Below, piece after piece: positions 1-61,703 of a DNA stretch of 61,703 bases. The number at the start of each line of letters is the position of its first letter. The stretch's first letter is position 1. Position numbers and translations under genes: made by a program. The stretch comes from Acidobacteriota bacterium. Lineage in GTDB: Bacteria > Acidobacteriota > UBA6911 > RPQK01. The DNA lies in assembly GCA_041946865.1 (NCBI GenBank), contig JBHGBF010000008.1:1-61703 (forward strand), read 5' to 3'. The notes beneath the pieces were generated by a model. That model was not told the origin of the DNA. It ran no database searches and was given only the letters and a program-made list of their open reading frames with translations.

Positions 1-182
1 GGACGTGCCCGCCAGGTCCGAGAGCCCCTTTGCCCCTTCCCGGTGTTACCGGTCCGAGGTGATGTCTCTCACCACCTCACTGGGCGTTACCCCCCCGCAC
101 TCCGGATATGCCACCCGCCTGAATCGAGCAATTGGCGGGAGGGGACCTTCACCCCCAAGATTCGCAGCCTCGTCGGCTGCAC
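1..182 (-). mobile_element. Probable group II intron, 5' end (domain I), continuing beyond the left edge of the window
   Basis: Minus strand from 182 reads GTGCAGCCGACGAGGCTGCG-AATCTT-GGGGGTGAAGGTCCCC, then GGGGGGTAACGCCC. This is a GUGYR-like start, an immediate hairpin, a GGGTGAARGTCCC-type stem and a GTAA-loop stem, the layout of group II intron 5' domains. No credible ORF here; RT/maturase and domains V-VI are not in the window. Confidence 0.6.
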
Positions 183-274
183 CCTTAAAGGCGCAACTAC
201 AAACATGATCCGAAGAAGACTGAGAGGTTACGACTCGAGTCAAGACAGAGAAAACAAGGACCGGAGAAAAAGAA

Positions 275-895
275 TCAGTCGAGCTTGATTCCCTGCTCGG
301 CCAGCGCCTGACGAACCATGGCGGGGCCTTTCGCGAGGCAGGCCCGCAGGCCCGCATCCAGGGCGGCCGTGACGCACTCGGGGTTGTCGTCGAAGAAGAG
401 CACAGCGGCGGGATCCAGTTGCAAGTCCCGGATGACCCATTGGTAGGCGGAGCGGTCGGGCTTCATGAGACCGATCTCGAACGACGCGTACGACCGGTGG
501 AAACGGGCCACCAGCCCCTGGAGGCCGCTCGCCCTCCAGTGCACGGGATTGTTGTTGGACAGGCAGGCGAGCATGAAGTGGGGCCGAAGCGCGTCGAGCA
601 GCTCAAAACTTCCCGGGAGCGGTCCCCTGTCCCAGGAGCGAAAGGCTTCGAGAAAAGCCTCGGGCGCGAGATCGACTCCAAGCTCCCGCACCACGCCGGC
701 GGCAAAGTCAGCGGGATCACACCGGCCGGTTTCAAAGCGGCGCACCCACTCGGACTCAAGCCAGAACCGCCGGGCCTGTTCCGCAGTAAAACGCCCCCTG
801 GTCAGCGCGATCAGAGGTTCGATTCCGTCCCATTCGACGAGCACGCCACCCAAGTCAAAGAGCAGGCACTCGGGCCTTGCGCTGGTTTGGCTCAT
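275..895 (-). CDS. HAD-superfamily (IA) phosphatase/hydrolase
   Basis: Motif I LLFDLGGVL, motif II LSNN, motif III KP, motif IV FFDDNPE. Confidence 0.9.
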   Translation of the reverse strand: MSQTSARPECLLFDLGGVLVEWDGIEPLIALTRGRFTAEQARRFWLESEWVRRFETGRCDPADFAAGVVRELGVDLAPEAFLEAFRSWDRGPLPGSFELLDALRPHFMLACLSNNNPVHWRASGLQGLVARFHRSYASFEIGLMKPDRSAYQWVIRDLQLDPAAVLFFDDNPECVTAALDAGLRACLAKGPAMVRQALAEQGIKLD

Positions 896-958
896 GGTGG
901 ATTCAGTCTAATCGTGGGGAGGCGTCAAGGACAACATGCGCTCCCAGTCCGCTGACGG

Positions 959-1053
959 TCCGCAAAAAGCGCTGCGCTTGCGGTTCTGTTCAGTTCCCGG
1001 CGGTGGCACGCACCCGACGCGCTCCGCAAAAAACGCTGCGCTTGCGGCTCTGT
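959..1053 (+). repeat. Two tandem copies (959-989, 1023-1053) of a ~31 bp palindromic REP-like unit
   Basis: TCCGCAAAAA(G/A)CGCTGCGCTTGCGG(T/C)TCTGT twice, 64 bp apart; a third, inverted copy lies at 4523-4553. Confidence 0.75.
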
Positions 1054-1063
1054 GGCGCTTTTG

Positions 1064-1123
1064 CTTCATCCTTCATCCTTCATCCTTTCCCTGCGTAGCG
1101 CTTTCGCTTCATCCTTCATCCTT
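1064..1123 (+). repeat. Short heptamer (CTTCATC/TTCATCC) tandem repeats
   Basis: cttcatccttcatccttcatcctt at 1064-1087 and cttcatccttcatcctt at 1107-1123. Confidence 0.75.
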
Positions 1124-1144
1124 CCGCAAGTTCAGGCGGCGTCG

Positions 1145-2194
1145 TCACACGGTGCGGTCGTTAGCCCGTGATTCCCAGTAGTCGAAACTCGGGCCCATCT
1201 TCTTTTTGAGCGGCAGTGTGATCTCGTCCAGCCGGCGGATGACATCGGCCGAAGGTGGCGAGGCAAAGGCTCTCACGTTTTCTATCAGCTGGCGCGCGTT
1301 TCGGGCCCCGGCGAGTGTGCAGGTGACTGCCGGGCGAGCGACGCACCAGGTCAAAGCGAGATTCGAGACGCTGGTGTTCAGCTCCCGGGCGAGGGAGTGA
1401 ATCTTCGACAGCGCCTCTGCCAACTCGCTTTCGGCGCCATTTTCTCCGTGCCGGGCCAGAGACACCTTGCGGCTGTCAAAGTGGCGTGTGCGGCGGCGCA
1501 ACGCCGGCAGTTGATCAAGCGACCGGTACCGGTCGCTCAGAAGGCCCTGCTGAAGCGCCATGTAGCCCACGACCCCGATGCCGCGCCCGGCGCACGCCGG
1601 CAGGATCTCCCACTCGATGGCCCGCGAGACCAGGCTGTACGGAAGCTGGTTGACCGCGATCCCGGCGCCGGTTCGCACCGCCTCGTCCAGCCGCTCGCAC
1701 CCGAAATTGCTGACGCCGATGTAGCGGATCTTGCCCTGGTCGCGTAACCTTGTCAGTTCGGCAAAAACCTCGTCGACCACGGGCGGAATGGTGATGGAGC
1801 GGTCGAACTGATGGATACCTTTCAACGTCAGAGGCCAATGAATCATGTAGAGGTCGATATAATCAGTGCCCAGCCTTTTCAGGCTGGCTTCACAGTGCTC
1901 GGTCACCAGGCCGGGGAAGGCGTTCGAGGGACTGAGCTTCGTCCCGATCACGATCGAGTCCCGCGAAATCCCACGGGTTGCCTGACCGAGCCCGCTTTCA
2001 CTTCGGCCGGCATTGTAGGCCTCGGCCGTATCGAAGTAATTGACACCGAGGTCTACCGCGCAACGCACTACTTCCTCCGCGTCCCTCTGATTCTGCGGAC
2101 CCCAGTAGTCTGCTTCCCCCCCGCCGAAGGACCAGCAGCCGATGCCCAGTTCAGACAGCTTCAGGCCTGTCTTTCCACATTCGCGAATCTGCAT
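1145..2194 (-). CDS. Aldo/keto reductase
   Basis: LGIGCWSFGG, FDTAEAYNAG, GTK, SLKRLGTDYIDLYMIHWP, GKIRYIGVSNF, NQLPYSL. Confidence 0.95.
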   Translation of the reverse strand: MQIRECGKTGLKLSELGIGCWSFGGGEADYWGPQNQRDAEEVVRCAVDLGVNYFDTAEAYNAGRSESGLGQATRGISRDSIVIGTKLSPSNAFPGLVTEHCEASLKRLGTDYIDLYMIHWPLTLKGIHQFDRSITIPPVVDEVFAELTRLRDQGKIRYIGVSNFGCERLDEAVRTGAGIAVNQLPYSLVSRAIEWEILPACAGRGIGVVGYMALQQGLLSDRYRSLDQLPALRRRTRHFDSRKVSLARHGENGAESELAEALSKIHSLARELNTSVSNLALTWCVARPAVTCTLAGARNARQLIENVRAFASPPSADVIRRLDEITLPLKKKMGPSFDYWESRANDRTV

Positions 2195-2315
2195 GAGTAC
2201 CTCCGCTGCGATTCTAGCCGGTTAAAAGAGTCGCCGTGCAGGGTTTTTTTCTGGAAGACCGCGAATCGGATCGGCAAATCCGCGGGACTCATCAGCAACG
2301 GAAGCGCTCCAGAAC

Positions 2316-4496
2316 CTACCTGGCCCCAAACAGGATGATCTTTGCGCCCGGCCCATAGAATTTCGCCTCCAGGAGAGCACGGCCCCTTGAATCGTATCCG
2401 GCCACGGTCACACCGTTATGCCACGATTCCTTCACCACCGGAAGCCGCGTCACATAGCGGAAAGAGGCGGGGAAATAGGGGCCCTTCTGACGCCAGGCGT
2501 TTCGGTAGTTGTAGAAAATGACGACCGCGCCCTTGCCGGTATCAGGATTGATTTTTTCATGGATCTCCGGCGTCCCACCGATCTCGCCGCTGCGAGTGGG
2601 ATAGGCGGCCGTAATATCGTCGCGCACCTGCTTGTATTTCGAAAGCGTCTCGGCGAAACGTCTGGCACCGTCCTCGGAGACAGCAGGCAGGTCCCCCCAG
2701 ATACCGTTCTGACCGAGGATCAGCGACCCGAGGTTGATCCACTGCGAGTATTCCGGATCGTCAGGGAGGTAGTGGGTCATGAAAAGGACCGACGGGATCC
2801 AGCGGTCATAGTCGAGGACCACGCGGGCATTAGCCGCCCGTGCGAGCCCGGGGAAGACCAGCACGTTCGGCCCCATGCCTCCGCCCGGCGCCATTTGAGG
2901 ATCATCGAGCGAGTAGTAGTAGGGCCCGTTGTTGATGATGTAGTACTTGCCGGCCGCCAGGAATCGAAGTCCCACGGCCCGTTCGCCTTCCGTTATGTCG
3001 AAATCCACGATCGCGTCGGGCAGGGCCGCGCTGATCTTCTCGGCGATGCGGGCCATCTGCTCGGGAATCTGGAAGGAGTATGACTGCGCCCGTTCTTCGG
3101 CGGAATTGGCTTTTGTTCCGTGCCCGTGGCCAGCGTCATCACATCCGTACTGATCAAAGGCGTCCCACTTGAAATAGCGCACGCCCAGTTCCCTGCCCAG
3201 CCGGATAAGCTCCTGGGCAAAGGCATCACCAAACCGGCTCACCAGGCACATGACGTAACTTTTTTCGGTCTCCCAGACTTCGGCCGGGCCGTGCGGCCTG
3301 CCGTCGGTGGTCATGATGCAGTCCCGATGGCTCTCGAGTATGCGGCTGCTGACGGCGGCTTTGGATGTAAACCACAAGCCCAGTCTCATCCCGTGCTGAT
3401 CCAGCCGCGCTTTGACCTTCTTCAGACCGTCCGGAAACCGGGTCCTGTCGACGCTCCAGTCTCCCGTCTTGCTGAACCAACCGGCATCCACAACGAACAC
3501 CTCGATGCCCAGGCGATCGGCGGCGTCGATCTCGGCCAACATCCGATCGAGGTTCATGGTGTCCAGGTACTTGCCCTTTTTCCAGTCGTGGTTGCGTTCC
3601 TGAAAATTCCAGGTGTTGTAGAAAATGTACGGCTTCCGGCTCTCCGGATAGACCGCTTGATGCCGGAGCATGAAAGTACGGAAAGCCTGCATGACGGCAA
3701 ACCTAATCCCTTTCACCGCCCCAATCTCCATCCAGACAGTGGCGTACGGATGCTCGACGTTCAGCATCTGACCGGCGTAGTAGTTGCCTTTTACCGCATT
3801 GAGATAGGCGGTTTTGTCCGGTTTCAGCTGGTACTTGAGGTACGCGTCGGGGACCTGCGACCCGTGCTCGTACGCGATAATCAGACTGTCGGCGCTGTTG
3901 CTGGCAATCAGGATCGGACCCATAAGCTTCTGGGCGTTCTCGAAATCGCGCGGCAGCACGGGCACATCGGCGGGCTTGTAAGTGTGCGGAAGCTCGTAAA
4001 ACTCGGAAATCCGGATCTCGGCGACGTCTGGATATCGGGACAGTGAAACACCCAGGTATTCGAGCTGGTCACGGCCGCTTGCCTTGGTCAGCCTGTGAGC
4101 CGTGCGGGAAAGGAGGCGATATTGGAACCGGACGACCGGATTCGAAGGAGGCGCCCTGAAGACAAGCTCAAGCGAAAGGGCCGGATCTTCTTTGAACCGT
4201 CCGGAATAGCGATGTTCAGTGACGCCGTTTGGGAGCGTCGTGGGGCTCGCGATCGGCTGGATCTCTTGAAGCGAGGCAGTCACGAATCGACCGTCGACCT
4301 CGAAGCGCGGCGCCGAAATCTCAAAGGACTGGCCCGAATCCTTGCAGAAGTACCGCCAGAGCACGTTGGGTTGACCGAGCACCTCGACTCTGAGCCGACT
4401 GGTATCAATGGGGCTGATCTGGCCGAAGAGCGATGGCGCGGACAGAATCAGGACGAGAAGACAAAAAGTTTGAGCCGCTGGACTCTTCATAGACAC
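2316..4496 (-). CDS. Secreted alpha-galactosidase-like glycoside hydrolase (GH36/melibiase family)
   Basis: Signal peptide; YNTW, FVVDAGWF...GDW...RFPDGL, GMRLGLW and nucleophile motif YFKWD. Confidence 0.8.
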   Translation of the reverse strand: MSMKSPAAQTFCLLVLILSAPSLFGQISPIDTSRLRVEVLGQPNVLWRYFCKDSGQSFEISAPRFEVDGRFVTASLQEIQPIASPTTLPNGVTEHRYSGRFKEDPALSLELVFRAPPSNPVVRFQYRLLSRTAHRLTKASGRDQLEYLGVSLSRYPDVAEIRISEFYELPHTYKPADVPVLPRDFENAQKLMGPILIASNSADSLIIAYEHGSQVPDAYLKYQLKPDKTAYLNAVKGNYYAGQMLNVEHPYATVWMEIGAVKGIRFAVMQAFRTFMLRHQAVYPESRKPYIFYNTWNFQERNHDWKKGKYLDTMNLDRMLAEIDAADRLGIEVFVVDAGWFSKTGDWSVDRTRFPDGLKKVKARLDQHGMRLGLWFTSKAAVSSRILESHRDCIMTTDGRPHGPAEVWETEKSYVMCLVSRFGDAFAQELIRLGRELGVRYFKWDAFDQYGCDDAGHGHGTKANSAEERAQSYSFQIPEQMARIAEKISAALPDAIVDFDITEGERAVGLRFLAAGKYYIINNGPYYYSLDDPQMAPGGGMGPNVLVFPGLARAANARVVLDYDRWIPSVLFMTHYLPDDPEYSQWINLGSLILGQNGIWGDLPAVSEDGARRFAETLSKYKQVRDDITAAYPTRSGEIGGTPEIHEKINPDTGKGAVVIFYNYRNAWRQKGPYFPASFRYVTRLPVVKESWHNGVTVAGYDSRGRALLEAKFYGPGAKIILFGAR

Positions 4497-4522
4497 CGGA
4501 TGCTACCAGAAAAGCCAGGCGA

Positions 4523-4553
4523 ACAGAGCCGCAAGCGCGACGTTTTTTGCGGA
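4523..4553 (-). repeat. Third copy of the palindromic REP-like unit, in the GH36/gatE divergent intergenic region
   Basis: Reverse complement TCCGCAAAAAACGTCGCGCTTGCGGCTCTGT differs from 1023-1053 only at the palindrome centre. Confidence 0.75.
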
Positions 4554-4629
4554 GCGGCGTCGGTTGCGAACCTCTTCCACGATCCACGCGCCCGTTTGCT
4601 GTAATCTGATTCATGGGATACCTTGACGC

Positions 4630-6618
4630 ATGATGATGGAACGATTCGACTACGAAGCGGCGGGACTGATTTCCGGCCTGGAAGTCCACCAGCAGCTTCT
4701 CACGGAGCACAAGCTCTTCTGTCGCTGCCCCGCGGGGCTGTACACGACGACTCATGACGGGGAGATGCTCCGGCATATGCGGCCGACGCTTTCCGAGCTG
4801 GGTGTCTACGACGGCACTGCCCTGATGGAATTCAAGACGAAGAAGGAGATCATCTACCTCCTCAACCACAAGAACGTGTGCACGTATGAGATGGACGACA
4901 CCCCGCCCTTCCTGGTGAACCAGCAGGCCATCGACATAGCGATCGAGCTCTGCCTGACCATGAACATGGACATCATCGACGAGGTCCACATTGCCCGGAA
5001 ACAGTACCTGGACGGCTCGATCCCCACCGGGTTTCAGCGCACCGCCATCGTGGGAGTCAATGGCTGGCTGCCGTTCCGGGATCGCAGGATCACCATCACC
5101 CATGTATCGGTCGAAGAGGATTCCTGCCGGGAGGTCAGCGATCAAGGCCATCGGATTGTCTGGCGAACCGACCGGCTGGGGATGCCGCTGACGGAAACCG
5201 TGACTGGCCCGGACCTTCGGAGCCCCGATGAAGTGCGGAATGCGATCATGCTGTGTGGACTCGTGGCCCGCAACACGGGCCGGGTGAGGACCGGTATCGG
5301 CGCCAGCCGCCAGGACATCAACGTGAGCGTCCGGGGAGGCAGCCGCGTGGAGATCAAGGGCGTGCCCCGGGCAGGATATGCCGTCAAACTAGTCCACAAC
5401 GAAGCCATCCGTCAGGCGAATCTGCTGAAACTTCGAGACGAAATGCAGGCGCGGGGCTTCCGTGAGGCCAGCCAGATCAGGACTCGCGCCTTCGATGTTT
5501 CCGACATCTTTGCACAGGTCGATATGGGCGCCGTCCGGCGTGCTCTGCAGTCCGGGGGCCGGGTGTTCGCTATACGGACAGAGGGAGTGGCGGGCCTGGC
5601 CCAGTGGCCGACCCAGCCTCATACGCGGTTCCTGGATGAGTTGTCCGGGCGCATTCGGGTTATCGCCTGCCTGGACCAGCCTCCGGTCGTCTTGTCCGAG
5701 GACAGCATGCCCGAATTCCCACACCGGCATAAGGTCATCGAGCGCGTACGCAAGCGTGTCCGGCAAGGAGAGAATGACGACTTTTTTATCGTATTTGGGC
5801 CGGAAGAGGACTGCCGGACCGCGGCCGAAGAAATCCGGATCCGCTTTGGTGAGGCGATCGAGGGTGTGCCCAAAGAGACCCGGCAGGCGCTTTTTGGGGG
5901 ATACACCACCTTCGAGCGCATTCTCCCCGGCCCGGACCGCATGTACCCCGATACCGATTCCCCGCCCAGCCGCATCACTCCGGAACGCGTCGCGGCAGCC
6001 CGGGCCCGGCTTCGCCCGGCTCCATGGGAAAGGATCGCTCGCTACCTCTCCTGGCGAGTCCCCGAGGAGACGGCTCATTACCTGTTGCGTCGCGGCGGGG
6101 CGGAGATTGTCGATACTGTGGTCGAGCACACCGGAGTCGACGGCCTGGTCGCGGCCATCGAAATCGGCCAGCGGGCCAAGGCCCTGGCCCGGGCCGGCAT
6201 CCCCGTCAAGAACCTGGACACGGCTGCCTGGATCGGCATTTTCGATCTGCTGACCGACGGGCGGATCGCCCGGGAAGCGGTCCCTCTGCTGGCAACGGAA
6301 ATGGCGAAACATCCCGGCTTGAGCGCCCAGGAAGCCTGTGCGGCGGCCGGCGTCGCAGCCTTGCCCGAAAGGGAATGGATGGCGCGATTGGACGAGTTGA
6401 CGCTCGATGGGTACCGGAGCCTGAATTGTGACCGGAGTCTTCGGAATCCGCCAGGCCGAACGCTCGAGCGTCCGGCCAACGCCAGGGAAAGCGACAACCT
6501 TGAGAAAGCCGTCCGGTTCCTGGCCGGCAAGGCCATGAAGATGCTCCGCGGAAAGGCGCCGGCACGCGAAGTCGTCGATTATCTGCGCGAGAAACTGGTA
6601 CGAGAGGTGACGCAATGA
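4630..6618 (+). CDS. gatE: Glu-tRNA(Gln) amidotransferase subunit E (archaeal-type)
   Basis: GLEVHQQL..KLFCRCP, RKQYLDGS..GFQRT, EEDSCR, DRLGMPL, RQDINVSVRGGSRVEIKGVP, GAD-like insertion, PGPDRMYPDTD; 662 aa, longer than GatB. Confidence 0.9.
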   Translation: MMMERFDYEAAGLISGLEVHQQLLTEHKLFCRCPAGLYTTTHDGEMLRHMRPTLSELGVYDGTALMEFKTKKEIIYLLNHKNVCTYEMDDTPPFLVNQQAIDIAIELCLTMNMDIIDEVHIARKQYLDGSIPTGFQRTAIVGVNGWLPFRDRRITITHVSVEEDSCREVSDQGHRIVWRTDRLGMPLTETVTGPDLRSPDEVRNAIMLCGLVARNTGRVRTGIGASRQDINVSVRGGSRVEIKGVPRAGYAVKLVHNEAIRQANLLKLRDEMQARGFREASQIRTRAFDVSDIFAQVDMGAVRRALQSGGRVFAIRTEGVAGLAQWPTQPHTRFLDELSGRIRVIACLDQPPVVLSEDSMPEFPHRHKVIERVRKRVRQGENDDFFIVFGPEEDCRTAAEEIRIRFGEAIEGVPKETRQALFGGYTTFERILPGPDRMYPDTDSPPSRITPERVAAARARLRPAPWERIARYLSWRVPEETAHYLLRRGGAEIVDTVVEHTGVDGLVAAIEIGQRAKALARAGIPVKNLDTAAWIGIFDLLTDGRIAREAVPLLATEMAKHPGLSAQEACAAAGVAALPEREWMARLDELTLDGYRSLNCDRSLRNPPGRTLERPANARESDNLEKAVRFLAGKAMKMLRGKAPAREVVDYLREKLVREVTQ

Positions 6619-8039
6619 CGCCCAACTACGAGGAGCGGGACGATCGGTTCCAGGGGTACCGGGGCCGGGCCCGCCAGCTGCTCGAAAGATACAGGATCGG
6701 CGTGTGGAGTGAGGTGGAGCTGAGAAACGACGAGGGGTCCGTTTTCACGGGAGTAGTGCTTCCCCGCAACGAGACAGCAGATCCCTTGCACGTGGTGGTG
6801 AAGCTGACCAACGGCTACAACGTCGGCCTGCACGCCGACCGCATCGTGGCCGCCAGAGAGTTGGGCTATCGCAAGGCGGTCTACAAGATCCCCGAGAAAG
6901 ACTTCCCCTTCGATCCCAAGAAAAAGCAGGTCACACTGCTGGGTACGGGGGGCACCATCGCGTCACGCCTCGATTACCGCACAGGCGCCGTCATTCCGGC
7001 CTTTACACCGGGCGAACTGTACGGGGCGGTTCCGGAATTGGCCGACATCGCCAATTTGTCGACCAAGAAGCTGTTTGGCGTCTTCAGCGAGAACATGGGT
7101 CCGGAACAGTACAAGGCCCTCGCGATCGCCATCGGTGAAGAGATCGAGAAGGGCGTCGACGGGATCGTCATCGGCCACGGCACCGACACGATGAGCCACA
7201 CGGGCGCGATCCTGAGCTTCATGGTGCAGAACAGCCCGGTTCCCATCGTCCTGGTGGGGAGCCAGCGGTCCTCGGACCGGCCCTCCTCGGATGCGGCGCT
7301 CAATCTCATGAACGGCGTCCGGACAGCCGCGGAATGCGACATCGCAGAAGTCGTGCTGTGCATGTTCGGCCCCACCTCCGACAATTACGATCTGCTTCAC
7401 CGGGGGACACGATGCCGCAAGATGCATTCCAGCTACCGGAGCACCTTTCGCACGATCGGGGCAACGCCGCTCGCCATGGTAAGCCCCAAGCCTTACGAGG
7501 ACGGCCGTTACTTCAAATACCTGACCGACGATTTCCTGCCACGGAACAAGTCGCGCAAACCTTTGATCACGCCCGCGTTTGAAGAGAAGGTGACGATCCA
7601 GTACTACTACCCGAACTTCAACCCGGACATTATCGACGCCCTTTCCGGCGCCGGATACCGCGGGATCGTGATTGCTGGAACCGGCTTGGGACACGTGAAC
7701 AAGCCGTTGTACCCTGCCATCCGGCGGGCCATTGAAAAGGGTTTGACGGTGGTCATGACCGTGCAAACGCTCTGGGGATACGCCCAGATGTACGTTTATG
7801 ACACCGGCCGTGACCTGCTCGACCTGGGCATCATTCCGCTCGACAACATGCTCCCCGAAGTCGCCTGCATGAAACTCGCCTGGGTGCTGGGACAGACCGA
7901 CGATCCCAAGCGCATCCGCCACATGCTGACCACGCCGATCAATCACGAGACCACCCCGCGCGAGCCGCACAACGGCTACCTGATCATGCAGGGCGGTTTA
8001 CCCGAGGTCGAGGCGTTCATCGGCCGGCACTGGAAGTGA
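6615..8039 (+). CDS. gatD: Glu-tRNA(Gln) amidotransferase subunit D (asparaginase-fold glutaminase)
   Basis: GatD N-domain (VVKLTNGYNVG), TGGTIASRLDYRTGAV, HGTDTM, GSQRSSDRPSSD, RKMHSS; ATGA overlap with gatE. Confidence 0.92.
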   Translation: MTPNYEERDDRFQGYRGRARQLLERYRIGVWSEVELRNDEGSVFTGVVLPRNETADPLHVVVKLTNGYNVGLHADRIVAARELGYRKAVYKIPEKDFPFDPKKKQVTLLGTGGTIASRLDYRTGAVIPAFTPGELYGAVPELADIANLSTKKLFGVFSENMGPEQYKALAIAIGEEIEKGVDGIVIGHGTDTMSHTGAILSFMVQNSPVPIVLVGSQRSSDRPSSDAALNLMNGVRTAAECDIAEVVLCMFGPTSDNYDLLHRGTRCRKMHSSYRSTFRTIGATPLAMVSPKPYEDGRYFKYLTDDFLPRNKSRKPLITPAFEEKVTIQYYYPNFNPDIIDALSGAGYRGIVIAGTGLGHVNKPLYPAIRRAIEKGLTVVMTVQTLWGYAQMYVYDTGRDLLDLGIIPLDNMLPEVACMKLAWVLGQTDDPKRIRHMLTTPINHETTPREPHNGYLIMQGGLPEVEAFIGRHWK

Positions 8040-9535
8040 TCCACGACGTAACCCCTCAGTTTTTTGTTCGGAGTGTGGCAGCAACGAGGAGAGAGGCCGG
8101 TGGGCTGATCGGCTTGTCGGTCAGCGCGATTATCCTTGGCGCCATTGGCGGGAATATCATCGCAGGCCCCCTGGCCGATCGATTCGGACGCAAGCCGATT
8201 CTGATCGTCACCGCCCTTCTCTTCGCGTTCTGCGCTCTCGGTTGCGCGCTCGCACAAGGAGTCTATTTCTTCATTGTCGCGCGCGTGGTCGGCGGGTTCG
8301 GCGTAGGAATGGCGATCCTGGTCGCTCCCATGTATATCGCCGAGACTTCGCCGCGCAGGCTCCGCGGATTGCTGGTGACGTTCAATCAGCTCAACATCGT
8401 CCTCGGGATCTCCATCGCCTATTTTTCGAACTATTACATACAGCGGACGGTGACCGACACATCCGTTAACTGGCGCTGGATGCTCGGTGTGGGGCTCATA
8501 CCGGCTTTGCTCTACTTCATCCTGCTGTTTGTCGTACCGGAAAGCCCGCGGTGGCTGGTGCGCCGGGAGCGCCAGGCGGATGCGCTGGCCGTGCTCCGGC
8601 GGGTCGGCGGCGACGAACACGCGCAGAGTGAGTTGAGCGAAATCAAGGCGAGTCTCGAAAGCTCTGCCGGCGCACGTTCAGGAAGCGTGGCGCAGGTGTT
8701 CTCCAGGCCGATGAAAACCGTCATGATCATCGGCTTCGGAATCGCCTTTTTCCAGCAGATCACGGGCATCAACGCCATCTTCTACTATGCCCCGATGATC
8801 TTCGAGATGGCAGGCGGCGGCAAAGACGCCGCCTTCATGCAGGCTTCGATCCTGGGACTGACGAATCTGGTCATGACCCTGGTGGCAATGGCCCTGATCG
8901 ACCGGCTGGGGCGCCGTCCTCTGCTGATCATCGGCGCCTCAGGCCTGACCCTCGCCCTGGTCCTTGCCGGGGCCGCCTTCCGGAACGGCTCCTACACCTT
9001 GACGGATTCCGGTCTGGCTGTGGTTCGTCAGGAGATCGCCAAGACCGCGGGAGAAGGCAATGCCGTGCAGGTGTCGGACGGACTAGCCGGTATGACAGGC
9101 GTGACCTACGACAGAGAGGTCCCATTCTTCCGGGCGATCGAGGAGCGGATTGGATCCGCGAACTACAATCAGCACAAGGAGCTGATCGTCAAGAACAGTA
9201 TCAGCATCAACTCCACCCTGGTTCTTATCGGCCTGGTCGTCTACGTTGCCTCGTTTGCCATCTCGCTCGGCCCGGTCATGTGGGCTTTGCTCTCGGAAAT
9301 CTTTCCGAACCGGATCCGCGGTCTCGCGATCTCGATTGTCGGCTTCTGGAATTCGATCGTCAGTTTTTCCGTGGCCACGGTCTTCCCGGTCGAGCTCGAG
9401 CGCCTCGGCTCCAGTATGACCTACTTTATTTATGCCCTGTTCGGTTTCCTGACGATTCTCTTTGTGCTCAGATTCGTGCCGGAAACCAAGGGCAAATCGC
9501 TGGAACAACTTGAGAAAATGCTGGTTCGTGGATAA
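8036..9535 (+). CDS. Sugar porter MFS transporter (first TM helix apparently missing)
   Basis: DRFGRK, PMYIAE, PESPRWL, QQITGINAIFYY, DRLGRR, SEIFPNRIR, PETKGKSLE; lacks the usual TM1 GGxLFGxD motif. Confidence 0.85.
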   Translation: MIHDVTPQFFVRSVAATRREAGGLIGLSVSAIILGAIGGNIIAGPLADRFGRKPILIVTALLFAFCALGCALAQGVYFFIVARVVGGFGVGMAILVAPMYIAETSPRRLRGLLVTFNQLNIVLGISIAYFSNYYIQRTVTDTSVNWRWMLGVGLIPALLYFILLFVVPESPRWLVRRERQADALAVLRRVGGDEHAQSELSEIKASLESSAGARSGSVAQVFSRPMKTVMIIGFGIAFFQQITGINAIFYYAPMIFEMAGGGKDAAFMQASILGLTNLVMTLVAMALIDRLGRRPLLIIGASGLTLALVLAGAAFRNGSYTLTDSGLAVVRQEIAKTAGEGNAVQVSDGLAGMTGVTYDREVPFFRAIEERIGSANYNQHKELIVKNSISINSTLVLIGLVVYVASFAISLGPVMWALLSEIFPNRIRGLAISIVGFWNSIVSFSVATVFPVELERLGSSMTYFIYALFGFLTILFVLRFVPETKGKSLEQLEKMLVRG

Positions 9536-9551
9536 ACAAGAAAAGACGAGG

Positions 9552-10838
9552 ATGAAGATGAAGATCGCCACAATTCTTTCCTTTATCGTCGTATTTGCCC
9601 TTTCGCAGCTCCCGGCGGCGCCCGTCAAAGTCGAGCTGAGACAGACCGACGGGAAATACCGCCTCTGGGTTAACGGCCAGGAGTTCTACGTCAGAGGCGC
9701 CGGCTGCGAGTTCGGAAACATCGAGAAACTGGGTGAGCATGGCGCCAACTCCTTCCGCACCTGGCGGACCGAAAACGGCCGGCAGAGCGGTCAGCAGGTA
9801 CTGGATCGGGCTCAAAAGGCCGGACTGCTCGTCCTCATGGGCTTGGAGCTGATCCCGGAGCGGAAAGGGTTTGACTACAACGATGACGCCGCTGTGGCGC
9901 GCCAGTTTGCCGACATCAAGCAACAGGTGCTGAAGTACAAAGATCACCCGGCGCTGCTTGGCTGGCTGATCGGCAACGAGATGAACCTCCTGTACAAAAA
10001 CCCGAAGGTCTGGGACGCGGTCAACGATGTCGCGAAGTTCATCCATGAGGTTGATCCCAACCACCCGGCGGCCACGGCGCTCGCAGGGATCAGCAAGCAA
10101 GCGGTCGACGAGATCAAGCAGCGCGCGATCGCACTGGACTTCATCACGGTCCAGTTCTACGGCGATATCGTCAACCTGCAGAAGCGCCTCGCCGAGGCGG
10201 GCTGGACCGGGCCCTACCTGGTCACCGAGTGGGGCGCTACCGGGCATTGGGAGGTGCGTACCACCGAGTGGAAGGCGCCGATTGAGGAAACCAGTTCTCA
10301 AAAAGCCAAGGCTTTCGCGGAACGTTACGAAAAAGCCATCATGGCCGATCCCATTCGTTGCCTGGGCTCCTATGTTTTCCTGTGGGGACAGAAACAGGAG
10401 CGGACTCCCACGTGGTACGGCATGTTCACGCAGGCCGGGGAGGAAATGGAGACCGTCGATGTCATGCACAAGATCTGGAACGGAAGCTTCCCGGCCAATC
10501 GGACTCCCCAGGTGAAAAGCATCACGCTCAACGGCAAGAGCGCTTACGATAACGTCCGCGTAAAGCCGGAAGAGCCGATCTCGGCTGTCATCGATGCCGC
10601 GGACCCCGACGGGGACACGATCCAGTACGTCTATGAAATCATGCCTGAAAGCACTGACCTGAAGACAGGAGGCGATTTCGAGACTACCCCGCCGGTCTTG
10701 ACCAGCGTCAAGACTGACAAAGGGACACTCGAGCTGAAGGCGCCCGCGAAGGAAGGCTTCTACCGCCTTTTCTTTTATGCTCGCGACGGCAAAGGACACT
10801 GCGGAACGGGGAACATACCGTTCTTCGTAGGCCGGTAA
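9552..10838 (+). CDS. Secreted clan GH-A glycoside hydrolase, GH158-like/GH2 TIM barrel (putative beta-1,3-glucanase)
   Basis: Signal peptide from ATG 9552; GANSFRTW, WLIGNE (acid/base), YLVTEWG (nucleophile), FLWGQKQERTPTW; C-terminal Ig-like domain; next to GH149. Confidence 0.75.
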   Translation: MKMKIATILSFIVVFALSQLPAAPVKVELRQTDGKYRLWVNGQEFYVRGAGCEFGNIEKLGEHGANSFRTWRTENGRQSGQQVLDRAQKAGLLVLMGLELIPERKGFDYNDDAAVARQFADIKQQVLKYKDHPALLGWLIGNEMNLLYKNPKVWDAVNDVAKFIHEVDPNHPAATALAGISKQAVDEIKQRAIALDFITVQFYGDIVNLQKRLAEAGWTGPYLVTEWGATGHWEVRTTEWKAPIEETSSQKAKAFAERYEKAIMADPIRCLGSYVFLWGQKQERTPTWYGMFTQAGEEMETVDVMHKIWNGSFPANRTPQVKSITLNGKSAYDNVRVKPEEPISAVIDAADPDGDTIQYVYEIMPESTDLKTGGDFETTPPVLTSVKTDKGTLELKAPAKEGFYRLFFYARDGKGHCGTGNIPFFVGR

Positions 10839-10976
10839 TCCCTGGGAGCACAGGCAGCCCGCGCCTGCCCGGCCCGTTTTCGCCATCGACATCGAAAACG
10901 GTCCGGGCAGGCGGCAACCGCCCCGGGTTTCAATCGACCAGGATGCCTCGCGCTTCCAAAGCTTGAGGAATTTCTC

Positions 10977-13900
10977 ATGACGCACTCCATACCCTTGTTC
11001 GCCTGTGACACGCTTCTAAAGTTCTCCTCCTCCCCCGTGGAGGGCGGCTTCGTGGACATCGACGGTGAAGAGTTTTACGCCATCAGGTCCGCCCAGCAGA
11101 TGGCGCCGTTCTTTATGAGCATCGTCAGCGCCTCCGACCACTGGATGTTTATCTCCAGCAACGGCGCCTTGACGGCGGGACGAAAGAACCCCGAACTGGC
11201 TCTGTTTCCCTACTACACGGTCGATAAGATCCACGATTCCGCCGGCGTGACCGGCGCGAACACCATCATCCGCGTGCAGCGGGGTGACAGAGTCTACCTT
11301 TGGGAGCCGTTCTCCGAACCCTTGACCGGCCTGTACCGGAGCGAACGTAACCTGTACAAGAACATTGTCGGGAACAGATTGATCTTTGAAGAGATCAACT
11401 CCGATCTTGACCTGGTTTTCGCCTATGAATGGACCACCAGCGAGAAGTATGGATTCGTCCGCAAAGCCGTGCTGCGCAACTCGTCCCGGGTACCGATCGG
11501 CATAGAACTGCTTGACGGCCTCCAGAACATCCTGCCTCACGGCGTGGACCGGATGATGCAGGCGGACAAGAGCTGCCTGGTCGACGCCTACAAGAAGTCG
11601 GAGCTGGTGCGGGCAACCGGGCTCGGCATTTACCGCCTTAACTCGATTCCAGTGGACCGGGCCGAGCCAAGCGAGTCTCTGAAGGCGAATACGGTCTGGT
11701 CCTGCGGGGCGGACATCAGGCGAAGACTGCTGTCCTCGGCCCAACTCGGGGCGTTTCGAAAAGGGTACCCGGTCGTGGAGGAACACGACATTCGCGGTAA
11801 AAGAGGCGCTTACTTCGTCAACATCGAGAGCACACTGCCTGCTGAAGGCCGGCACACCTGGTACCTGGTCGCCGAGGTCAATCAGACGGCCTCACGCGTC
11901 GCGGCGCTTAACCGGAAGCTGCTTTCAACGGACGGCATTCCGGCCCAGATCGAGGCCGACGTCGGCGAAGGGACCCGGGCTCTCAGGAAAATCGTGGCCA
12001 GCGCAGACGGCCTGCAGCTGACGAATGACCGACTCTCGACCGCCCGGCATTTCGCGAATGTCCTGTTCAACGTCATGCGCGGCGGTATCTTCGACAACGG
12101 GTACGCGGTCTCTCGCCCCGACTTCGAGAAGTTCGTGCGCCGGGCCAGCTCCCAGGTTTATGCCCGGTATCGCCAATGGCTGGCCGGCCTTCCCGATCCG
12201 GTCACCCACAGCCAGTTGATCGACCGCGCTCATGTGACCGGAGACCCGGCTTTGCTGAGAACCTGCCTCGAATACATGCCTTTGACCTTCGGACGCCGGC
12301 ACGGTGACCCGAGCCGGCCGTGGAACCTCTTTTCCATCGAGACTCGCAACGACGACGGCACCAAGGCCCTCAACTACCAGGGCAACTGGCGCGACATTTT
12401 CCAAAACTGGGAAGCGCTGGCCCTGTCCTTCCCCGGCTACGTGGAGGGCATGATCAGCAAGTTCGTGAATGCCTCGACCGCCGACGGATACAACCCCTAC
12501 CGGGTCACACGGGACGGCTTCGACTGGGAGATTCATAACCCCAACGATCCATGGTCGTTTATCGGCTACTGGGGAGACCACCAGACGATTTACCTCTTAA
12601 AGCTCCTCGAGATCTCAGCAAGATACCACCCAGGCCGCCTGCAGGAGCTGTTGGCAAGGCCGATTTTCTCTTACGCCAACGTCCCGTATCGGATCAAAGA
12701 CTACGAATCGGTCCTTAAAGACCCGTATCATTCAATCGATTACGACGAGCATCTCGAGAAACTGATCCAGGAACGGATCCGGGAAAGAGGGGCGGACGGC
12801 AAAGTGATCTGGGGACGGGATGCTCAGGTTTACCTGGTCAACCTGGGAGAGAAACTCCTTGTTTCCATGCTCTCAAAGCTCTCGAACTTCGTTCCGGAAG
12901 GCGGGATCTGGATGAACACCCAGCGGCCTGAATGGAACGATGCCAACAACGCACTGGCCGGTTACGGACTCTCGATGGTCACTCTCTGCTACCTGAGGCG
13001 CTACCTGGAATTCTGTCGGTGGCTCTTCGGCGATTCCGGCTTGACGGAGCTGAGACTCTCGGTTGAAGTCGCTGAAATGCTGGCCGGAATCAGAGCCGTC
13101 CTGTCCGCGCATCGCGGCTTGCTGGCCAAAGGATTTGACTCGAAGAGCCGCAAGCGGGTGCTCGACGAGCTGGGAGAAACCGGGACGGCGTATCGCGGTC
13201 GCATCTACCGCCACGGCTTCTCAGGCGAGCAAATCCCGGTGGCGCTCTCCGACATCACCGACCTTTTCTCGCTGTCCCTTGAGTACACGGACCAGTCCAT
13301 TGCCGCCAACCGCAGACCAGACGGTCTTTATCACTCCTACAACCTGCTGGCGCTTGACGGATCGGATGGCGTCGACGTGGCGCATTTCTACGAGATGCTC
13401 GAGGGCCAGGTTGCCGTGCTGAGCTCGGGATACCTTTCAGCCGCCGACTCGATCGAAGTGCTCGAAGCGCTGCGTAAAAGCACGTTGTTCCGGGAGGACC
13501 AGTACAGCTACATCCTGTATCCGGACCGGCCGGTGGCGCCCTTCATTGACAAGAACAATATTCCGCGTGAAGCCGTTGAGAAGTCCGAGCTCTTAAAGCG
13601 GCTTCTGCGTGACGGCGACACCTCCATCGTGGAGCAAGATGTCAACGGCGTATCCCACTTCAACGGCGCCTTCAGAAATGGGAACGTCCTGTCCGAGGCC
13701 TTGGGACGGTTGGACAAGGCCAGGTACGGTGAGTTGGTCGCCAAAGACAGGCAGTTTGTGCTCGACCTCTATGAAGAGCTCTTTCAACACCGGTTCTTCA
13801 CCGGGCGCTCGGGAAGCTTCTTCAGCTACGAAGGGCTAGGCAGCATTTACTGGCACATGGTGTCGAAACTGCTGCTGGCGGCGGAAGAAGTGTTGGCGGA

Positions 13901-14429
13901 CGCCGTCTCTGCAGGCGAGGCCCAGAACGTGATCGACCGACTACGGGAGCTGTATTTCGACGTGCGCCGTGGCCTGGGCGCGAACAAGAGCCCATCCGAA
14001 TACGGGGCCTTCCCAACCGATCCTTACTCCCATACTCCAAGCCGTTCCGGCGCCCAACAGCCGGGAATGACCGGCCAGGTCAAGGAGGACATTATCGCTC
14101 GCTGGCGCGAGCTGGGTCTGGTGGTCACCCAGGGCCGGATTCACTTCGAAGGCTCGCTCGTCAGAGACGAGGAACTGCTTAAGGAAGCCGCTATTTTCAG
14201 CTACATCGACGCCCAGGGGACCGAACGGACCCTGCCTCTTACCAAGGGGACTCTCGCCTACACCTACTGCCAGATCCCGGTTGTGCTGAAGCGGTCGGGC
14301 AGGGCGCGTTTGCGAATCTCGAAGACCTCGGGCACGACCGAGTTGCAGGGAGCGGCCCTGAGCGCCGAAGACAGCCGAGCCGTGTTCGAGAGAACCGGCG
14401 AGATCCTGAAGATCGAGGTGGAGATCTGA
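10977..14429 (+). CDS. Beta-1,3-glucan phosphorylase (GH149)
   Basis: 1150 aa; PFFMSIVSASDHWMFISSNG, RRHGDPSRPWN, YQGNWRDIFQNWE, QRPEWNDANNAL, EGLGSIYWHMVSKL, AFPTDPYSHTP, QPGMTGQVKED. Confidence 0.85.
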   Translation: MTHSIPLFACDTLLKFSSSPVEGGFVDIDGEEFYAIRSAQQMAPFFMSIVSASDHWMFISSNGALTAGRKNPELALFPYYTVDKIHDSAGVTGANTIIRVQRGDRVYLWEPFSEPLTGLYRSERNLYKNIVGNRLIFEEINSDLDLVFAYEWTTSEKYGFVRKAVLRNSSRVPIGIELLDGLQNILPHGVDRMMQADKSCLVDAYKKSELVRATGLGIYRLNSIPVDRAEPSESLKANTVWSCGADIRRRLLSSAQLGAFRKGYPVVEEHDIRGKRGAYFVNIESTLPAEGRHTWYLVAEVNQTASRVAALNRKLLSTDGIPAQIEADVGEGTRALRKIVASADGLQLTNDRLSTARHFANVLFNVMRGGIFDNGYAVSRPDFEKFVRRASSQVYARYRQWLAGLPDPVTHSQLIDRAHVTGDPALLRTCLEYMPLTFGRRHGDPSRPWNLFSIETRNDDGTKALNYQGNWRDIFQNWEALALSFPGYVEGMISKFVNASTADGYNPYRVTRDGFDWEIHNPNDPWSFIGYWGDHQTIYLLKLLEISARYHPGRLQELLARPIFSYANVPYRIKDYESVLKDPYHSIDYDEHLEKLIQERIRERGADGKVIWGRDAQVYLVNLGEKLLVSMLSKLSNFVPEGGIWMNTQRPEWNDANNALAGYGLSMVTLCYLRRYLEFCRWLFGDSGLTELRLSVEVAEMLAGIRAVLSAHRGLLAKGFDSKSRKRVLDELGETGTAYRGRIYRHGFSGEQIPVALSDITDLFSLSLEYTDQSIAANRRPDGLYHSYNLLALDGSDGVDVAHFYEMLEGQVAVLSSGYLSAADSIEVLEALRKSTLFREDQYSYILYPDRPVAPFIDKNNIPREAVEKSELLKRLLRDGDTSIVEQDVNGVSHFNGAFRNGNVLSEALGRLDKARYGELVAKDRQFVLDLYEELFQHRFFTGRSGSFFSYEGLGSIYWHMVSKLLLAAEEVLADAVSAGEAQNVIDRLRELYFDVRRGLGANKSPSEYGAFPTDPYSHTPSRSGAQQPGMTGQVKEDIIARWRELGLVVTQGRIHFEGSLVRDEELLKEAAIFSYIDAQGTERTLPLTKGTLAYTYCQIPVVLKRSGRARLRISKTSGTTELQGAALSAEDSRAVFERTGEILKIEVEI

Positions 14430-14525
14430 CAGGTCCGAGATTCCAGCGAGCCGCCAGCCTGTATCCTTATCGTAAAACTCGATAAAATCGTTTCTGCTCG
14501 CGCCGCTCTGGGAGGTTCGCAAATC

Positions 14526-14831
14526 TTGGACTTCGATCAGCCGGCCCTTCTCGAGGAAGCTACGCTTTACCTTCGCCGCAAGGCCTGCCTCATGAACCCT
14601 GACCTTAAACTGGAAGGCGGGGCCGATCTCTTCGGGAATCAGTTCTTCCTGTTTTCCCTTACAGTACCAGGGTGGGGGGAGTTCTGGCTGGTTCGCGGTC
14701 CTCAGGGTTACGGGCTGTACGACCAGAAGGAGGTGCCTGACGTCGGCGAGGTGATCCTCGAACACTACGGCAGCCGCGGCACCGACCTGGAAGCCAGGCT
14801 CGCGGCCCATTTCTCGGGTCGAACGAAGTGA
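14526..14831 (+). CDS. Hypothetical protein
   Basis: 101-aa ORF with host-like codon usage filling the gap; no recognised motif. Confidence 0.55.
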   Translation: MDFDQPALLEEATLYLRRKACLMNPDLKLEGGADLFGNQFFLFSLTVPGWGEFWLVRGPQGYGLYDQKEVPDVGEVILEHYGSRGTDLEARLAAHFSGRTK

Positions 14832-14950
14832 AGCCGCCACGATCCAGAATGTTCCTATCCTCACGTTCTCGAATTTCAATGCGGCGGTCGGGCCTGGGTG
14901 TGATTCAAACCCATTGCGGGCGTGAGAACCAACGTTCCTGCGGCGTCTTA

Positions 14951-15230
14951 CGCCCCTTCAGGGCTTGTCGTGGGAACGACCCCTGGAACCCGGGCCTGCG
15001 CAAGAAGCGCTGCGGTTTGGGCTAATAACTCTCGGCCTCCCAGGCCGAGGAGTCCGGTCTTTCAAGTAGAAGCAGTCGGCACGGATGTGTATTTTCGCCA
15101 AAGTCCAGGCCTTTCAGGCCGAGGAGTTGGAGGTTTTTGGGGACCTCCAACGGAAGACTGAGAAGGTGTGAGAAGACCCGTGAGGCGGTGATGCTGTTTT
15201 CGGCCTGAAAGGCCCTGGACTTTGGCGAAA
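14951..15230. repeat. Composite REP/MITE-like palindrome cluster
   Basis: GCCCCTTCAGGGC and CTCGGCCTCCCAGGCCGAG hairpins; ~30 bp inverted repeat 15093-15122/15200-15230 enclosing hairpin GTTGGAGGT..ACCTCCAAC (15126-15151). Confidence 0.7.
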
Positions 15231-15292
15231 GTAACAGATGAATCAACAGGAACCGCCGCTGTGTGGCTGTATCACGCTGAAAGCGTGAAGCA

Positions 15293-17050
15293 CTGCTCGC
15301 TGCCGCCGGCGAGGCTTCTTTCGCGGGTGTCGCCGCCGTTTGGGCCGTACATGACGGCGCCAAGATCGAGCAGGATGACCTGCGCAATCCCCAGAAAGCT
15401 TCCAATGCCGCCTGGGACGGGAAGACCGTCCGACTCTTCGGAGCGCGCAACGAGGTGCTCGCGTTTCAGCTCCTGGTGGAGGCCGACGCCAACGGAATCA
15501 AGACTCTTTCAGCCGGCCTGCCTGAGCTTCGTCAGGCCGGAGGCGGCGCCAAGATCAGCTATGCTCCGCCGGCGGCCGATCCGACATATTACCTGGGTCG
15601 CGACATCCAGGTGTTCAGCGTGCACTACATGAACGTGACCCGGCCGACCGCGGCAACCTGGATTTACTTCGGCGACAAGCCTTCCGCTCCCAAAGACCCG
15701 GAAGGGCTGAAGCCGGTGCAGCTTGTTCCGGAGAACGCCCGGCCCGGCAAAGGGGGAATGCCGCTTACCGTGCCCGCCTCCCGTGTCCAGGCGATCTGGT
15801 TCGAGATCTACACCGCGCGAGACCTGCCGGCCGGCAGGTATGCCGGAAAAGTCACTGTCCAGGCCGATTCCATAAAGCAGGAGATTCCGATCGAGCTGGA
15901 GCTGTTCGATTTCACATTGCCCGACCAGAACAGCATGCACGCGATGGTGTACTACGAGCGTGACCAGTTCGACCTGTACCACGGCCAAGACCTCGACAGC
16001 GCCTACCACCGCTTTGCGCATCGGAACCGTATCGAGCTGGTCCGAGCGTATAACGAGACCGCTGTCAAGGAACACGCGGGGAGGCTCTCCGGCGCCGACT
16101 TCACCGGCAAGACGGGTTACGCCGGACCGGGCGAGAATGTCGGGAACACCATCGTCCCGCTGACTTTCTACGGCCCCGGCCGGGACTTCGACCAGCCTGA
16201 AACCGCGTGGCGCAGGGCCGATTCCTGGATGACCTTCCTGAAATCGACGCTTCCCGGCGCCATCACCTTCGTCTACATGCCGGACGAGCCGAATCGCTCA
16301 CAGTTCCCCAGGATCAAGCAGCTCGCCGAGAACATCCACAGCAATCCGGGACCCGGAAAGAGCCTGCCCGTCCTGGTCACGCACCAGTACACGCCCGAAC
16401 TTGACGGCGCCATCGACATCTGGTGCTCCGGGCCGCAGGGCTACTTCATCCAGAAAGCGGCTGAGGAGAAGCGCAAGGGCCATGAATATTGGATCTACAA
16501 CGGCGGGCGGCCCTACGGAGGGGCGATCGTCATCGATGCCCCGGCCACCGACGCTCGCGCCACTATCTGGGGCTGCTTTAAGCACGGCATCCCCGTATAC
16601 TTCTACTGGCACGGCAATCACTGGCGCCACAATTTCCAGAAACCGGGGAACCGGATTCAGAATGTCTGGGTGGAACCCGTCACCTTCGACAACCGCGGCC
16701 AGCCAAACAAACCGATCGACGACCAGAGCTTCGCTAACGGCGACGGCGTGCTTTTCTACCCCGGCCAGGAGAAGCTGCACCCGGAACAGGATCGCGGCAT
16801 TCCAGGCCCATGTTCCACCGTGCAGCTGGCCAACTTCCGGCGCGGTCTCCAGGATCATCAGTACCTGACCATGGCCAGGAAACTGGGTTTGAACGACCTG
16901 GTCGACGAAGTGATCAACTCGACGGTTCCCCGCATGTTTTCCGACGTGAAGAAGAACGACCCGGTCGGATTCTCCGAGGAGGGCGACGACTACGAAAAAG
17001 CCCGGCGCCGGCTGGCCGAGGCGATCGTGCAGAAGCAGCGAGAGCGATAG
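15293..17050 (+). CDS. DUF4091-domain protein (GH123-like putative glycoside hydrolase); start uncertain
   Basis: Frame is open from 15281 (AVWAVHDGAKIEQDD...ARNEVLAFQ); DEP, YWIYNG, NGDGVLFYPG and STVQLANFRRGLQDHQYL are DUF4091-type motifs. Confidence 0.75.
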   Translation: MLAAAGEASFAGVAAVWAVHDGAKIEQDDLRNPQKASNAAWDGKTVRLFGARNEVLAFQLLVEADANGIKTLSAGLPELRQAGGGAKISYAPPAADPTYYLGRDIQVFSVHYMNVTRPTAATWIYFGDKPSAPKDPEGLKPVQLVPENARPGKGGMPLTVPASRVQAIWFEIYTARDLPAGRYAGKVTVQADSIKQEIPIELELFDFTLPDQNSMHAMVYYERDQFDLYHGQDLDSAYHRFAHRNRIELVRAYNETAVKEHAGRLSGADFTGKTGYAGPGENVGNTIVPLTFYGPGRDFDQPETAWRRADSWMTFLKSTLPGAITFVYMPDEPNRSQFPRIKQLAENIHSNPGPGKSLPVLVTHQYTPELDGAIDIWCSGPQGYFIQKAAEEKRKGHEYWIYNGGRPYGGAIVIDAPATDARATIWGCFKHGIPVYFYWHGNHWRHNFQKPGNRIQNVWVEPVTFDNRGQPNKPIDDQSFANGDGVLFYPGQEKLHPEQDRGIPGPCSTVQLANFRRGLQDHQYLTMARKLGLNDLVDEVINSTVPRMFSDVKKNDPVGFSEEGDDYEKARRRLAEAIVQKQRER

Positions 17051-17068
17051 GCGACCTGGTTGGATGGC

Positions 17069-17120
17069 GTAACTCCATTACAAGGTTCTTGAATTACACG
17101 TAATTTCCTGCTAGTATTAC
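17069..17120 (+). promoter_or_regulatory. Sigma70-like promoter overlapped by a palindromic operator
   Basis: TTGAAT (17089-17094)-N17-TAGTAT (17112-17117); perfect palindrome AATTAC-AC-GTAATT at 17092-17105; extra ATTACA boxes on both sides; GGGAGGG RBS before ATG 17138. Confidence 0.65.
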
Positions 17121-17137
17121 ATCCCGGGAGGGATGAT

Positions 17138-17521
17138 ATGACAGAACAGAAAAAGGATGACAAGAAGAAGGCCAAGGAAGCGGTGTACGAGTTCATCAAT
17201 TCCGCCAGACAGATGGCGACGGAGGTGAGCTCCGAGATCGCGCAGACAGCCGAGCGGCTGTACGAAGAGGCGAAGTCCGCCAAACGCCAGATAGTCGTGT
17301 CGGTCCGGCTGGACGATGATTCCGCCCGGAAGGTGGATCAGCTGGTCGAGTCAGGGATCTGTTCCAGCCGCTCGGAAGCGGTGGCGATGCTCACGAGGAG
17401 CGGCATTCAGTCCCGGCAGGCTCTTTTCGACATGATCGAGGCAAAGATTCAGGAAATCCAGCGGATCAAAGATGAAATCCGCCAGACCGCCAGCCAGGTG
17501 GCCTCTGGTCCTCAAGGATGA
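17138..17521 (+). CDS. Ribbon-helix-helix (CopG/Arc-like) protein with coiled-coil extensions
   Basis: VVSVRLDDDSARKVDQLVESGICSSRSEAVAML is a beta-alpha-alpha RHH pattern. Confidence 0.75.
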   Translation: MTEQKKDDKKKAKEAVYEFINSARQMATEVSSEIAQTAERLYEEAKSAKRQIVVSVRLDDDSARKVDQLVESGICSSRSEAVAMLTRSGIQSRQALFDMIEAKIQEIQRIKDEIRQTASQVASGPQG

Positions 17522-17558
17522 AGGAGGAAGGGTGAAGGATGAGAAGGATGAGAAGATG
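17514..17558 (-). repeat. Degenerate AAGGATG heptamer run (complement of the 1064-1123 type)
   Basis: AAGGATG AAGGAGG AAGGGTG AAGGATG AGAAGGATG. Confidence 0.55.
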
Positions 17559-17660
17559 CCGGCCTCGCCGCTTCCCTGAGTAAGCGAAACCTTTCGGTCT
17601 GGCCAGGCATATGATAAAGCAGGAGTCAGCCCGATCAGCGTTTTCCCCAAGGAGGAGAAA

Positions 17661-18539
17661 ATGAAGACGAGGTTGCCTGCTTTTTCCGGCCTGTCCAGGC
17701 GAAGCTTCTGCGGGCTTGTCTGGATTCTGACGGTCAGTCCCCTTTTTCTGCCTGCGGTCTTTTCCGAGGATCCCCCTTCCCGGCGCTTTCTGACTCTCGC
17801 TGAGAAAGAGGCTTTCTTGCGCAATGCCAAAGTGATTCGATCCCAGGCAGCCAAGAAGGGGATTACCGGTTCAGTAAGAGCGACGCTGAGTGACGGCACG
17901 CTGACGAACGACGCCAGTATTCAGCGGATCGACTTTTACCGGTCGACATATAACACACCGGCGGGTCTGCAGATCGGCTTCAGAGACAGCTACAAATTCA
18001 ATATCGCCGCCTACCGGCTGGCCGTGCTGCTCGGCATAGACAATGTCCCTCCCTCGGTCGAGAGGAGCTACGACGGAACCAAGGGAGCGTACACCTGGTG
18101 GATTGAAGATGTGGTCATGGACGAGGGTGAGCGCCTGAAACGCAAGATTTCGCCTCCTGACGCGAGGTGCTGGAACGAGCAGATGCATCTGGTGCGGGTT
18201 TTCGATCAGCTTATCGACAACATTGATCGCAACGTGCAGAATCTCTTGATTACCAAGGACTGGAAAATCTGGATGATCGACCACACGCGCGCCTTCAGAC
18301 CTGGAACCGAGCTCCGGAAACCCAGCGAGCTGCAAAAGTGCGACCGGAAGCTTCTTGACCGGCTTCGTGTCTTGACTTCCGAGCAGCTGAAGGCGGAGCT
18401 TGGCGATTACCTGACCAAAAGCGAGATCAAGGGCCTGCTGGCTCGTCGTGATCTGCTGGTTCGGCACTTCGAGGCCCTCGGAGAGGCGTGCTTGTACAAT
18501 CTGAGGAGGGACGTCCCGGCGCACGCCGCGACCCGCTGA
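17661..18539 (+). CDS. Exported PI3/4-kinase/HipA/Fam20-fold kinase-like protein
   Basis: SRRSF plus hydrophobic leader; NIAAYRL..LLGIDNVPPSVER, FDQLIDNIDRNVQNLL (DRxxxN loop), WMIDHTRAF (DFG-equivalent). Confidence 0.65.
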   Translation: MKTRLPAFSGLSRRSFCGLVWILTVSPLFLPAVFSEDPPSRRFLTLAEKEAFLRNAKVIRSQAAKKGITGSVRATLSDGTLTNDASIQRIDFYRSTYNTPAGLQIGFRDSYKFNIAAYRLAVLLGIDNVPPSVERSYDGTKGAYTWWIEDVVMDEGERLKRKISPPDARCWNEQMHLVRVFDQLIDNIDRNVQNLLITKDWKIWMIDHTRAFRPGTELRKPSELQKCDRKLLDRLRVLTSEQLKAELGDYLTKSEIKGLLARRDLLVRHFEALGEACLYNLRRDVPAHAATR

Positions 18540-18575
18540 TACAAGCTGACCGCCGCGTGCGCGGGAGCGAGGCGC

Positions 18576-19709
18576 TCATTGCGCCGTGGCCGAACGGACG
18601 GCGGCGCCGCTGCCGGAAATCAAGGGCTCAAGCGGTGAGGGCTGCGGATCAAGCTGAGCTGCGGCTCGCAGGTAGCTTGACCAGTCCATACCCAGCGGCA
18701 GATCCAGCCGAGTCCCCCGATGGAGAGCCTGGAACCGGTCTTTTTCGACAATCAGGCACGCCTTCGGGCCGCCATAAAATTGCGACAAACCCACGTCGAT
18801 CAGTATGACCTTGCCGCCAAAACGTGGCAGCACGGCGCCCGTGGTTGGCGTATGGCCTATGACTATGTGACTGACTCGATACCGATCGAGCAGGTCGTTG
18901 ACAGCGTCTGCCGTATCCGCCTCCGGGGCTTCTGCCAGACCTCGGTACCAGAGCGGGCCCGCCGGATCGGTCACTATTCCCTTTTCAAGGAGCGAGAAAT
19001 CGCTGAGTTCCTTTCTAACTGTTTCGTTAAGCTGCCGGATGGTCCAGGAGGAGTACTTGGGGCTGATTCCGCCGTGGAGGAAAAGGATGTCTCCAATTCT
19101 GACAACAGCGTTTTTCTGCCTCAGCCACTTCCCATAGGGCCCCTTCGGTCCGAAAGCAATCCGATGCTCCACCCAGCCTGGCGGGTGCTCAGCGAACCAC
19201 CCGGCACGAAACTGCTCCTTGGACTGTCCTGTACCCTCTTTCCCCAATTCGGGAGCAACGTATTTGTCGAAATACGCCTCGCGAACCTCCTCGGATTGAG
19301 GCGAGCGAAAGGCGGCGATCTCCTCGGCAGACACGTAGCGAAGGTCACCGAAAATGTTCATTGCCTCATGATTGCCGAGGAGCACGTGAACCCGGCCGCC
19401 CACCTTCAGGGCTTCGGTCTCCAGCCGCATCAGAAGGTCCATGACCTTGCGGGATTGCGGTCCACGATCCAGCAAGTCGCCGGTTTGAACCAGATGGGTC
19501 TTTCCTGCGATCCACTTCTGTTTCTTGTCGATGACGCCGGCATCCCGCAGCAGGGCCGTGAACCGCTCGAAGTCGCCGTGCACATCCCCGACGGCCACAA
19601 TCCGTTCCGCTAGCGGAAACTCGTCCTGCCCTGCGAGGGGGGGCGTCCCGGCGCAAAGGAACGCCAGGAAGACGATTGCGGCGTAAGGATACTTGCGTGG
19701 GCGAGACAT
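18576..19709 (-). CDS. Exported metallophosphoesterase, Shewanella-like PPP phosphatase
   Basis: Signal peptide; GDVHG, GDLLDRG, GNHE, HGG, GPLWYR, GHT, IDVGLS. Confidence 0.9.
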   Translation of the reverse strand: MSRPRKYPYAAIVFLAFLCAGTPPLAGQDEFPLAERIVAVGDVHGDFERFTALLRDAGVIDKKQKWIAGKTHLVQTGDLLDRGPQSRKVMDLLMRLETEALKVGGRVHVLLGNHEAMNIFGDLRYVSAEEIAAFRSPQSEEVREAYFDKYVAPELGKEGTGQSKEQFRAGWFAEHPPGWVEHRIAFGPKGPYGKWLRQKNAVVRIGDILFLHGGISPKYSSWTIRQLNETVRKELSDFSLLEKGIVTDPAGPLWYRGLAEAPEADTADAVNDLLDRYRVSHIVIGHTPTTGAVLPRFGGKVILIDVGLSQFYGGPKACLIVEKDRFQALHRGTRLDLPLGMDWSSYLRAAAQLDPQPSPLEPLISGSGAAVRSATAQ

Positions 19710-20134
19710 AGCAGTTCTTCTTTGTCTCAGATGCGCCTGGAAGGCATGGCGTTTCAGACTTCGAGCAGCGGCTGACCTAACCTCGCGCGGGGCCGAGGCC
19801 CCCTTTTGGAGCGCGGCGGCAACGAAAGGCCGACGCTTTAGCCGGCCTCTCGTTGCCGGTCATGGCCCTGATCCTGATACGCATCTCTGAAGCAACTCCG
19901 CCGACGCAGCCAGACCGGAGCGGGCGCTTTAAGCCCGAAGGCCCCCTCAGAACTCTATCAGGCTCAACTGCCCCTCCGCAAATGTCTGCATCTGTCGGAA
20001 AAGATTCGCGCTATCATTCGGAACAAATCAACCCTGGCGGGACGAAACCAGGGTCTTGCATCCAGAGGCCGCTGCTGGCTATTCTTGGCGGGTACTTTTG
20101 CTGTTACAGTCCAAGCCGCAGGAGGGGGCCATAA

Positions 20135-20620
20135 ATGAAAGCAGTTAAGTCGATTTTGCTCGCGATCTTGTTGCCGGCGCTTTGCGCCTCGTATGTCGCT
20201 GGGAAGCCGAACTTCAGCGGGGACTGGAAGCTGAACGCCGCCAAGAGCGATTTCGGTGGGATGCCCGTACCGACCAGGTTCGAGCAGAAGATCGCTCACA
20301 ACGAACCCGAGCTTAAAATCTCCTTCACATTTGTGGGCGAGTTTGGCGAGTTTACGGCGGATTCCGTCTACACGACCGACGGTAAGGAGTGCGTGAACAC
20401 CTCCACCATGGGCCAGAGCAAGAGCACTGTGAGTTGGGAAGGCGACGCGCTGGTGGTCGTCACTAAAATGGACATGCAGGGGACTGAGGTCACGATGACC
20501 AACAGGTACTCCCTGTCCGAGGACGGCAAGACCCTCACGGTTCAGGGGCATTTCAGCAGTCCTCAGGGTGAAGGTAACTCCAGGATCGTGATGGAGAAGA
20601 TTCCCGCAACACGACACTAG
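20135..20620 (+). CDS. Exported hypothetical protein (lipocalin/FABP-like beta-barrel)
   Basis: Signal peptide; PNFSGDWKLNAAKSDFG, YSLSEDGKTLT; AGGAGG RBS. Confidence 0.75.
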   Translation: MKAVKSILLAILLPALCASYVAGKPNFSGDWKLNAAKSDFGGMPVPTRFEQKIAHNEPELKISFTFVGEFGEFTADSVYTTDGKECVNTSTMGQSKSTVSWEGDALVVVTKMDMQGTEVTMTNRYSLSEDGKTLTVQGHFSSPQGEGNSRIVMEKIPATRH

Positions 20621-20633
20621 TTGTGCTGGCGCG

Positions 20634-23600
20634 TTGTCAGTGACTTTCGGAAGCCAGCCGTCGGAGCCCCAGGGCCCGAGTCAGTTCAGGAAAGGCCCGG
20701 GGAGGCATGTGCGATTAGCCAAGATCACCCGGCCGCGGGTCATCGGCGTACTCCCGCGGACGAGACTCTTTCATCTGCTGGATCATGCCTCGGGTCGTTA
20801 CCCGCTTCTCTGGATTTCGGGGCCGGCCGGCTGCGGAAAGACAACTCTCGTAGCCAGCTGGCTGGACTACAGGAAGCTGTCCTGCCTGTGGTACAGGATT
20901 GATGCTGGAGATGACGACGTTGCCACCTTCTTTTACTACCTGGGTCTTGCAGCACGGAGGGGCCCCTGCGGCAAGAAGACTGCACTTCCCCTCCTGACGC
21001 CCGAATATTCCCTCGGAGTTCTGACCTTCGCTCGACGTTTCTTTGAAAAGCTTCTCGCCTCACCCCGGCGCGTTGATGCGAGCAGGCCTGTGATCGTTTT
21101 CGACAACTACCAGGAGATATGGGAAGACTCGGGATTCCACGACGTGATCGCTCATGCCCTGGAGGTCGTCCCGGAAGGAGCCGTCATCGCCGTATTGAGC
21201 AGGACGGGCCCTCCTCCCTCCTTGTCCCGACTGCAGGCCGGCGGCGGCGTCTTTATTTTGGACTGGGATCGGATCCGGTTCACCGCCGGCGAATCCTTTG
21301 CCCTAGCCGCCAAGATCGCCGCCTCTAAAAGAAAGAAACCACTGCCGAAAAGCGCGCTCAGAAGAGTTTATGAAAGGACGGGAGGCTGGGCGGCTGGGAT
21401 TGTCCTGATGATGGCAAGCACCGGGGAATCGGGAGCTGTCGACAGCTTCCTGCCGGCCGAGATTTTTAACTACTTTGCTTCAGAGATCTTGAAGAAGACT
21501 GACAGGGAGACTGAAAAGTTCCTTCTGAAGACTGCTTTCCTGCCTGACCTGACTGCTGCCTGGGCCGAGCGATTGACCGGGGCAAAGGCGGCCGCGGAAA
21601 TCCTGTCAAAGCTGACCCGCAGCCACTTTTTCACCTACAGCACTTCAGACGTCCAGCCTCTTTATCACTACCACTCGATGTTCCGCGACTTTCTCCTCGC
21701 GACGGCCGCAAAGTCGCTTTCCTCAGAAGAAAGGCACCGGGCCAAGAGGACTGCTGCCGAAATCCTGGCCGAGGCCGGGCGGTATGACTCTGCGGCGGGC
21801 CTTTTGCGCGAGGCACGCGACTGGGACGGCCTGGCGCATCTGGTTCTTCTGGCCGCGCCTCAGCTTTCCGCGCAGGGCAGAAGTCGAGTCGTCGAAGAAT
21901 GGATCGCGAGCCTTCCCGCAGGGTTCCCGGCTCGGATGCCCTGGCTCGTCTACTGGCTTGGCGCTTGCCGGATGCCTTTCGACCCGGTCGCCAGCCGCCG
22001 GCTGTTCGAAAAAGCTTTTCCCGCTTTCGAGGCGGCCCATGATGTGCCCGGTATGCTTCTATCCTGGGCCGGGCTGGTTGTTTCGCTGTCGCTCAGTTTC
22101 GAGGATATCGCGAAACTCGAAGAGCGGTTTCTTCAGCTCGACGCCCTGATGAAGCAGGCTCGGGAACCGCTTACGGCGGAGGTCTTGCTGGCAGTCACCT
22201 CGGCGGTATTCTTCGCATCCACCAATCTTCGATCCGATGTCGACATCGATGAGTGGGTAGAGCGCGGACTGGCCCTGCGGCAGGAGACCCATGACGTCAA
22301 GACCGTGACTCAGATCCTGTCAAACATGGCGATCTACCTTGCCCTGCGCAAGGGAGATCTGAGGAGAGCCGAATCGGTCATTGCCATCCTGCGGGACCTG
22401 GCCCATTCGAGCGCCGCACCCTTTGTCCAGCTTGCCTCGGCGCTCGCCGAAGCGCTCTTTAGGACTTTTACGGGAGAGCATCGGGCCTGTCTGGAAGCAG
22501 TGTCCACGGGATTGGAAGTGTCCGCCTCGACCGGGATACACGTCATGGATTTTCTGATCCTCATCCAAGGGGTGCTGAGCTCTCTTAACACCGACGACCT
22601 CGAGACTGCTCGCGATTTGCTCAAGAAAACGGCATTGGCCCAGGAGGGTGCAGGGAAGTTCGCTTCCGGCTGTTTTCACACCTTACTGGGTACCGAGGCT
22701 TTGCAGCGCGGCGCCATACCGGAAGCGATGGCGCAGACCGAGCTCGCCGTACGGCTTCTCGAAGATATCGGACAGCCGACAAGCAGCGCCATGGCCCGCC
22801 TGGTTGAGGCCCAGATTCTGTACGAAAGCGGTAAGACTCACCGCGCTTTTCGATCCCTCTCGCGGGCCCATCACGTTAGCCGAGCGATCGGGTCCGATTT
22901 CCTGGAATTCGGTTGTCTGCTTACGAACGCTCACTTCCTGTTTCGCCGGGGGGAGGAAGAGAAGGCATTGGCGCTGCTCCGCAAGGGACTCGGCGCCGGA
23001 CGAAAACAAGGCAACTATTTCCCCCTCGTCTGGCAGCCTTCGGCCATGGCCGATCTGTGTCTGAAGGCCCTGGAGAACGGCATCGAGCCCGACTATGTCC
23101 GGACGCTCATCCAAAGGCGCAATCTGATCCCCGAATCGCCGGTCAACAACGAAGCCTGGCCGTATCCGGTCAGAATACGCACCTTCGGGGGGTTCTCGCT
23201 GGTGGCCGATGGAAGGCCGGTGAGGTTCGCCGGCAAAGTGCAGCACAAGCCGCTCGATCTGCTCAAAGCGCTCATCGCATTTGGCGGCGCCGAGGTGCCT
23301 GAAACGCGACTCGCCGACGCCTTGTGGCCCGATGCGGAGGGTGACCTTGCTCACCGGGCATTCGCCACGACCCTTCACCGGTTGCGCAAGCTTCTCCGTG
23401 ACCATCGAGTCATTCACTTTGTCGAAGGAAAGGTGACGCTCGATCCGAAGTACTGCTGGGTGGATGCCTGGGTTTTCGACAGAATAGCCAAGGCCATGGA
23501 GGAGGCCCCAACTTTGCAGCTACGAGCCCAGGCGGAGGAGTTGCTGGCCATCTACAGGGGTCCTTTTTTGCCCGAGGACAGTGCCAAGAACTGGACGGTT

Positions 23601-23897
23601 TCAGCTTGCGAGCGGTTTGTCGGCAAGTTCGTGCATGTGGTGGAGAAGCTGGCCGGGCAGCTGGCGGCGGAAGGACACTGGAAGGACGCGGCGGCCTGCT
23701 ATTTGCGGGGCCTGGAAGTCGATGAGACCCGCGAGGAATTCTACCGGGGACTGATGAGATCCTATCTTGAGCTCGGCCGACGTTCCGACGCCCTGTCTGC
23801 CTACCGGCGTTGCCAGCGCACGTTGGTCGCCAGTCTCGGCGTTACTATGTCCGAAGAAACCGAACAACTGTATCGGCTCGCCCTGCAGAGAAGTTAA
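20634..23897 (+). CDS. MalT-like STAND ATPase with TPRs and C-terminal SARP/BTAD transcriptional activator domain
   Basis: GPAGCGKTTL Walker A, IVFDNYQ Walker B, TGGWAAGI, YHYHSMFRDFL, RIRTFGGFSL...LWPDA...LHRLRKLL wHTH, YRGPFL...EEFYRGLMRSY BTAD. Confidence 0.88.
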   Translation: MSVTFGSQPSEPQGPSQFRKGPGRHVRLAKITRPRVIGVLPRTRLFHLLDHASGRYPLLWISGPAGCGKTTLVASWLDYRKLSCLWYRIDAGDDDVATFFYYLGLAARRGPCGKKTALPLLTPEYSLGVLTFARRFFEKLLASPRRVDASRPVIVFDNYQEIWEDSGFHDVIAHALEVVPEGAVIAVLSRTGPPPSLSRLQAGGGVFILDWDRIRFTAGESFALAAKIAASKRKKPLPKSALRRVYERTGGWAAGIVLMMASTGESGAVDSFLPAEIFNYFASEILKKTDRETEKFLLKTAFLPDLTAAWAERLTGAKAAAEILSKLTRSHFFTYSTSDVQPLYHYHSMFRDFLLATAAKSLSSEERHRAKRTAAEILAEAGRYDSAAGLLREARDWDGLAHLVLLAAPQLSAQGRSRVVEEWIASLPAGFPARMPWLVYWLGACRMPFDPVASRRLFEKAFPAFEAAHDVPGMLLSWAGLVVSLSLSFEDIAKLEERFLQLDALMKQAREPLTAEVLLAVTSAVFFASTNLRSDVDIDEWVERGLALRQETHDVKTVTQILSNMAIYLALRKGDLRRAESVIAILRDLAHSSAAPFVQLASALAEALFRTFTGEHRACLEAVSTGLEVSASTGIHVMDFLILIQGVLSSLNTDDLETARDLLKKTALAQEGAGKFASGCFHTLLGTEALQRGAIPEAMAQTELAVRLLEDIGQPTSSAMARLVEAQILYESGKTHRAFRSLSRAHHVSRAIGSDFLEFGCLLTNAHFLFRRGEEEKALALLRKGLGAGRKQGNYFPLVWQPSAMADLCLKALENGIEPDYVRTLIQRRNLIPESPVNNEAWPYPVRIRTFGGFSLVADGRPVRFAGKVQHKPLDLLKALIAFGGAEVPETRLADALWPDAEGDLAHRAFATTLHRLRKLLRDHRVIHFVEGKVTLDPKYCWVDAWVFDRIAKAMEEAPTLQLRAQAEELLAIYRGPFLPEDSAKNWTVSACERFVGKFVHVVEKLAGQLAAEGHWKDAAACYLRGLEVDETREEFYRGLMRSYLELGRRSDALSAYRRCQRTLVASLGVTMSEETEQLYRLALQRS

Positions 23898-23970
23898 ACG
23901 CACGCCAATCGTCAAGCCGTCACGATGGGCAAACTGATTGGGTTCGCACCTCAGCCTCACCCCGGCGGCG

Positions 23971-23992
23971 AATCTGTAATCAATCTGTAATC
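23971..23992 (+). promoter_or_regulatory. 11-bp tandem direct repeat, candidate SARP/BTAD binding site
   Basis: AATCTGTAATC twice (23971-23981, 23982-23992), between the BTAD gene and the YD/RHS operon. Confidence 0.55.
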
Positions 23993-24045
23993 CGGTCATC
24001 CGAAGAATACGTTTGACCGCGTTCTTTCTGCGCGGGGAGGGTGAC

Positions 24046-25593
24046 ATGTTCAACCGAAGACTCCTACCCGGTTTGTGCCTCGTCCTGCTGTGCGTAAGCT
24101 CGTTTCTGCTTCTCGGCGACCAGACTACGGTCAAGTACCGGTATGACGCCGCGGGCCGCGTCGTCGAAGCCCAGTACGGGGCCACGGCGCGGATTGTCTA
24201 TCAGTACGATCCCATGGGGAATCTGCTCAGCAGGAGCGTGATTCTGAGCGGCTCGCTGCTTTACCTGCCCTTCTACCAGGCGGGTCCGTCCACTTTTCTG
24301 GGGGTGGCGGTGGCCAATTATTCCGACTCCGCCGCTAACCTTGAGTTCCGGGCCTTCGGGGAAAACGGAGCACTTCTGCCTTTTCCACAAAACCCTTACA
24401 ACGTGCCGTTAGCAGCACGCAATCAGCTGGCCAGGCTGGGCGCTCAGCTCTTCAACGTTGATTCGGCGAGCAACCAGGCCGGGTGGATCCAGATCACCTC
24501 AGACAATCCACAGATCGGCGCCTTTTTCGAGTCTGGGAACAACGCGCTGACCCAGCTGGACGGCGCGATCGGCACCCCCACGCAGGCCACCAGGCTGTAC
24601 CTCACCCGGGCCTGCGAGGGTCCGACCGGGTTCCGCGGCCAGGGTTCGGCGACCTTCGTCAGCATCGCCAATCCGAACGACGCGTCGATCGGGCTGCAGC
24701 TGAAGCTCTTCGGCTTGCAGGCGCCGGGAGGCACCCAGGCTGTGCAGCTGGGAGCGACCGTGAACCAGACCATCGCAGCCAAAGGCGTACTTTACAGGAA
24801 CATCACCGACCTTTTTGGAGTGGCGGTGGCGCAGGGTTACGTTCGGGTGGACGTCACCGACGGCCCGGGGGCCGTCGGGTTTGAGCTGATCCAGTGCACG
24901 GGCGTCCCCACCCTGATCGGGCTCAATGCCGGCCTCGGGAACGAGAACAACGAGTTGTTCTCGGCCCAACTGGCCTCGGGCGTAACCCTGTTCACCAGCC
25001 TGAAACTGATCAACACCAGCGCGGCGGCGCGCCAGATCACCCTGCGGGCCATCAGGGATGACGGCTCGGCCCTGGCGCCCCAGGTTCAGCTGGCGCTGGG
25101 GCCCGGAGACTTCTTGGAACGTGACGCCGGCGAAATCTTCACCTTCACCGACGCGCTGGCAGTGGGATCGCTGCACGTGCAGGCCGACGGACCTGGGGTA
25201 ATCGGAGACGTGGTCTTCGGCGAGCCGGGATCGCTTAAGTACGCCAGCTCGATGCCGCTCCAAGTCCAGAAATTCTCCACGGCGGTGCTGAACCAGGTGG
25301 CTAACGGAATGGGACTCTTTACCGGACTGGCGCTTTACAACCCGGGCAACGAGGCCGCGAATGTGACGATTGAGGTCTATGCGCCGACGGGCACGATGAC
25401 CGGCAGCACGAATTTTCCGTTGCCCGCCGGCGGCCGCCTCTCACAACTGGTCCCGCAACTTGTGCCGGAGACCGCCGGTCAGGTCACGGGGTTCATCATC
25501 TTACGTTCCACCCGTCCCTTGATCGCGCAGCAACTCTTTGGAGAAAACGGTTTGAGCATGCTTTCGGCGGTTCCGCCGAGCGTGGTGAACTAA
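24046..25593 (+). CDS. Secreted protein with two N-terminal YD (RHS) repeats and tandem beta-sandwich domains
   Basis: GGAGG RBS; signal peptide; YRYDAAGRV and YQYDPMGNLL; recurring GVAVAN/SIANPN/LKLINT/GLALYNP modules. Confidence 0.75.
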   Translation: MFNRRLLPGLCLVLLCVSSFLLLGDQTTVKYRYDAAGRVVEAQYGATARIVYQYDPMGNLLSRSVILSGSLLYLPFYQAGPSTFLGVAVANYSDSAANLEFRAFGENGALLPFPQNPYNVPLAARNQLARLGAQLFNVDSASNQAGWIQITSDNPQIGAFFESGNNALTQLDGAIGTPTQATRLYLTRACEGPTGFRGQGSATFVSIANPNDASIGLQLKLFGLQAPGGTQAVQLGATVNQTIAAKGVLYRNITDLFGVAVAQGYVRVDVTDGPGAVGFELIQCTGVPTLIGLNAGLGNENNELFSAQLASGVTLFTSLKLINTSAAARQITLRAIRDDGSALAPQVQLALGPGDFLERDAGEIFTFTDALAVGSLHVQADGPGVIGDVVFGEPGSLKYASSMPLQVQKFSTAVLNQVANGMGLFTGLALYNPGNEAANVTIEVYAPTGTMTGSTNFPLPAGGRLSQLVPQLVPETAGQVTGFIILRSTRPLIAQQLFGENGLSMLSAVPPSVVN

Positions 25594-25630
25594 GACCTGT
25601 GACACGCGGTCGAAACCGAAAGGAAACTCC

Positions 25631-28600
25631 ATGAAATCCAGGATCGTCACCGATCGGATCAGCTTCAGGTATTGGCTCGCTGCCACGCCAGGCAAGCCCG
25701 CCTGGACCAGCAGCATGCGCCTGGTGGAGACCTTCGTGATGTGCCTGCTTGGTCTCGGCATGGCCCTGGCGCAAGACCCCAGCCGCGCGGCAAGCGCGGA
25801 GAAACCGGTCCACAAGAACAGCGTGAGCGGGGGCGGCGGCTCCGTTCCCCTGATGATCGAGCCTGACTCCGGTTTCTATTTCCCGTATGAATACAAGCCG
25901 GGTGGCACGCCTCTCGTCGGAGACCCCCTCTCGTCGGCGACCGGCGAGTACCGCAATACCTGGCCGCTTCTTTCGCTGGGGGGCGTCCTTCCCCTGCACG
26001 TCTCTCTCCTGTATGCGCCCGACCTCTTTAACCGGACGGTGGCGAGTGACGGGCCCAACCAGACGGAGCATTACATCCGAGGCTTCACCACGGACACGGT
26101 GTATCGTCTCATTGAGTTCGAAGAGAGAGGCGGTCAACAACAGGCGTTCATCAACGTTCTCTTAAAAGACGACACCTTTGTGTTCCTTGACCAGGGGGGA
26201 GGCCAGTTTGTTCCCGACGGCGAGCGCAAGCTACAGATACAAAGGCTGGGCGACTACTATTACCTGAGTGACCCTGTCACGGAGCTGATTTACATTTTTC
26301 GAAGCCGGGTCAAGAACACCCAGCGTCCATTTCAGTTGGTCCGGCGGATGGGCGAGGCGGTTGTCATCATGGACCGCAACGGGAACAGCCTCAGATTCTC
26401 GTACAATTCGGACAACAACCCGACGCTGATCGAAGACGGTCTCGGCCGCCGGCTGGTCTTCAGCTACAACCAGGACGGCAGGCTCAAATCCGTATCCGAC
26501 GGACAGGGACGAACATGCACTTTTGCCTACCAGAATTCCAAGCTGGCGTCCTTCACCAACCCGGCGGGCGGTGTCACCCGGTTCGAATACGACGCAGGCA
26601 GTTCCTTCGGCGACAAGCTGAAGCGCTACATCCTCCCCGCCGGAAACGCGCCCTTCAATCAGACCTGGCAGCAGCGGCCGGCCCCCAATATCGGCTGGGA
26701 GGTGGAGTCTGTAGTCAACCAGACAGACGCCTATCAGAACACTCTGACGATAGGCTTCGACCCGACCCACGACGAGCTGACCGCCAACTTCCCCGATGGC
26801 ACGAGGACTGTTTACGCGAGCGGCCTGGCAAGGTACCCACTCAGGATCACCGACACCGAGGGGCATACAGCCTCGTACACTTACGACTTTGCCAATCTCG
26901 AGGTGACCAAATTCACCGACCGGACGGGTGTTGCGACAGGTTTCACCTATCATCCACAAAGCGGCCTGTTAGCCTCAATCACCAACGCCAACGGCCAGAC
27001 GACGAAGTTCACCTACACCGCTTATCCTCAGAACTTCACCAGCCCGATCGATCAGACACCCTTCTCCTTCACGTTCTACAACCTGACCTCTGTCGAGTTT
27101 CCTGACAAGAGTCAGTTGAGCTACTCCTATGATGGCAAGGGGAACCTCCTGACCTGCATTGATCCGGCTGGAAAGGTGTGGACATACACCTACAATGCTC
27201 GGGGCCAGATCCTCACGTCGGTCAACCCCGCCGGCGGAGAGCTTCGCTACACCTATAACGCCGATGGCACGGTGGCCTCGGCACAAGACTCGGACACCGG
27301 CTCGACGACATACGGCTATGATCCTTTCCGTCGAGTGAACAGAATCACTCGCCCTGACGGCAAGTTCGTTCAGATCGTCTACGATGAGCAAGATCGAATT
27401 ACCTCGATGACCGACGAAAACGGCCACCAGTATTCCTTCGAGTATGACGCCAACGGAAACCTGAAAAGGATAATCAATCCTAAGGGCTACTTCCGCCAGA
27501 ACGACTATGACCTGATGGACCGCCGCATCCGTTCGACCGACCCTCTCGGCAAGGCGACTACTTTCGGTTTTGACAACCGGGGACGTCTCGGAACCGTCAC
27601 CGACCCGAATGGCTTGACCACGACTCTTGGCTACGAACCACGCGGCTGGCTGAACCGAATCACCCGGGGAGGCCAGACCTGGCGCCGGGGCCACGACAAC
27701 GAAGGAGTGATCAAGACTCGGACCACGCCTTTGAACCATACAGCCAGCTTCCAGACCGATAAGCTCGGGCTGCTCGTGGGCGTTACCGATGCCTTGGGGC
27801 ATGCCGGCGCCATCAAGCGCGACGAGCTGAACAGAATCATCGAAATGACGGATCCGGAAGGCCGAACCACGAACTACAAATACGACAGCCGGGGGGATCT
27901 CTCGGAAGCGAGCCAGCCGGTCACCGGGACGGCCACCTATGAGAGGAACGATCTTGGTCTGCTCAGCCGGCTGACCGATCCGAACGGCGCCAAATGGGAA
28001 TTTGGCTATACCGACATGGGACGCCTCGACTCTCACACTGATCCTCTAGGCAACACCTGGAGTCATACGCATGACAGCCACGGAAGACTGTCTCAAACCA
28101 CTTATCCGGATGGATCAACACTGACACGAAGCTATGACGGTGCGGGCAATCTGACCCGGAAGTCCTACTCGGGAGGCCCTGATCAGCAGTTCACGTATGA
28201 CGAACTGGACCGGAGGACGGGCGCCACCGGCATCAGCTTCATCAGAGACAAGGCAGGCCGGATTACCTCGACTGCGGACCAGGGGACGGTTTTCGGCGCC
28301 GGCTACGACGATGGCGGAAGGCTCAAGACTGCGACTTACAACAATAATGCGTTGACCGTCACTTACACCTACGATGCCGTCACGGGGCTTTTGTCCCGGG
28401 TCACAGACAGTCTGACGAACGCGCGCATCGATTTCGCTGCCGACAATGACGGGAGACTGATCGGGATTACCCGTTCCAACGGTGTGAACGCGACCATCAC
28501 CTGGGATGAAGCCGACCGCCTCACCCGGATTCAGGACGGAAGCTTCCTTGATCTGAACTATACCTTCGACCCCGCCGGTCAGATTACCGAAGTCCGGGGG

Positions 28601-29899
28601 CAAATGCCTCTCGACCCGGCGAGCCTGCTGGCCGCCGGAACGTCTTCCTTCACCTACGATGCCGCGTCCCGGATAAGTAACGCCGGGTACGTCTATGACA
28701 AACGAGGACGCCTGACGGCCTCGCCCGGGCACAACTATGCTTGGGACAACAGCTCCGCGCTTGTCCAGATCGATTCCGCGACGTTGACCTGCAACGGGAT
28801 GGGACAGGTGCGGACACGAACGCAGGGCGGCCAGACGACTCGCTTTTATTACAATCACGCTGTCGGGCTGGCGCCTGTTGTGGCGGAAAAGGATGACGCC
28901 GGTCAGTTCCTGCGCTACTACGTGTGGACTCCGGCTGGAAGTCTGCTGTACATGATCGACGCAACCGACGGAAACAAAGTCTACTTCTATCATTTTGACG
29001 TGACCGGGTCGACTCTGGCGCTTACGAGCTCTGCCGGCGCCGTGACTGACAAGTACGCGTATGATCCTTTCGGCGTTCTTCTGGCCCATGAAGGGAACAG
29101 CCTTCAGCCGTTTACCTTCGTAGGACAGTTGGGTATTCGGCAGGAGATTCCTGGAGGCACGCTCTACAATATGCGGGCCCGATATTACGACGCCCGGACG
29201 CAGCGCTTCGTCAGCCGCGATCCGGTCTGGCCTCAGACGGCCTCACCCAGTCTCTTGAATCCGTACCAATACGCGGCCAATTCCCCCTTGAGCTACGTGG
29301 ACCCCACGGGCAAGGTCCTGTTACCGGCCTGGCTGTCGTGGCTCGCTCGCATTCTCAACTGGGCGTCCGGTACTCCAACCGGTTCTCCAGTCGGCGACCC
29401 GGAATGGGGACGGTTCGGTTCGCCGATAGGAAGCGACGAAGAGCTGTACAAGCGCTTCCGGGAGGGCAGACAGCCCATCAACGAAGGTGAGAAAGCACGG
29501 ATCCACGCCTACCAGATGACGCAACTCGAAAAAGCGAAACGAGACCAATGGAGAGCCGAGGACGAGGAAGCCCTCAGGAAAGCCGGGATGTCTCCGGAAG
29601 AGGCCGCAGCTTTCATGAACTGGCTTGAAAAAGCGCCGTTAGGGGCTATGCAGAAACAGCGGGAATTTGAGTTTGCGCTGGCGCTTGCCGGAACCAAAAG
29701 CAAGCGGGAGTCCATTGAGAAACCGCAAAAACCGTTGAAACGCAGGGAGCCGCCTCCAACAGTCGACCCGTGCCAGTTTCTTGCGCTCTGCTTCGTCTCA
29801 CATTTCTGGTCCGAGGTGATGCTGGACGCTATGGATAGAGAGCAGGCGTACTACGGTGACTACGACAGGAGTGCCGACCCCCGCGACCTCGACTATTGA
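25631..29899 (+). CDS. RHS (YD-repeat) protein with RHS core and ~195-aa C-terminal extension
   Basis: Many YxYDxxGxL repeats; YAYDPFG, YNMRARYYD...RFVSRDP...NPYQYAANSPLSYVDPTG; hydrophobic leader MRLVETFVMCLLGLGMALA. Confidence 0.92.
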   Translation: MKSRIVTDRISFRYWLAATPGKPAWTSSMRLVETFVMCLLGLGMALAQDPSRAASAEKPVHKNSVSGGGGSVPLMIEPDSGFYFPYEYKPGGTPLVGDPLSSATGEYRNTWPLLSLGGVLPLHVSLLYAPDLFNRTVASDGPNQTEHYIRGFTTDTVYRLIEFEERGGQQQAFINVLLKDDTFVFLDQGGGQFVPDGERKLQIQRLGDYYYLSDPVTELIYIFRSRVKNTQRPFQLVRRMGEAVVIMDRNGNSLRFSYNSDNNPTLIEDGLGRRLVFSYNQDGRLKSVSDGQGRTCTFAYQNSKLASFTNPAGGVTRFEYDAGSSFGDKLKRYILPAGNAPFNQTWQQRPAPNIGWEVESVVNQTDAYQNTLTIGFDPTHDELTANFPDGTRTVYASGLARYPLRITDTEGHTASYTYDFANLEVTKFTDRTGVATGFTYHPQSGLLASITNANGQTTKFTYTAYPQNFTSPIDQTPFSFTFYNLTSVEFPDKSQLSYSYDGKGNLLTCIDPAGKVWTYTYNARGQILTSVNPAGGELRYTYNADGTVASAQDSDTGSTTYGYDPFRRVNRITRPDGKFVQIVYDEQDRITSMTDENGHQYSFEYDANGNLKRIINPKGYFRQNDYDLMDRRIRSTDPLGKATTFGFDNRGRLGTVTDPNGLTTTLGYEPRGWLNRITRGGQTWRRGHDNEGVIKTRTTPLNHTASFQTDKLGLLVGVTDALGHAGAIKRDELNRIIEMTDPEGRTTNYKYDSRGDLSEASQPVTGTATYERNDLGLLSRLTDPNGAKWEFGYTDMGRLDSHTDPLGNTWSHTHDSHGRLSQTTYPDGSTLTRSYDGAGNLTRKSYSGGPDQQFTYDELDRRTGATGISFIRDKAGRITSTADQGTVFGAGYDDGGRLKTATYNNNALTVTYTYDAVTGLLSRVTDSLTNARIDFAADNDGRLIGITRSNGVNATITWDEADRLTRIQDGSFLDLNYTFDPAGQITEVRGQMPLDPASLLAAGTSSFTYDAASRISNAGYVYDKRGRLTASPGHNYAWDNSSALVQIDSATLTCNGMGQVRTRTQGGQTTRFYYNHAVGLAPVVAEKDDAGQFLRYYVWTPAGSLLYMIDATDGNKVYFYHFDVTGSTLALTSSAGAVTDKYAYDPFGVLLAHEGNSLQPFTFVGQLGIRQEIPGGTLYNMRARYYDARTQRFVSRDPVWPQTASPSLLNPYQYAANSPLSYVDPTGKVLLPAWLSWLARILNWASGTPTGSPVGDPEWGRFGSPIGSDEELYKRFREGRQPINEGEKARIHAYQMTQLEKAKRDQWRAEDEEALRKAGMSPEEAAAFMNWLEKAPLGAMQKQREFEFALALAGTKSKRESIEKPQKPLKRREPPPTVDPCQFLALCFVSHFWSEVMLDAMDREQAYYGDYDRSADPRDLDY

Positions 29900-29947
29900 C
29901 TGTCTCGATCCTTACAGAAGCTTTGGCCCGGAAAACAACCCGGCGCC

Positions 29948-31159
29948 CTATCGCGGATCATTGATGGCGCCCAGAAAGAGGAGGGCGCCTGTCTGATCGT
30001 CTCGAATCGCGCAGAAAAACGGACGATCCACCACCATCCGGAAGCGCTCCTGGGGCGGCTCGAACGACGTGACCGAAACACCGACGGACGTCGCGGCCGC
30101 GGCTTCCGTTCCCTCTTCATTCACCTCGACAAACGTCTTGTGCTTGACCTTGTTGATGTAAGCCCGTTCCGACGTCTGAATCATGGCTGAAAAGTCCGCC
30201 CGCTCCGTGTCGAAGGCCAAAGCCATCCCCAGGGCCTTCAGCGGATCGTTCAGCTCTTTCTCGTACTCGATCCGGAAACGCGGGAGCGAGATCTCGCCCT
30301 CCCGCTTGCGAAACGAGCGCATCCAGGTGTCCCAGTTGGAAACAGTCAGGCTCTCGAGGAACTGCGGGAGGCTGTGACCGGGCTTCGGCAGGAAGATGCG
30401 CATGTTCCAGCGCCGGTTTCCGTACGGGAGGCTGATCGCCTGAAAATCGGGAGTTTCGCAGTACTGGAAACTGCCCGACTGCGTCATCATCGGCACCTGG
30501 ATCCGATTGCCGGCAGCCGGAATAAAGGGGCGCTGCGCGGTTAATTCTTTCTTAAACTGGGCGGTCCATTTTCCCTTGAAGTAAACGGCATTCAGCAGAA
30601 ACAGGATCGAGTTCGAATCGATCCGGTCGACGATCTTCTGGATTTTGCCGGCCGTGTTCCGGCCGACCCAATCGTTGATTCTGGCCGGCGCGCCCGGGTC
30701 GGCGAAATCCAGTACCGCGACCTCCGCCTTGAAAAAGCGGCGGTTCCTGTCTATGAAGTCCGGTTCGAAATTGAGCCCTTGTCTTGCCCAGAGAGAGTTG
30801 GCAATCTGCAGCTGGACCGCCGGATCGGCTTGCTGCAGCGTCTCCTTCAATTCGAGGCTTGCCTGATTCACCTGCTCGAGGTTCATCCCCTGCAGCTCGA
30901 GCGCACGGCTCATGGCCTCCCGAGTCTCGCCGGCTGCTCCATTCCAGGTCATGGCGAGCGCAAACGCCACGCCGGCAGGTGAAATAAAAACGTTTTTCGC
31001 GCGTTCGGCAGCAGTGATTTGCGAGAACAGTCTAAATCCAAAGCCGGCCTGCGCCGAGGGAAGAGACTTCTCCGCCGGCGTCCGGCCGGGCCCCGCAGCT
31101 GGTTTCATGCCCAGAACCAATCCGCCTATTGCGACCAGAATCAGAGCCGTTCGTCTCAT
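29948..31159 (-). CDS. Secreted serpin (inhibitory-type hinge)
   Basis: NVFISP, GAAGET, ANSLW, NAVYFKGKW, VPMM, LPRF, EVNEEGTEAAAATS, DRPFFCAIRD. Confidence 0.95.
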   Translation of the reverse strand: MRRTALILVAIGGLVLGMKPAAGPGRTPAEKSLPSAQAGFGFRLFSQITAAERAKNVFISPAGVAFALAMTWNGAAGETREAMSRALELQGMNLEQVNQASLELKETLQQADPAVQLQIANSLWARQGLNFEPDFIDRNRRFFKAEVAVLDFADPGAPARINDWVGRNTAGKIQKIVDRIDSNSILFLLNAVYFKGKWTAQFKKELTAQRPFIPAAGNRIQVPMMTQSGSFQYCETPDFQAISLPYGNRRWNMRIFLPKPGHSLPQFLESLTVSNWDTWMRSFRKREGEISLPRFRIEYEKELNDPLKALGMALAFDTERADFSAMIQTSERAYINKVKHKTFVEVNEEGTEAAAATSVGVSVTSFEPPQERFRMVVDRPFFCAIRDDQTGALLFLGAINDPR

Positions 31160-31321
31160 TATCACGCCTCCTTGTGCCATTGTAACGGAGACTCAGGGGA
31201 GAAGGTGGACGACATGGCGACACGAATAGCATGTTTAGACTTTCTTTCTTTCAAGGTGTAACCGGGGTTCTCTGGCCTGCGTCCTAACCTTGAACAGGAC
31301 AGGGAAGGGTGGGCACGCAGC

Positions 31322-32341
31322 ATGGGCGTTCGGTTGTTCCCGTTTGAAGATTACTGGTGGTTCTATCTGGCCTTTACCGGCTTTGTCATGCTGCTGCTGG
31401 CGCTCGACCTGGGCGTCTTCCATCGCCAGGCCCGCCGCGTGTCCTTGCGAGAAGCCTCCATCTGGAGCGCCGTCTGGGTGGTTCTCGCCCTGAGCTGCAA
31501 CTACCTGTTCTACGAGTACGCCTTGTGGAAGTTTTCCGGCGACCCGCGCCTGAATGCCGTCCCGGGATTCGTGGCCGGCGAGGCGGCACGACAGGTCGGT
31601 CTGGAGTTTCTGACCGGCTACCTGATCGAGAAGGCCCTCTCGGTCGACAATATCTTCGTTTTCGTGCTGGTTTTCAGTTTCTTTGCCATACCGGCCAGGT
31701 ACCAGCACCGAGTTCTGTTCTTCGGGATTATCGGGGCCCTGGTGTTCCGGGCCATCTTCATCGGCATCGGCGCGGCCTTGATTCAGTATCACTGGGTTGT
31801 CCTCCTGTTCGGAGTTTTCCTCATCCTGACTGGCATAAAAATGCTGGTGGTGCCTGATACGGGAATTAATCCGGAGAAGAACCCGATTATCCGGTGGTTT
31901 CGACGCGTGGTGCCCGTGACTCCGGAGCTCCACGGCCAGAAGTTCCTGGTACGGCTGGCCGGCCGGGTCCACGCCACTCCGCTGTTCGTCGCGCTGCTGT
32001 TTGTCGAGCTGAGCGATATCGTTTTTGCCGTTGACTCGGTCCCCGCCATTTTCGCGGTCACGCGCGAACCGCTTATCGTCTTCACGACGAATGTTCTCGC
32101 CATCCTGGGCTTGCGGGCACTCTACTTTGTGCTGGCCGGCGCGGTGGAAAAATTCTATCTGCTGAAGTACGCGCTCGCCCTGGTGTTGATTTTCGTAGGC
32201 GTGAAGATGGCGTGGCTGAACGAGTGGTTTGGCGGAAAGTTTCCGATCGAATGGTCGTTGGCCATCATTGGCGCGTTGGTGGGCGGCGCTGTGGCCCTCT
32301 CACTGATGTTCCCGAAGCGTCTGACCGGTGAATCGGTCTGA
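31322..32341 (+). CDS. TerC/Alx family membrane protein
   Basis: GYLIEKALSVDNIFVF, QHRVLFFGIIGALVFR, ELSDIVFAVDSVPAI, GLRALYF. Confidence 0.93.
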   Translation: MGVRLFPFEDYWWFYLAFTGFVMLLLALDLGVFHRQARRVSLREASIWSAVWVVLALSCNYLFYEYALWKFSGDPRLNAVPGFVAGEAARQVGLEFLTGYLIEKALSVDNIFVFVLVFSFFAIPARYQHRVLFFGIIGALVFRAIFIGIGAALIQYHWVVLLFGVFLILTGIKMLVVPDTGINPEKNPIIRWFRRVVPVTPELHGQKFLVRLAGRVHATPLFVALLFVELSDIVFAVDSVPAIFAVTREPLIVFTTNVLAILGLRALYFVLAGAVEKFYLLKYALALVLIFVGVKMAWLNEWFGGKFPIEWSLAIIGALVGGAVALSLMFPKRLTGESV

Positions 32342-32433
32342 AAGACGCCGGGCGGCCGGTCATTCGGACCACCCACGAAGCAACACGAACAAGTTGAAGG
32401 GCGCTCTCGGGCACCCGTTTTGAAGCGCTCGGC

Positions 32434-33165
32434 TCAGGGCCGGGTTCGCAACTGGGTCCCCTTGACCCTGCATGCCCGCCACAACAGGTTGTGCGGCGTG
32501 ACGGTGGCGCCCACGAACTCGACGACTTCCGTCCGGTAGCCGGCGGCTTCCAGCCGCCGGGTACGGTCCGCGTCTACCAGAGCCTGAATAAAGCGCCGGC
32601 GGACCGGGGCCTGGCGCGGAATCCCTTGACGAACCGCCTCCTCGACGGCGCGCGCAGCCGCCGGCACTGAAGCGCTGGTACAACAGGGAGCCAGCAGCAA
32701 AACCTTTGCCCCGCAGGCGATCGCACGGTCGATGACAGCATCCGACGCCGGACCGCAGGCGTGAAGGGCGACGACAATATCCGGAAATTCCGGCCAAAGA
32801 GCCGGATCCGAGACGTCACCCGCGCGGCATTCGATCGGGATTCGGGTTTCGAGACGGTCGATTGCGCCGCGGGTCAGCCGCAGCAGCCGTTCATTCTTCT
32901 CAAGGACAATCACGCCGGCATTGAAACCGTGCGGCTCCAAAACGAGCTGCGCAGCAAGAAGCCCGACGTAGGATTTCCCGGCGGCGGCATCGATCAGTAC
33001 GATTGGCTCTCGGCGGCGCAGTCTCCTGGCCGCGCGATCGATCTCGTCGAGAATCCCCGCCACTTCAAGCGCCTTCCGCCGGTCCTCCTCACGCAAAGTG
33101 GCGCCCTCGGCCGAGATATAGAGACGATCAAGCCATTTCTCGACTTCCTGAATCCTACGTCGCAA
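32434..33165 (-). CDS. SAM-dependent methyltransferase (Methyltransf_32-like)
   Basis: IDAAAGKSYVG, ALHACGPASD, LAPCC, TPHNLL; start uncertain because the repeat array begins 15 bp upstream. Confidence 0.8.
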   Translation of the reverse strand: MRRRIQEVEKWLDRLYISAEGATLREEDRRKALEVAGILDEIDRAARRLRRREPIVLIDAAAGKSYVGLLAAQLVLEPHGFNAGVIVLEKNERLLRLTRGAIDRLETRIPIECRAGDVSDPALWPEFPDIVVALHACGPASDAVIDRAIACGAKVLLLAPCCTSASVPAAARAVEEAVRQGIPRQAPVRRRFIQALVDADRTRRLEAAGYRTEVVEFVGATVTPHNLLWRACRVKGTQLRTRP

Positions 33166-33179
33166 TCCCGCTCCCGCCC

Positions 33180-33836
33180 GTTACCGGTTACCCGTTACCC
33201 GTTACCCGTTACCAGTTACCAGTTACCCGTTACCGGTTACCAGTTACCAGTTACCAGTTACCGGTTGCCGGCTACCAGTTGCCGGTTACCGGTTGCCGGC
33301 TACCAGTTGCCGGTTACCGGTTGCCGGCTGCCGGTTACCGGCTGCCGGTTGCCGGTTGCCGGTTGCCGGCTGCCGGTTGCCGGTTACCGGTTGCCGGCTG
33401 CCGGTTGCCGGTTACCCGTTGCCGCTTGTCCGTTACCCGTTACCGGTTACCAGTTACCAGTTACCCGTTACCCGTTGCCGGTTGCCGGTTACCGGTTGCC
33501 GGCTGCCGGTTGCCGGTTACCGGTTACCCGTTGCCGCTTGTCCGTTACCCGTTACCGGTTACCGGTTACCAGTTACCAGTTACCCGTTACCCGTTGCCGG
33601 TTGCCGGCTACCAGTTGCCGGTTACCGGTTGCCGGTTGCCGGCTGCCGGTTGCCGGTTACCAGTTGCCGGTTACCGGTTACCGGTTGCCGGCTACCAGTT
33701 GCCGGTTACCGTTGCCGGTTGCCGGTTACCAGTTGCCGGTTACCGGTTGCCGGTTGCCGGCTACCGGTTGCCGGTTGCCGGCTGCCGGTTGCCGGTTACC
33801 AGTTGCCGGTTACCGGTTGCCCTTTGCCGGTTGTCC
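33180..33836 (+). repeat. Long heptamer tandem array G(T/C)T(A/G)CC(G/A/C), about 94 units (left arm)
   Basis: Continuous GTTACCG/GTTGCCG/GTTACCA/GTTACCC/GCTGCCG/GCTACCA units; variant CTTGTCC recurs at 33425 and 33537, 112 bp apart. Confidence 0.95.
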
Positions 33837-33869
33837 GGGGCGGTCGTCCGGGGGCGATTGGCGGCCCAA

Positions 33870-34083
33870 CGGGCAACTGCAACCGGTAACAGGTAACTGG
33901 AAACCGGTAACTGGAAACCGGTAACCGGTAACTGGAAACCGGTAACCGGTAACTGGAAACCGGCAACCGGCAACCGCAACCGGTAACCGGCAACCGGTAA
34001 CTGGAAACCGGCAACCGGTAACTGGTAACTGGTAACCGGTAACCGGTAACCGGCAACCGGTAACCGGCAACGGGCAACCGGTC
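33870..34083 (-). repeat. Inverted heptamer array, about 30 units (right arm)
   Basis: CGGTAAC/CGGCAAC/TGGTAAC/TGGAAAC units, the reverse complement of the left-arm unit. Confidence 0.93.
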
Positions 34084-34288
34084 CCGATTTGACGTTGCCT
34101 GGCCTCGGCACCATAATTGGTTCAAGTAGAGGGCCGCGACTCTCGCGGGTCCGCACTTGAACGGCTTCCCAGGCCACGGTCGCACATTTTGGGTTCGTTT
34201 TGTCAGAACCAGCGATCCTCTCGCTCCGTTATACCGCACGCGAATTCAGGTTCAAAGCGAAACAAAAACGCTGGTGAGGAGGAAGCAT

Positions 34289-37200
34289 ATGAGCTCGAGC
34301 AGTTGTTCCAGGTTTCTGGCAACACTTTGTTGCCTCCTGGCTCTGGGAGCCGCGCCCGCGTGGTCGCAGAGCGCGCGCGGCACGATAACGGGGACCGTAA
34401 CGGACGCGAGCGGCGCGGCAGTGCCAGGCGCCGAAGTTACGGCCACCAACGTCGAGACCGGCAGTGCGATAAAGACCCTCAGCACCGATGTCGGTCTCTA
34501 TCGGATTCCCTACGTTGTTCCCGGCAATTACAGGGTCGGCGCCTCGATGGCCGGGTTTCGGACCGCGGTTCAGGAGAATGTTACAGTCCTGGTGGCGCAG
34601 ACCGTCACAGTGGATTTTTCGCTGCAGGTGGGCGGTGTCACCGATGAGATCACGGTCTCAACGGAAGCGCCTCTTCTCGAGAAATCCACGTCGGAGATCG
34701 GCACGGCTGCCACCGAACTGGAGGTACACACCTGGCCGATCCTGGTCGGAGACGGAACTCGCCAGCTGCAGGACTTTGTCTTCCGGACGATGCCGGGGAC
34801 GCAAGGAGGCACCTGGGAGGGTTCCATTAACGGTGGACAATCGTTCGCGCACGAGATCCTGATTGACGGGATTTCGATCGGGCGAATGGACATAAATGGC
34901 GGCAGCAATAACGAATTCACACCAACTGTCGATGCGGTCAGCGAATTCAAGCTGCAGACAGGCGCAACTTCCGCGCAGTACGGGAACTCGCAGACAGGCT
35001 TGACCAATTTCGCCCTGAAAGGAGGGACAAACGAGTTTCACGGGACCGCGTTCTGGTTTCATCAGAACGAAGCGTTGAACGCGAACTCCTGGGGGAACAA
35101 CGCCGCCGGGGAGGACAAGCGGCCTTTCCGGCTTCACAATTTCGGAGCAAGTCTTGGAGGACCACTGATCAAGGATAAAACCCACTTTTTCTTCTCTTAC
35201 GAGGGAAACCGGCAAACGAACTACAACCTGGGAGGTTTTGTCGACAGCCTCCCGATCCCGGCATTCAACAACGGAGACTTCTCTCGACTGCTCGACCCCA
35301 ACTTCACCAAGGATCCCCTTTCGGGGACGGTCGTGGGCCAGGACGCTCTCGGGCGGCCCATCATCTTCGGGCAAATTTATGACCCGACCAGCTCCCGCCA
35401 GCTCCCTGACGGAACCTGGATTCGTGACCCCTTCCCTGGCAACATCATCCCGCCGAACAAGCTGAGCCGTATTACTCAGAATGTGCTGCGGTTCGCTCTT
35501 CCGGCCCCTTTTCTTGACCAGCTCCGGCTCAATACCCCGCGCGTCACGACATGCTGTCCGGTCCTGAACATCGACAATTACAGCACCAACATCGACCACG
35601 TAGTCAATGAGAAGCACAAGCTGCGTGGCGCTTTCGTTTACAATGACCGGTCTCGTCTCCGCTACGGTAGCGGTTCACACTATCAGTTGCCTGAACCTCA
35701 GATTCCCGCCTCGCCCCTGACCGGAGACAAGACCCAGGCGACTCCAGGCTGGATCGTCCGTATCAGCGAAGACTGGAACTTCAACCCTACGACCCTCAAC
35801 CACTTTGCGATCGGATACAACCGTTTCCGGAACGCCAACCAATCCAACGCCTTCCTGGACGGCCGGAACTGGGCGGCGGAACTGGGCCTGCAGAATGTCG
35901 GAGGCGCAAGCTTTCCGGAGCTGAACTTTGCCGGTAATGACCCGCTTCTCAGCGGTCAATACAAGGACATGGGCATCGACAACGCCACCGGAAATGCGCC
36001 CAATGGAAGCACGATCGTTCTGGACGATGTCAGCGTGATTAGGGGAAGCCACAGCATCCGCTTCGGCGGTGAACATCGGCGCTACTACATTAACGATCGA
36101 TCGGTCGATACCCCGGGCACATACGTTTTCCACAACGAAAATACCGCTTTGCCCGGCTTTGCCACACAGACGGGCTTCGCCTATGCCAGCTTTCTGACCG
36201 GCGTCATCCGTCAGGCCACCGTGGGCGTGAACCGGTTAACGTATGGTGTGAGATCACGGACGACTGCCTTTTACATTCAGGACGACTGGAAGGTACGCCC
36301 GAATTTCACCCTGAACGTCGGACTTCGCTGGGATATCCCGCAGGCGTTCACCGAGGCCAAAGACGCCATGTCGGCCCTGAACCCGACCAAGCCCAACCCA
36401 GGCGCGGACAACTTCCCGGGAGCGCTCGAGTTTCTCGGAGACTGCCCGGGGTGCAATGGCCGCAACTCTTTCGGCGAGACCTACTGGCGGGAATTCGGTC
36501 CGCGCGTGGGCTTCGCCTGGGCGGTGGGTCAGAAGACGGTCTTGCGCGGAGGTTACGGAATCAATTACGCGCCTCCCATCCTGGACGGCTGGAACTACGG
36601 CTGGTTTAACGGGTTTAACGGCGTGAACAACATCAATGTCCGGACCAACAGCCGGTTCCTCGAGGACCCGAGCTACAATTGGGACACGCCTTACCCGCCA
36701 TTCGTCGGCGCCCTCCCGAATTTCAATCCGGCGCTCCTCAACGGCGAAAACGTCCCCTTCTATCCCCCCGAGACCAACCGCCTCCCCATGACTCAGAACT
36801 GGAACTTCGGGATTCAGCGCGAGCTGCCGTGGGAGACGCGGCTCGAAGTGAATTATGTCGGGACCAAAGGGACGCACCTCAACGAAGTCTACCTGGGTTA
36901 CTTAAACCAGCTCGACCCGAAGCACCTGGCGTTGGGCGACACCCTGCTGGATGATATCAACGACCATCCCGAGATTCCGAAACCGTATCCGAGTTTCGAA
37001 GGCACAGTGGCTCAGGCGTTGCGGCCCTTCCCCCAGTACCGGAGTGTGACTTCGCACAGGTTGGCTTCGGGCTGGTCTAACTACCACTCGGTGCAGGCGA
37101 CAGCCACCAAGCATGCTTCCAACGGGCTCAGTTTCCTGGTCGCATACACTTTCTCGAAGAGCCTCGGTAACGCCGACAACGCGCTCGGCTACGGCTGGTA

Positions 37201-37843
37201 TGGCGGATACGGGCAGGATATCTACAACCGCCGGGCTGATTATTCGGTGACCAGGTACCATGTCCCGCACGATCTGCGTGTGACCTGGATTTACCAGCTG
37301 CCGTTTGGTCAGAACCAGCGGTTTTTGCGTAGTGGGCCTCTGGCTCACATCATCGGCGGCTGGACGATGAGTGCCATTCAGAATTACCGCTCGGGCAATC
37401 CGCTCGGAGTGACAACCAGCGGTTACGAAGACCAGGCGCTTTTCAACCCTGGTTTCCGGCCGCTGGTCCTCCTGCCCGAAGACCAGCAGAAGCTCGGCAG
37501 CTTCAATGGCGAGCTGGGAAGCGCGTATCTCAACAAGGACGCCTTTGCGCCTTTGCCCGTAACGGAGAATAACATTCCGACTCGCCTGGGGAACGGTCCG
37601 CGTTTCTTGCCGAACATCAGGGGCTTCAGTCAGTTTAGCGAAGACTTCTCGTTGCTCAAGCGGGTTCATCTCGGCTTCACTGAAACGACAGAATTCGAGA
37701 TTCGTATCGACGTGATCAATCTGTTCAATCGGGTCCGATTAGCCGACCCGATTACCGACATTAACGATTCGAATTTTGGAATGGTGCTGGAAAAAACCGG
37801 AGGTCCGCGCGTGATTCAGGGCGGTTTGCGCGTGAACTTCTAG
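34289..37843 (+). CDS. TonB-dependent receptor with carboxypeptidase-regulatory-like N-domain (Oar/Acidobacteria type)
   Basis: Signal peptide; GTITGTVTDASGAAVPGA, DAVSEFKLQT, KGGTNEFHG, QDDWKV, GPRVGFAW, terminal GLRVNF. Confidence 0.93.
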   Translation: MSSSSCSRFLATLCCLLALGAAPAWSQSARGTITGTVTDASGAAVPGAEVTATNVETGSAIKTLSTDVGLYRIPYVVPGNYRVGASMAGFRTAVQENVTVLVAQTVTVDFSLQVGGVTDEITVSTEAPLLEKSTSEIGTAATELEVHTWPILVGDGTRQLQDFVFRTMPGTQGGTWEGSINGGQSFAHEILIDGISIGRMDINGGSNNEFTPTVDAVSEFKLQTGATSAQYGNSQTGLTNFALKGGTNEFHGTAFWFHQNEALNANSWGNNAAGEDKRPFRLHNFGASLGGPLIKDKTHFFFSYEGNRQTNYNLGGFVDSLPIPAFNNGDFSRLLDPNFTKDPLSGTVVGQDALGRPIIFGQIYDPTSSRQLPDGTWIRDPFPGNIIPPNKLSRITQNVLRFALPAPFLDQLRLNTPRVTTCCPVLNIDNYSTNIDHVVNEKHKLRGAFVYNDRSRLRYGSGSHYQLPEPQIPASPLTGDKTQATPGWIVRISEDWNFNPTTLNHFAIGYNRFRNANQSNAFLDGRNWAAELGLQNVGGASFPELNFAGNDPLLSGQYKDMGIDNATGNAPNGSTIVLDDVSVIRGSHSIRFGGEHRRYYINDRSVDTPGTYVFHNENTALPGFATQTGFAYASFLTGVIRQATVGVNRLTYGVRSRTTAFYIQDDWKVRPNFTLNVGLRWDIPQAFTEAKDAMSALNPTKPNPGADNFPGALEFLGDCPGCNGRNSFGETYWREFGPRVGFAWAVGQKTVLRGGYGINYAPPILDGWNYGWFNGFNGVNNINVRTNSRFLEDPSYNWDTPYPPFVGALPNFNPALLNGENVPFYPPETNRLPMTQNWNFGIQRELPWETRLEVNYVGTKGTHLNEVYLGYLNQLDPKHLALGDTLLDDINDHPEIPKPYPSFEGTVAQALRPFPQYRSVTSHRLASGWSNYHSVQATATKHASNGLSFLVAYTFSKSLGNADNALGYGWYGGYGQDIYNRRADYSVTRYHVPHDLRVTWIYQLPFGQNQRFLRSGPLAHIIGGWTMSAIQNYRSGNPLGVTTSGYEDQALFNPGFRPLVLLPEDQQKLGSFNGELGSAYLNKDAFAPLPVTENNIPTRLGNGPRFLPNIRGFSQFSEDFSLLKRVHLGFTETTEFEIRIDVINLFNRVRLADPITDINDSNFGMVLEKTGGPRVIQGGLRVNF

Positions 37844-38031
37844 GAAGCGGAAGCAGCTTTAATCCTGAAAGGAGCCGGGAGCGCCGGCGCTTTTCCGCGG
37901 TGGTGACAAGGCCCCCCTGCCGAGGTCCTGGGACGTCTGGGCGTCTCAGGACCTCAGGGCGGGGTGGCTCCGCGAAAACACTCCGCTCCCGGCTCTGTCA
38001 GGTTTTGGCTGGACAACCCCTCCCCAAGACG

Positions 38032-39321
38032 CTACCAGTTTGCGAGATTAGCGGTACCTAGTCGGTCATCGAAAAGCTCGATCCGATTCTTGCCGAGGAG
38101 CTTTGCCCGATACATTGCGGAGTCGGCGTCGCGCAGCATGTCCTCGGCCGTCTGATACGCGGAGGAGATCATTGAAATCCCCATACTCACCGTGGCGACG
38201 ACTTCCCGATCGGTGAGCAGGACCGGCCGGGAGACCTCAAGGCTGATTCGCTGGGCGATCCTTACGGCGTCGGAGGGATCGGTGATGTCGTCGAGCAGCA
38301 CGGTAAATTCGTCGCCTCCGAGGCGGGCCACGGTGTCACCGGCACGCAGACACCGCTCAAGCCGGCGGGCGATCGTAATTAAAAGCTCGTCACCGGCCAG
38401 GTGACCGAGCGTGTCATTGATCAGTTTGAAGTCGTCGACATCGAGGAAGATGACGGCAAAGCCGCGGGTCAGATCGTGGCGAAACTTCTGGATGAGCCGC
38501 TCGAGACGATCGAGGAACAGGACCCGGTTGGGGAGCCCGGTCAGCGCATCTGCGGCTTTCGCCCGCGTGATATCCGTCTGCGATCCCGCCACGCGGTAGG
38601 CTTGTCCCAAGGCATCGCGGACCGCCAGCCCATGCACCACCATCCACCGGTAGTTCCCGTCCTTGTGGAGAATCCGGTACTCGTGCTCCACGTGCGAGGT
38701 GCGGCCTGCGAGGTGTGCCTCAAGCTCGGCACGCAAGAGCTCGACGTCTTCGGGATGAATCCTGCCGAACCATTCGTCCGGCCTGTCACCGATCTCGCCC
38801 TCCTGCCATCCCAACATCGCTTTCCAACGACTGGAGTATTGAATGCGGCCGGAGCGCAGGTCCCAGTGCCACAGCCCGTCAATCGAGCCTCGGGCCGCGA
38901 GCGCATAACGCTCTTCACTGTCGCGCAGCGCCTCCTCCGCCTGTTTCAGCGCCAAATGGTTTTGAATTCGCGCCATGGCGACCAGGAGGTCGACGGGCTT
39001 GGTCACGTAGTCGTTTGCACCCTCTTTGAGAGCCTGAAGAGCGATATCGCTCTCCCTTTTCCCGGCGAGCAAAATGATGGGCAATCGGCTCACTGCGAAA
39101 TCGCGCCTGATCGCACGCAACGCGTCAATGCCGTTGAAACGGGGCAGGCAGGTGTTGAGCAATACCAGGTCCACTCGCTGACCGCGAAGCCAATCCAGTG
39201 CCTGTGCGCTTCCGGTCACTTCGCCGACTTCGTAACCCTGGCGGCGCAAACGGCGAGCCAGCAAGCTTCTCCTCGCCGGTCCGCCGTCAACTAACAACAA
39301 ACTGGCACGTACGGAATTCAT
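38032..39321 (-). CDS. Diguanylate cyclase (degenerate REC-PAS-GGDEF)
   Basis: REC-like N-term, PAS (DGLWHWD, IHPED), DALTGLPNR, FKLINDTLGH, RAGD I-site, ARLGGDEF. Confidence 0.9.
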   Translation of the reverse strand: MNSVRASLLLVDGGPARRSLLARRLRRQGYEVGEVTGSAQALDWLRGQRVDLVLLNTCLPRFNGIDALRAIRRDFAVSRLPIILLAGKRESDIALQALKEGANDYVTKPVDLLVAMARIQNHLALKQAEEALRDSEERYALAARGSIDGLWHWDLRSGRIQYSSRWKAMLGWQEGEIGDRPDEWFGRIHPEDVELLRAELEAHLAGRTSHVEHEYRILHKDGNYRWMVVHGLAVRDALGQAYRVAGSQTDITRAKAADALTGLPNRVLFLDRLERLIQKFRHDLTRGFAVIFLDVDDFKLINDTLGHLAGDELLITIARRLERCLRAGDTVARLGGDEFTVLLDDITDPSDAVRIAQRISLEVSRPVLLTDREVVATVSMGISMISSAYQTAEDMLRDADSAMYRAKLLGKNRIELFDDRLGTANLANW

Positions 39322-39595
39322 AGCAATCAAACCTGAGCAGCATACGGATCATCCTGTCCGGAAGCGCTGAAGTCATCGGACCTGCCGTGTATTCCCCAAG
39401 GGCATGGATCCGTTCGAAAACTGCGCGCGATAAAGGGATGCGCCCTGTATTCTCGCCGTACTCAGGTTCCCTGAATTCTGAGTTTATTCTAATCACCCGG
39501 CATCCGGGTCTCCTGTGATTCTCCTTACCGTCCGGCGGGAAAATTCCGCCTGCGTCGGGGTGTGCTAGCATGGATTTCACAACCGGGGAATCCGT

Positions 39596-41473
39596 TTGGC
39601 CGACACCAAGCCCGCAAAAGACCGCATCAAACTGTCGAGCATCGCGCGTGACGCGCGCGAATTGGTCTGGCCGCGGCGCGGCCTGCTCGCTTTGGGGTTG
39701 ATCCTCATCCTGATCAACCGCTTAGCGGGGCTCGTGCTCCCGGGGGCCACCAAATTCCTCATCGACGATGTGGTTCAAAAGCGTAACCTCGCGCTCTTGA
39801 CTCCGTTGGCGCTGATCTGCGGCGCCGCCGTCCTGGTCCAGGCGATCACTTCGTTCACGCTGACGCAGGTTCTCAGCAAGACGGCCCAGCGTCTGATTGC
39901 CGACTTGCGTATTAAAGTCCAGCGGCATATTGGCCGACTGCCGGTTCGTTACTACGACGCGAACAAGACGGGGGCCCTGGTTTCGCGGATCATGTCCGAT
40001 GTCGAAGGCATACGCAATCTGGTCGGCACTGGTCTGGTCGAGCTGCTGGGCGGGATCCTCACCGCCATTGTGGCTTTCGGTCTGCTGTTGAGAATCAACG
40101 CGACTCTCACCTTTGCCGCCGTGGGCTTCCTAACGGTTTTCAGCCTGCTTGTGACGCGGGCTTTTTCGTGGATTCGGCCGATCTTCCGCGAGCGCGGCAA
40201 GATCCACGCCGATGTGTCCGGACGACTGACCGAGTCGCTTGGAGGAGTGCGGATTGTCAAAGGGTTTCACGCCGAGGCGCGGGAGGCGTCGACTTTTGCC
40301 GCAGGCGCGTTGCGCCTTTTTGATAATGTCCGGCGCACGCTTCTGGCCACTTCGCTGATGAGCATGTCCGGAACTCTGCTGATGGGTATCGTGAGCATCA
40401 CCGTCATGGTCATGGGCGGACGGATGATCGTCCAGGGAGACATGACCTTGGGCGATTTTGTGGCCTTCTCGCTCTATCTCGGACTGCTGATCGCGCCTGT
40501 GTTCCAGATCGTAAACATCGGAAGCCAGCTCACAGAAGCTTTCGCCGGCCTGGATCGCATGCATGAAGTGCTCTCCGAAACACCGGAGGACGTAGACCCC
40601 CAGCGGACCATCAGCATGGACGGCATCGCCGGGCATGTCCGGTTCGAGGATGTCTCGTTTGAATACGAAAAGGACAGACCCGTGCTGCACTCGGTGTCGC
40701 TCGAGGCGGTACCCGGCACGTCGACCGCGCTGGTCGGGCCGTCGGGATCGGGAAAAAGCACGCTGATCGGCCTGATTGCCGCCTTCGCCAAGCCGTCCCG
40801 CGGGAACATCTTCGTCGATGGTACAGACCTGTCCAAGGTATGCCTCGATTCGTACCGTTCAAAACTGGGAGTCGTCCTGCAGGACAACTTCTTGTTTGAC
40901 GGGACAATCAAGGAGAACATCCTATTCGGCCGCCCGGAGGCAACCGACGAGGAGATGGAGCGCGCCGCCCGGATTGCGCGGGTCGACGAGTTTGCCGGGG
41001 CTATGGAGAAGCGTTACGACACCGTGATCGGCGAACGCGGTGTCCGGCTGTCCGGCGGCCAACGCCAGCGGGTTGCGATTGCGCGAGCCATTCTCGCCAA
41101 TCCCCGCATTCTGATTCTCGATGAAGCCACTTCGAGCCTCGACACCGAAAGCGAAGCTCTTATCCAGGAAGGACTGGCAGCCCTCATGAAAGGGCGTACG
41201 ACCTTCATCATCGCCCACCGGCTGAGCACGATTCGATCGGCAGACCAGATTCTGGTCTTGGAGCAGGGGCGCATCGTGGAACGGGGCAGTCACGACGAGT
41301 TATTGCGGGCACGGGGAAGGTACTTTGAACTGTACACCCGACAGGCGGGCATCGAGGCCAATATCTTCGTGAATCCGGGGGAACGGGAGTCGGTGCCCGA
41401 GCCCGAAGAACCGGAAAAGCCCCAAGCTGAGCCCGCCGCTCTCGATCTGCTGCGCGGGGCAGGAGAGCGCTGA
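39596..41473 (+). CDS. ABC exporter, fused permease/ATPase (MsbA-like)
   Basis: TM domain; GPSGSGKS, LSGGQRQR, ILILDEATS, AHRLSTI. Confidence 0.93.
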   Translation: MADTKPAKDRIKLSSIARDARELVWPRRGLLALGLILILINRLAGLVLPGATKFLIDDVVQKRNLALLTPLALICGAAVLVQAITSFTLTQVLSKTAQRLIADLRIKVQRHIGRLPVRYYDANKTGALVSRIMSDVEGIRNLVGTGLVELLGGILTAIVAFGLLLRINATLTFAAVGFLTVFSLLVTRAFSWIRPIFRERGKIHADVSGRLTESLGGVRIVKGFHAEAREASTFAAGALRLFDNVRRTLLATSLMSMSGTLLMGIVSITVMVMGGRMIVQGDMTLGDFVAFSLYLGLLIAPVFQIVNIGSQLTEAFAGLDRMHEVLSETPEDVDPQRTISMDGIAGHVRFEDVSFEYEKDRPVLHSVSLEAVPGTSTALVGPSGSGKSTLIGLIAAFAKPSRGNIFVDGTDLSKVCLDSYRSKLGVVLQDNFLFDGTIKENILFGRPEATDEEMERAARIARVDEFAGAMEKRYDTVIGERGVRLSGGQRQRVAIARAILANPRILILDEATSSLDTESEALIQEGLAALMKGRTTFIIAHRLSTIRSADQILVLEQGRIVERGSHDELLRARGRYFELYTRQAGIEANIFVNPGERESVPEPEEPEKPQAEPAALDLLRGAGER

Positions 41474-41482
41474 TGCCGTGGC

Positions 41483-41543
41483 AGGTCCACGAACCAATAC
41501 GAACAGAACGGCTTTGTTTCTGTTCGTGTTGGTTCGTGGACCT
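41483..41543. terminator. 26-bp stem hairpin between convergent genes (bidirectional terminator/REP-like)
   Basis: AGGTCCACGAACCAATACGAACAGAA ... TTCTGTTCGTGTTGGTTCGTGGACCT with one mismatch. Confidence 0.7.
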
Positions 41544-42636
41544 ACTTCGTCTCTGTTACCTTCTTGAGGCTCTCCGGATGATCTGGGTTCAAGCCTTTCG
41601 CCTGGGCCAGCGTCATCGCGAAGAACTGTCCCGGAATCACGGCTACCAAGGGACTGAGCCATTCGGGAATCCCCTGAGGGATGGGACAGGATGTGTTGCC
41701 GATGCCCAGCAGCTCGGAATCGTCGGACACCATTAGCAGCTCGGCTTCCAGCTTCCTGAGCATGCCGACAAGGTGCCGGATATCGTCGATCACCGCTCCG
41801 GAAGGAGCGATCACCATGACGGGAAATCCACTGCGCACCATGGCGATCGGCCCGTGCAGGAAGTCAGCCGACGAGTAGGGCTCCGTAATGGTCCGTGTCA
41901 GCTCCTTGATCTTTAAGGCGACCTCGAAGGCGGTGGCGTAGTTGAAGCCCCGGCCAATGACGACGCAGTGGGACATGTACCGGTACCGCTCTACCCTGTC
42001 GAGCGCGCCAAGAACAGCAGGAAACGCGCTCTCCATGATGGCCGGAAGCCGGCGCAGCTGGTCAAGACGCCCCCGGTCGTGCTCCAAAGCAGCGGAAAGC
42101 AGCGCCAGCGCTCCAAGGGAAGCGGTGTACGTCTTGGTCGCCGCAATGGAACGCTCCGGGCCGGCTTTCAGGTCGATCACGCATTCGGACGTCTTTGCCA
42201 GAGGGGATTGCGCGTCATTGGTAATGGCAACGGTCGCTTGCCCCTGCCGCCTGGCCTCACTCACAACTTCCACGATATCCGGCGACTGCCCGGACTGTGA
42301 GATGCCGATGACCAGGGACCTGCCCATGCGGGGTGGATGCCGATACATCGTGAACAGCGACGCCGTCGCCAGGGCTACCGGCAGGCGGTTATGATACCCG
42401 AACAAATACTGCGCATAGCGGGCGGCATTGTCCGAGCTTCCCCGGGCGGCCAACACCACATAATCAAAGCGATAGGGACGATCGCCTCGGTCTGCGTCCC
42501 GATTCCTGAGCGTTTCGGCAATTTTCAGGACCTTCTCCGTCTGCGACTCGAGCAGGTGATGGAGGACTGCAGGTTGCTCCCTGATTTCGCCTTCCAAAAT
42601 CGACGATGGTCTGGTCACGGCTGTCAATGATATCAA
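41542..42636 (-). CDS. Double SIS-domain sugar-phosphate isomerase/deaminase (GlmS C-terminal-like)
   Basis: EIREQP, ARGSSDNA, ISQSGQS, AGPERSIAATKTY, EVALKIKE, HGPIAM, LKKVTET. Confidence 0.88.
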   Translation of the reverse strand: MISLTAVTRPSSILEGEIREQPAVLHHLLESQTEKVLKIAETLRNRDADRGDRPYRFDYVVLAARGSSDNAARYAQYLFGYHNRLPVALATASLFTMYRHPPRMGRSLVIGISQSGQSPDIVEVVSEARRQGQATVAITNDAQSPLAKTSECVIDLKAGPERSIAATKTYTASLGALALLSAALEHDRGRLDQLRRLPAIMESAFPAVLGALDRVERYRYMSHCVVIGRGFNYATAFEVALKIKELTRTITEPYSSADFLHGPIAMVRSGFPVMVIAPSGAVIDDIRHLVGMLRKLEAELLMVSDDSELLGIGNTSCPIPQGIPEWLSPLVAVIPGQFFAMTLAQAKGLNPDHPESLKKVTETK

Positions 42637-42690
42637 CAGGCCTCAAACGGATGCCACTCGCGCGCAGGAGAAAATGCCTGCGGCTGACAC

Positions 42691-44238
42691 TCATTTTGCG
42701 CTGGGATCGGTCGCCAGCTTTTCGTACACGGCGCGCGCCTCCCGGTAAAGCGCGAGCGTCTCGGCTTTCTGTTCCGGCGTGCGGAATTTGGCCTTGGTTT
42801 CCGTGTAGCAAATCAGTTGATCGACCTTCGCCAGAATGGCGCGGGCGTCTGCCGGGAATCGTACAGGTCGGCGATCCAGAAGAACGTACGCCGGGCTGGT
42901 GTGGGCGAAAACCAACGTCTCGTCTGACGGCTCGAAAGCGCGGACCGCGACCCATGAAGAAACTTCAGGCTGGAGCTTTTCGCTGGCGCGAAACTCTAGC
43001 TTGCCGGCCGCCGGGTACGTACGCCAGACCTTGCCATTCACGATCAGCTCGACCCGGTCCAATCCTTTCCGGGACCGGACAACCGCATCGATGCCGATCA
43101 CTTCGCGTCTCTGGAGATCAGCCCTGGAACCCGGTGCCACCTTGCCGTTGATCCTGAAATCAATAATCGGCCCGTTGGTCGAGAAGCTCCGGCCTTCTTT
43201 GAGCGCCCGCATGAAGTTGTCGTACGTGAACGGCTGCTTTTCCAGATACACGTACACGCGGTCGTATCCGACCGGTGTCGCCTTCACGCCGCTCGCGCAA
43301 CCGCCGGAGAGCGGAAGCGTCAGGCCGCAGTTCAGGATCTGGTAATAGAAATCCATCATCCAATGAGCGAATTCCAGGTCACCGTAGTACCCCATCTCCA
43401 CCGGCCAGTGAGACCAGGGAATCAGATCGGTGTCGACATCGTGCGGAAGGAAGTGATTGCAGTTGATTTCGATAAAGTCGATTTCGCCGAGTGCGACATT
43501 GACGTAAGTGTCGAGCCAGAAAAGCTTGTCTCCGCTTACATAGCCTCCCTGCCGATGAGCCTGACGGGTGAAGTGAGCCGCGGGGGGATAGTATTCGTCT
43601 CCCTGAAAAGGTATGGGTAAGTCGCGTGCCATCAGGACCACGGCGCCAGGACCGCCTTGAATCCTCTCCACCTCTTCAGAGTTGGCCGTGAAGAAGTGGC
43701 TCTCATCGACGATCACCGGGAAGGCGGCGGCATTCGGAAACGGCTGCGACGCTCTTTCGCTCCAGACATGGTAGGTAATGGTGGGAGCAAAGTTGAGATC
43801 CTCTGCCGGCAGTATCTGGCCCAGTTCCCTGGGATCCCGGTGAACATGCATGTCCGCCGAGAACCAGCCGCTCTGGTTCATCGACACCCATCTCCGCAAG
43901 GAAACAGACACGGACAAGCCGGCCGCCGGCTTGAAGTTCAGTCGAGCGGGTTCGTATTCCAGTCCGCGAGCCACGGTCAGCTCGCAAGGAGATGACGGCA
44001 AGTCGAAGGAATCATCACCGCTCAGCAGGAAATGCTCTTCGGCGCCGCGCCGGTAAGCCGGCGCCCCGGCAGGAAAAACCGCTTGCCCACCGCATTTCAG
44101 GTACGCGCGGGCGGCGACCGTCTGCCCGGTTTCAGCATCGGTCACGACGACCCGTACTCTCTCGGCAACGAGAGCGGATCCGGAATCCAGGGTCAGGCAA
44201 CAAAACCCAAGGCTTATCAGGCGAGTCCAGAGCGTCAC
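42691..44238 (-). CDS. Secreted CehA/McbA-family PHP-like metallohydrolase
   Basis: Signal peptide; RGLEY, GWFSADMHVH, VGYDRVYV, EGRSFSTNGP, FAHTSP. Confidence 0.75.
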   Translation of the reverse strand: MTLWTRLISLGFCCLTLDSGSALVAERVRVVVTDAETGQTVAARAYLKCGGQAVFPAGAPAYRRGAEEHFLLSGDDSFDLPSSPCELTVARGLEYEPARLNFKPAAGLSVSVSLRRWVSMNQSGWFSADMHVHRDPRELGQILPAEDLNFAPTITYHVWSERASQPFPNAAAFPVIVDESHFFTANSEEVERIQGGPGAVVLMARDLPIPFQGDEYYPPAAHFTRQAHRQGGYVSGDKLFWLDTYVNVALGEIDFIEINCNHFLPHDVDTDLIPWSHWPVEMGYYGDLEFAHWMMDFYYQILNCGLTLPLSGGCASGVKATPVGYDRVYVYLEKQPFTYDNFMRALKEGRSFSTNGPIIDFRINGKVAPGSRADLQRREVIGIDAVVRSRKGLDRVELIVNGKVWRTYPAAGKLEFRASEKLQPEVSSWVAVRAFEPSDETLVFAHTSPAYVLLDRRPVRFPADARAILAKVDQLICYTETKAKFRTPEQKAETLALYREARAVYEKLATDPSAK

Positions 44239-44269
44239 GATTCCCCTCCTTGCAGGGAATGGTAGCAGA

Positions 44270-44833
44270 TCAGAACGTCAGAAGCAGACCGCCGCTTAGT
44301 TCCAGGATGTTAAAGTTCTCTTTGTTGAGGTCGGGAGGCAGAGCAAGCAGCTCTATTCCATCGGGGATGTTGTAGTAACGGACATCGAAACGCAGGCCAA
44401 GCGGCCCGGCGATGTTCCTGACTTTCAATCCTCCGCCGGCATTCCAGGTCCAGGCACTGCGTACTCTGAACGTGGTATCACGCTGCCCGACGATCCCTCC
44501 GAATCCCAGAGTGGCGAACGGGACGAACCCGGCCACCGGCAACTGGACCAGGAAGTTCCCGTTCAGCATGTGAATCGTATCATCGAATGTCCCCAGCCTA
44601 TCCTTCAGGCCGGTCGCGGCGGTGTAGCCGAATTCCGTGCCCAGGACACCTAAGAATGACTGCCCGAGCCGAAACCCGAACGCGCTTCCGTTGTCGAAAT
44701 CGACCTGCGTCAGATCGCTCCCCGGGTCATAGAAGCCCACGAATCCTTCCACCTCTGTTTGAGCGAACGCCGCAGGGACTAAAGCGACAAAGACAACTGA
44801 CAGGACGGCAAGGGTTTTCATGTCTCTCATCAT
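44270..44833 (-). CDS. Outer-membrane beta-barrel protein (8-stranded OmpA/W-like)
   Basis: Signal peptide; amphipathic strands, WNAGGGLK, LRFDVRY, terminal Phe. Confidence 0.8.
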   Translation of the reverse strand: MMRDMKTLAVLSVVFVALVPAAFAQTEVEGFVGFYDPGSDLTQVDFDNGSAFGFRLGQSFLGVLGTEFGYTAATGLKDRLGTFDDTIHMLNGNFLVQLPVAGFVPFATLGFGGIVGQRDTTFRVRSAWTWNAGGGLKVRNIAGPLGLRFDVRYYNIPDGIELLALPPDLNKENFNILELSGGLLLTF

Positions 44834-44925
44834 ACCATCCGGTTCAGCGGGCTTAGCCCGGATTTCTCACAATTTGCGGTTGGCCGAAGCCATAGCGGGC
44901 CGGCTCAGGGCGAGAGGGGTCGCGG

Positions 44926-45756
44926 TCAGATGTCCTGGCGGCTGAGCAGGCGCCGGGCCACGACTAGCGGAGCAACGGCCCAGAATCCGAGAGCGAGGAG
45001 AAGCAGGGCGACACTGGCGGCGTTCCCTCCCAGGAACCTGACCAGAGCGGCCCCTGCCGGTCCAAAGATCTGTTCCCCGTTCAGGACGATCAGACTCGCG
45101 ACCCGAACCAGGTCAACCGGGTTGCCAAAAAGCGAGGCAAAGAGAAACGTATTGGCTGTTCTCTCCGGCAGCAGGAAGGTGACGCCGATGACGAGCAGGT
45201 CATAAAACAGGACGAAGAAGAACCAGACAAACAACGCAACGCCAAAAGCTACGGGCTTGCGCTTGCAGGCCAACGCGACTGCTGCCGAAAGGCTGAGGAA
45301 GACCATTGCGAGAGCCTGCGCGAGCAGGACCAGGAGGGGATAGCGCAGCAGGCCTTCGGCCCCGGCCTTGGCGGCAATGACCAGCCCCGCGACCCCGAAG
45401 CCAAGCAAGCTGGCCGCAAGGACCGCCGCAAAGAGACCGATGACCTTCCCCAGCAGGATCTCGGTGCGGGTTACGGGTTGAGAGAAGACCAGCTCCCCGG
45501 CGCTTCTCTCACTCGTCAGGCTCAATGTCCCCATGGTCAGGGAGACGAGCGGGACGATATACAAAACCAGGTTGAGCAGGCTTGCAGAAGTGCGGGTGAA
45601 CCCCTGAAAACCGAGCTCGGCAGCCGTCGCCAGTCCAAAATACGAAATGGCCAGCACCAAGGCGCCGAACACCAGGGCAAAGATCAAGATCCAGCGGTTG
45701 CGGATGTTGATCATCAGCTCGAGACGCGCCACTGTTCGGACAGAGATCAGGTTCAT
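44926..45756 (-). CDS. nosY: Nitrous oxide reductase maturation ABC permease
   Basis: RNRW, SLLNLVLYIVPL, LVFSQPVTR..ILLGK, NPVDLVR; position in cluster. Confidence 0.88.
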   Translation of the reverse strand: MNLISVRTVARLELMINIRNRWILIFALVFGALVLAISYFGLATAAELGFQGFTRTSASLLNLVLYIVPLVSLTMGTLSLTSERSAGELVFSQPVTRTEILLGKVIGLFAAVLAASLLGFGVAGLVIAAKAGAEGLLRYPLLVLLAQALAMVFLSLSAAVALACKRKPVAFGVALFVWFFFVLFYDLLVIGVTFLLPERTANTFLFASLFGNPVDLVRVASLIVLNGEQIFGPAGAALVRFLGGNAASVALLLLALGFWAVAPLVVARRLLSRQDI

Positions 45757-45808
45757 GGCTCGGCCTTCTAGTCAGTGCCACTAAGAAAAGGAAGCCGTTT
45801 GCGAGACG

Positions 45809-46258
45809 TCATCGGTGCGCCATACTCTTCATTACATCGGCGTAACTTGACACTTTTGCGTCGTACCTTGCGGCTGCCCGCTCGGCGTCGGACCGGTCTT
45901 TGAATGCGACGAGGCCGCTCGCCATAGGGGTTGATATGGCGCTGCTCCGCAGGAAGTACGCCTCTTTGACGTTCACCCATTCCCTTTTTTCGAAATCCAC
46001 TGCAAAAGCGGGGGGCTCGTCCCGTGTCGTGCGGTCCCTGATATCCGCGAGCAGACAGCCCAGATCATCGAATTTACGCGCCACACCGGCCTCCACCACG
46101 ATCTCGCCGGCAAAGCGCTTGTCGGAGATGGCCATTTTGCACCGGCTGCACATGTCCTCCGGATAGATCTCGACCGGTTCCAGTGTCGAGGAAATGCAGC
46201 CGGCGCTGCCCAAAACGATGGTGAACAGCAACGGCAACCAGAGGCGCTGAGCGCCCAT
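45809..46258 (-). CDS. nosL: Copper chaperone lipoprotein NosL
   Basis: Lipobox SAGC; CSRCKMAI, FDDLGC, TPMASGL. Confidence 0.9.
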   Translation of the reverse strand: MGAQRLWLPLLFTIVLGSAGCISSTLEPVEIYPEDMCSRCKMAISDKRFAGEIVVEAGVARKFDDLGCLLADIRDRTTRDEPPAFAVDFEKREWVNVKEAYFLRSSAISTPMASGLVAFKDRSDAERAAARYDAKVSSYADVMKSMAHR

Positions 46259-46274
46259 AAGAGATCCCTTCCGC

Positions 46275-47180
46275 CTACAAACCACGCAAGTAGGTCAAGT
46301 AGAAATCCTCCAGCGACGGGTCCTGCGTCGTGAATTCCAGAATTTGAGCGCCGGCCTGCTGCAGGGCTTTGAGGATTCTCAGCCGTCGCTCCGGCACTGA
46401 CGTGACAACCAGGCGCTCACCCTCCAGTGTCACGTCCTGGGCGCCGGCCGCACGGGCCACGTCAACCAGCCTGCAATCCAAATGTTGAATGGCCACTCGC
46501 ATCTTCGACTCCCGGTTAAGCTTTTCCCTGAGGCCGTCGACGGTCTGGACCGAAGCCAGCCGGCCGCCGACAAAGATCCCGACCCGGTCAGCCAGCTGTT
46601 CGACGTCCGCCAGCATGTGCGAGGAGAAAACGATCGTTCTCCCCTTGGCTTTGAGCTCGAGCAGAAAGCGGCGAAAGCGCACCGCCCCTTCCGGATCGAG
46701 ATTGATCATCGGCTCATCGAGGATCAGGAGAGGAGTATCGGGGAGACAGGCCACCAGCAGTCCCAACCGCTGCAGCAGACCTCCGGAAAGGGTGCTGACG
46801 GGCTTGTCCGCCAGGCCGTTGAACTCGAAGTGCGTTGCGGCTGCCACCTGCGAGAAGCGTCCCGCCTGGGTCCGGCGGAGAGCGCCGTAGAATTCCGCCA
46901 CTTCCCGCACGGTAAGGTTATCCGGAAAGCTGACACGTTGCGGGAGGTAGCTGAGAAGGCGCCGCGCCTCGCGGGGTTGCCTCTGAATATCGATGCCGTC
47001 GATCAGGATCTGCCCTGAAGTCGGTACGGAAAGCCCGACCAGGCATTTCAGAGTCGTAGTCTTCCCGCTTCCATTCGGACCGAGAAGCGCAAAGGTTTCG
47101 CCGGCGCGGATCTCGAGCGACACATCACGAATGGCCTGGAATTCGCCGAATGCCTTGCTGAGACCGGTAATCCTGATCAT
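46275..47180 (-). CDS. nosF: ABC ATPase NosF
   Basis: GPNGSGKT, LSGGLLQR, LILDEP, SSH; ATGA overlap with nosD. Confidence 0.88.
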   Translation of the reverse strand: MIRITGLSKAFGEFQAIRDVSLEIRAGETFALLGPNGSGKTTTLKCLVGLSVPTSGQILIDGIDIQRQPREARRLLSYLPQRVSFPDNLTVREVAEFYGALRRTQAGRFSQVAAATHFEFNGLADKPVSTLSGGLLQRLGLLVACLPDTPLLILDEPMINLDPEGAVRFRRFLLELKAKGRTIVFSSHMLADVEQLADRVGIFVGGRLASVQTVDGLREKLNRESKMRVAIQHLDCRLVDVARAAGAQDVTLEGERLVVTSVPERRLRILKALQQAGAQILEFTTQDPSLEDFYLTYLRGL

Positions 47181-48601
47181 CGCCGGCGCCCCCAACGGAT
47201 TGTTTGTACGGCTCCCGAGAGCATGAGCGCCGAGATGACAGCCAGAAGCGATTGCGACTTGATGTCCGCGCCCCGACGCCCCTGTGATTCAAAGCTGATC
47301 GGGACCGGCTTCATCAAGGGGCACGGGTCGCTCACGGACGGACCATGAATCAGCGGGACGATCGTTTCGGCCGTCGCGATGCCCTGAGCAGCCGGGCTTT
47401 CCAGGTACAGACGAAGCCGCGGATGATTTCCTTCCATGTACTCGAACACGTTCTGTACGCGATGCGGGATGTCCCCGATCCCGTTCGCGTCCAGGTCATA
47501 GCCGCTGTAGTCGCTCCAGTAATTCCCCTTCCCGCCTTCCGCCCATATCGTGGAGGTCCAGCTACCGATCAGCTGAAGCGGGCTTAGGTTCTGAATGAAG
47601 TTGTTGCCGGCGAACAGGTTTTTCTCGGCGCTGCTGAACATTTCCAGAGCAACGTCATTCTCGCCGATGACATTGTTCCGAAACACGCTCGTCCGCAGCG
47701 CTTCCATGAAAATGCCGGTCGCGTTGTCGACGATCACGTTCCGCTCCGCCAGGCAGCGTTCGCAATCTTGAAAAAGGATGCCGAACGAGCTGAACCCCCG
47801 ATTGTGAACAAAGGCGTTACGGCGGAACTGGATATCGGACGAGTACATGATGGCAGCGCCCGCTATGCCGTGACTGAAAACGTTGTCTTCGAAGGTGTTC
47901 CGATCCGAGAACATGTAGTGAACGCCATAGCGGACGCGAAAGACGCGGTTTCGGCGTATTTGATTTCCAGGACTGCTCTGGATGTATAAGCCGTCCCTCG
48001 CATCGAAGATCGTGTTGTCTTCGACAATGTTGTCGGGAGAGTCCCAGAAATGAAGTCCCGCTCCCCGTTCCCCGAGCTCCAGCTGAGGACGCCCGCTGAT
48101 GGTGTTGTTGCGGATGACCGTCTCCCTGGCTCGCAACAGGTAGATACCAAAGAGAACGTCGCGAAGCCGGTTGTCTTCCAGGACTGCCGATCGGGACCTG
48201 ACCAGAATCCCCGAATCCTCGGCCTGCAAGTCGCCGCCCGAATGCTCGATAACCAGGCCGCGAACCTCGCAGGAATCCGCGCTGATCACAATGGTGCTCC
48301 CCTGCCCGGTTCCCCGGATGATCGGTCGTCCGACTCCCTCCAGCTTGACCGTTTTCTTCAGAAGAAGGTTTTCGTTGTACGTGCCTGGATAGATCCGGAC
48401 CACAGCCCCGGGGTGAGCGGCCTCGAGCGCAGCCTGAACGGTCGAATAGCGGGTCACACTACCCACAATTTCGACACGCGGCAGCGGCGCCGCGGCCAGA
48501 ACGCTGAAAAGCCACAGAGCGACCAGCAGACCTGGGAGGACAAACACCCCGCCGGTACCGGCCGGATGCCCGAGTTCCCGTCTTTTAGGGTGCGTACCCA
48601 A
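47177..48601 (-). CDS. nosD: Periplasmic copper-sulfur insertion protein NosD
   Basis: Beta-helix repeats; RYGVHYMFSD, GNYWSDY.GYDLDANGIGD. Confidence 0.92.
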   Translation of the reverse strand: MGTHPKRRELGHPAGTGGVFVLPGLLVALWLFSVLAAAPLPRVEIVGSVTRYSTVQAALEAAHPGAVVRIYPGTYNENLLLKKTVKLEGVGRPIIRGTGQGSTIVISADSCEVRGLVIEHSGGDLQAEDSGILVRSRSAVLEDNRLRDVLFGIYLLRARETVIRNNTISGRPQLELGERGAGLHFWDSPDNIVEDNTIFDARDGLYIQSSPGNQIRRNRVFRVRYGVHYMFSDRNTFEDNVFSHGIAGAAIMYSSDIQFRRNAFVHNRGFSSFGILFQDCERCLAERNVIVDNATGIFMEALRTSVFRNNVIGENDVALEMFSSAEKNLFAGNNFIQNLSPLQLIGSWTSTIWAEGGKGNYWSDYSGYDLDANGIGDIPHRVQNVFEYMEGNHPRLRLYLESPAAQGIATAETIVPLIHGPSVSDPCPLMKPVPISFESQGRRGADIKSQSLLAVISALMLSGAVQTIRWGRRR

Positions 48602-49253
48602 GCTTCTTGTCTCCTACGCTAGAAGAAACAGGCGCCGGGTACTGCCAGGAAAAGAAGACGGCCAGCATGAGCAGGATCGAAAAGGCCACCAGCGCGTAAG
48701 CCGCCACGTCCGGATAGCTCTCCACCGTGAAATTCGCGATGACTTTCTGGCCGAAAACCGGCGGGGTGAACGGCTCGATCTTGATCGCCGCCGTCGGCTC
48801 CAGATTGTGGCCATACGTATACAGCCTGTTATAGAAGCTCCAGAGTGAAAACAGCCCGAAGTAAACGAACAGAACCAGGACGTCCACCAGGTTGGCCATC
48901 TTTCCCAGGACGGCAGCCCGGAGCGCGAGAAGCATCAGCCCGCCGATGACAAGCGGCAACCAGGTAAACTCGCCGAAGTCGCTTTCCAGCAGCGGGCGCA
49001 TGCCGATGTAGTGATTGAGCGAATTGATCTCCCGCAGATCGTCCCGGTTCGGTGACATTCCTCCTTCCAGTTTGTAGGTGTAGATATTCAGGACCAGGCC
49101 GTCGGTGTACTGGTTCGAGTAGAAGACCATGAACCAGAGGGGAGAAACATAACTGACCATCAGGACCAGCACAGCGAGGACAATCAGCACCCGGCTGGTC
49201 GCCGTTAACGAAAGGTCGAAGAACGAGTTTGTTTTTGTCAGGAGCGCTTGCAT
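48585..49253 (-). CDS. nosB: Clade II nos-cluster membrane protein NosB
   Basis: PLW...NQYTDGL, EINSLNHYIGM, YGHNLEPTA, FTPP..G.K.IANF; directly after nosZ. Confidence 0.82.
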   Translation of the reverse strand: MQALLTKTNSFFDLSLTATSRVLIVLAVLVLMVSYVSPLWFMVFYSNQYTDGLVLNIYTYKLEGGMSPNRDDLREINSLNHYIGMRPLLESDFGEFTWLPLVIGGLMLLALRAAVLGKMANLVDVLVLFVYFGLFSLWSFYNRLYTYGHNLEPTAAIKIEPFTPPVFGQKVIANFTVESYPDVAAYALVAFSILLMLAVFFSWQYPAPVSSSVGDKKLGYAP

Positions 49254-49278
49254 GATCAGGCCTCTAGTAATGGCGAAA

Positions 49279-49336
49279 GGGCCGCCGGCGGGCAAAGAAA
49301 TTGAAAAACGTCAATCCGGCAGCCCGGTGGCAGCCC
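49279..49336 (-). promoter_or_regulatory. Imperfect stem-loop after nosZ whose loop holds an FNR/DNR-like box
   Basis: Arms 49279-49293 and 49322-49336 (12/15 complementary); TTGAA-AAAC-GTCAA at 49301-49314. Confidence 0.4.
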
Positions 49337-49355
49337 TGTCACCTTCATCTACCGG

Positions 49356-51278
49356 CTACTTCAGCGCCAGCTGCCGTACGCCGCTGGACGGCTCGGTTTT
49401 TGTCAGCTGACCCTGGGGCGGTTTCCCGCCACCTACCAGCAGGTATCCCTGCATTTCCTGGTGGAGGGCCGAGCAGAAATTCGTGCAGTAGAACGGGAAG
49501 ACACCCGGTTTGTTCGCCACAAACTCGATGACTTTGGTTTCCCCCGGATCGACAACCACGTTGATGTTGTACTCGTTCAAGCCGAAACCGTGCAGCTCGT
49601 CAGTTGTCTGTTCGATGTTCGTCAGATAAATGGTCACGCGGTCACCCTGCTTCACCTCGATCTTGTTCGGCTCGAAGCTGCTGCGGACCGCCAACATAAA
49701 GACATTGACGTTATTGCCTTTGCGTTCCACGCGCGCATCCTTGACATCCCAGATGGCGTTCGGGTTCTTGTTCTCGGCCTTCTGATACACCTCGATAGCC
49801 TTGATCTTGTCCGCCTTGATGATCTGCGCATAGTGCGGCTCGGGCTCCGTATACGCTTCGTAGAGCATCTTCATCTTCTCGCCGCTAACATCGATCAACT
49901 GGGAGGATTCGGGTTGTGAGGGACCGACGGTCAGATGCCTGCCGTGGGACAGCTTGTTAAGCGCCACCAGGTACTTGCCGTCGGGAGCGACAGTGTCCCC
50001 CTCGGCCGCGGTCAAATGACCGATGTTGTAGGTTACCGGGATCTTGTCGACCACTTCCCAGGTGCCCAGCTTCCACTTGGCCACCGCGCTCTCTACGAAC
50101 AAGCTGGTGTAGGCAAAACCTCGGTCGTCGAATTGGGTGTGAAGAGGCCCAAGCCCGACGTTGACCTCTGCATCCCTGATGCTTTCGTATCTGAGCACCG
50201 GGACTCCGTCTTCCTGCCCGGTGAAGTCCTTCTTGGCAATCGCGGTCTTTATCTTCTCGAAATTGAAAGCGGTCGTGATCGACTGTAGCTTCCCGCTGCC
50301 GATGATGTACTTCCCGTCCGGGCTGATATCGACTCCGTGCGGGCTCTTGCTGCAGGGGAGGAAATAGACGACCCCCTGAACTTCTTTGGGGTCAATCACC
50401 TTGACGCCATCGATCGTCTTGGTCTTGCCGTCTTTGACTGCCTTTTCCGCCGCCCTCCAGTCGACTGCGGCGATGTAGTCGCGATCTTTCTGGGTGGCCG
50501 TCACCTCAAGCTTTCCGGTCGCCCGCTCGGCGTTATAGCAGGTCCAGAACGCCCAGCCTTCGCTGGCCATCTTGCCCGCGTCACCCAGGTCGTAATCGAA
50601 CGGCGGCATCAGGATCTCCCAGCCCAGGGCCATATGGCCGGTCTTCGGATCGACCGAGATCCCCGCGACCACACCCTTGTATTGGGACGCGTAGCTCTCG
50701 AGCGGCGCCACGGTTCCTTTGGGCAGCGGGATTGAGAAACGGGAAGCAGCCAGGATGTATTCGGTGTTGGGCGTGACGAACGTTGAGCCGTGGTTGCCGG
50801 AAACGTTCGGGATGGGACCAAGGATCTGCCTGGTTTTGAAGTCCCTCAGATCGATTCGAGCTACGCGGTTGTTGGCGTTGTCATTTATAAAGAGCCACCG
50901 GCCGTCGTAGTCTCCCTTGGTTTCGCTGAGAGCGGGGTGGTGGGCATCGCCCCAGGTGTAACCGCCCAGCATTTCCTTCGTTTCTTTGTCGAATCCATAA
51001 CCGGTGGCCGGATAGGGGGCAAAGACCGGGATGGTACAAATATGGCGCATGGAGGGCACTCCGGCCACGTAAATCTGCCCCGAATGTCCACCGGAGTAGA
51101 ACAAGTAGTACTGATCGACATCACCAGGCGCAACATAGCTCGCGACTGCGGCTTCTGCAGCGCCTGTCCGTTGCTGAACGCGGGTCTTGCTTCCACAGCT
51201 CACCGGGAGCAGCAGTAGGGCCAGGATACAGCCTGCTCCGACGATAACCCAGGTGAACCGTCTCATCTTGGTTTTCAT
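49356..51278 (-). CDS. nosZ: Clade II (Sec-dependent, lipoprotein) nitrous oxide reductase
   Basis: Lipobox-like PVSC, no Tat motif; SGGHSGQ, DAHH, NHG, SPHG, GPLHT, IGHL, EPHY (CuZ); HGF...CTNFCSALHQEM (CuA); no fused C-terminal cytochrome c. Confidence 0.97.
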   Translation of the reverse strand: MKTKMRRFTWVIVGAGCILALLLLPVSCGSKTRVQQRTGAAEAAVASYVAPGDVDQYYLFYSGGHSGQIYVAGVPSMRHICTIPVFAPYPATGYGFDKETKEMLGGYTWGDAHHPALSETKGDYDGRWLFINDNANNRVARIDLRDFKTRQILGPIPNVSGNHGSTFVTPNTEYILAASRFSIPLPKGTVAPLESYASQYKGVVAGISVDPKTGHMALGWEILMPPFDYDLGDAGKMASEGWAFWTCYNAERATGKLEVTATQKDRDYIAAVDWRAAEKAVKDGKTKTIDGVKVIDPKEVQGVVYFLPCSKSPHGVDISPDGKYIIGSGKLQSITTAFNFEKIKTAIAKKDFTGQEDGVPVLRYESIRDAEVNVGLGPLHTQFDDRGFAYTSLFVESAVAKWKLGTWEVVDKIPVTYNIGHLTAAEGDTVAPDGKYLVALNKLSHGRHLTVGPSQPESSQLIDVSGEKMKMLYEAYTEPEPHYAQIIKADKIKAIEVYQKAENKNPNAIWDVKDARVERKGNNVNVFMLAVRSSFEPNKIEVKQGDRVTIYLTNIEQTTDELHGFGLNEYNINVVVDPGETKVIEFVANKPGVFPFYCTNFCSALHQEMQGYLLVGGGKPPQGQLTKTEPSSGVRQLALK

Positions 51279-51303
51279 GTCGGCCTCCTTAATGGACGCG
51301 AGT

Positions 51304-51338
51304 CTGGGAGCACAGGCGGGATGCCGTAGCGCTCCCAG
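51304..51338. repeat. REP-like hairpin in the nosZ leader
   Basis: CTGGGAGC...GCTCCCAG; its first half CTGGGAGCACAGGC recurs at 10842-10855. Confidence 0.55.
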
Positions 51339-51342
51339 GAGC

Positions 51343-52530
51343 TCAATTCCTCGATTTATCGGTCAACTGCGCACTCTTCTTCTCGTACGCATACTTCAGT
51401 TTCTGGATCACCTCCCGCTTTTCGTCAGGTGAGAGTTGAATCTGCGTAGCCAGGACGACAGACATCGTCCCGGTCGGATTCATCAAGAAGTCCTCAAGCG
51501 TCTTGCCAAAACGGCTTTGGACATCCACCACGGCTTCGCTCAGGTCCGGGCCGATCTTGGCCGCCGATTCGATGCCCAGGGTGCTGACCGAGTGGCAGAT
51601 GAAGCAGCCCTTCTTCACAAAGAAGGCGCCTTCCCCCTCCATCATCTCGCGTTCCTTCTCCACTTCCTCCGGCGTCAGCTGATCGGCGAGAGTCACACCG
51701 GGAAAATAACGGGCCGGCAGCTCAGTCCGTTTCCAGCTGAGCACCAGCAGAGTCAGGGCCTGCGCATCGGCGCTCGAGAAGTTGAAATGGGGCATCACGG
51801 TTTCAGGCACGAGCGATTTGGGATCCTGCAGATGAGCCACGTGCCAGGCAAACGCGGAATTGACTCCCGATATTCTCGAGTAATCGTACTGCTCGGGAGA
51901 TTTGTCTCCCACGAACGTGAGATCGGGGCCGATCTGCCCGCCTCGTCCGTTGATGACGTGACAGGCCCGACACCCCTTCTCCTGGACCAACTGCTTGGCG
52001 CGGTTGATGAAATCGGCGCCCTTGGTTTCGCGTTCGTAGCGATGGCACTCGTTGCACCGCATTTGCAACATGGCCTTTTTGTCCCGGACCAGGTAGATCT
52101 CGCTCAATTCGTTACCGAGCAGGGGCTCCTCCCAGTGCTCGACAAGGCCGTGCGCTGATTCGAAGCTGGCGGCGTATCCCTGGCCGCCGTGACAGGTGGT
52201 ACAGCCGAAGCGCGCCAGAGGGTGAACCCGGACGACCTCGACTGGATGAGAGCGATAGGGGTTCGGCTCGTTCTCCAGTCCTTTCCACTCCATCCCCTGG
52301 TGGCAGGTCGTGCAACGATCGACCCTGCCCAAATCGCGCAGCCAGATTTGCTGAAGGCCTCGGGGAACGGCTGCCGCCCGTTCTTCACCGAATCTCCGGG
52401 CAATCAAATCCCGGAACTCAGCCTGGTAAGCTCGCCATTCGGAGTTCCATGCGCTCCAGATCAGAAACCCGGTGATCACCGCTATTACCACACCGAACCC
52501 ACAGAGCCAGATGAAGTCTTTGCGAAACAC
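51343..52530 (-). CDS. Membrane-anchored pentaheme cytochrome c
   Basis: Five CxxCH motifs: CTTCH x2, CNECH, CRACH, CFICH; N-terminal TM anchor. Confidence 0.9.
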   Translation of the reverse strand: MFRKDFIWLCGFGVVIAVITGFLIWSAWNSEWRAYQAEFRDLIARRFGEERAAAVPRGLQQIWLRDLGRVDRCTTCHQGMEWKGLENEPNPYRSHPVEVVRVHPLARFGCTTCHGGQGYAASFESAHGLVEHWEEPLLGNELSEIYLVRDKKAMLQMRCNECHRYERETKGADFINRAKQLVQEKGCRACHVINGRGGQIGPDLTFVGDKSPEQYDYSRISGVNSAFAWHVAHLQDPKSLVPETVMPHFNFSSADAQALTLLVLSWKRTELPARYFPGVTLADQLTPEEVEKEREMMEGEGAFFVKKGCFICHSVSTLGIESAAKIGPDLSEAVVDVQSRFGKTLEDFLMNPTGTMSVVLATQIQLSPDEKREVIQKLKYAYEKKSAQLTDKSRN

Positions 52531-52542
52531 TGGATGCCTCCC

Positions 52543-53865
52543 TCAGAACTTGCGTGGCAACTCGGGCCAGCTTTCCCATGGCCAGTAAATGTTCCAGTAA
52601 GGACCGCGCAGGTAAGTGCCGACAACTGTCAGAAGCAGGACGATAACGACGACGACCAGGAAGATCAGATTGGCTTTTCGCCGCTCGCGGCCCCACCAAA
52701 GGCCAACCGCCTGAACCGGCGATCTGTCGAGGTACGGGGCCGCCAGAAGCGCGAGAATGACCAGCCCGGGGATGATTATTCCGCCGACAAGGGCGCCGTT
52801 AATAGTCACCCCACCGACATTGACCGTCGTGTCTGTCACCAGTTCCTGCAGCCACAGGAAATACCAGGGTGCTTTAGCTGGATTGGGCGTCACACTTGGG
52901 TTGGCCGCTTCCTCGAGCGGCGCCGGCAAGAGCAGGGCAAGCAGTGCCACGACGGCAAAAGTCGCCAGGGTGACGAGCGCGAGACGCCGGGTCAAATGGG
53001 GCGACGATTCAACTGTATGCTCGTCTTCGTTGACCAGAGCAGTCCGGACTTGAACGGTGACGCCGGCGGTAAGCCCAAGAAGCGAATAGGTCTTGCGGGG
53101 ATTCGGTGGAACCTCCCGTGACTTCTGCTCGAGCGCCAGGTGGTCGACGCACGCCAATCCGCCGTCTTTGCGGACCCGCCAGAGATGGTACGAAACGAGC
53201 AGAAGGACGGCCAGAGGCAGGAAAAAGCAGTGCAGGACATAAAAACGGATCAGAGTCCCCTGGCCGATCGTCGTTCCGCCCAAGAGAATGAAACGTGAGG
53301 GCTCTCCCAAGACCGGGGCGGCCTGAGCGATGTTGGTTCCCACCGTGATGGCCCAGTAGGCCAGCTGGTCCCAGGGGAGCAGATACCCGGTGAAAGAAAG
53401 CAGCAGCGTCAATAACAGCAGCGCGACACCGACCATCCAGTTGAGCGGCCGGTTCTGCAAACCCGGCTGGGTGTTCCGGTAGGCGCCGGTGAGGAAAACC
53501 CGAACCATGTGAAGGAACACTGCGGCCACCATCAGGTGAGCGCTAATCCGGTGAACGGCTCGCAGGAACCACCCGTAGGAAACCGCGAACTCCAGATCTT
53601 TGACCGACAGGTAAGCGCGCTCTACCGACGGGACGTACAGAAACATCAATATCACGCCGGTAACGCTGAGAATCCCGAACAGCACGGCCGAGATCGTCCC
53701 CAGCCAGAAAGAATACCGCCAGGAAAGGCTCTGCTTGGAGACCTTCGCGGGGAACCAGTGCAGCAGGAAATTGCGGACGACCGCATCTCCAGCCTCGCGT
53801 GAGCTGGTCGGTTTCCATGTCCAACTGATTTTGTTCCAGGTGGTCCGTTTGCTGGTTGTGTCCAT
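52543..53865 (-). CDS. Cytochrome b of a Rieske/cytb complex (b6 and subunit IV fused)
   Basis: [12 protein letters not shown]...[34 protein letters not shown] (PEWY variant). Confidence 0.9.
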
Positions 53866-53974
53866 GGCGCATCCTCGTTTCAAAGTAGTGGACGAAGGAC
53901 ACAGTGGACGACGCGGACTCGAGTCGTCGATTCGCGCCGTCCCTTTCGTCCCAACAGCCTGACGACTTTCGGTT

Positions 53975-54559
53975 TCACACCGTCACCCTGAATTCCCGAT
54001 CGGTTTCTTCCGAAGCGTCCACAATGAGCTGGCCATCGTCGGGGGAGACCTCGAGCTTGAAAAAAGGCAAGGGTCGGGGAGCAGGACCGGAATAATTGGT
54101 GCCGTCCCCGCGGTACCTGGAGCCGTGGCAGGGGCAAAGAAACTCGTGCTCTTCCTGCAACTGCCGTCCCCCAGCCTCGACGGTTTGGACCCGATCCAGT
54201 CGTCGCAGCTTCACGGTGCAGCCAAGATGCGTGCAGACCGCTGACATCGCCTGGAAAGTATTTTTATGGCGGAAGATAAAGACCCTGCGGTCATCCAGAA
54301 AGGACACGCCTTCCATAAACTGATCGGGTGTTCCGACTTTGAACCGGGGCGGCTCCTCGTACAGGACGTTGGGAACCAGAGAGCGCAGGAAAGCGTAGGT
54401 CTGTCCGGCCAGGCCCGCGACCACGGCGCTCACTCCCAGCCGTCGCAGAAAAGTGCGCCGGCCCGTGCCACTTACGGCCCCGGCCTCAATTGAATCCGGA
54501 CGCTCGGATAGAGTGTGAGGTTGGCTTGCCGGCGCCTGCGGCGCCTTATCGCTCGACAT
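53975..54559 (-). CDS. Rieske 2Fe-2S subunit
   Basis: Tat motif RRTFL; CTHLGC and CPCHGS; GPAPRPL. Confidence 0.93.
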
Positions 54560-56456
54560 AGTTGAACACCTCCATGGTCATCGCATCGGTCGGGCAGCGA
54601 ACGGCGCACAGGCCGCACCGAATGCACTTCTCGTCATCCTTGATCATTGCCGACAGGGGCGCGCCGTTTTCGGAGGCACCGGAAAGCCCGGCAGCCGGGT
54701 GGATGATCTCGACATCGAGATCAAGTTCTTCGACGGGGACGAGCTTCAGGCAGCGCTCAGGGCAAACATCCACGCAACGGCTGCACAGGACGCAGGCGTC
54801 GGCGTTGTAGATGGTCTGGATGTGACAAAAAAGACAACGTTCCGCTTGCCTTCGAGCTTCCAGCTCGGCGTAGCCGCTCTCCACTTCTGATATTCCGGTG
54901 CGACGATCGAGATCTACTGAAGGCGGAGCCTGACGCGGGCGTTTCTCGTAGCCGGGCGCCATTCGGTAGGTCCGGGTCGGCAGCTTCTCGATATTGAGCT
55001 GTACGGCAGGTGCGGGGCGCTTTTTCCGAAGGTAGTCGTCGATGGAAAGGGCCGCTTGCTTGCCGTTGGCTACCGCATCGATCAGGTTCCGAGGGCCGAA
55101 GGCCACGTCGCCCCCGGCGAAAACTCCGGGCGCAGTCGTGGCCAGCGTTTTCGGATCGATCTGAATCGTTCCCCGGGGCGTCACCTGCACGCCATCAGAA
55201 GGCTTGAGGAAGGAGAGATCCGCCTGCTGGCCGACCGCCAGGATGACGGAATCCGCCTCCAGTCGCTCCTGTATTTCCGGAGCATAGACCGGATCGAACC
55301 TCCCGTCCGGATCGTAGGTCCGCGTCACACCGATCAATTCGATCGCGCACACGCGGCCGTCACGACCGGCGATTCGACACGGACCGCGCTGCGGGTGGAA
55401 CCGGACGCCTTCGCGCCTGGCCTCTGCAAACTCCTCCCGTCCCTGTTCGGTTCGCAGAGCAGGCATCTCTTCGAACGACTCGAGGCTGCAGATGCGGACT
55501 TCAGCAACTCCGGAACGAAGCGCCGCGCGAGCGGCGTCGAGAGCGCCCGGCATGAGGCCGCCCTGGTGATCGAGATCCGGTTCCAGCGCCGCGCGCAGCG
55601 CCATCCGGGCAGCATCGAATGCCACAAAACCGCCGCCGATGACCACCACCCGCTTTCCCAAGTCGGCCCTGTACCCGCGGTTGATGTTCAGCAGAAAATC
55701 CACGGCTTTGATCACGCCGTCCAATTCGGCGCCTTCGATCGTGAGATCGCGTCCCCGCTGAGTGCCGATCGCAATGAAGATCGCCTCGTACCCGGCGTTT
55801 TGAAGCTCCCGAAGCCCGAAGTCTTTCGTCAAAGGAAGGTTGAGCTTGACGTCGACACCAAGCCCGACAATCTTCTCAATCTCTTTGTCAATCACGGAGC
55901 GCGGCAGTCTGAATTCCGGGATCCCGTGGCTCAACATACCTCCCAGGGAATCACTGCCTTCAAAGATCATGACGCGGTATCCCATCAGCGCCAGATCATG
56001 GGCGCATGAAACGCCGGCCGGACCGGCGCCGATGACGGCTACCTTTTGAGGCGTTCCGTCTGGAGCCCTGGTACGGACCAGCTCAGGCAAATGCCATGAC
56101 ACCCGGTTGCCGGCATCGGCGACTCCTCTCAGAAGCGGGTCCTGAGTGTCCGGCAGAATCGACTCCACCCCGTACTTCTCACACAAAAAGCGCTTGAGCG
56201 CCCGAATGCTGACTGGTGCGTCGATCTTCCCGCGCCGGCAGCTGTCTTCACAGGGCGCGGCGCAGACGCGGCCGCAGATGGAAGCGAGCGGATTGGGGGA
56301 GCGAGCCACGAGGTAGGCCGGTTCCAACTGCCGTTGTGCAATGAGCTGCACGTATTTCCCGGCGTCCGTGTGCACGGGACAGGCAGCCTGACACGGAACC
56401 ATCCGCTTCCAGAACCCCATGTCAGGGACGATCGTCTTGTACTTCAACTCCGCCAT
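54546..56456 (-). CDS. GltD/NfnB-like NAD(P)H-dependent FAD/FeS oxidoreductase with C-terminal 2[4Fe-4S] ferredoxin
   Basis: CQAACP, CGRVCAAPCEDSC, GAGPAG, GIPEFRLP, GGGFVAFD, GVFAGGD, RCLFC, CVLCSRCVDVCP, CIRCGLCAVRCP. Confidence 0.9.
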   Translation of the reverse strand: MAELKYKTIVPDMGFWKRMVPCQAACPVHTDAGKYVQLIAQRQLEPAYLVARSPNPLASICGRVCAAPCEDSCRRGKIDAPVSIRALKRFLCEKYGVESILPDTQDPLLRGVADAGNRVSWHLPELVRTRAPDGTPQKVAVIGAGPAGVSCAHDLALMGYRVMIFEGSDSLGGMLSHGIPEFRLPRSVIDKEIEKIVGLGVDVKLNLPLTKDFGLRELQNAGYEAIFIAIGTQRGRDLTIEGAELDGVIKAVDFLLNINRGYRADLGKRVVVIGGGFVAFDAARMALRAALEPDLDHQGGLMPGALDAARAALRSGVAEVRICSLESFEEMPALRTEQGREEFAEARREGVRFHPQRGPCRIAGRDGRVCAIELIGVTRTYDPDGRFDPVYAPEIQERLEADSVILAVGQQADLSFLKPSDGVQVTPRGTIQIDPKTLATTAPGVFAGGDVAFGPRNLIDAVANGKQAALSIDDYLRKKRPAPAVQLNIEKLPTRTYRMAPGYEKRPRQAPPSVDLDRRTGISEVESGYAELEARRQAERCLFCHIQTIYNADACVLCSRCVDVCPERCLKLVPVEELDLDVEIIHPAAGLSGASENGAPLSAMIKDDEKCIRCGLCAVRCPTDAMTMEVFNYVER

Positions 56457-56560
56457 CAGGTTTCCTCCCTGGCCAAAAACCCGCCGGCCGAATCGAATTT
56501 GCTAGCTATGTCAAGACTCGTAGTTGATCATATCAGCAATCCGAAGCGAGTTCTAAGGGG

Positions 56561-56595
56561 GGTAAGGCGTCAGACGTCGGGAGTCAGAAGTAAGG
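56561..56595 (+). repeat. Short degenerate heptamer run
   Basis: GGTAAGG CGTCAGA CGTCGGG AGTCAGA AGTAAGG. Confidence 0.45.
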
Positions 56596-56607
56596 AAGGA
56601 GGTCAGC

Positions 56608-57363
56608 GTGAATAGGATACCGGCAATCGTCAGGATAGTGTCGGCGGGCCTGTCCCTGCTGGTCGGATACAGCTGCGCGGACAACCAGACCAGCCCGGGA
56701 GTAGAGCCTTCGCCCCAGGCGCAGGCCGGCGCTAAAATCGCGCCCGCCCAAGCGGGCGGCGGCGCACCCAAGCTCGCTACATCGCAGACGGGTGTCACGG
56801 TCACGGGATCGCAGAGCGGCAGCGTCACAGTTCCAGCGGAAAAAGGCGGTTACCTGATCAGGTATCGATACAAAGGCTACGGGCTGAAACTGGAAGTCCA
56901 GTCGGTCCTGGGGACTTTGAACATGATACCGGGCGGCCAGTCGCCCGGCAGCGATGGATGGACCCGGTTCGATGACCTGACGAGCTTCAACAGCACCGCG
57001 GACCAACAGTATCAACTAACCGCCAGTGAGCCGTTTGAAATAGAGTTCGTCAGACTCCCTCTGCGGGCTTCGCCTGATACACCGCCCCGGAGTTACAGCG
57101 GGAGAGGCCTGAAAGTAGTCGGACCGGTGTCGTTGAAGGCCGGATCAGCCTCGTTCAAAGTCAGCTGTCCGGATCTCAAACAAGCAGGGTTTGTGGCCGA
57201 GCTCTACGACGGCCGGACCGCGCAAAACAAGGGAATCATCGCGCTGGGAACCGGGGCCAAAGTGGACGAGACGAAGAAACTGCAGGTGCCTTCGGCAGGC
57301 GACTACCTGCTGAAAGTCAACGCCAACGGGCGGGCAGACTGGGCGATTGAAGTCACGCAGTAA
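56608..57363 (+). CDS. Hypothetical lipoprotein with two beta-sandwich repeats
   Basis: GGAGG RBS; VGYSC lipobox-like; low-complexity linker; two related domains ending YLIRY and YLLKV..WAIEV. Confidence 0.7.
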   Translation: MNRIPAIVRIVSAGLSLLVGYSCADNQTSPGVEPSPQAQAGAKIAPAQAGGGAPKLATSQTGVTVTGSQSGSVTVPAEKGGYLIRYRYKGYGLKLEVQSVLGTLNMIPGGQSPGSDGWTRFDDLTSFNSTADQQYQLTASEPFEIEFVRLPLRASPDTPPRSYSGRGLKVVGPVSLKAGSASFKVSCPDLKQAGFVAELYDGRTAQNKGIIALGTGAKVDETKKLQVPSAGDYLLKVNANGRADWAIEVTQ

Positions 57364-57486
57364 CCGGGCAAAAGCTTCACAGGCCCGGCGTTACGGACCG
57401 CACACAGCGAGGGTGTCAGAAAAGGGGGCCCCGGACGAGCGGTGTCCGCTCAATATGGTATTCCACCCTTTCCGTGATACGAGCCC

Positions 57487-58578
57487 CTACTTGCCCGCCG
57501 CCCAGTCCCGGACCACATCGTAGCGCTTGCGGAGCCAGTCGAGCGGGATCTGTTGCGCTGCAAAAGTAAAGTGAGCCTCCACGTGCTTACACCAGCGTAC
57601 GATGTCGGTCATGGCATGGGTGACATCGGCCGACATCATTCCCTGGTGCTCCAGCGAGCCGATTCGAAGCGCCACGTCCCGATCCTCGGAGCTCGGATCC
57701 CGCTCGTCCAGGATTCTGCGGATGAACCGGGCCATGCCGACGACTTCGTGGCAAGATTCAAACAGCTCCAGCTCGTCCCGGAGCTTAGGGGGCAAGTCCG
57801 CGGGCACGGTGCCTCCGCTATGGAAGTAGACCCTGTCAGTGGGAGTCTCGAGGAATTTCCCTGGGTGCAGGAATTGAAGATCGACCGGACTGCTTCGCAG
57901 CAGGCAACCAGCCGCGTACCCGAGCGGGACTGACAGCTCCACGCCGGTCGTCTGTTCTCCAAAGAGGTGAAGAATGCCACCCCGAAGCTCGCGGGCGATC
58001 AGATCCCAATCAAGCAGGTAACGATAGCTGTGAAGCGTGGTGAAGTCCAGGACGGTCCGGATGCCTCGGGCCCGGATGAAATCATTCACGGCTCGGGTGA
58101 GCAAGTTCTTGCGTGTCAGGGTCTCGCGTATGGAGGGGTGGTCGTTGAAATGGCAGACATGGTCCTGGATTGACTCTGCGGGCCGCAGAATACCGTATAA
58201 GCCGGAAAGGATGAGAACCGACGCGGCGCCCTCGGTCAAAAGCACCGGACCGTGGTCTCCCAGTTCCGAGTAAAACGCCCCCTGGTATCTCTCGGCCGCC
58301 CTCAGGTACCTGGCGTCGTTCGCTTCTCCCCCGAAGTCGGGGCCTTTGACCAGACCCTGGTTCCTCGGCAGGTCGCACATTGTTTCGCCGGAACAGGTCT
58401 TCCCCCCCTTGGAGATCCAGTCGAATATCTGGCTTCTGGCCTTCACCAGCTCATCCGCAACCTCTCGCCGCAGGACGTTTACGATTGAGGCTTCCCGATC
58501 GTACGTGCTGACCCCGCCGCTTTTCTTATTGTTGCAGCAAACAATTATCATCAGGACTTCGCGCGACTGGCCGTTCAT
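57487..58578 (-). CDS. YaaA/DUF328-like protein with C-terminal helical extension
   Basis: [42 protein letters not shown]...Y. Confidence 0.7.
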
Positions 58579-58699
58579 GGCTTGTGAGAATATCACTGGA
58601 GCCTGATAAAAGAGCACAAATTGTGAGCCTCGAATGACAACAAACGTCAAGGCCGTCCTTCAGCTCGCAGATTTCGTCAGTGCAGGTCTTTTCGCACGC

Positions 58700-58929
58700 A
58701 TGACGCCAAAGTATCCCGTCAAAATCCAGACGATCCGCTCCAAAGGAAGAACTGACCGCTTTTATGTCTTCGTGCCGCTGCCGCTCGCCGCGGCCATTGG
58801 ATTGCAGCGTGGTGAGGAGGTCCATGGACTTTCACGGATAAGGACACGCTCTGCCTGCGACGCCTCTGTCCGACCCCCCGAGCCACCGCTCCGTCCCCGG
58901 CAATGACAGAAGAACCGCCGCCGGAATAA
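58700..58929 (+). pseudogene. AbrB/MazE-like small DNA-binding protein with a 1-nt frameshift near 58824
   Basis: YPVKIQ...FYVFVPLPLAAAIGLQRGEEV continues in another frame as WTFTDKDTLCLRRL to TAA 58929. Confidence 0.5.
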
Positions 58930-59145
58930 CCGATATCGGCTAAGGGGGTTTTTCAGCGAAATCAAAACTTTGGACACGGCCCGGTTACGGCGCTCCCGGT
59001 TACGATTCTTCAGTGCTTGGCGCCGTCGTTCTGGTCCAGAGAGCGCGGGGCATACTTGCCTAATTGAAGCCGCCGATGACGGCATTCTTCATGCCTTGAA
59101 GGTGAAGACGCGCCCGGCGCGGTTGTCGGCTGATAAACGAGTCCG

Positions 59146-59493
59146 TCAATCCACTTCCAGGGGAATAGCATCGTCGATCATCCGTTCGACTGTCGGGCGG
59201 ACCTGTTCGTACTCTTCTTCGGAATAAACATGAGGCTCGAGTCGTGGGACTTTCAGCGTTCGTTTCACGATGCTAAAAGCATCGGGCAGTGGGGGGCCGG
59301 AGTAGATCACCAACAAATCAATATCACTGCCTGCCGTCTGGCGGTCCTTCGCATACGAGCCAAACAGGACAACGCGTTTGAGCGGAAGCCGCTCCTTCAG
59401 TGCGAGCAAACCCGCGCGGATTAGAGCGAGCAACTCTGATTGGCTATAGGGACGATAAAAGACCTTCACTGAACTGGATGATTTGCTCGGCAT
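59146..59493 (-). CDS. Minimal nucleotidyltransferase (MNT) antitoxin
   Basis: LFGSYAKDRQTAGSDIDL = GS-x10-DxD; 115 aa. Confidence 0.88.
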   Translation of the reverse strand: MPSKSSSSVKVFYRPYSQSELLALIRAGLLALKERLPLKRVVLFGSYAKDRQTAGSDIDLLVIYSGPPLPDAFSIVKRTLKVPRLEPHVYSEEEYEQVRPTVERMIDDAIPLEVD

Positions 59494-59854
59494 GGGTCAC
59501 CATCCGCTGTGCCTCGGTGCGTATGTACCGCCTTCGTGGCGAGCCAGACGGGTGGGCATCGGGGTAGCGGGTCGGAATGTAAACCTTGTCCAACTCCAAG
59601 GCTATATCTTTTAGAGCTTCCGGCACAAGCTGCGAGCGCCCGAGCTCCTCGAGGAGATCCGCTACGGAATGTCCCCAGGCCTCGGCGCCCATCTTCTGAA
59701 ATACGGCTTTCACAGCCTTCTCCGCCGCTTGTTGGGCGGAGAAACAAGCCCAGTCGAAAAAACCTCGCTCCAGATCGCTCTTGGCGTGTTCCAGGTCACC
59801 GATTGCCTGGTCCATCCAGTCCGCGCTCCGCTCCACTTTCCACCTCTCAGTCAC
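59444..59854 (-). CDS. HEPN-domain protein
   Basis: WACFSAQQAAEKAVKA, WGHSV, YIPTRYPDAH (R-x4-H). Confidence 0.9.
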   Translation of the reverse strand: MTERWKVERSADWMDQAIGDLEHAKSDLERGFFDWACFSAQQAAEKAVKAVFQKMGAEAWGHSVADLLEELGRSQLVPEALKDIALELDKVYIPTRYPDAHPSGSPRRRYIRTEAQRMVTHAEQIIQFSEGLLSSL

Positions 59855-60123
59855 CGAAGGATATCACAGGAAACCGGGGGCACCCTCAATTAGGTGACGC
59901 GCTCGCAATCCGCCGTAAGGTCTTCCGCAAGAACCCCCAACTGCTCGCACTGCCCTGCCGCTGCGCTCGCAAGACCTTGATGGAGGGTGGGAGAAGGGGC
60001 TTCCACGCGGCGGTTGAGTGGCGCACCGTCTTGTAGCGCGGCTGTATCGAACCCCGCCGGGCCTCTGGAGCACCTGCATTTGCGGCCATCTCCAAGGCTG
60101 ATCGGCGACCGGTTTCTGGTAAG

Positions 60124-61578
60124 ATGCATCTTGCCATGAAAGAAGAGCGTGGTCGGGAGGTGGGGCGCCTGATTATCGATGAATCGGTTTCAGACCAGGC
60201 CGTCCACGAATTTACGAAGCGCCATTTCGCAGAGTTGCGATGGACTGAAGTGATCGCGATCCGGGAGCAAAACTCGGGCATTCCCGACAGCGAAATTCTC
60301 CGCCATCTTCTGCGGCCCGAAGATGTCCTTCTCACCTCAGACCGCCAGCTTCATAACGCTGCGCTGAAAAAGAAAGCAACCTCCTTTTTAGTCACGCCCG
60401 ATGGCGGATTTAGTCGCGCCTGGCACAAGGGTGCGAAACCGGTTACCGTGCTTCAGAACGCGCCGCCGACAGAGCTGAAAGACTGGTACCACCCGCCGAA
60501 AAGCGGCGTCCGCCCGTTTCTCCTTCCGGATTCCGAGAAGGCCCTAAAGACACTCAGCACCAAACGGCGGCGAATCCGCAACCACTTTGGCGGCCTGCAA
60601 AACATCCAAGAATTGGCGCTCACGGTTTCACGCTCCGGCCGACTGATTGGGATTCACGTCAAAGCGTCCTCAACCGGCCAGCAGAAAGCTATTCGTGCCA
60701 GCGAGAGTTATATTCGGGAGGTCGCTGAAGAACCGGGCATCGCGGCGCTTTGTCACGCACTCATACTTGTTGTTCAACTGATGCTGCAAAGCGTCCCGGT
60801 CAAGCTCTTCTATGACGAAGAAACGATTCCCAATCCGAGCGGCGTTCGTGAGCCCCTTTTCGGGCTGCTCCTTGGAGAGTTCAAGCAAGTCGTCCCGATT
60901 GCTTGCGTGAAGGGTCCTTATCTGGAGGAGCTAAGACGCAAGCTCGCCAATCTGACGGCCCGTCCGGGAAACGAGGTACTTCTCGGAGATCTTTCTTCAT
61001 TACGGGCAAAGATCCCGCCAGAGCTCGTCGGCAGGGTGTCCCAATCAGAGCGAGAAAGCGTCGAGGCAGACCGCAATACAGATCGCGGGGCCCTGCTTCA
61101 CGCTGGGCGGGTCTTCCTCGGCTTGGCCGCCAGGCTCGAGGAAGTCCAGCAGACTGCACTGATTGGTTCAATGACTACTGAGAAGAAGAAGCCGAAAGAC
61201 ATCGATTTCCTGGTTACGGTGAAACCCCGGACCGATCTGAGGCGCCTGGCGAAAGCGGCTCGACGGCTGTCCGGCGAGATTGCCCGCGGCCGGCTGGGCT
61301 CGGATGTGTTCGTTGTTGAGGAAGGCGACTATCTGGGTAGAACTTGCCGCTTCACGGATCCCTGGCAACGTCGTCAGTGCCTCGTTAATCGACTGGCTTG
61401 TTGCACAGAGCGGAAGTTTCTGTGTGACACGAGCTCGAATTTCCGGTTGGCCCCGGAGTTGATCGCCGATCCGCCTATTGTGCTGTTTCCCGAGTTTCGA
61501 GCTCGGGTACCCGTTCCGAAGGACGTGACAGCGATGCTTTGCAGGTTGCTCACAAGTGAGCAGCAGCGAACCCTTTGA
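60124..61578 (+). CDS. PIN-like (DUF5615/Mut7-C type) domain fused to a C-terminal Cys-rich nucleotidyltransferase-like domain
   Basis: N-term LIIDESV...GIPDSEIL...VLLTSDRQL; C-term ALIGSMTTEKKKPKDIDFLV...SDVFV, then C-x10-C-x6-CC-x6-C. Confidence 0.6.
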   Translation: MHLAMKEERGREVGRLIIDESVSDQAVHEFTKRHFAELRWTEVIAIREQNSGIPDSEILRHLLRPEDVLLTSDRQLHNAALKKKATSFLVTPDGGFSRAWHKGAKPVTVLQNAPPTELKDWYHPPKSGVRPFLLPDSEKALKTLSTKRRRIRNHFGGLQNIQELALTVSRSGRLIGIHVKASSTGQQKAIRASESYIREVAEEPGIAALCHALILVVQLMLQSVPVKLFYDEETIPNPSGVREPLFGLLLGEFKQVVPIACVKGPYLEELRRKLANLTARPGNEVLLGDLSSLRAKIPPELVGRVSQSERESVEADRNTDRGALLHAGRVFLGLAARLEEVQQTALIGSMTTEKKKPKDIDFLVTVKPRTDLRRLAKAARRLSGEIARGRLGSDVFVVEEGDYLGRTCRFTDPWQRRQCLVNRLACCTERKFLCDTSSNFRLAPELIADPPIVLFPEFRARVPVPKDVTAMLCRLLTSEQQRTL

Positions 61579-61631
61579 AGAAGCGCTCGATACTCTTGTG
61601 CCGGAAGCTCCTGATCAATCATGTATGTTTC

Positions 61632-61659
61632 TGAAGGGGTGTCAGTGAAGGGGTGTCAG
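61632..61659 (+). repeat. 14-bp tandem direct repeat
   Basis: TGAAGGGGTGTCAG twice; core GGGTGTCAGA also at 57411-57420. Confidence 0.6.
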
Positions 61660-61703
61660 AGCTTCAATTTTCAGTTTTCGTCCTCGTCGTCCCTCGGTGG
61701 AGA

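Follow-up and report, generated by a model that had tools for sequence, protein, structure and literature searches.

GatDE Amidotransferase Genes in Bacteria, Examined through a gatE-gatD Locus of an Acidobacterium

GatDE is common in bacteria, where it makes up a single clade, and the case described here is not an isolated one. The abstract of PMC2811023 and passages of PMC8007984 and PMC9499178 describe GatDE as found in archaea only, and LUCA scenarios have rested on that restriction (Sheppard and Söll, 2008, as cited in a passage of PMC9499178). Because GatDE is common in bacteria, the evolutionary argument built on its restriction to archaea has to change. The locus described here lies in a 61,703-nucleotide stretch of acidobacterial DNA (the window). 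We are highly confident that its two products belong to the GatD and GatE families, that the genes are intact, under selection, and resident in the host genome, and that they fall in a broadly distributed bacterial clade. Their chemistry, substrate, and physiological role we infer from sequence.

The gatE-gatD locus and its products

The two genes lie on the forward strand of the window. By homology, gatE (4630..6618, 662 amino acids) is predicted to encode the kinase/amidotransferase subunit with tRNA binding and gatD (6615..8039, 474 amino acids) the asparaginase-type glutaminase subunit with a GatD-specific N-terminal domain. Both reading frames are uninterrupted in the window translations. 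They overlap by 4 bases (ATGA, 6615..6618, forward strand), in which the gatD start codon (ATG) begins at 6615 and the gatE stop codon (TGA) occupies 6616-6618, which we read from the sequence as translational coupling; the same overlap is found in G001, a genome of the same genus. The preliminary description of this DNA as carrying an intact, coupled gatE-gatD pair was thus correct, and all six motifs that it quoted are in the translations (GLEVHQQ, EEDSCR, and RMYPDTD in GatE; TGGTIAS, HGTDT, and SQRSSDR in GatD). Among 111 bacterial loci examined, the majority have gatE followed by gatD on one strand.

The GatE translation scored 502.9 bits against NF003107 (cutoff, 456) and 423 bits against TIGR00134 (cutoff, 319.55), whereas its score against the best GatB model, 136.5 bits, was far under the cutoff of 338. 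When compared with PDB chains, it aligned to P. abyssi GatE (1zq1_C) over residues 2-590 and 627-656 with 335 bits, and GatB chains aligned to it at 91-281 only. Together with its branching in the trees described below, these equivalog scores and alignments demonstrate that it is a true GatE and not a GatB. Its layout is a cradle with an AspRS-like insertion, a helical domain, and a tail domain resembling YqeY. The Pfam GatB_N profile, which has 277 positions, was stretched over residues 15-452, so the cradle holds an insertion, and GatB_Yqey gave a weak match at residues 625-656. All 55 columns that are invariant among 21 diverse GatE sequences are kept, including E18/H20, E162/E163, E189, R227/D229/N231/S233, and R437/Y439/T442/D443, some of which we take to be Mg or ATP binders of the kinase/amidation site.

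The GatD translation scored 472.3 bits against NF003217 (cutoff, 310) and 470.5 bits against TIGR02153 (cutoff, 324), and its match to M. thermautotrophicus GatD (2d6f_A) reached 373 bits, versus 129 bits or less for plain asparaginases in the PDB. It is therefore a true GatD and not an ordinary asparaginase. Its Pfam domains are GatD_N (PF18195), Asparaginase (PF00710), and Asparaginase_C (PF17763), and the Thr-containing active-site motifs, as judged by sequence, are TGGTIAS, HGTDT, and SQRSSDRPSSDA. Relative to the copies in G001, dN/dS was 0.065 for gatE and 0.068 for gatD (205 codons available); it was 0.090 for a flanking GH gene, and the dS values of gatE (1.75) and that GH gene (1.66) were alike. 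Both genes are thus under strong purifying selection, at a dN/dS of about 0.07. Across bacterial loci, identity to the window proteins was 59 to 95% for GatD versus 39 to 84% for GatE, making GatD far the more conserved subunit.

Archaeal GatDE (M. thermautotrophicus 2D6F and P. abyssi 1ZQ1) and the window proteins share both subunits, all of the domains and invariant residues, and equivalog scores above the cutoffs. They also share the short basic loop that, according to a passage of PMC2811023, takes the place in GatE of the 3-10 turn of bacterial GatB: the loop in the window GatE is as long as that of archaeal GatE, and the GatB region is longer. Differences from the archaeal system include the overlapping gatE-gatD operon, the placement of the window proteins in a separate, all-bacterial clade, and clade-specific substitutions in the acceptor-end loop. 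At loop position 221 the window protein has T, as do 87 of 144 bacterial sequences, versus R in 78 of 82 archaeal ones; at position 225, 114 of 144 bacterial sequences have A and 78 of 82 archaeal ones have T or S. The tail core, LMG..M..RG..G, is kept in the window protein. In a further GatE motif, over which the alignment is uncertain, the first G was present in 23/144 bacterial versus 40/82 archaeal sequences, and the sixth position was R in 69/144 bacterial and G in 20/82 archaeal sequences; conservation of this motif is loose in bacteria and archaea both. Relative to the core, the helical and tail domains of bacterial GatE are less conserved than those of archaeal GatE.

With bacterial GatCAB, the window system has in common the cradle and tail folds of GatE and GatB and the overall reaction. 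The two differ in the source of ammonia, which is the amidase GatA in GatCAB and the asparaginase homologue GatD in GatDE, in the lack of a GatC in GatDE, and in the AspRS-like insertion of GatE, which is also without the 3-10 turn region.

Phylogeny and distribution of bacterial GatDE

We placed the window GatE in an IQ-TREE phylogeny (LG+C20+F+G4 with PMSF) containing 43 bacterial rows and in a FastTree phylogeny of 231 rows. All 43 bacterial sequences formed a single clade in the former (SH-aLRT, 100). The GatB outgroup was split off by a branch of 1.44 with a support of 100, and the FastTree split agreed, placing the window protein with GatE and not with GatB. A stem of 0.38 lay between the bacterial clade and the archaeal sequences, the closest of which came from a Heimdallarchaeota genome. 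The window GatE was approximately 30 to 38% identical to archaeal representatives. An AU test run with PMSF site frequencies did not reject the bacterial clade as plain sister to all archaea (P = 0.44). Within the clade, the window and G001 sequences paired (support, 99) and fell in a group of five (support, 100) with sequences from Holophagaceae and family f48, both of which belong to another class than the host, and GatE from the host's own class (f17) was placed elsewhere. This nesting among Holophagae sequences points to transfer within the phylum; a Holophagae-like acidobacterium would have donated gatED to the genus ahead of the split between the two carrier species sampled in it. The old interdomain transfer proposed in the preliminary description must be recast accordingly: the window copy, nested by Holophagae in the bacterial clade, is no direct import, and any archaeal link would be old, at the base of that clade, and, given the AU result, tentative even there.

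GatE was found in 65 of 401 sampled Acidobacteriota genomes (16%), representing 44 of 228 genera, and in 2 of the 41 nearest relatives of the host. It was also present in named genomes of Bacteroidota (7 of 131, a count that includes a center genome chosen for carrying GatE), Ignavibacteria, Planctomycetota, Myxococcota, and others, and there were at least 597 GatE contig loci, of which the best 80 were all bacterial. Among the 65 Acidobacteriota carriers, 61 have GlnRS, 63 have AsnRS, and 41 have no GatB. In this phylum GatCAB and GatDE tend to exclude each other: GatE occurs in 41 of 96 genomes without GatB versus 24 of 305 genomes with it, and in family f36 all eight genomes have GatE and none has GatB. 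Bacterial GatE and GatD are already annotated in databases, and the earlier suggestion of scattered cases was an understatement: such cases number in the hundreds and extend to isolates whose genomes are complete. Cultured carriers include Mesoterricola, among them M. silvestris, and Perlabentimonas gracilis (names as in the source records). A full-text literature search, covering few subscription journals, returned no account of bacterial GatDE, so an earlier mention is possible.

A broader reading, which we offer tentatively and consider less probable than its opposite, is that GatDE is no archaeal signature and includes a deep monophyletic bacterial lineage spanning Acidobacteriota, Bacteroidota/Ignavibacteria, Planctomycetota, Myxococcota, and other phyla. 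This lineage would have adapted to U1-A72 tRNAs and would stand in for GatCAB beside GlnRS and AsnRS, serving tRNA-dependent amide synthesis or the clearing of mischarged tRNAs. If this were true, bacterial GatDE would be sister either to all archaeal or to Asgard GatDE, and inferences about the amidotransferase of LUCA and of the first bacteria would be reopened. The concrete biochemical question, what job a tRNA-dependent amidotransferase does where none is needed, can be tested in the cultured carriers.

Possible roles beside GlnRS, AsnRS, and GatCAB

The host genome also encodes GlnRS (glnS, 772.2 bits; cutoff, 425.8), AsnRS (asnS, 478 bits), and all of GatCAB (gatB, 591.6 bits; gatA, 644.8 bits; gatC, 71.6 bits), each above its cutoff, as well as two full GluRS genes and two AsnB genes. 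Both tRNA(Gln) genes found, with CTG and TTG anticodons, are of the bacterial type, with U1-A72 and G73. Since GlnRS, AsnRS, and GatCAB are all present, GatDE is an extra and not the sole route here. The proposal that it had replaced the Gln-tRNA route, helped by a tRNA(Gln) adapted to it, is therefore not supported; the alternative given there, repurposing, may hold. The setting differs from that of archaea, in which GatDE is the sole source of Gln-tRNA(Gln) and GlnRS is missing, and in which, according to a passage of PMC9499178, GatDE reads A1-U72.

We consider it somewhat more probable than the alternatives taken together that the locus encodes a functional GatDE of Holophagae-like origin that acts on Glu-tRNA(Gln) in an extra role. 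The product would be an active heterodimer, a GatDE-type amidotransferase dependent on tRNA, from a large bacterial branch of the family. By homology to the archaeal enzymes, GatD would hydrolyze Gln or Asn to yield ammonia, which would be tunneled to GatE; with ATP, GatE would phosphorylate the carboxyl group in the side chain of the amino acid misattached to tRNA. The most likely substrate is Glu on the host's U1-A72 tRNA(Gln), which GatE would amidate to Gln-tRNA(Gln), and the most likely role is that of a second amidotransferase, which would remove or exploit the Glu-tRNA(Gln) that a GluRS with relaxed specificity produces. Several points count against this account. We know of no need for amidation of Glu-tRNA(Gln) when GlnRS is present, the A1-U72 pair is absent from the host tRNA(Gln) found, the 36 tRNAs found in the host form an incomplete set with none for Asn or Asp, and the anticorrelation of GatE with GatB would fit a takeover of an asparagine-related job as well.

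A GluRS proxy was also tried. In 60 GluRS sequences from 46 genomes, we recorded the residue in the presumed "discriminating Arg" column. This residue is R in GluRS1 of T. maritima, G in the GluRS of T. elongatus, H380 in host GluRS-a, and Arg in 20 of 22 GluRS sequences from genomes with GatE and no GatB. Genomes without GlnRS must have a nondiscriminating GluRS, and four of six such control genomes have a single, Arg-type GluRS. As the proxy fails its own control, no conclusion on GluRS discrimination was drawn from it. A tie between GatDE and a second GluRS was likewise discarded, as a lone gltX match was present in 15 of the 19 GatE-only genomes.

It is unlikely that GatDE instead takes on the residual job of GatCAB, the conversion of Asp-tRNA(Asn) to Asn-tRNA(Asn) as in Thermus and Deinococcus, either in place of Glu-tRNA(Gln) amidation or besides it. 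Bacterial tRNA(Asn), like tRNA(Gln), has U1-A72. The mutual exclusion of GatE and GatB, seen at its clearest in family f36, is what such a takeover would give, and the distribution of asparagine synthetases points the same way: among 45 genomes examined, all 9 without AsnB have an amidotransferase (5 have GatB and 4 have GatDE only), and 3 of those 4 GatDE-only genomes, G057, G196, and G232 (99, 95, and 95% complete), also lack AsnA. Conversely, AsnB is present in 11 of 11 genomes without both GatB and GatE. However, AsnB occurs in 15 of the 19 GatE-only genomes and AsnA in one other, and the host itself has both its AsnB genes and a complete GatCAB. These are counts per genome; related genomes are not independent samples, and genes scored as absent were scored in draft assemblies. 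GatCAB is kept alongside GlnRS and AsnRS in Thermus, Deinococcus, and Bdellovibrio (according to the abstract of PMC4206432), which is the same coexistence with both direct synthetases that we see in most bacterial GatDE carriers; in those organisms, the role is known to be asparagine synthesis, whereas that of bacterial GatDE is putative. Archaeal GatDE, as described in passages of PMC8007984 and PMC9499178, is specific for Glu-tRNA(Gln), which argues against an asparagine role.

Less probable still is the use of the same kinase/amidotransferase chemistry on a new substrate, for example, another acyl-tRNA or a tRNA-like RNA. GatDE is dispensable for canonical aminoacyl-tRNA supply in nearly all Acidobacteriota carriers, given their GlnRS and AsnRS. 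[quoted passage not shown] On the other hand, the family-invariant residues and the four GatE domains are all retained, nothing positive was found for any other substrate, and no conserved partner gene or tRNA adjoins gatED. In 80 named loci, with 838 genes called by a crude procedure that may have missed some in high-GC loci, the only recurrent genes are gatE (71 loci) and gatD (66 loci); after them, the commonest cluster, a LytTR-type response regulator, was present in 8. Aragorn gave seven tRNAs in these 80 loci, none of them recurrent.

Genomic setting of the locus

An artifact, with gatED coming from an archaeal or other contaminant or from a contig chimeric at approximately 4.5 or 8.0 kb, is very improbable and largely refuted: the estimated genome contamination is 3.67%, both edges of gatED lie in short repeats that no unitig bridges, and the right join shows the irregularities described below, but the left junction and gene order recur in an independently assembled species of the same genus, read depth is equal across the flanks and gatED, the locus is bracketed by the genome's own repeats, its GC content matches the genome, and the closest relatives of its proteins are acidobacterial and not archaeal. 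In G001, a GH gene, gatE, and the 5' part of gatD are on one contig, and the MFS, GH, and GH149 genes are on a different one; these pieces are 71 to 80% identical to the window at the nucleotide level. Logan contig depth was 343 for the left flank, 386 for gatED, and 366 for the right flank. The GC content of gatE (0.631) and gatD (0.612) is near that of the window (0.598) and the genome (0.597). The check for chimerism set out in the preliminary description thus gave none that would remove gatED from the genome.

The left edge of the gatED piece is a short, REP-like repeat of the host genome (4520..4582, no strand assigned), with 40 matches over 32 contigs of that genome. It is akin to the family at 935-1060 and has many sites in G001, and the Logan contig pieces meet within it, at 4523-4552. 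The right edge, immediately past the stop codon of gatD, is a high-copy host repeat (8047..8102, no strand assigned) with 120 matches over 106 contigs of the same genome, often at contig ends (depth bin 327008, 597 records). The join from gatED to the MFS gene passes through this repeat, the window MFS gene is approximately 50 N-terminal residues shorter than its G001 counterpart, and one Logan contig at this junction continues for 230 bases unlike the window. For these reasons, the right-hand neighbor of gatD is only a candidate.

In the window, gatED is flanked by sugar use genes, namely, those for a melibiase-like GH, an MFS sugar porter, a GH-like protein, and a GH149 beta-1,3-glucan phosphorylase. 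A setting among TonB receptor and outer-membrane barrel genes, as first described, was not borne out, since the outer-membrane barrel/TonB-like receptor gene lies at 34157-37843, approximately 26 kb downstream. The assignment of the locus to a diderm bacterial host was supported. The host is a soil acidobacterium.

The gatE-gatD pair and its genomic setting

The gatE ORF (4630-6618, plus strand, 662 codons) and the gatD ORF (6615-8039, plus strand, 474 codons) overlap by the sequence ATGA, and every motif quoted in the preliminary description was found in their translations, bearing out its account of an intact, overlapping gatE-gatD pair. GatE scored above both of its NCBIfam equivalogs (502.9 bits versus a cut-off of 456 for NF003107 and 423 bits versus 319.55 for TIGR00134) and was far from reaching any GatB model, the best of which gave 136.5 bits versus a cut-off of 338. 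GatD exceeded both GatD equivalogs (472.3 bits, cut-off 310; 470.5 bits, cut-off 324). When compared to chains in the PDB, GatE residues 2-590 aligned with P. abyssi GatE at 335 bits and the M. thermautotrophicus GatE match reached 301 bits, while GatB chains matched residues 91-281 only, at no more than 78 bits. The two archaeal GatD chains matched the window GatD at 373 and 360 bits and ordinary asparaginases at no more than 129 bits. By both sets of scores, the two proteins do not group with GatB and ordinary asparaginase. The Pfam GatB/GatE catalytic domain was spread across GatE residues 15-452, demonstrating that GatE has a large insertion; its YqeY-type tail matched weakly, and GatD contained GatD_N and both asparaginase domains. 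The window GatE kept all 55 columns that are invariant across 21 aligned, diverse GatE proteins.

Compared to the orthologues in G001, another species of the genus, the dN/dS values were 0.065 for gatE (640 codons), 0.068 for gatD (205 codons available), and 0.090 for a flanking glycoside hydrolase (GH) gene, with similar dS values for gatE (1.75) and the flanking gene (1.66) that are both close to saturation. Purifying selection has acted on the pair ever since the two species diverged. This bacterium has a genuine GatDE under selection, and the enzyme almost certainly has GatDE chemistry.

The window is an entire 61.7-kb contig of a 6.29-Mb assembly (401 contigs, 96% complete, 3.7% contamination). 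The GC content is 0.63 for gatE, 0.61 for gatD, and 0.60 for the genome. G001 shows the same gene order at 71 to 80% nucleotide identity, with a HAD gene, a melibiase-like GH, gatE, and the 5' part of gatD on one contig and the MFS porter, GH-like ORF, and GH149 phosphorylase on another. Depths were taken from Logan contigs of the one public run containing the stretch, a soil metagenome that is possibly its source, and were 343 for the piece at 3800-4552, 386 for the piece at 4523-8073, which holds all of gatED, and 366 for the piece from 8103 onward. These pieces meet within short repeats: the 56-base repeat at 8047-8102 has 120 matches on 106 contigs of the window's own assembly, often at contig ends, and that at 4520-4582 has 40 matches on 32 contigs. 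The preliminary description had considered a chimeric contig at 4.5 or 8.0 kb; near-equal depths, boundaries in the host's own repeats, and a gene order repeated in G001 argue against one. A further repeat family (935-1060) has 277 matches on 116 contigs of the window's genome, and both it and the 4520-4582 family recur in G001. All three short intergenic families are very abundant in this genome and often sit at contig ends; they look REP/MITE-like and appear to fragment the assembly. The gene for an MFS sugar porter (8036-9535, XylE-like, 345 bits) lacks approximately 50 N-terminal residues found in its G001 orthologue, its apparent ORF start passes through the 8047-8102 repeat and overlaps the gatD stop, and the Logan contig bearing it has 230 further bases to the left of 8103 that are unlike the window. 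The window may carry a small deletion or a local misjoin at 8.05-8.10 kb; either would leave gatED itself intact.

G002, a 92%-complete genome from a third species of the genus, has no gatE. Its counterparts of window positions 315-874 and 15323-16998 lie approximately 1.85 kb apart, indicating that a block of approximately 14.4 kb is present or absent as a unit. This block (approximately 900-15300), missing in G002, carries an aldo-keto reductase, a GH, gatED, the MFS porter, a GH-like ORF, and a GH149 beta-1,3-glucan phosphorylase (10977-14429, 1150 aa; NCBIfam 1656.8 bits, cut-off 1150; no Pfam match). Elsewhere the contig encodes a BTAD/AAA-type regulator (20634-23897), an RHS-repeat protein of 1422 aa (25631-29899), a CarboxypepD_reg plus OMP_b-brl_4 outer-membrane receptor (34157-37843, 617.6 bits), and a protein resembling nitrous-oxide reductase that combines propeller repeats with a cupredoxin domain (49356-51278).

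Distribution and ancestry of bacterial GatE

A protein search turned up at least 120 GatE proteins with 68 to 89% identity to that of the window, the named ones coming from Acidobacteria, Thermoanaerobaculia, Holophaga, and a small number of bins of Planctomycetes, Deltaproteobacteria, and Firmicutes; among the matches listed, the nearest named proteins were acidobacterial. Mesoterricola silvestris and M. sediminis carry GatE on contigs of 4.99 and 4.52 Mb. When one genome per species was scanned, at least 597 GatE loci emerged, and the best 80, all of them bacterial, included Holophagaceae, Aminicenantes, Thermoanaerobaculia, Bacteroidales (among them the isolate Perlabentimonas gracilis), Rhodothermaceae, Ignavibacteria, Melioribacteraceae, Kapaibacteria, Planctomycetota, Phycisphaerae, Myxococcota, Bdellovibrio, Calditrichota, Cloacimonetes, Fermentibacteria, Aegiribacteria, Zixibacteria, Krumholzibacteria, and Gemmatimonadetes. 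An evenly drawn Acidobacteriota sample had GatE in 65/401 genomes and 44/228 genera; these tallies take in three unpublished, GatE-negative genomes (G007, G063, and G182) that bear on no other result. Entire families were positive (f36, 8/8; f27, 3/3; f33, 3/3), and only 2 of the 41 nearest relatives of the window genome carried GatE. The Bacteroidota sample had GatE in 7/131 genomes, including the centre genome picked for having it.

A representative library yielded 618 proteins (E of 1e-30 or better), among which identity to the window GatE showed one step, from 42-59% to 30-38%, and the lower group was archaeal wherever named: Heimdallarchaeota (P0162), Thorarchaeota (P0186), Odinarchaeota (P0188), Thermoprotei (P0173), Ignisphaera (P0183), and Parvarchaeota (P0178). 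A FastTree of 226 GatE and 5 GatB proteins placed all named bacterial loci inside one clade of approximately 145 rows. We then analyzed 80 rows hand-picked from the larger set (43 bacterial, 34 archaeal-like, and 3 GatB; 634 columns) with IQ-TREE under LG+C20+F+G4 (PMSF). The 43 bacterial rows formed a single clade (SH-aLRT 100, stem length 0.38) whose sister was a Heimdallarchaeota sequence (support 98); two further sequences joined this group next (88), and the other 29 archaeal rows formed one clade (99). Monophyly of bacterial GatE is solid, and the window GatDE is one member of a large bacterial lineage. This lineage may have arisen from Asgard-like archaea or may be sister to all archaeal GatE: a tree with the archaeal rows together, opposite bacteria plus GatB, was 4.2 log-likelihood units worse and was not rejected (AU p 0.436).

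The window and G001 GatE proteins paired with support of 99, within a five-row clade (support 100) otherwise made up of Holophagaceae and family f48 sequences, which belong to another class, and GatE from family f17 of the window's own class fell in a different part of the tree. This is the pattern of intra-phylum transfer into the window's genus, and the window gatED is an acquisition from within the phylum. The old inter-domain transfer initially proposed would, if it occurred, lie at the base of the bacterial clade; the window copy is not itself a direct import from archaea. As the preliminary description anticipated, automatic annotation already names these bacterial proteins GatE and GatD; the literature searched held no description of a bacterial GatDE lineage and in places denied that one exists. 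The interest lies more in the bacterial clade revealed than in the single locus.

Alternative amidation routes and probable tRNA substrate

The window's genome encodes GatB (591.6 bits), GatA (644.8 bits) with gatC directly upstream (71.6 bits), GlnRS (772.2 bits), and AsnRS (478 bits), all above cut-off, along with two AsnB-type synthetases. Aragorn called 36 tRNAs, among which both tRNA(Gln) genes (anticodons CTG and TTG) have the bacterial-type U1-A72 pair with G73; no tRNA(Gln) of archaeal type was found among them, and neither tRNA(Asn) nor tRNA(Asp) is in the assembled set. The suggestion that GatDE replaced the Gln-tRNA route with an adapted tRNA(Gln) fails here, since GlnRS, GatCAB, and U1-A72 tRNA(Gln) are all present. 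The window GatDE is redundant with GlnRS, AsnRS, and GatCAB. A 96-base tRNA-Glu(ttc) call with a very long extra arm (G000:C46:4392-4487), which may be a false positive, and a tRNA-SeC were also recorded in this genome.

Co-occurrence was cross-tabulated by hand in the Acidobacteriota sample as genome counts, in which kin are not independent. GatB was present in 305/401 genomes overall and in 24/65 GatE carriers, GlnRS in 280/401 and 61/65, and AsnRS in 386/401 and 63/65. GatE occurred in 41 of 96 GatB-less genomes versus 24 of 305 GatB-bearing genomes, kin again being non-independent, and all 41 GatB-less carriers had both GlnRS and AsnRS. GatB is present in all four GlnRS-less GatE carriers, of which three belong to family f33 and the other is only 75% complete, and in both AsnRS-less carriers. 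Most of 111 loci had gatE then gatD on the same strand, and in 80 loci no recurrent gene besides the pair and no recurrent tRNA adjoined gatED. In a Holophagaceae bin, the call of a tRNA-Pyl(cta) (L055:4188-4263) approximately 60 bases 5' of gatE is probably false.

Among 45 genomes examined, AsnB was present in 11/11 that lacked GatB as well as GatE and in 15/19 with GatE only. All nine AsnB-less genomes have an amidotransferase, GatB in five and GatDE only in four; AsnA is present in one of these four, and the remaining three lack both synthetases. These counts hint at GatDE as a possible supplier of Asn-tRNA(Asn) in some lineages. Such a supply cannot be its general role and is not its role in the window's genome.

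Across bacterial phyla, identity to the window's proteins was 59 to 95% for GatD and 39 to 84% for GatE (L054-L133, L024-L053); constraint is far stronger on the glutaminase subunit than on the one that binds tRNA. We compared the tRNA-reading elements of GatE and GatB against those described in PMC2811023. The short basic loop of GatE, where GatB is longer, is kept in bacterial GatE, as is the tail core, and the GXXAXGX motif appears loosely kept in bacteria and archaea alike. Position 220 is R in 139/144 bacterial proteins and K, R, or Q in 48, 13, and 12 of 82 archaeal ones; at position 221, 87 of the 144 have T and 46 have R, compared to R in 78/82; and position 225 is A in 114/144, compared to T or S in 78/82. 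[quoted passage not shown] These shifts would fit an altered tRNA read-out without proving it. The window GatDE most likely acts on Glu-tRNA(Gln) bearing a bacterial acceptor end; Asp-tRNA(Asn) is a less likely substrate.

The window's genome has two full GluRS paralogues, one closest to T. maritima GluRS1 and the second to chain 8i9i and then T. maritima GluRS2. At a column that is Arg in T. maritima GluRS1 and Gly in T. elongatus GluRS, one paralogue (G000:C318; L005:388-1914, minus strand) has His and the other Arg; the residue at this column was tried as a proxy for telling a discriminating (Arg) from a non-discriminating GluRS and dropped when it failed its own control. In many genomes of the phylum, glnS adjoins gltX (G056:C2, G088:C6, G378:C205, G083:C45, G095:C1, G057:C11, and G302:C6). 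In G128, G152, G110, and G298, GluRS proteins (in ORFs of 528 to 634 aa) match the bacterial gltX model in its N-terminal half only, which suggests a divergent anticodon-binding domain.
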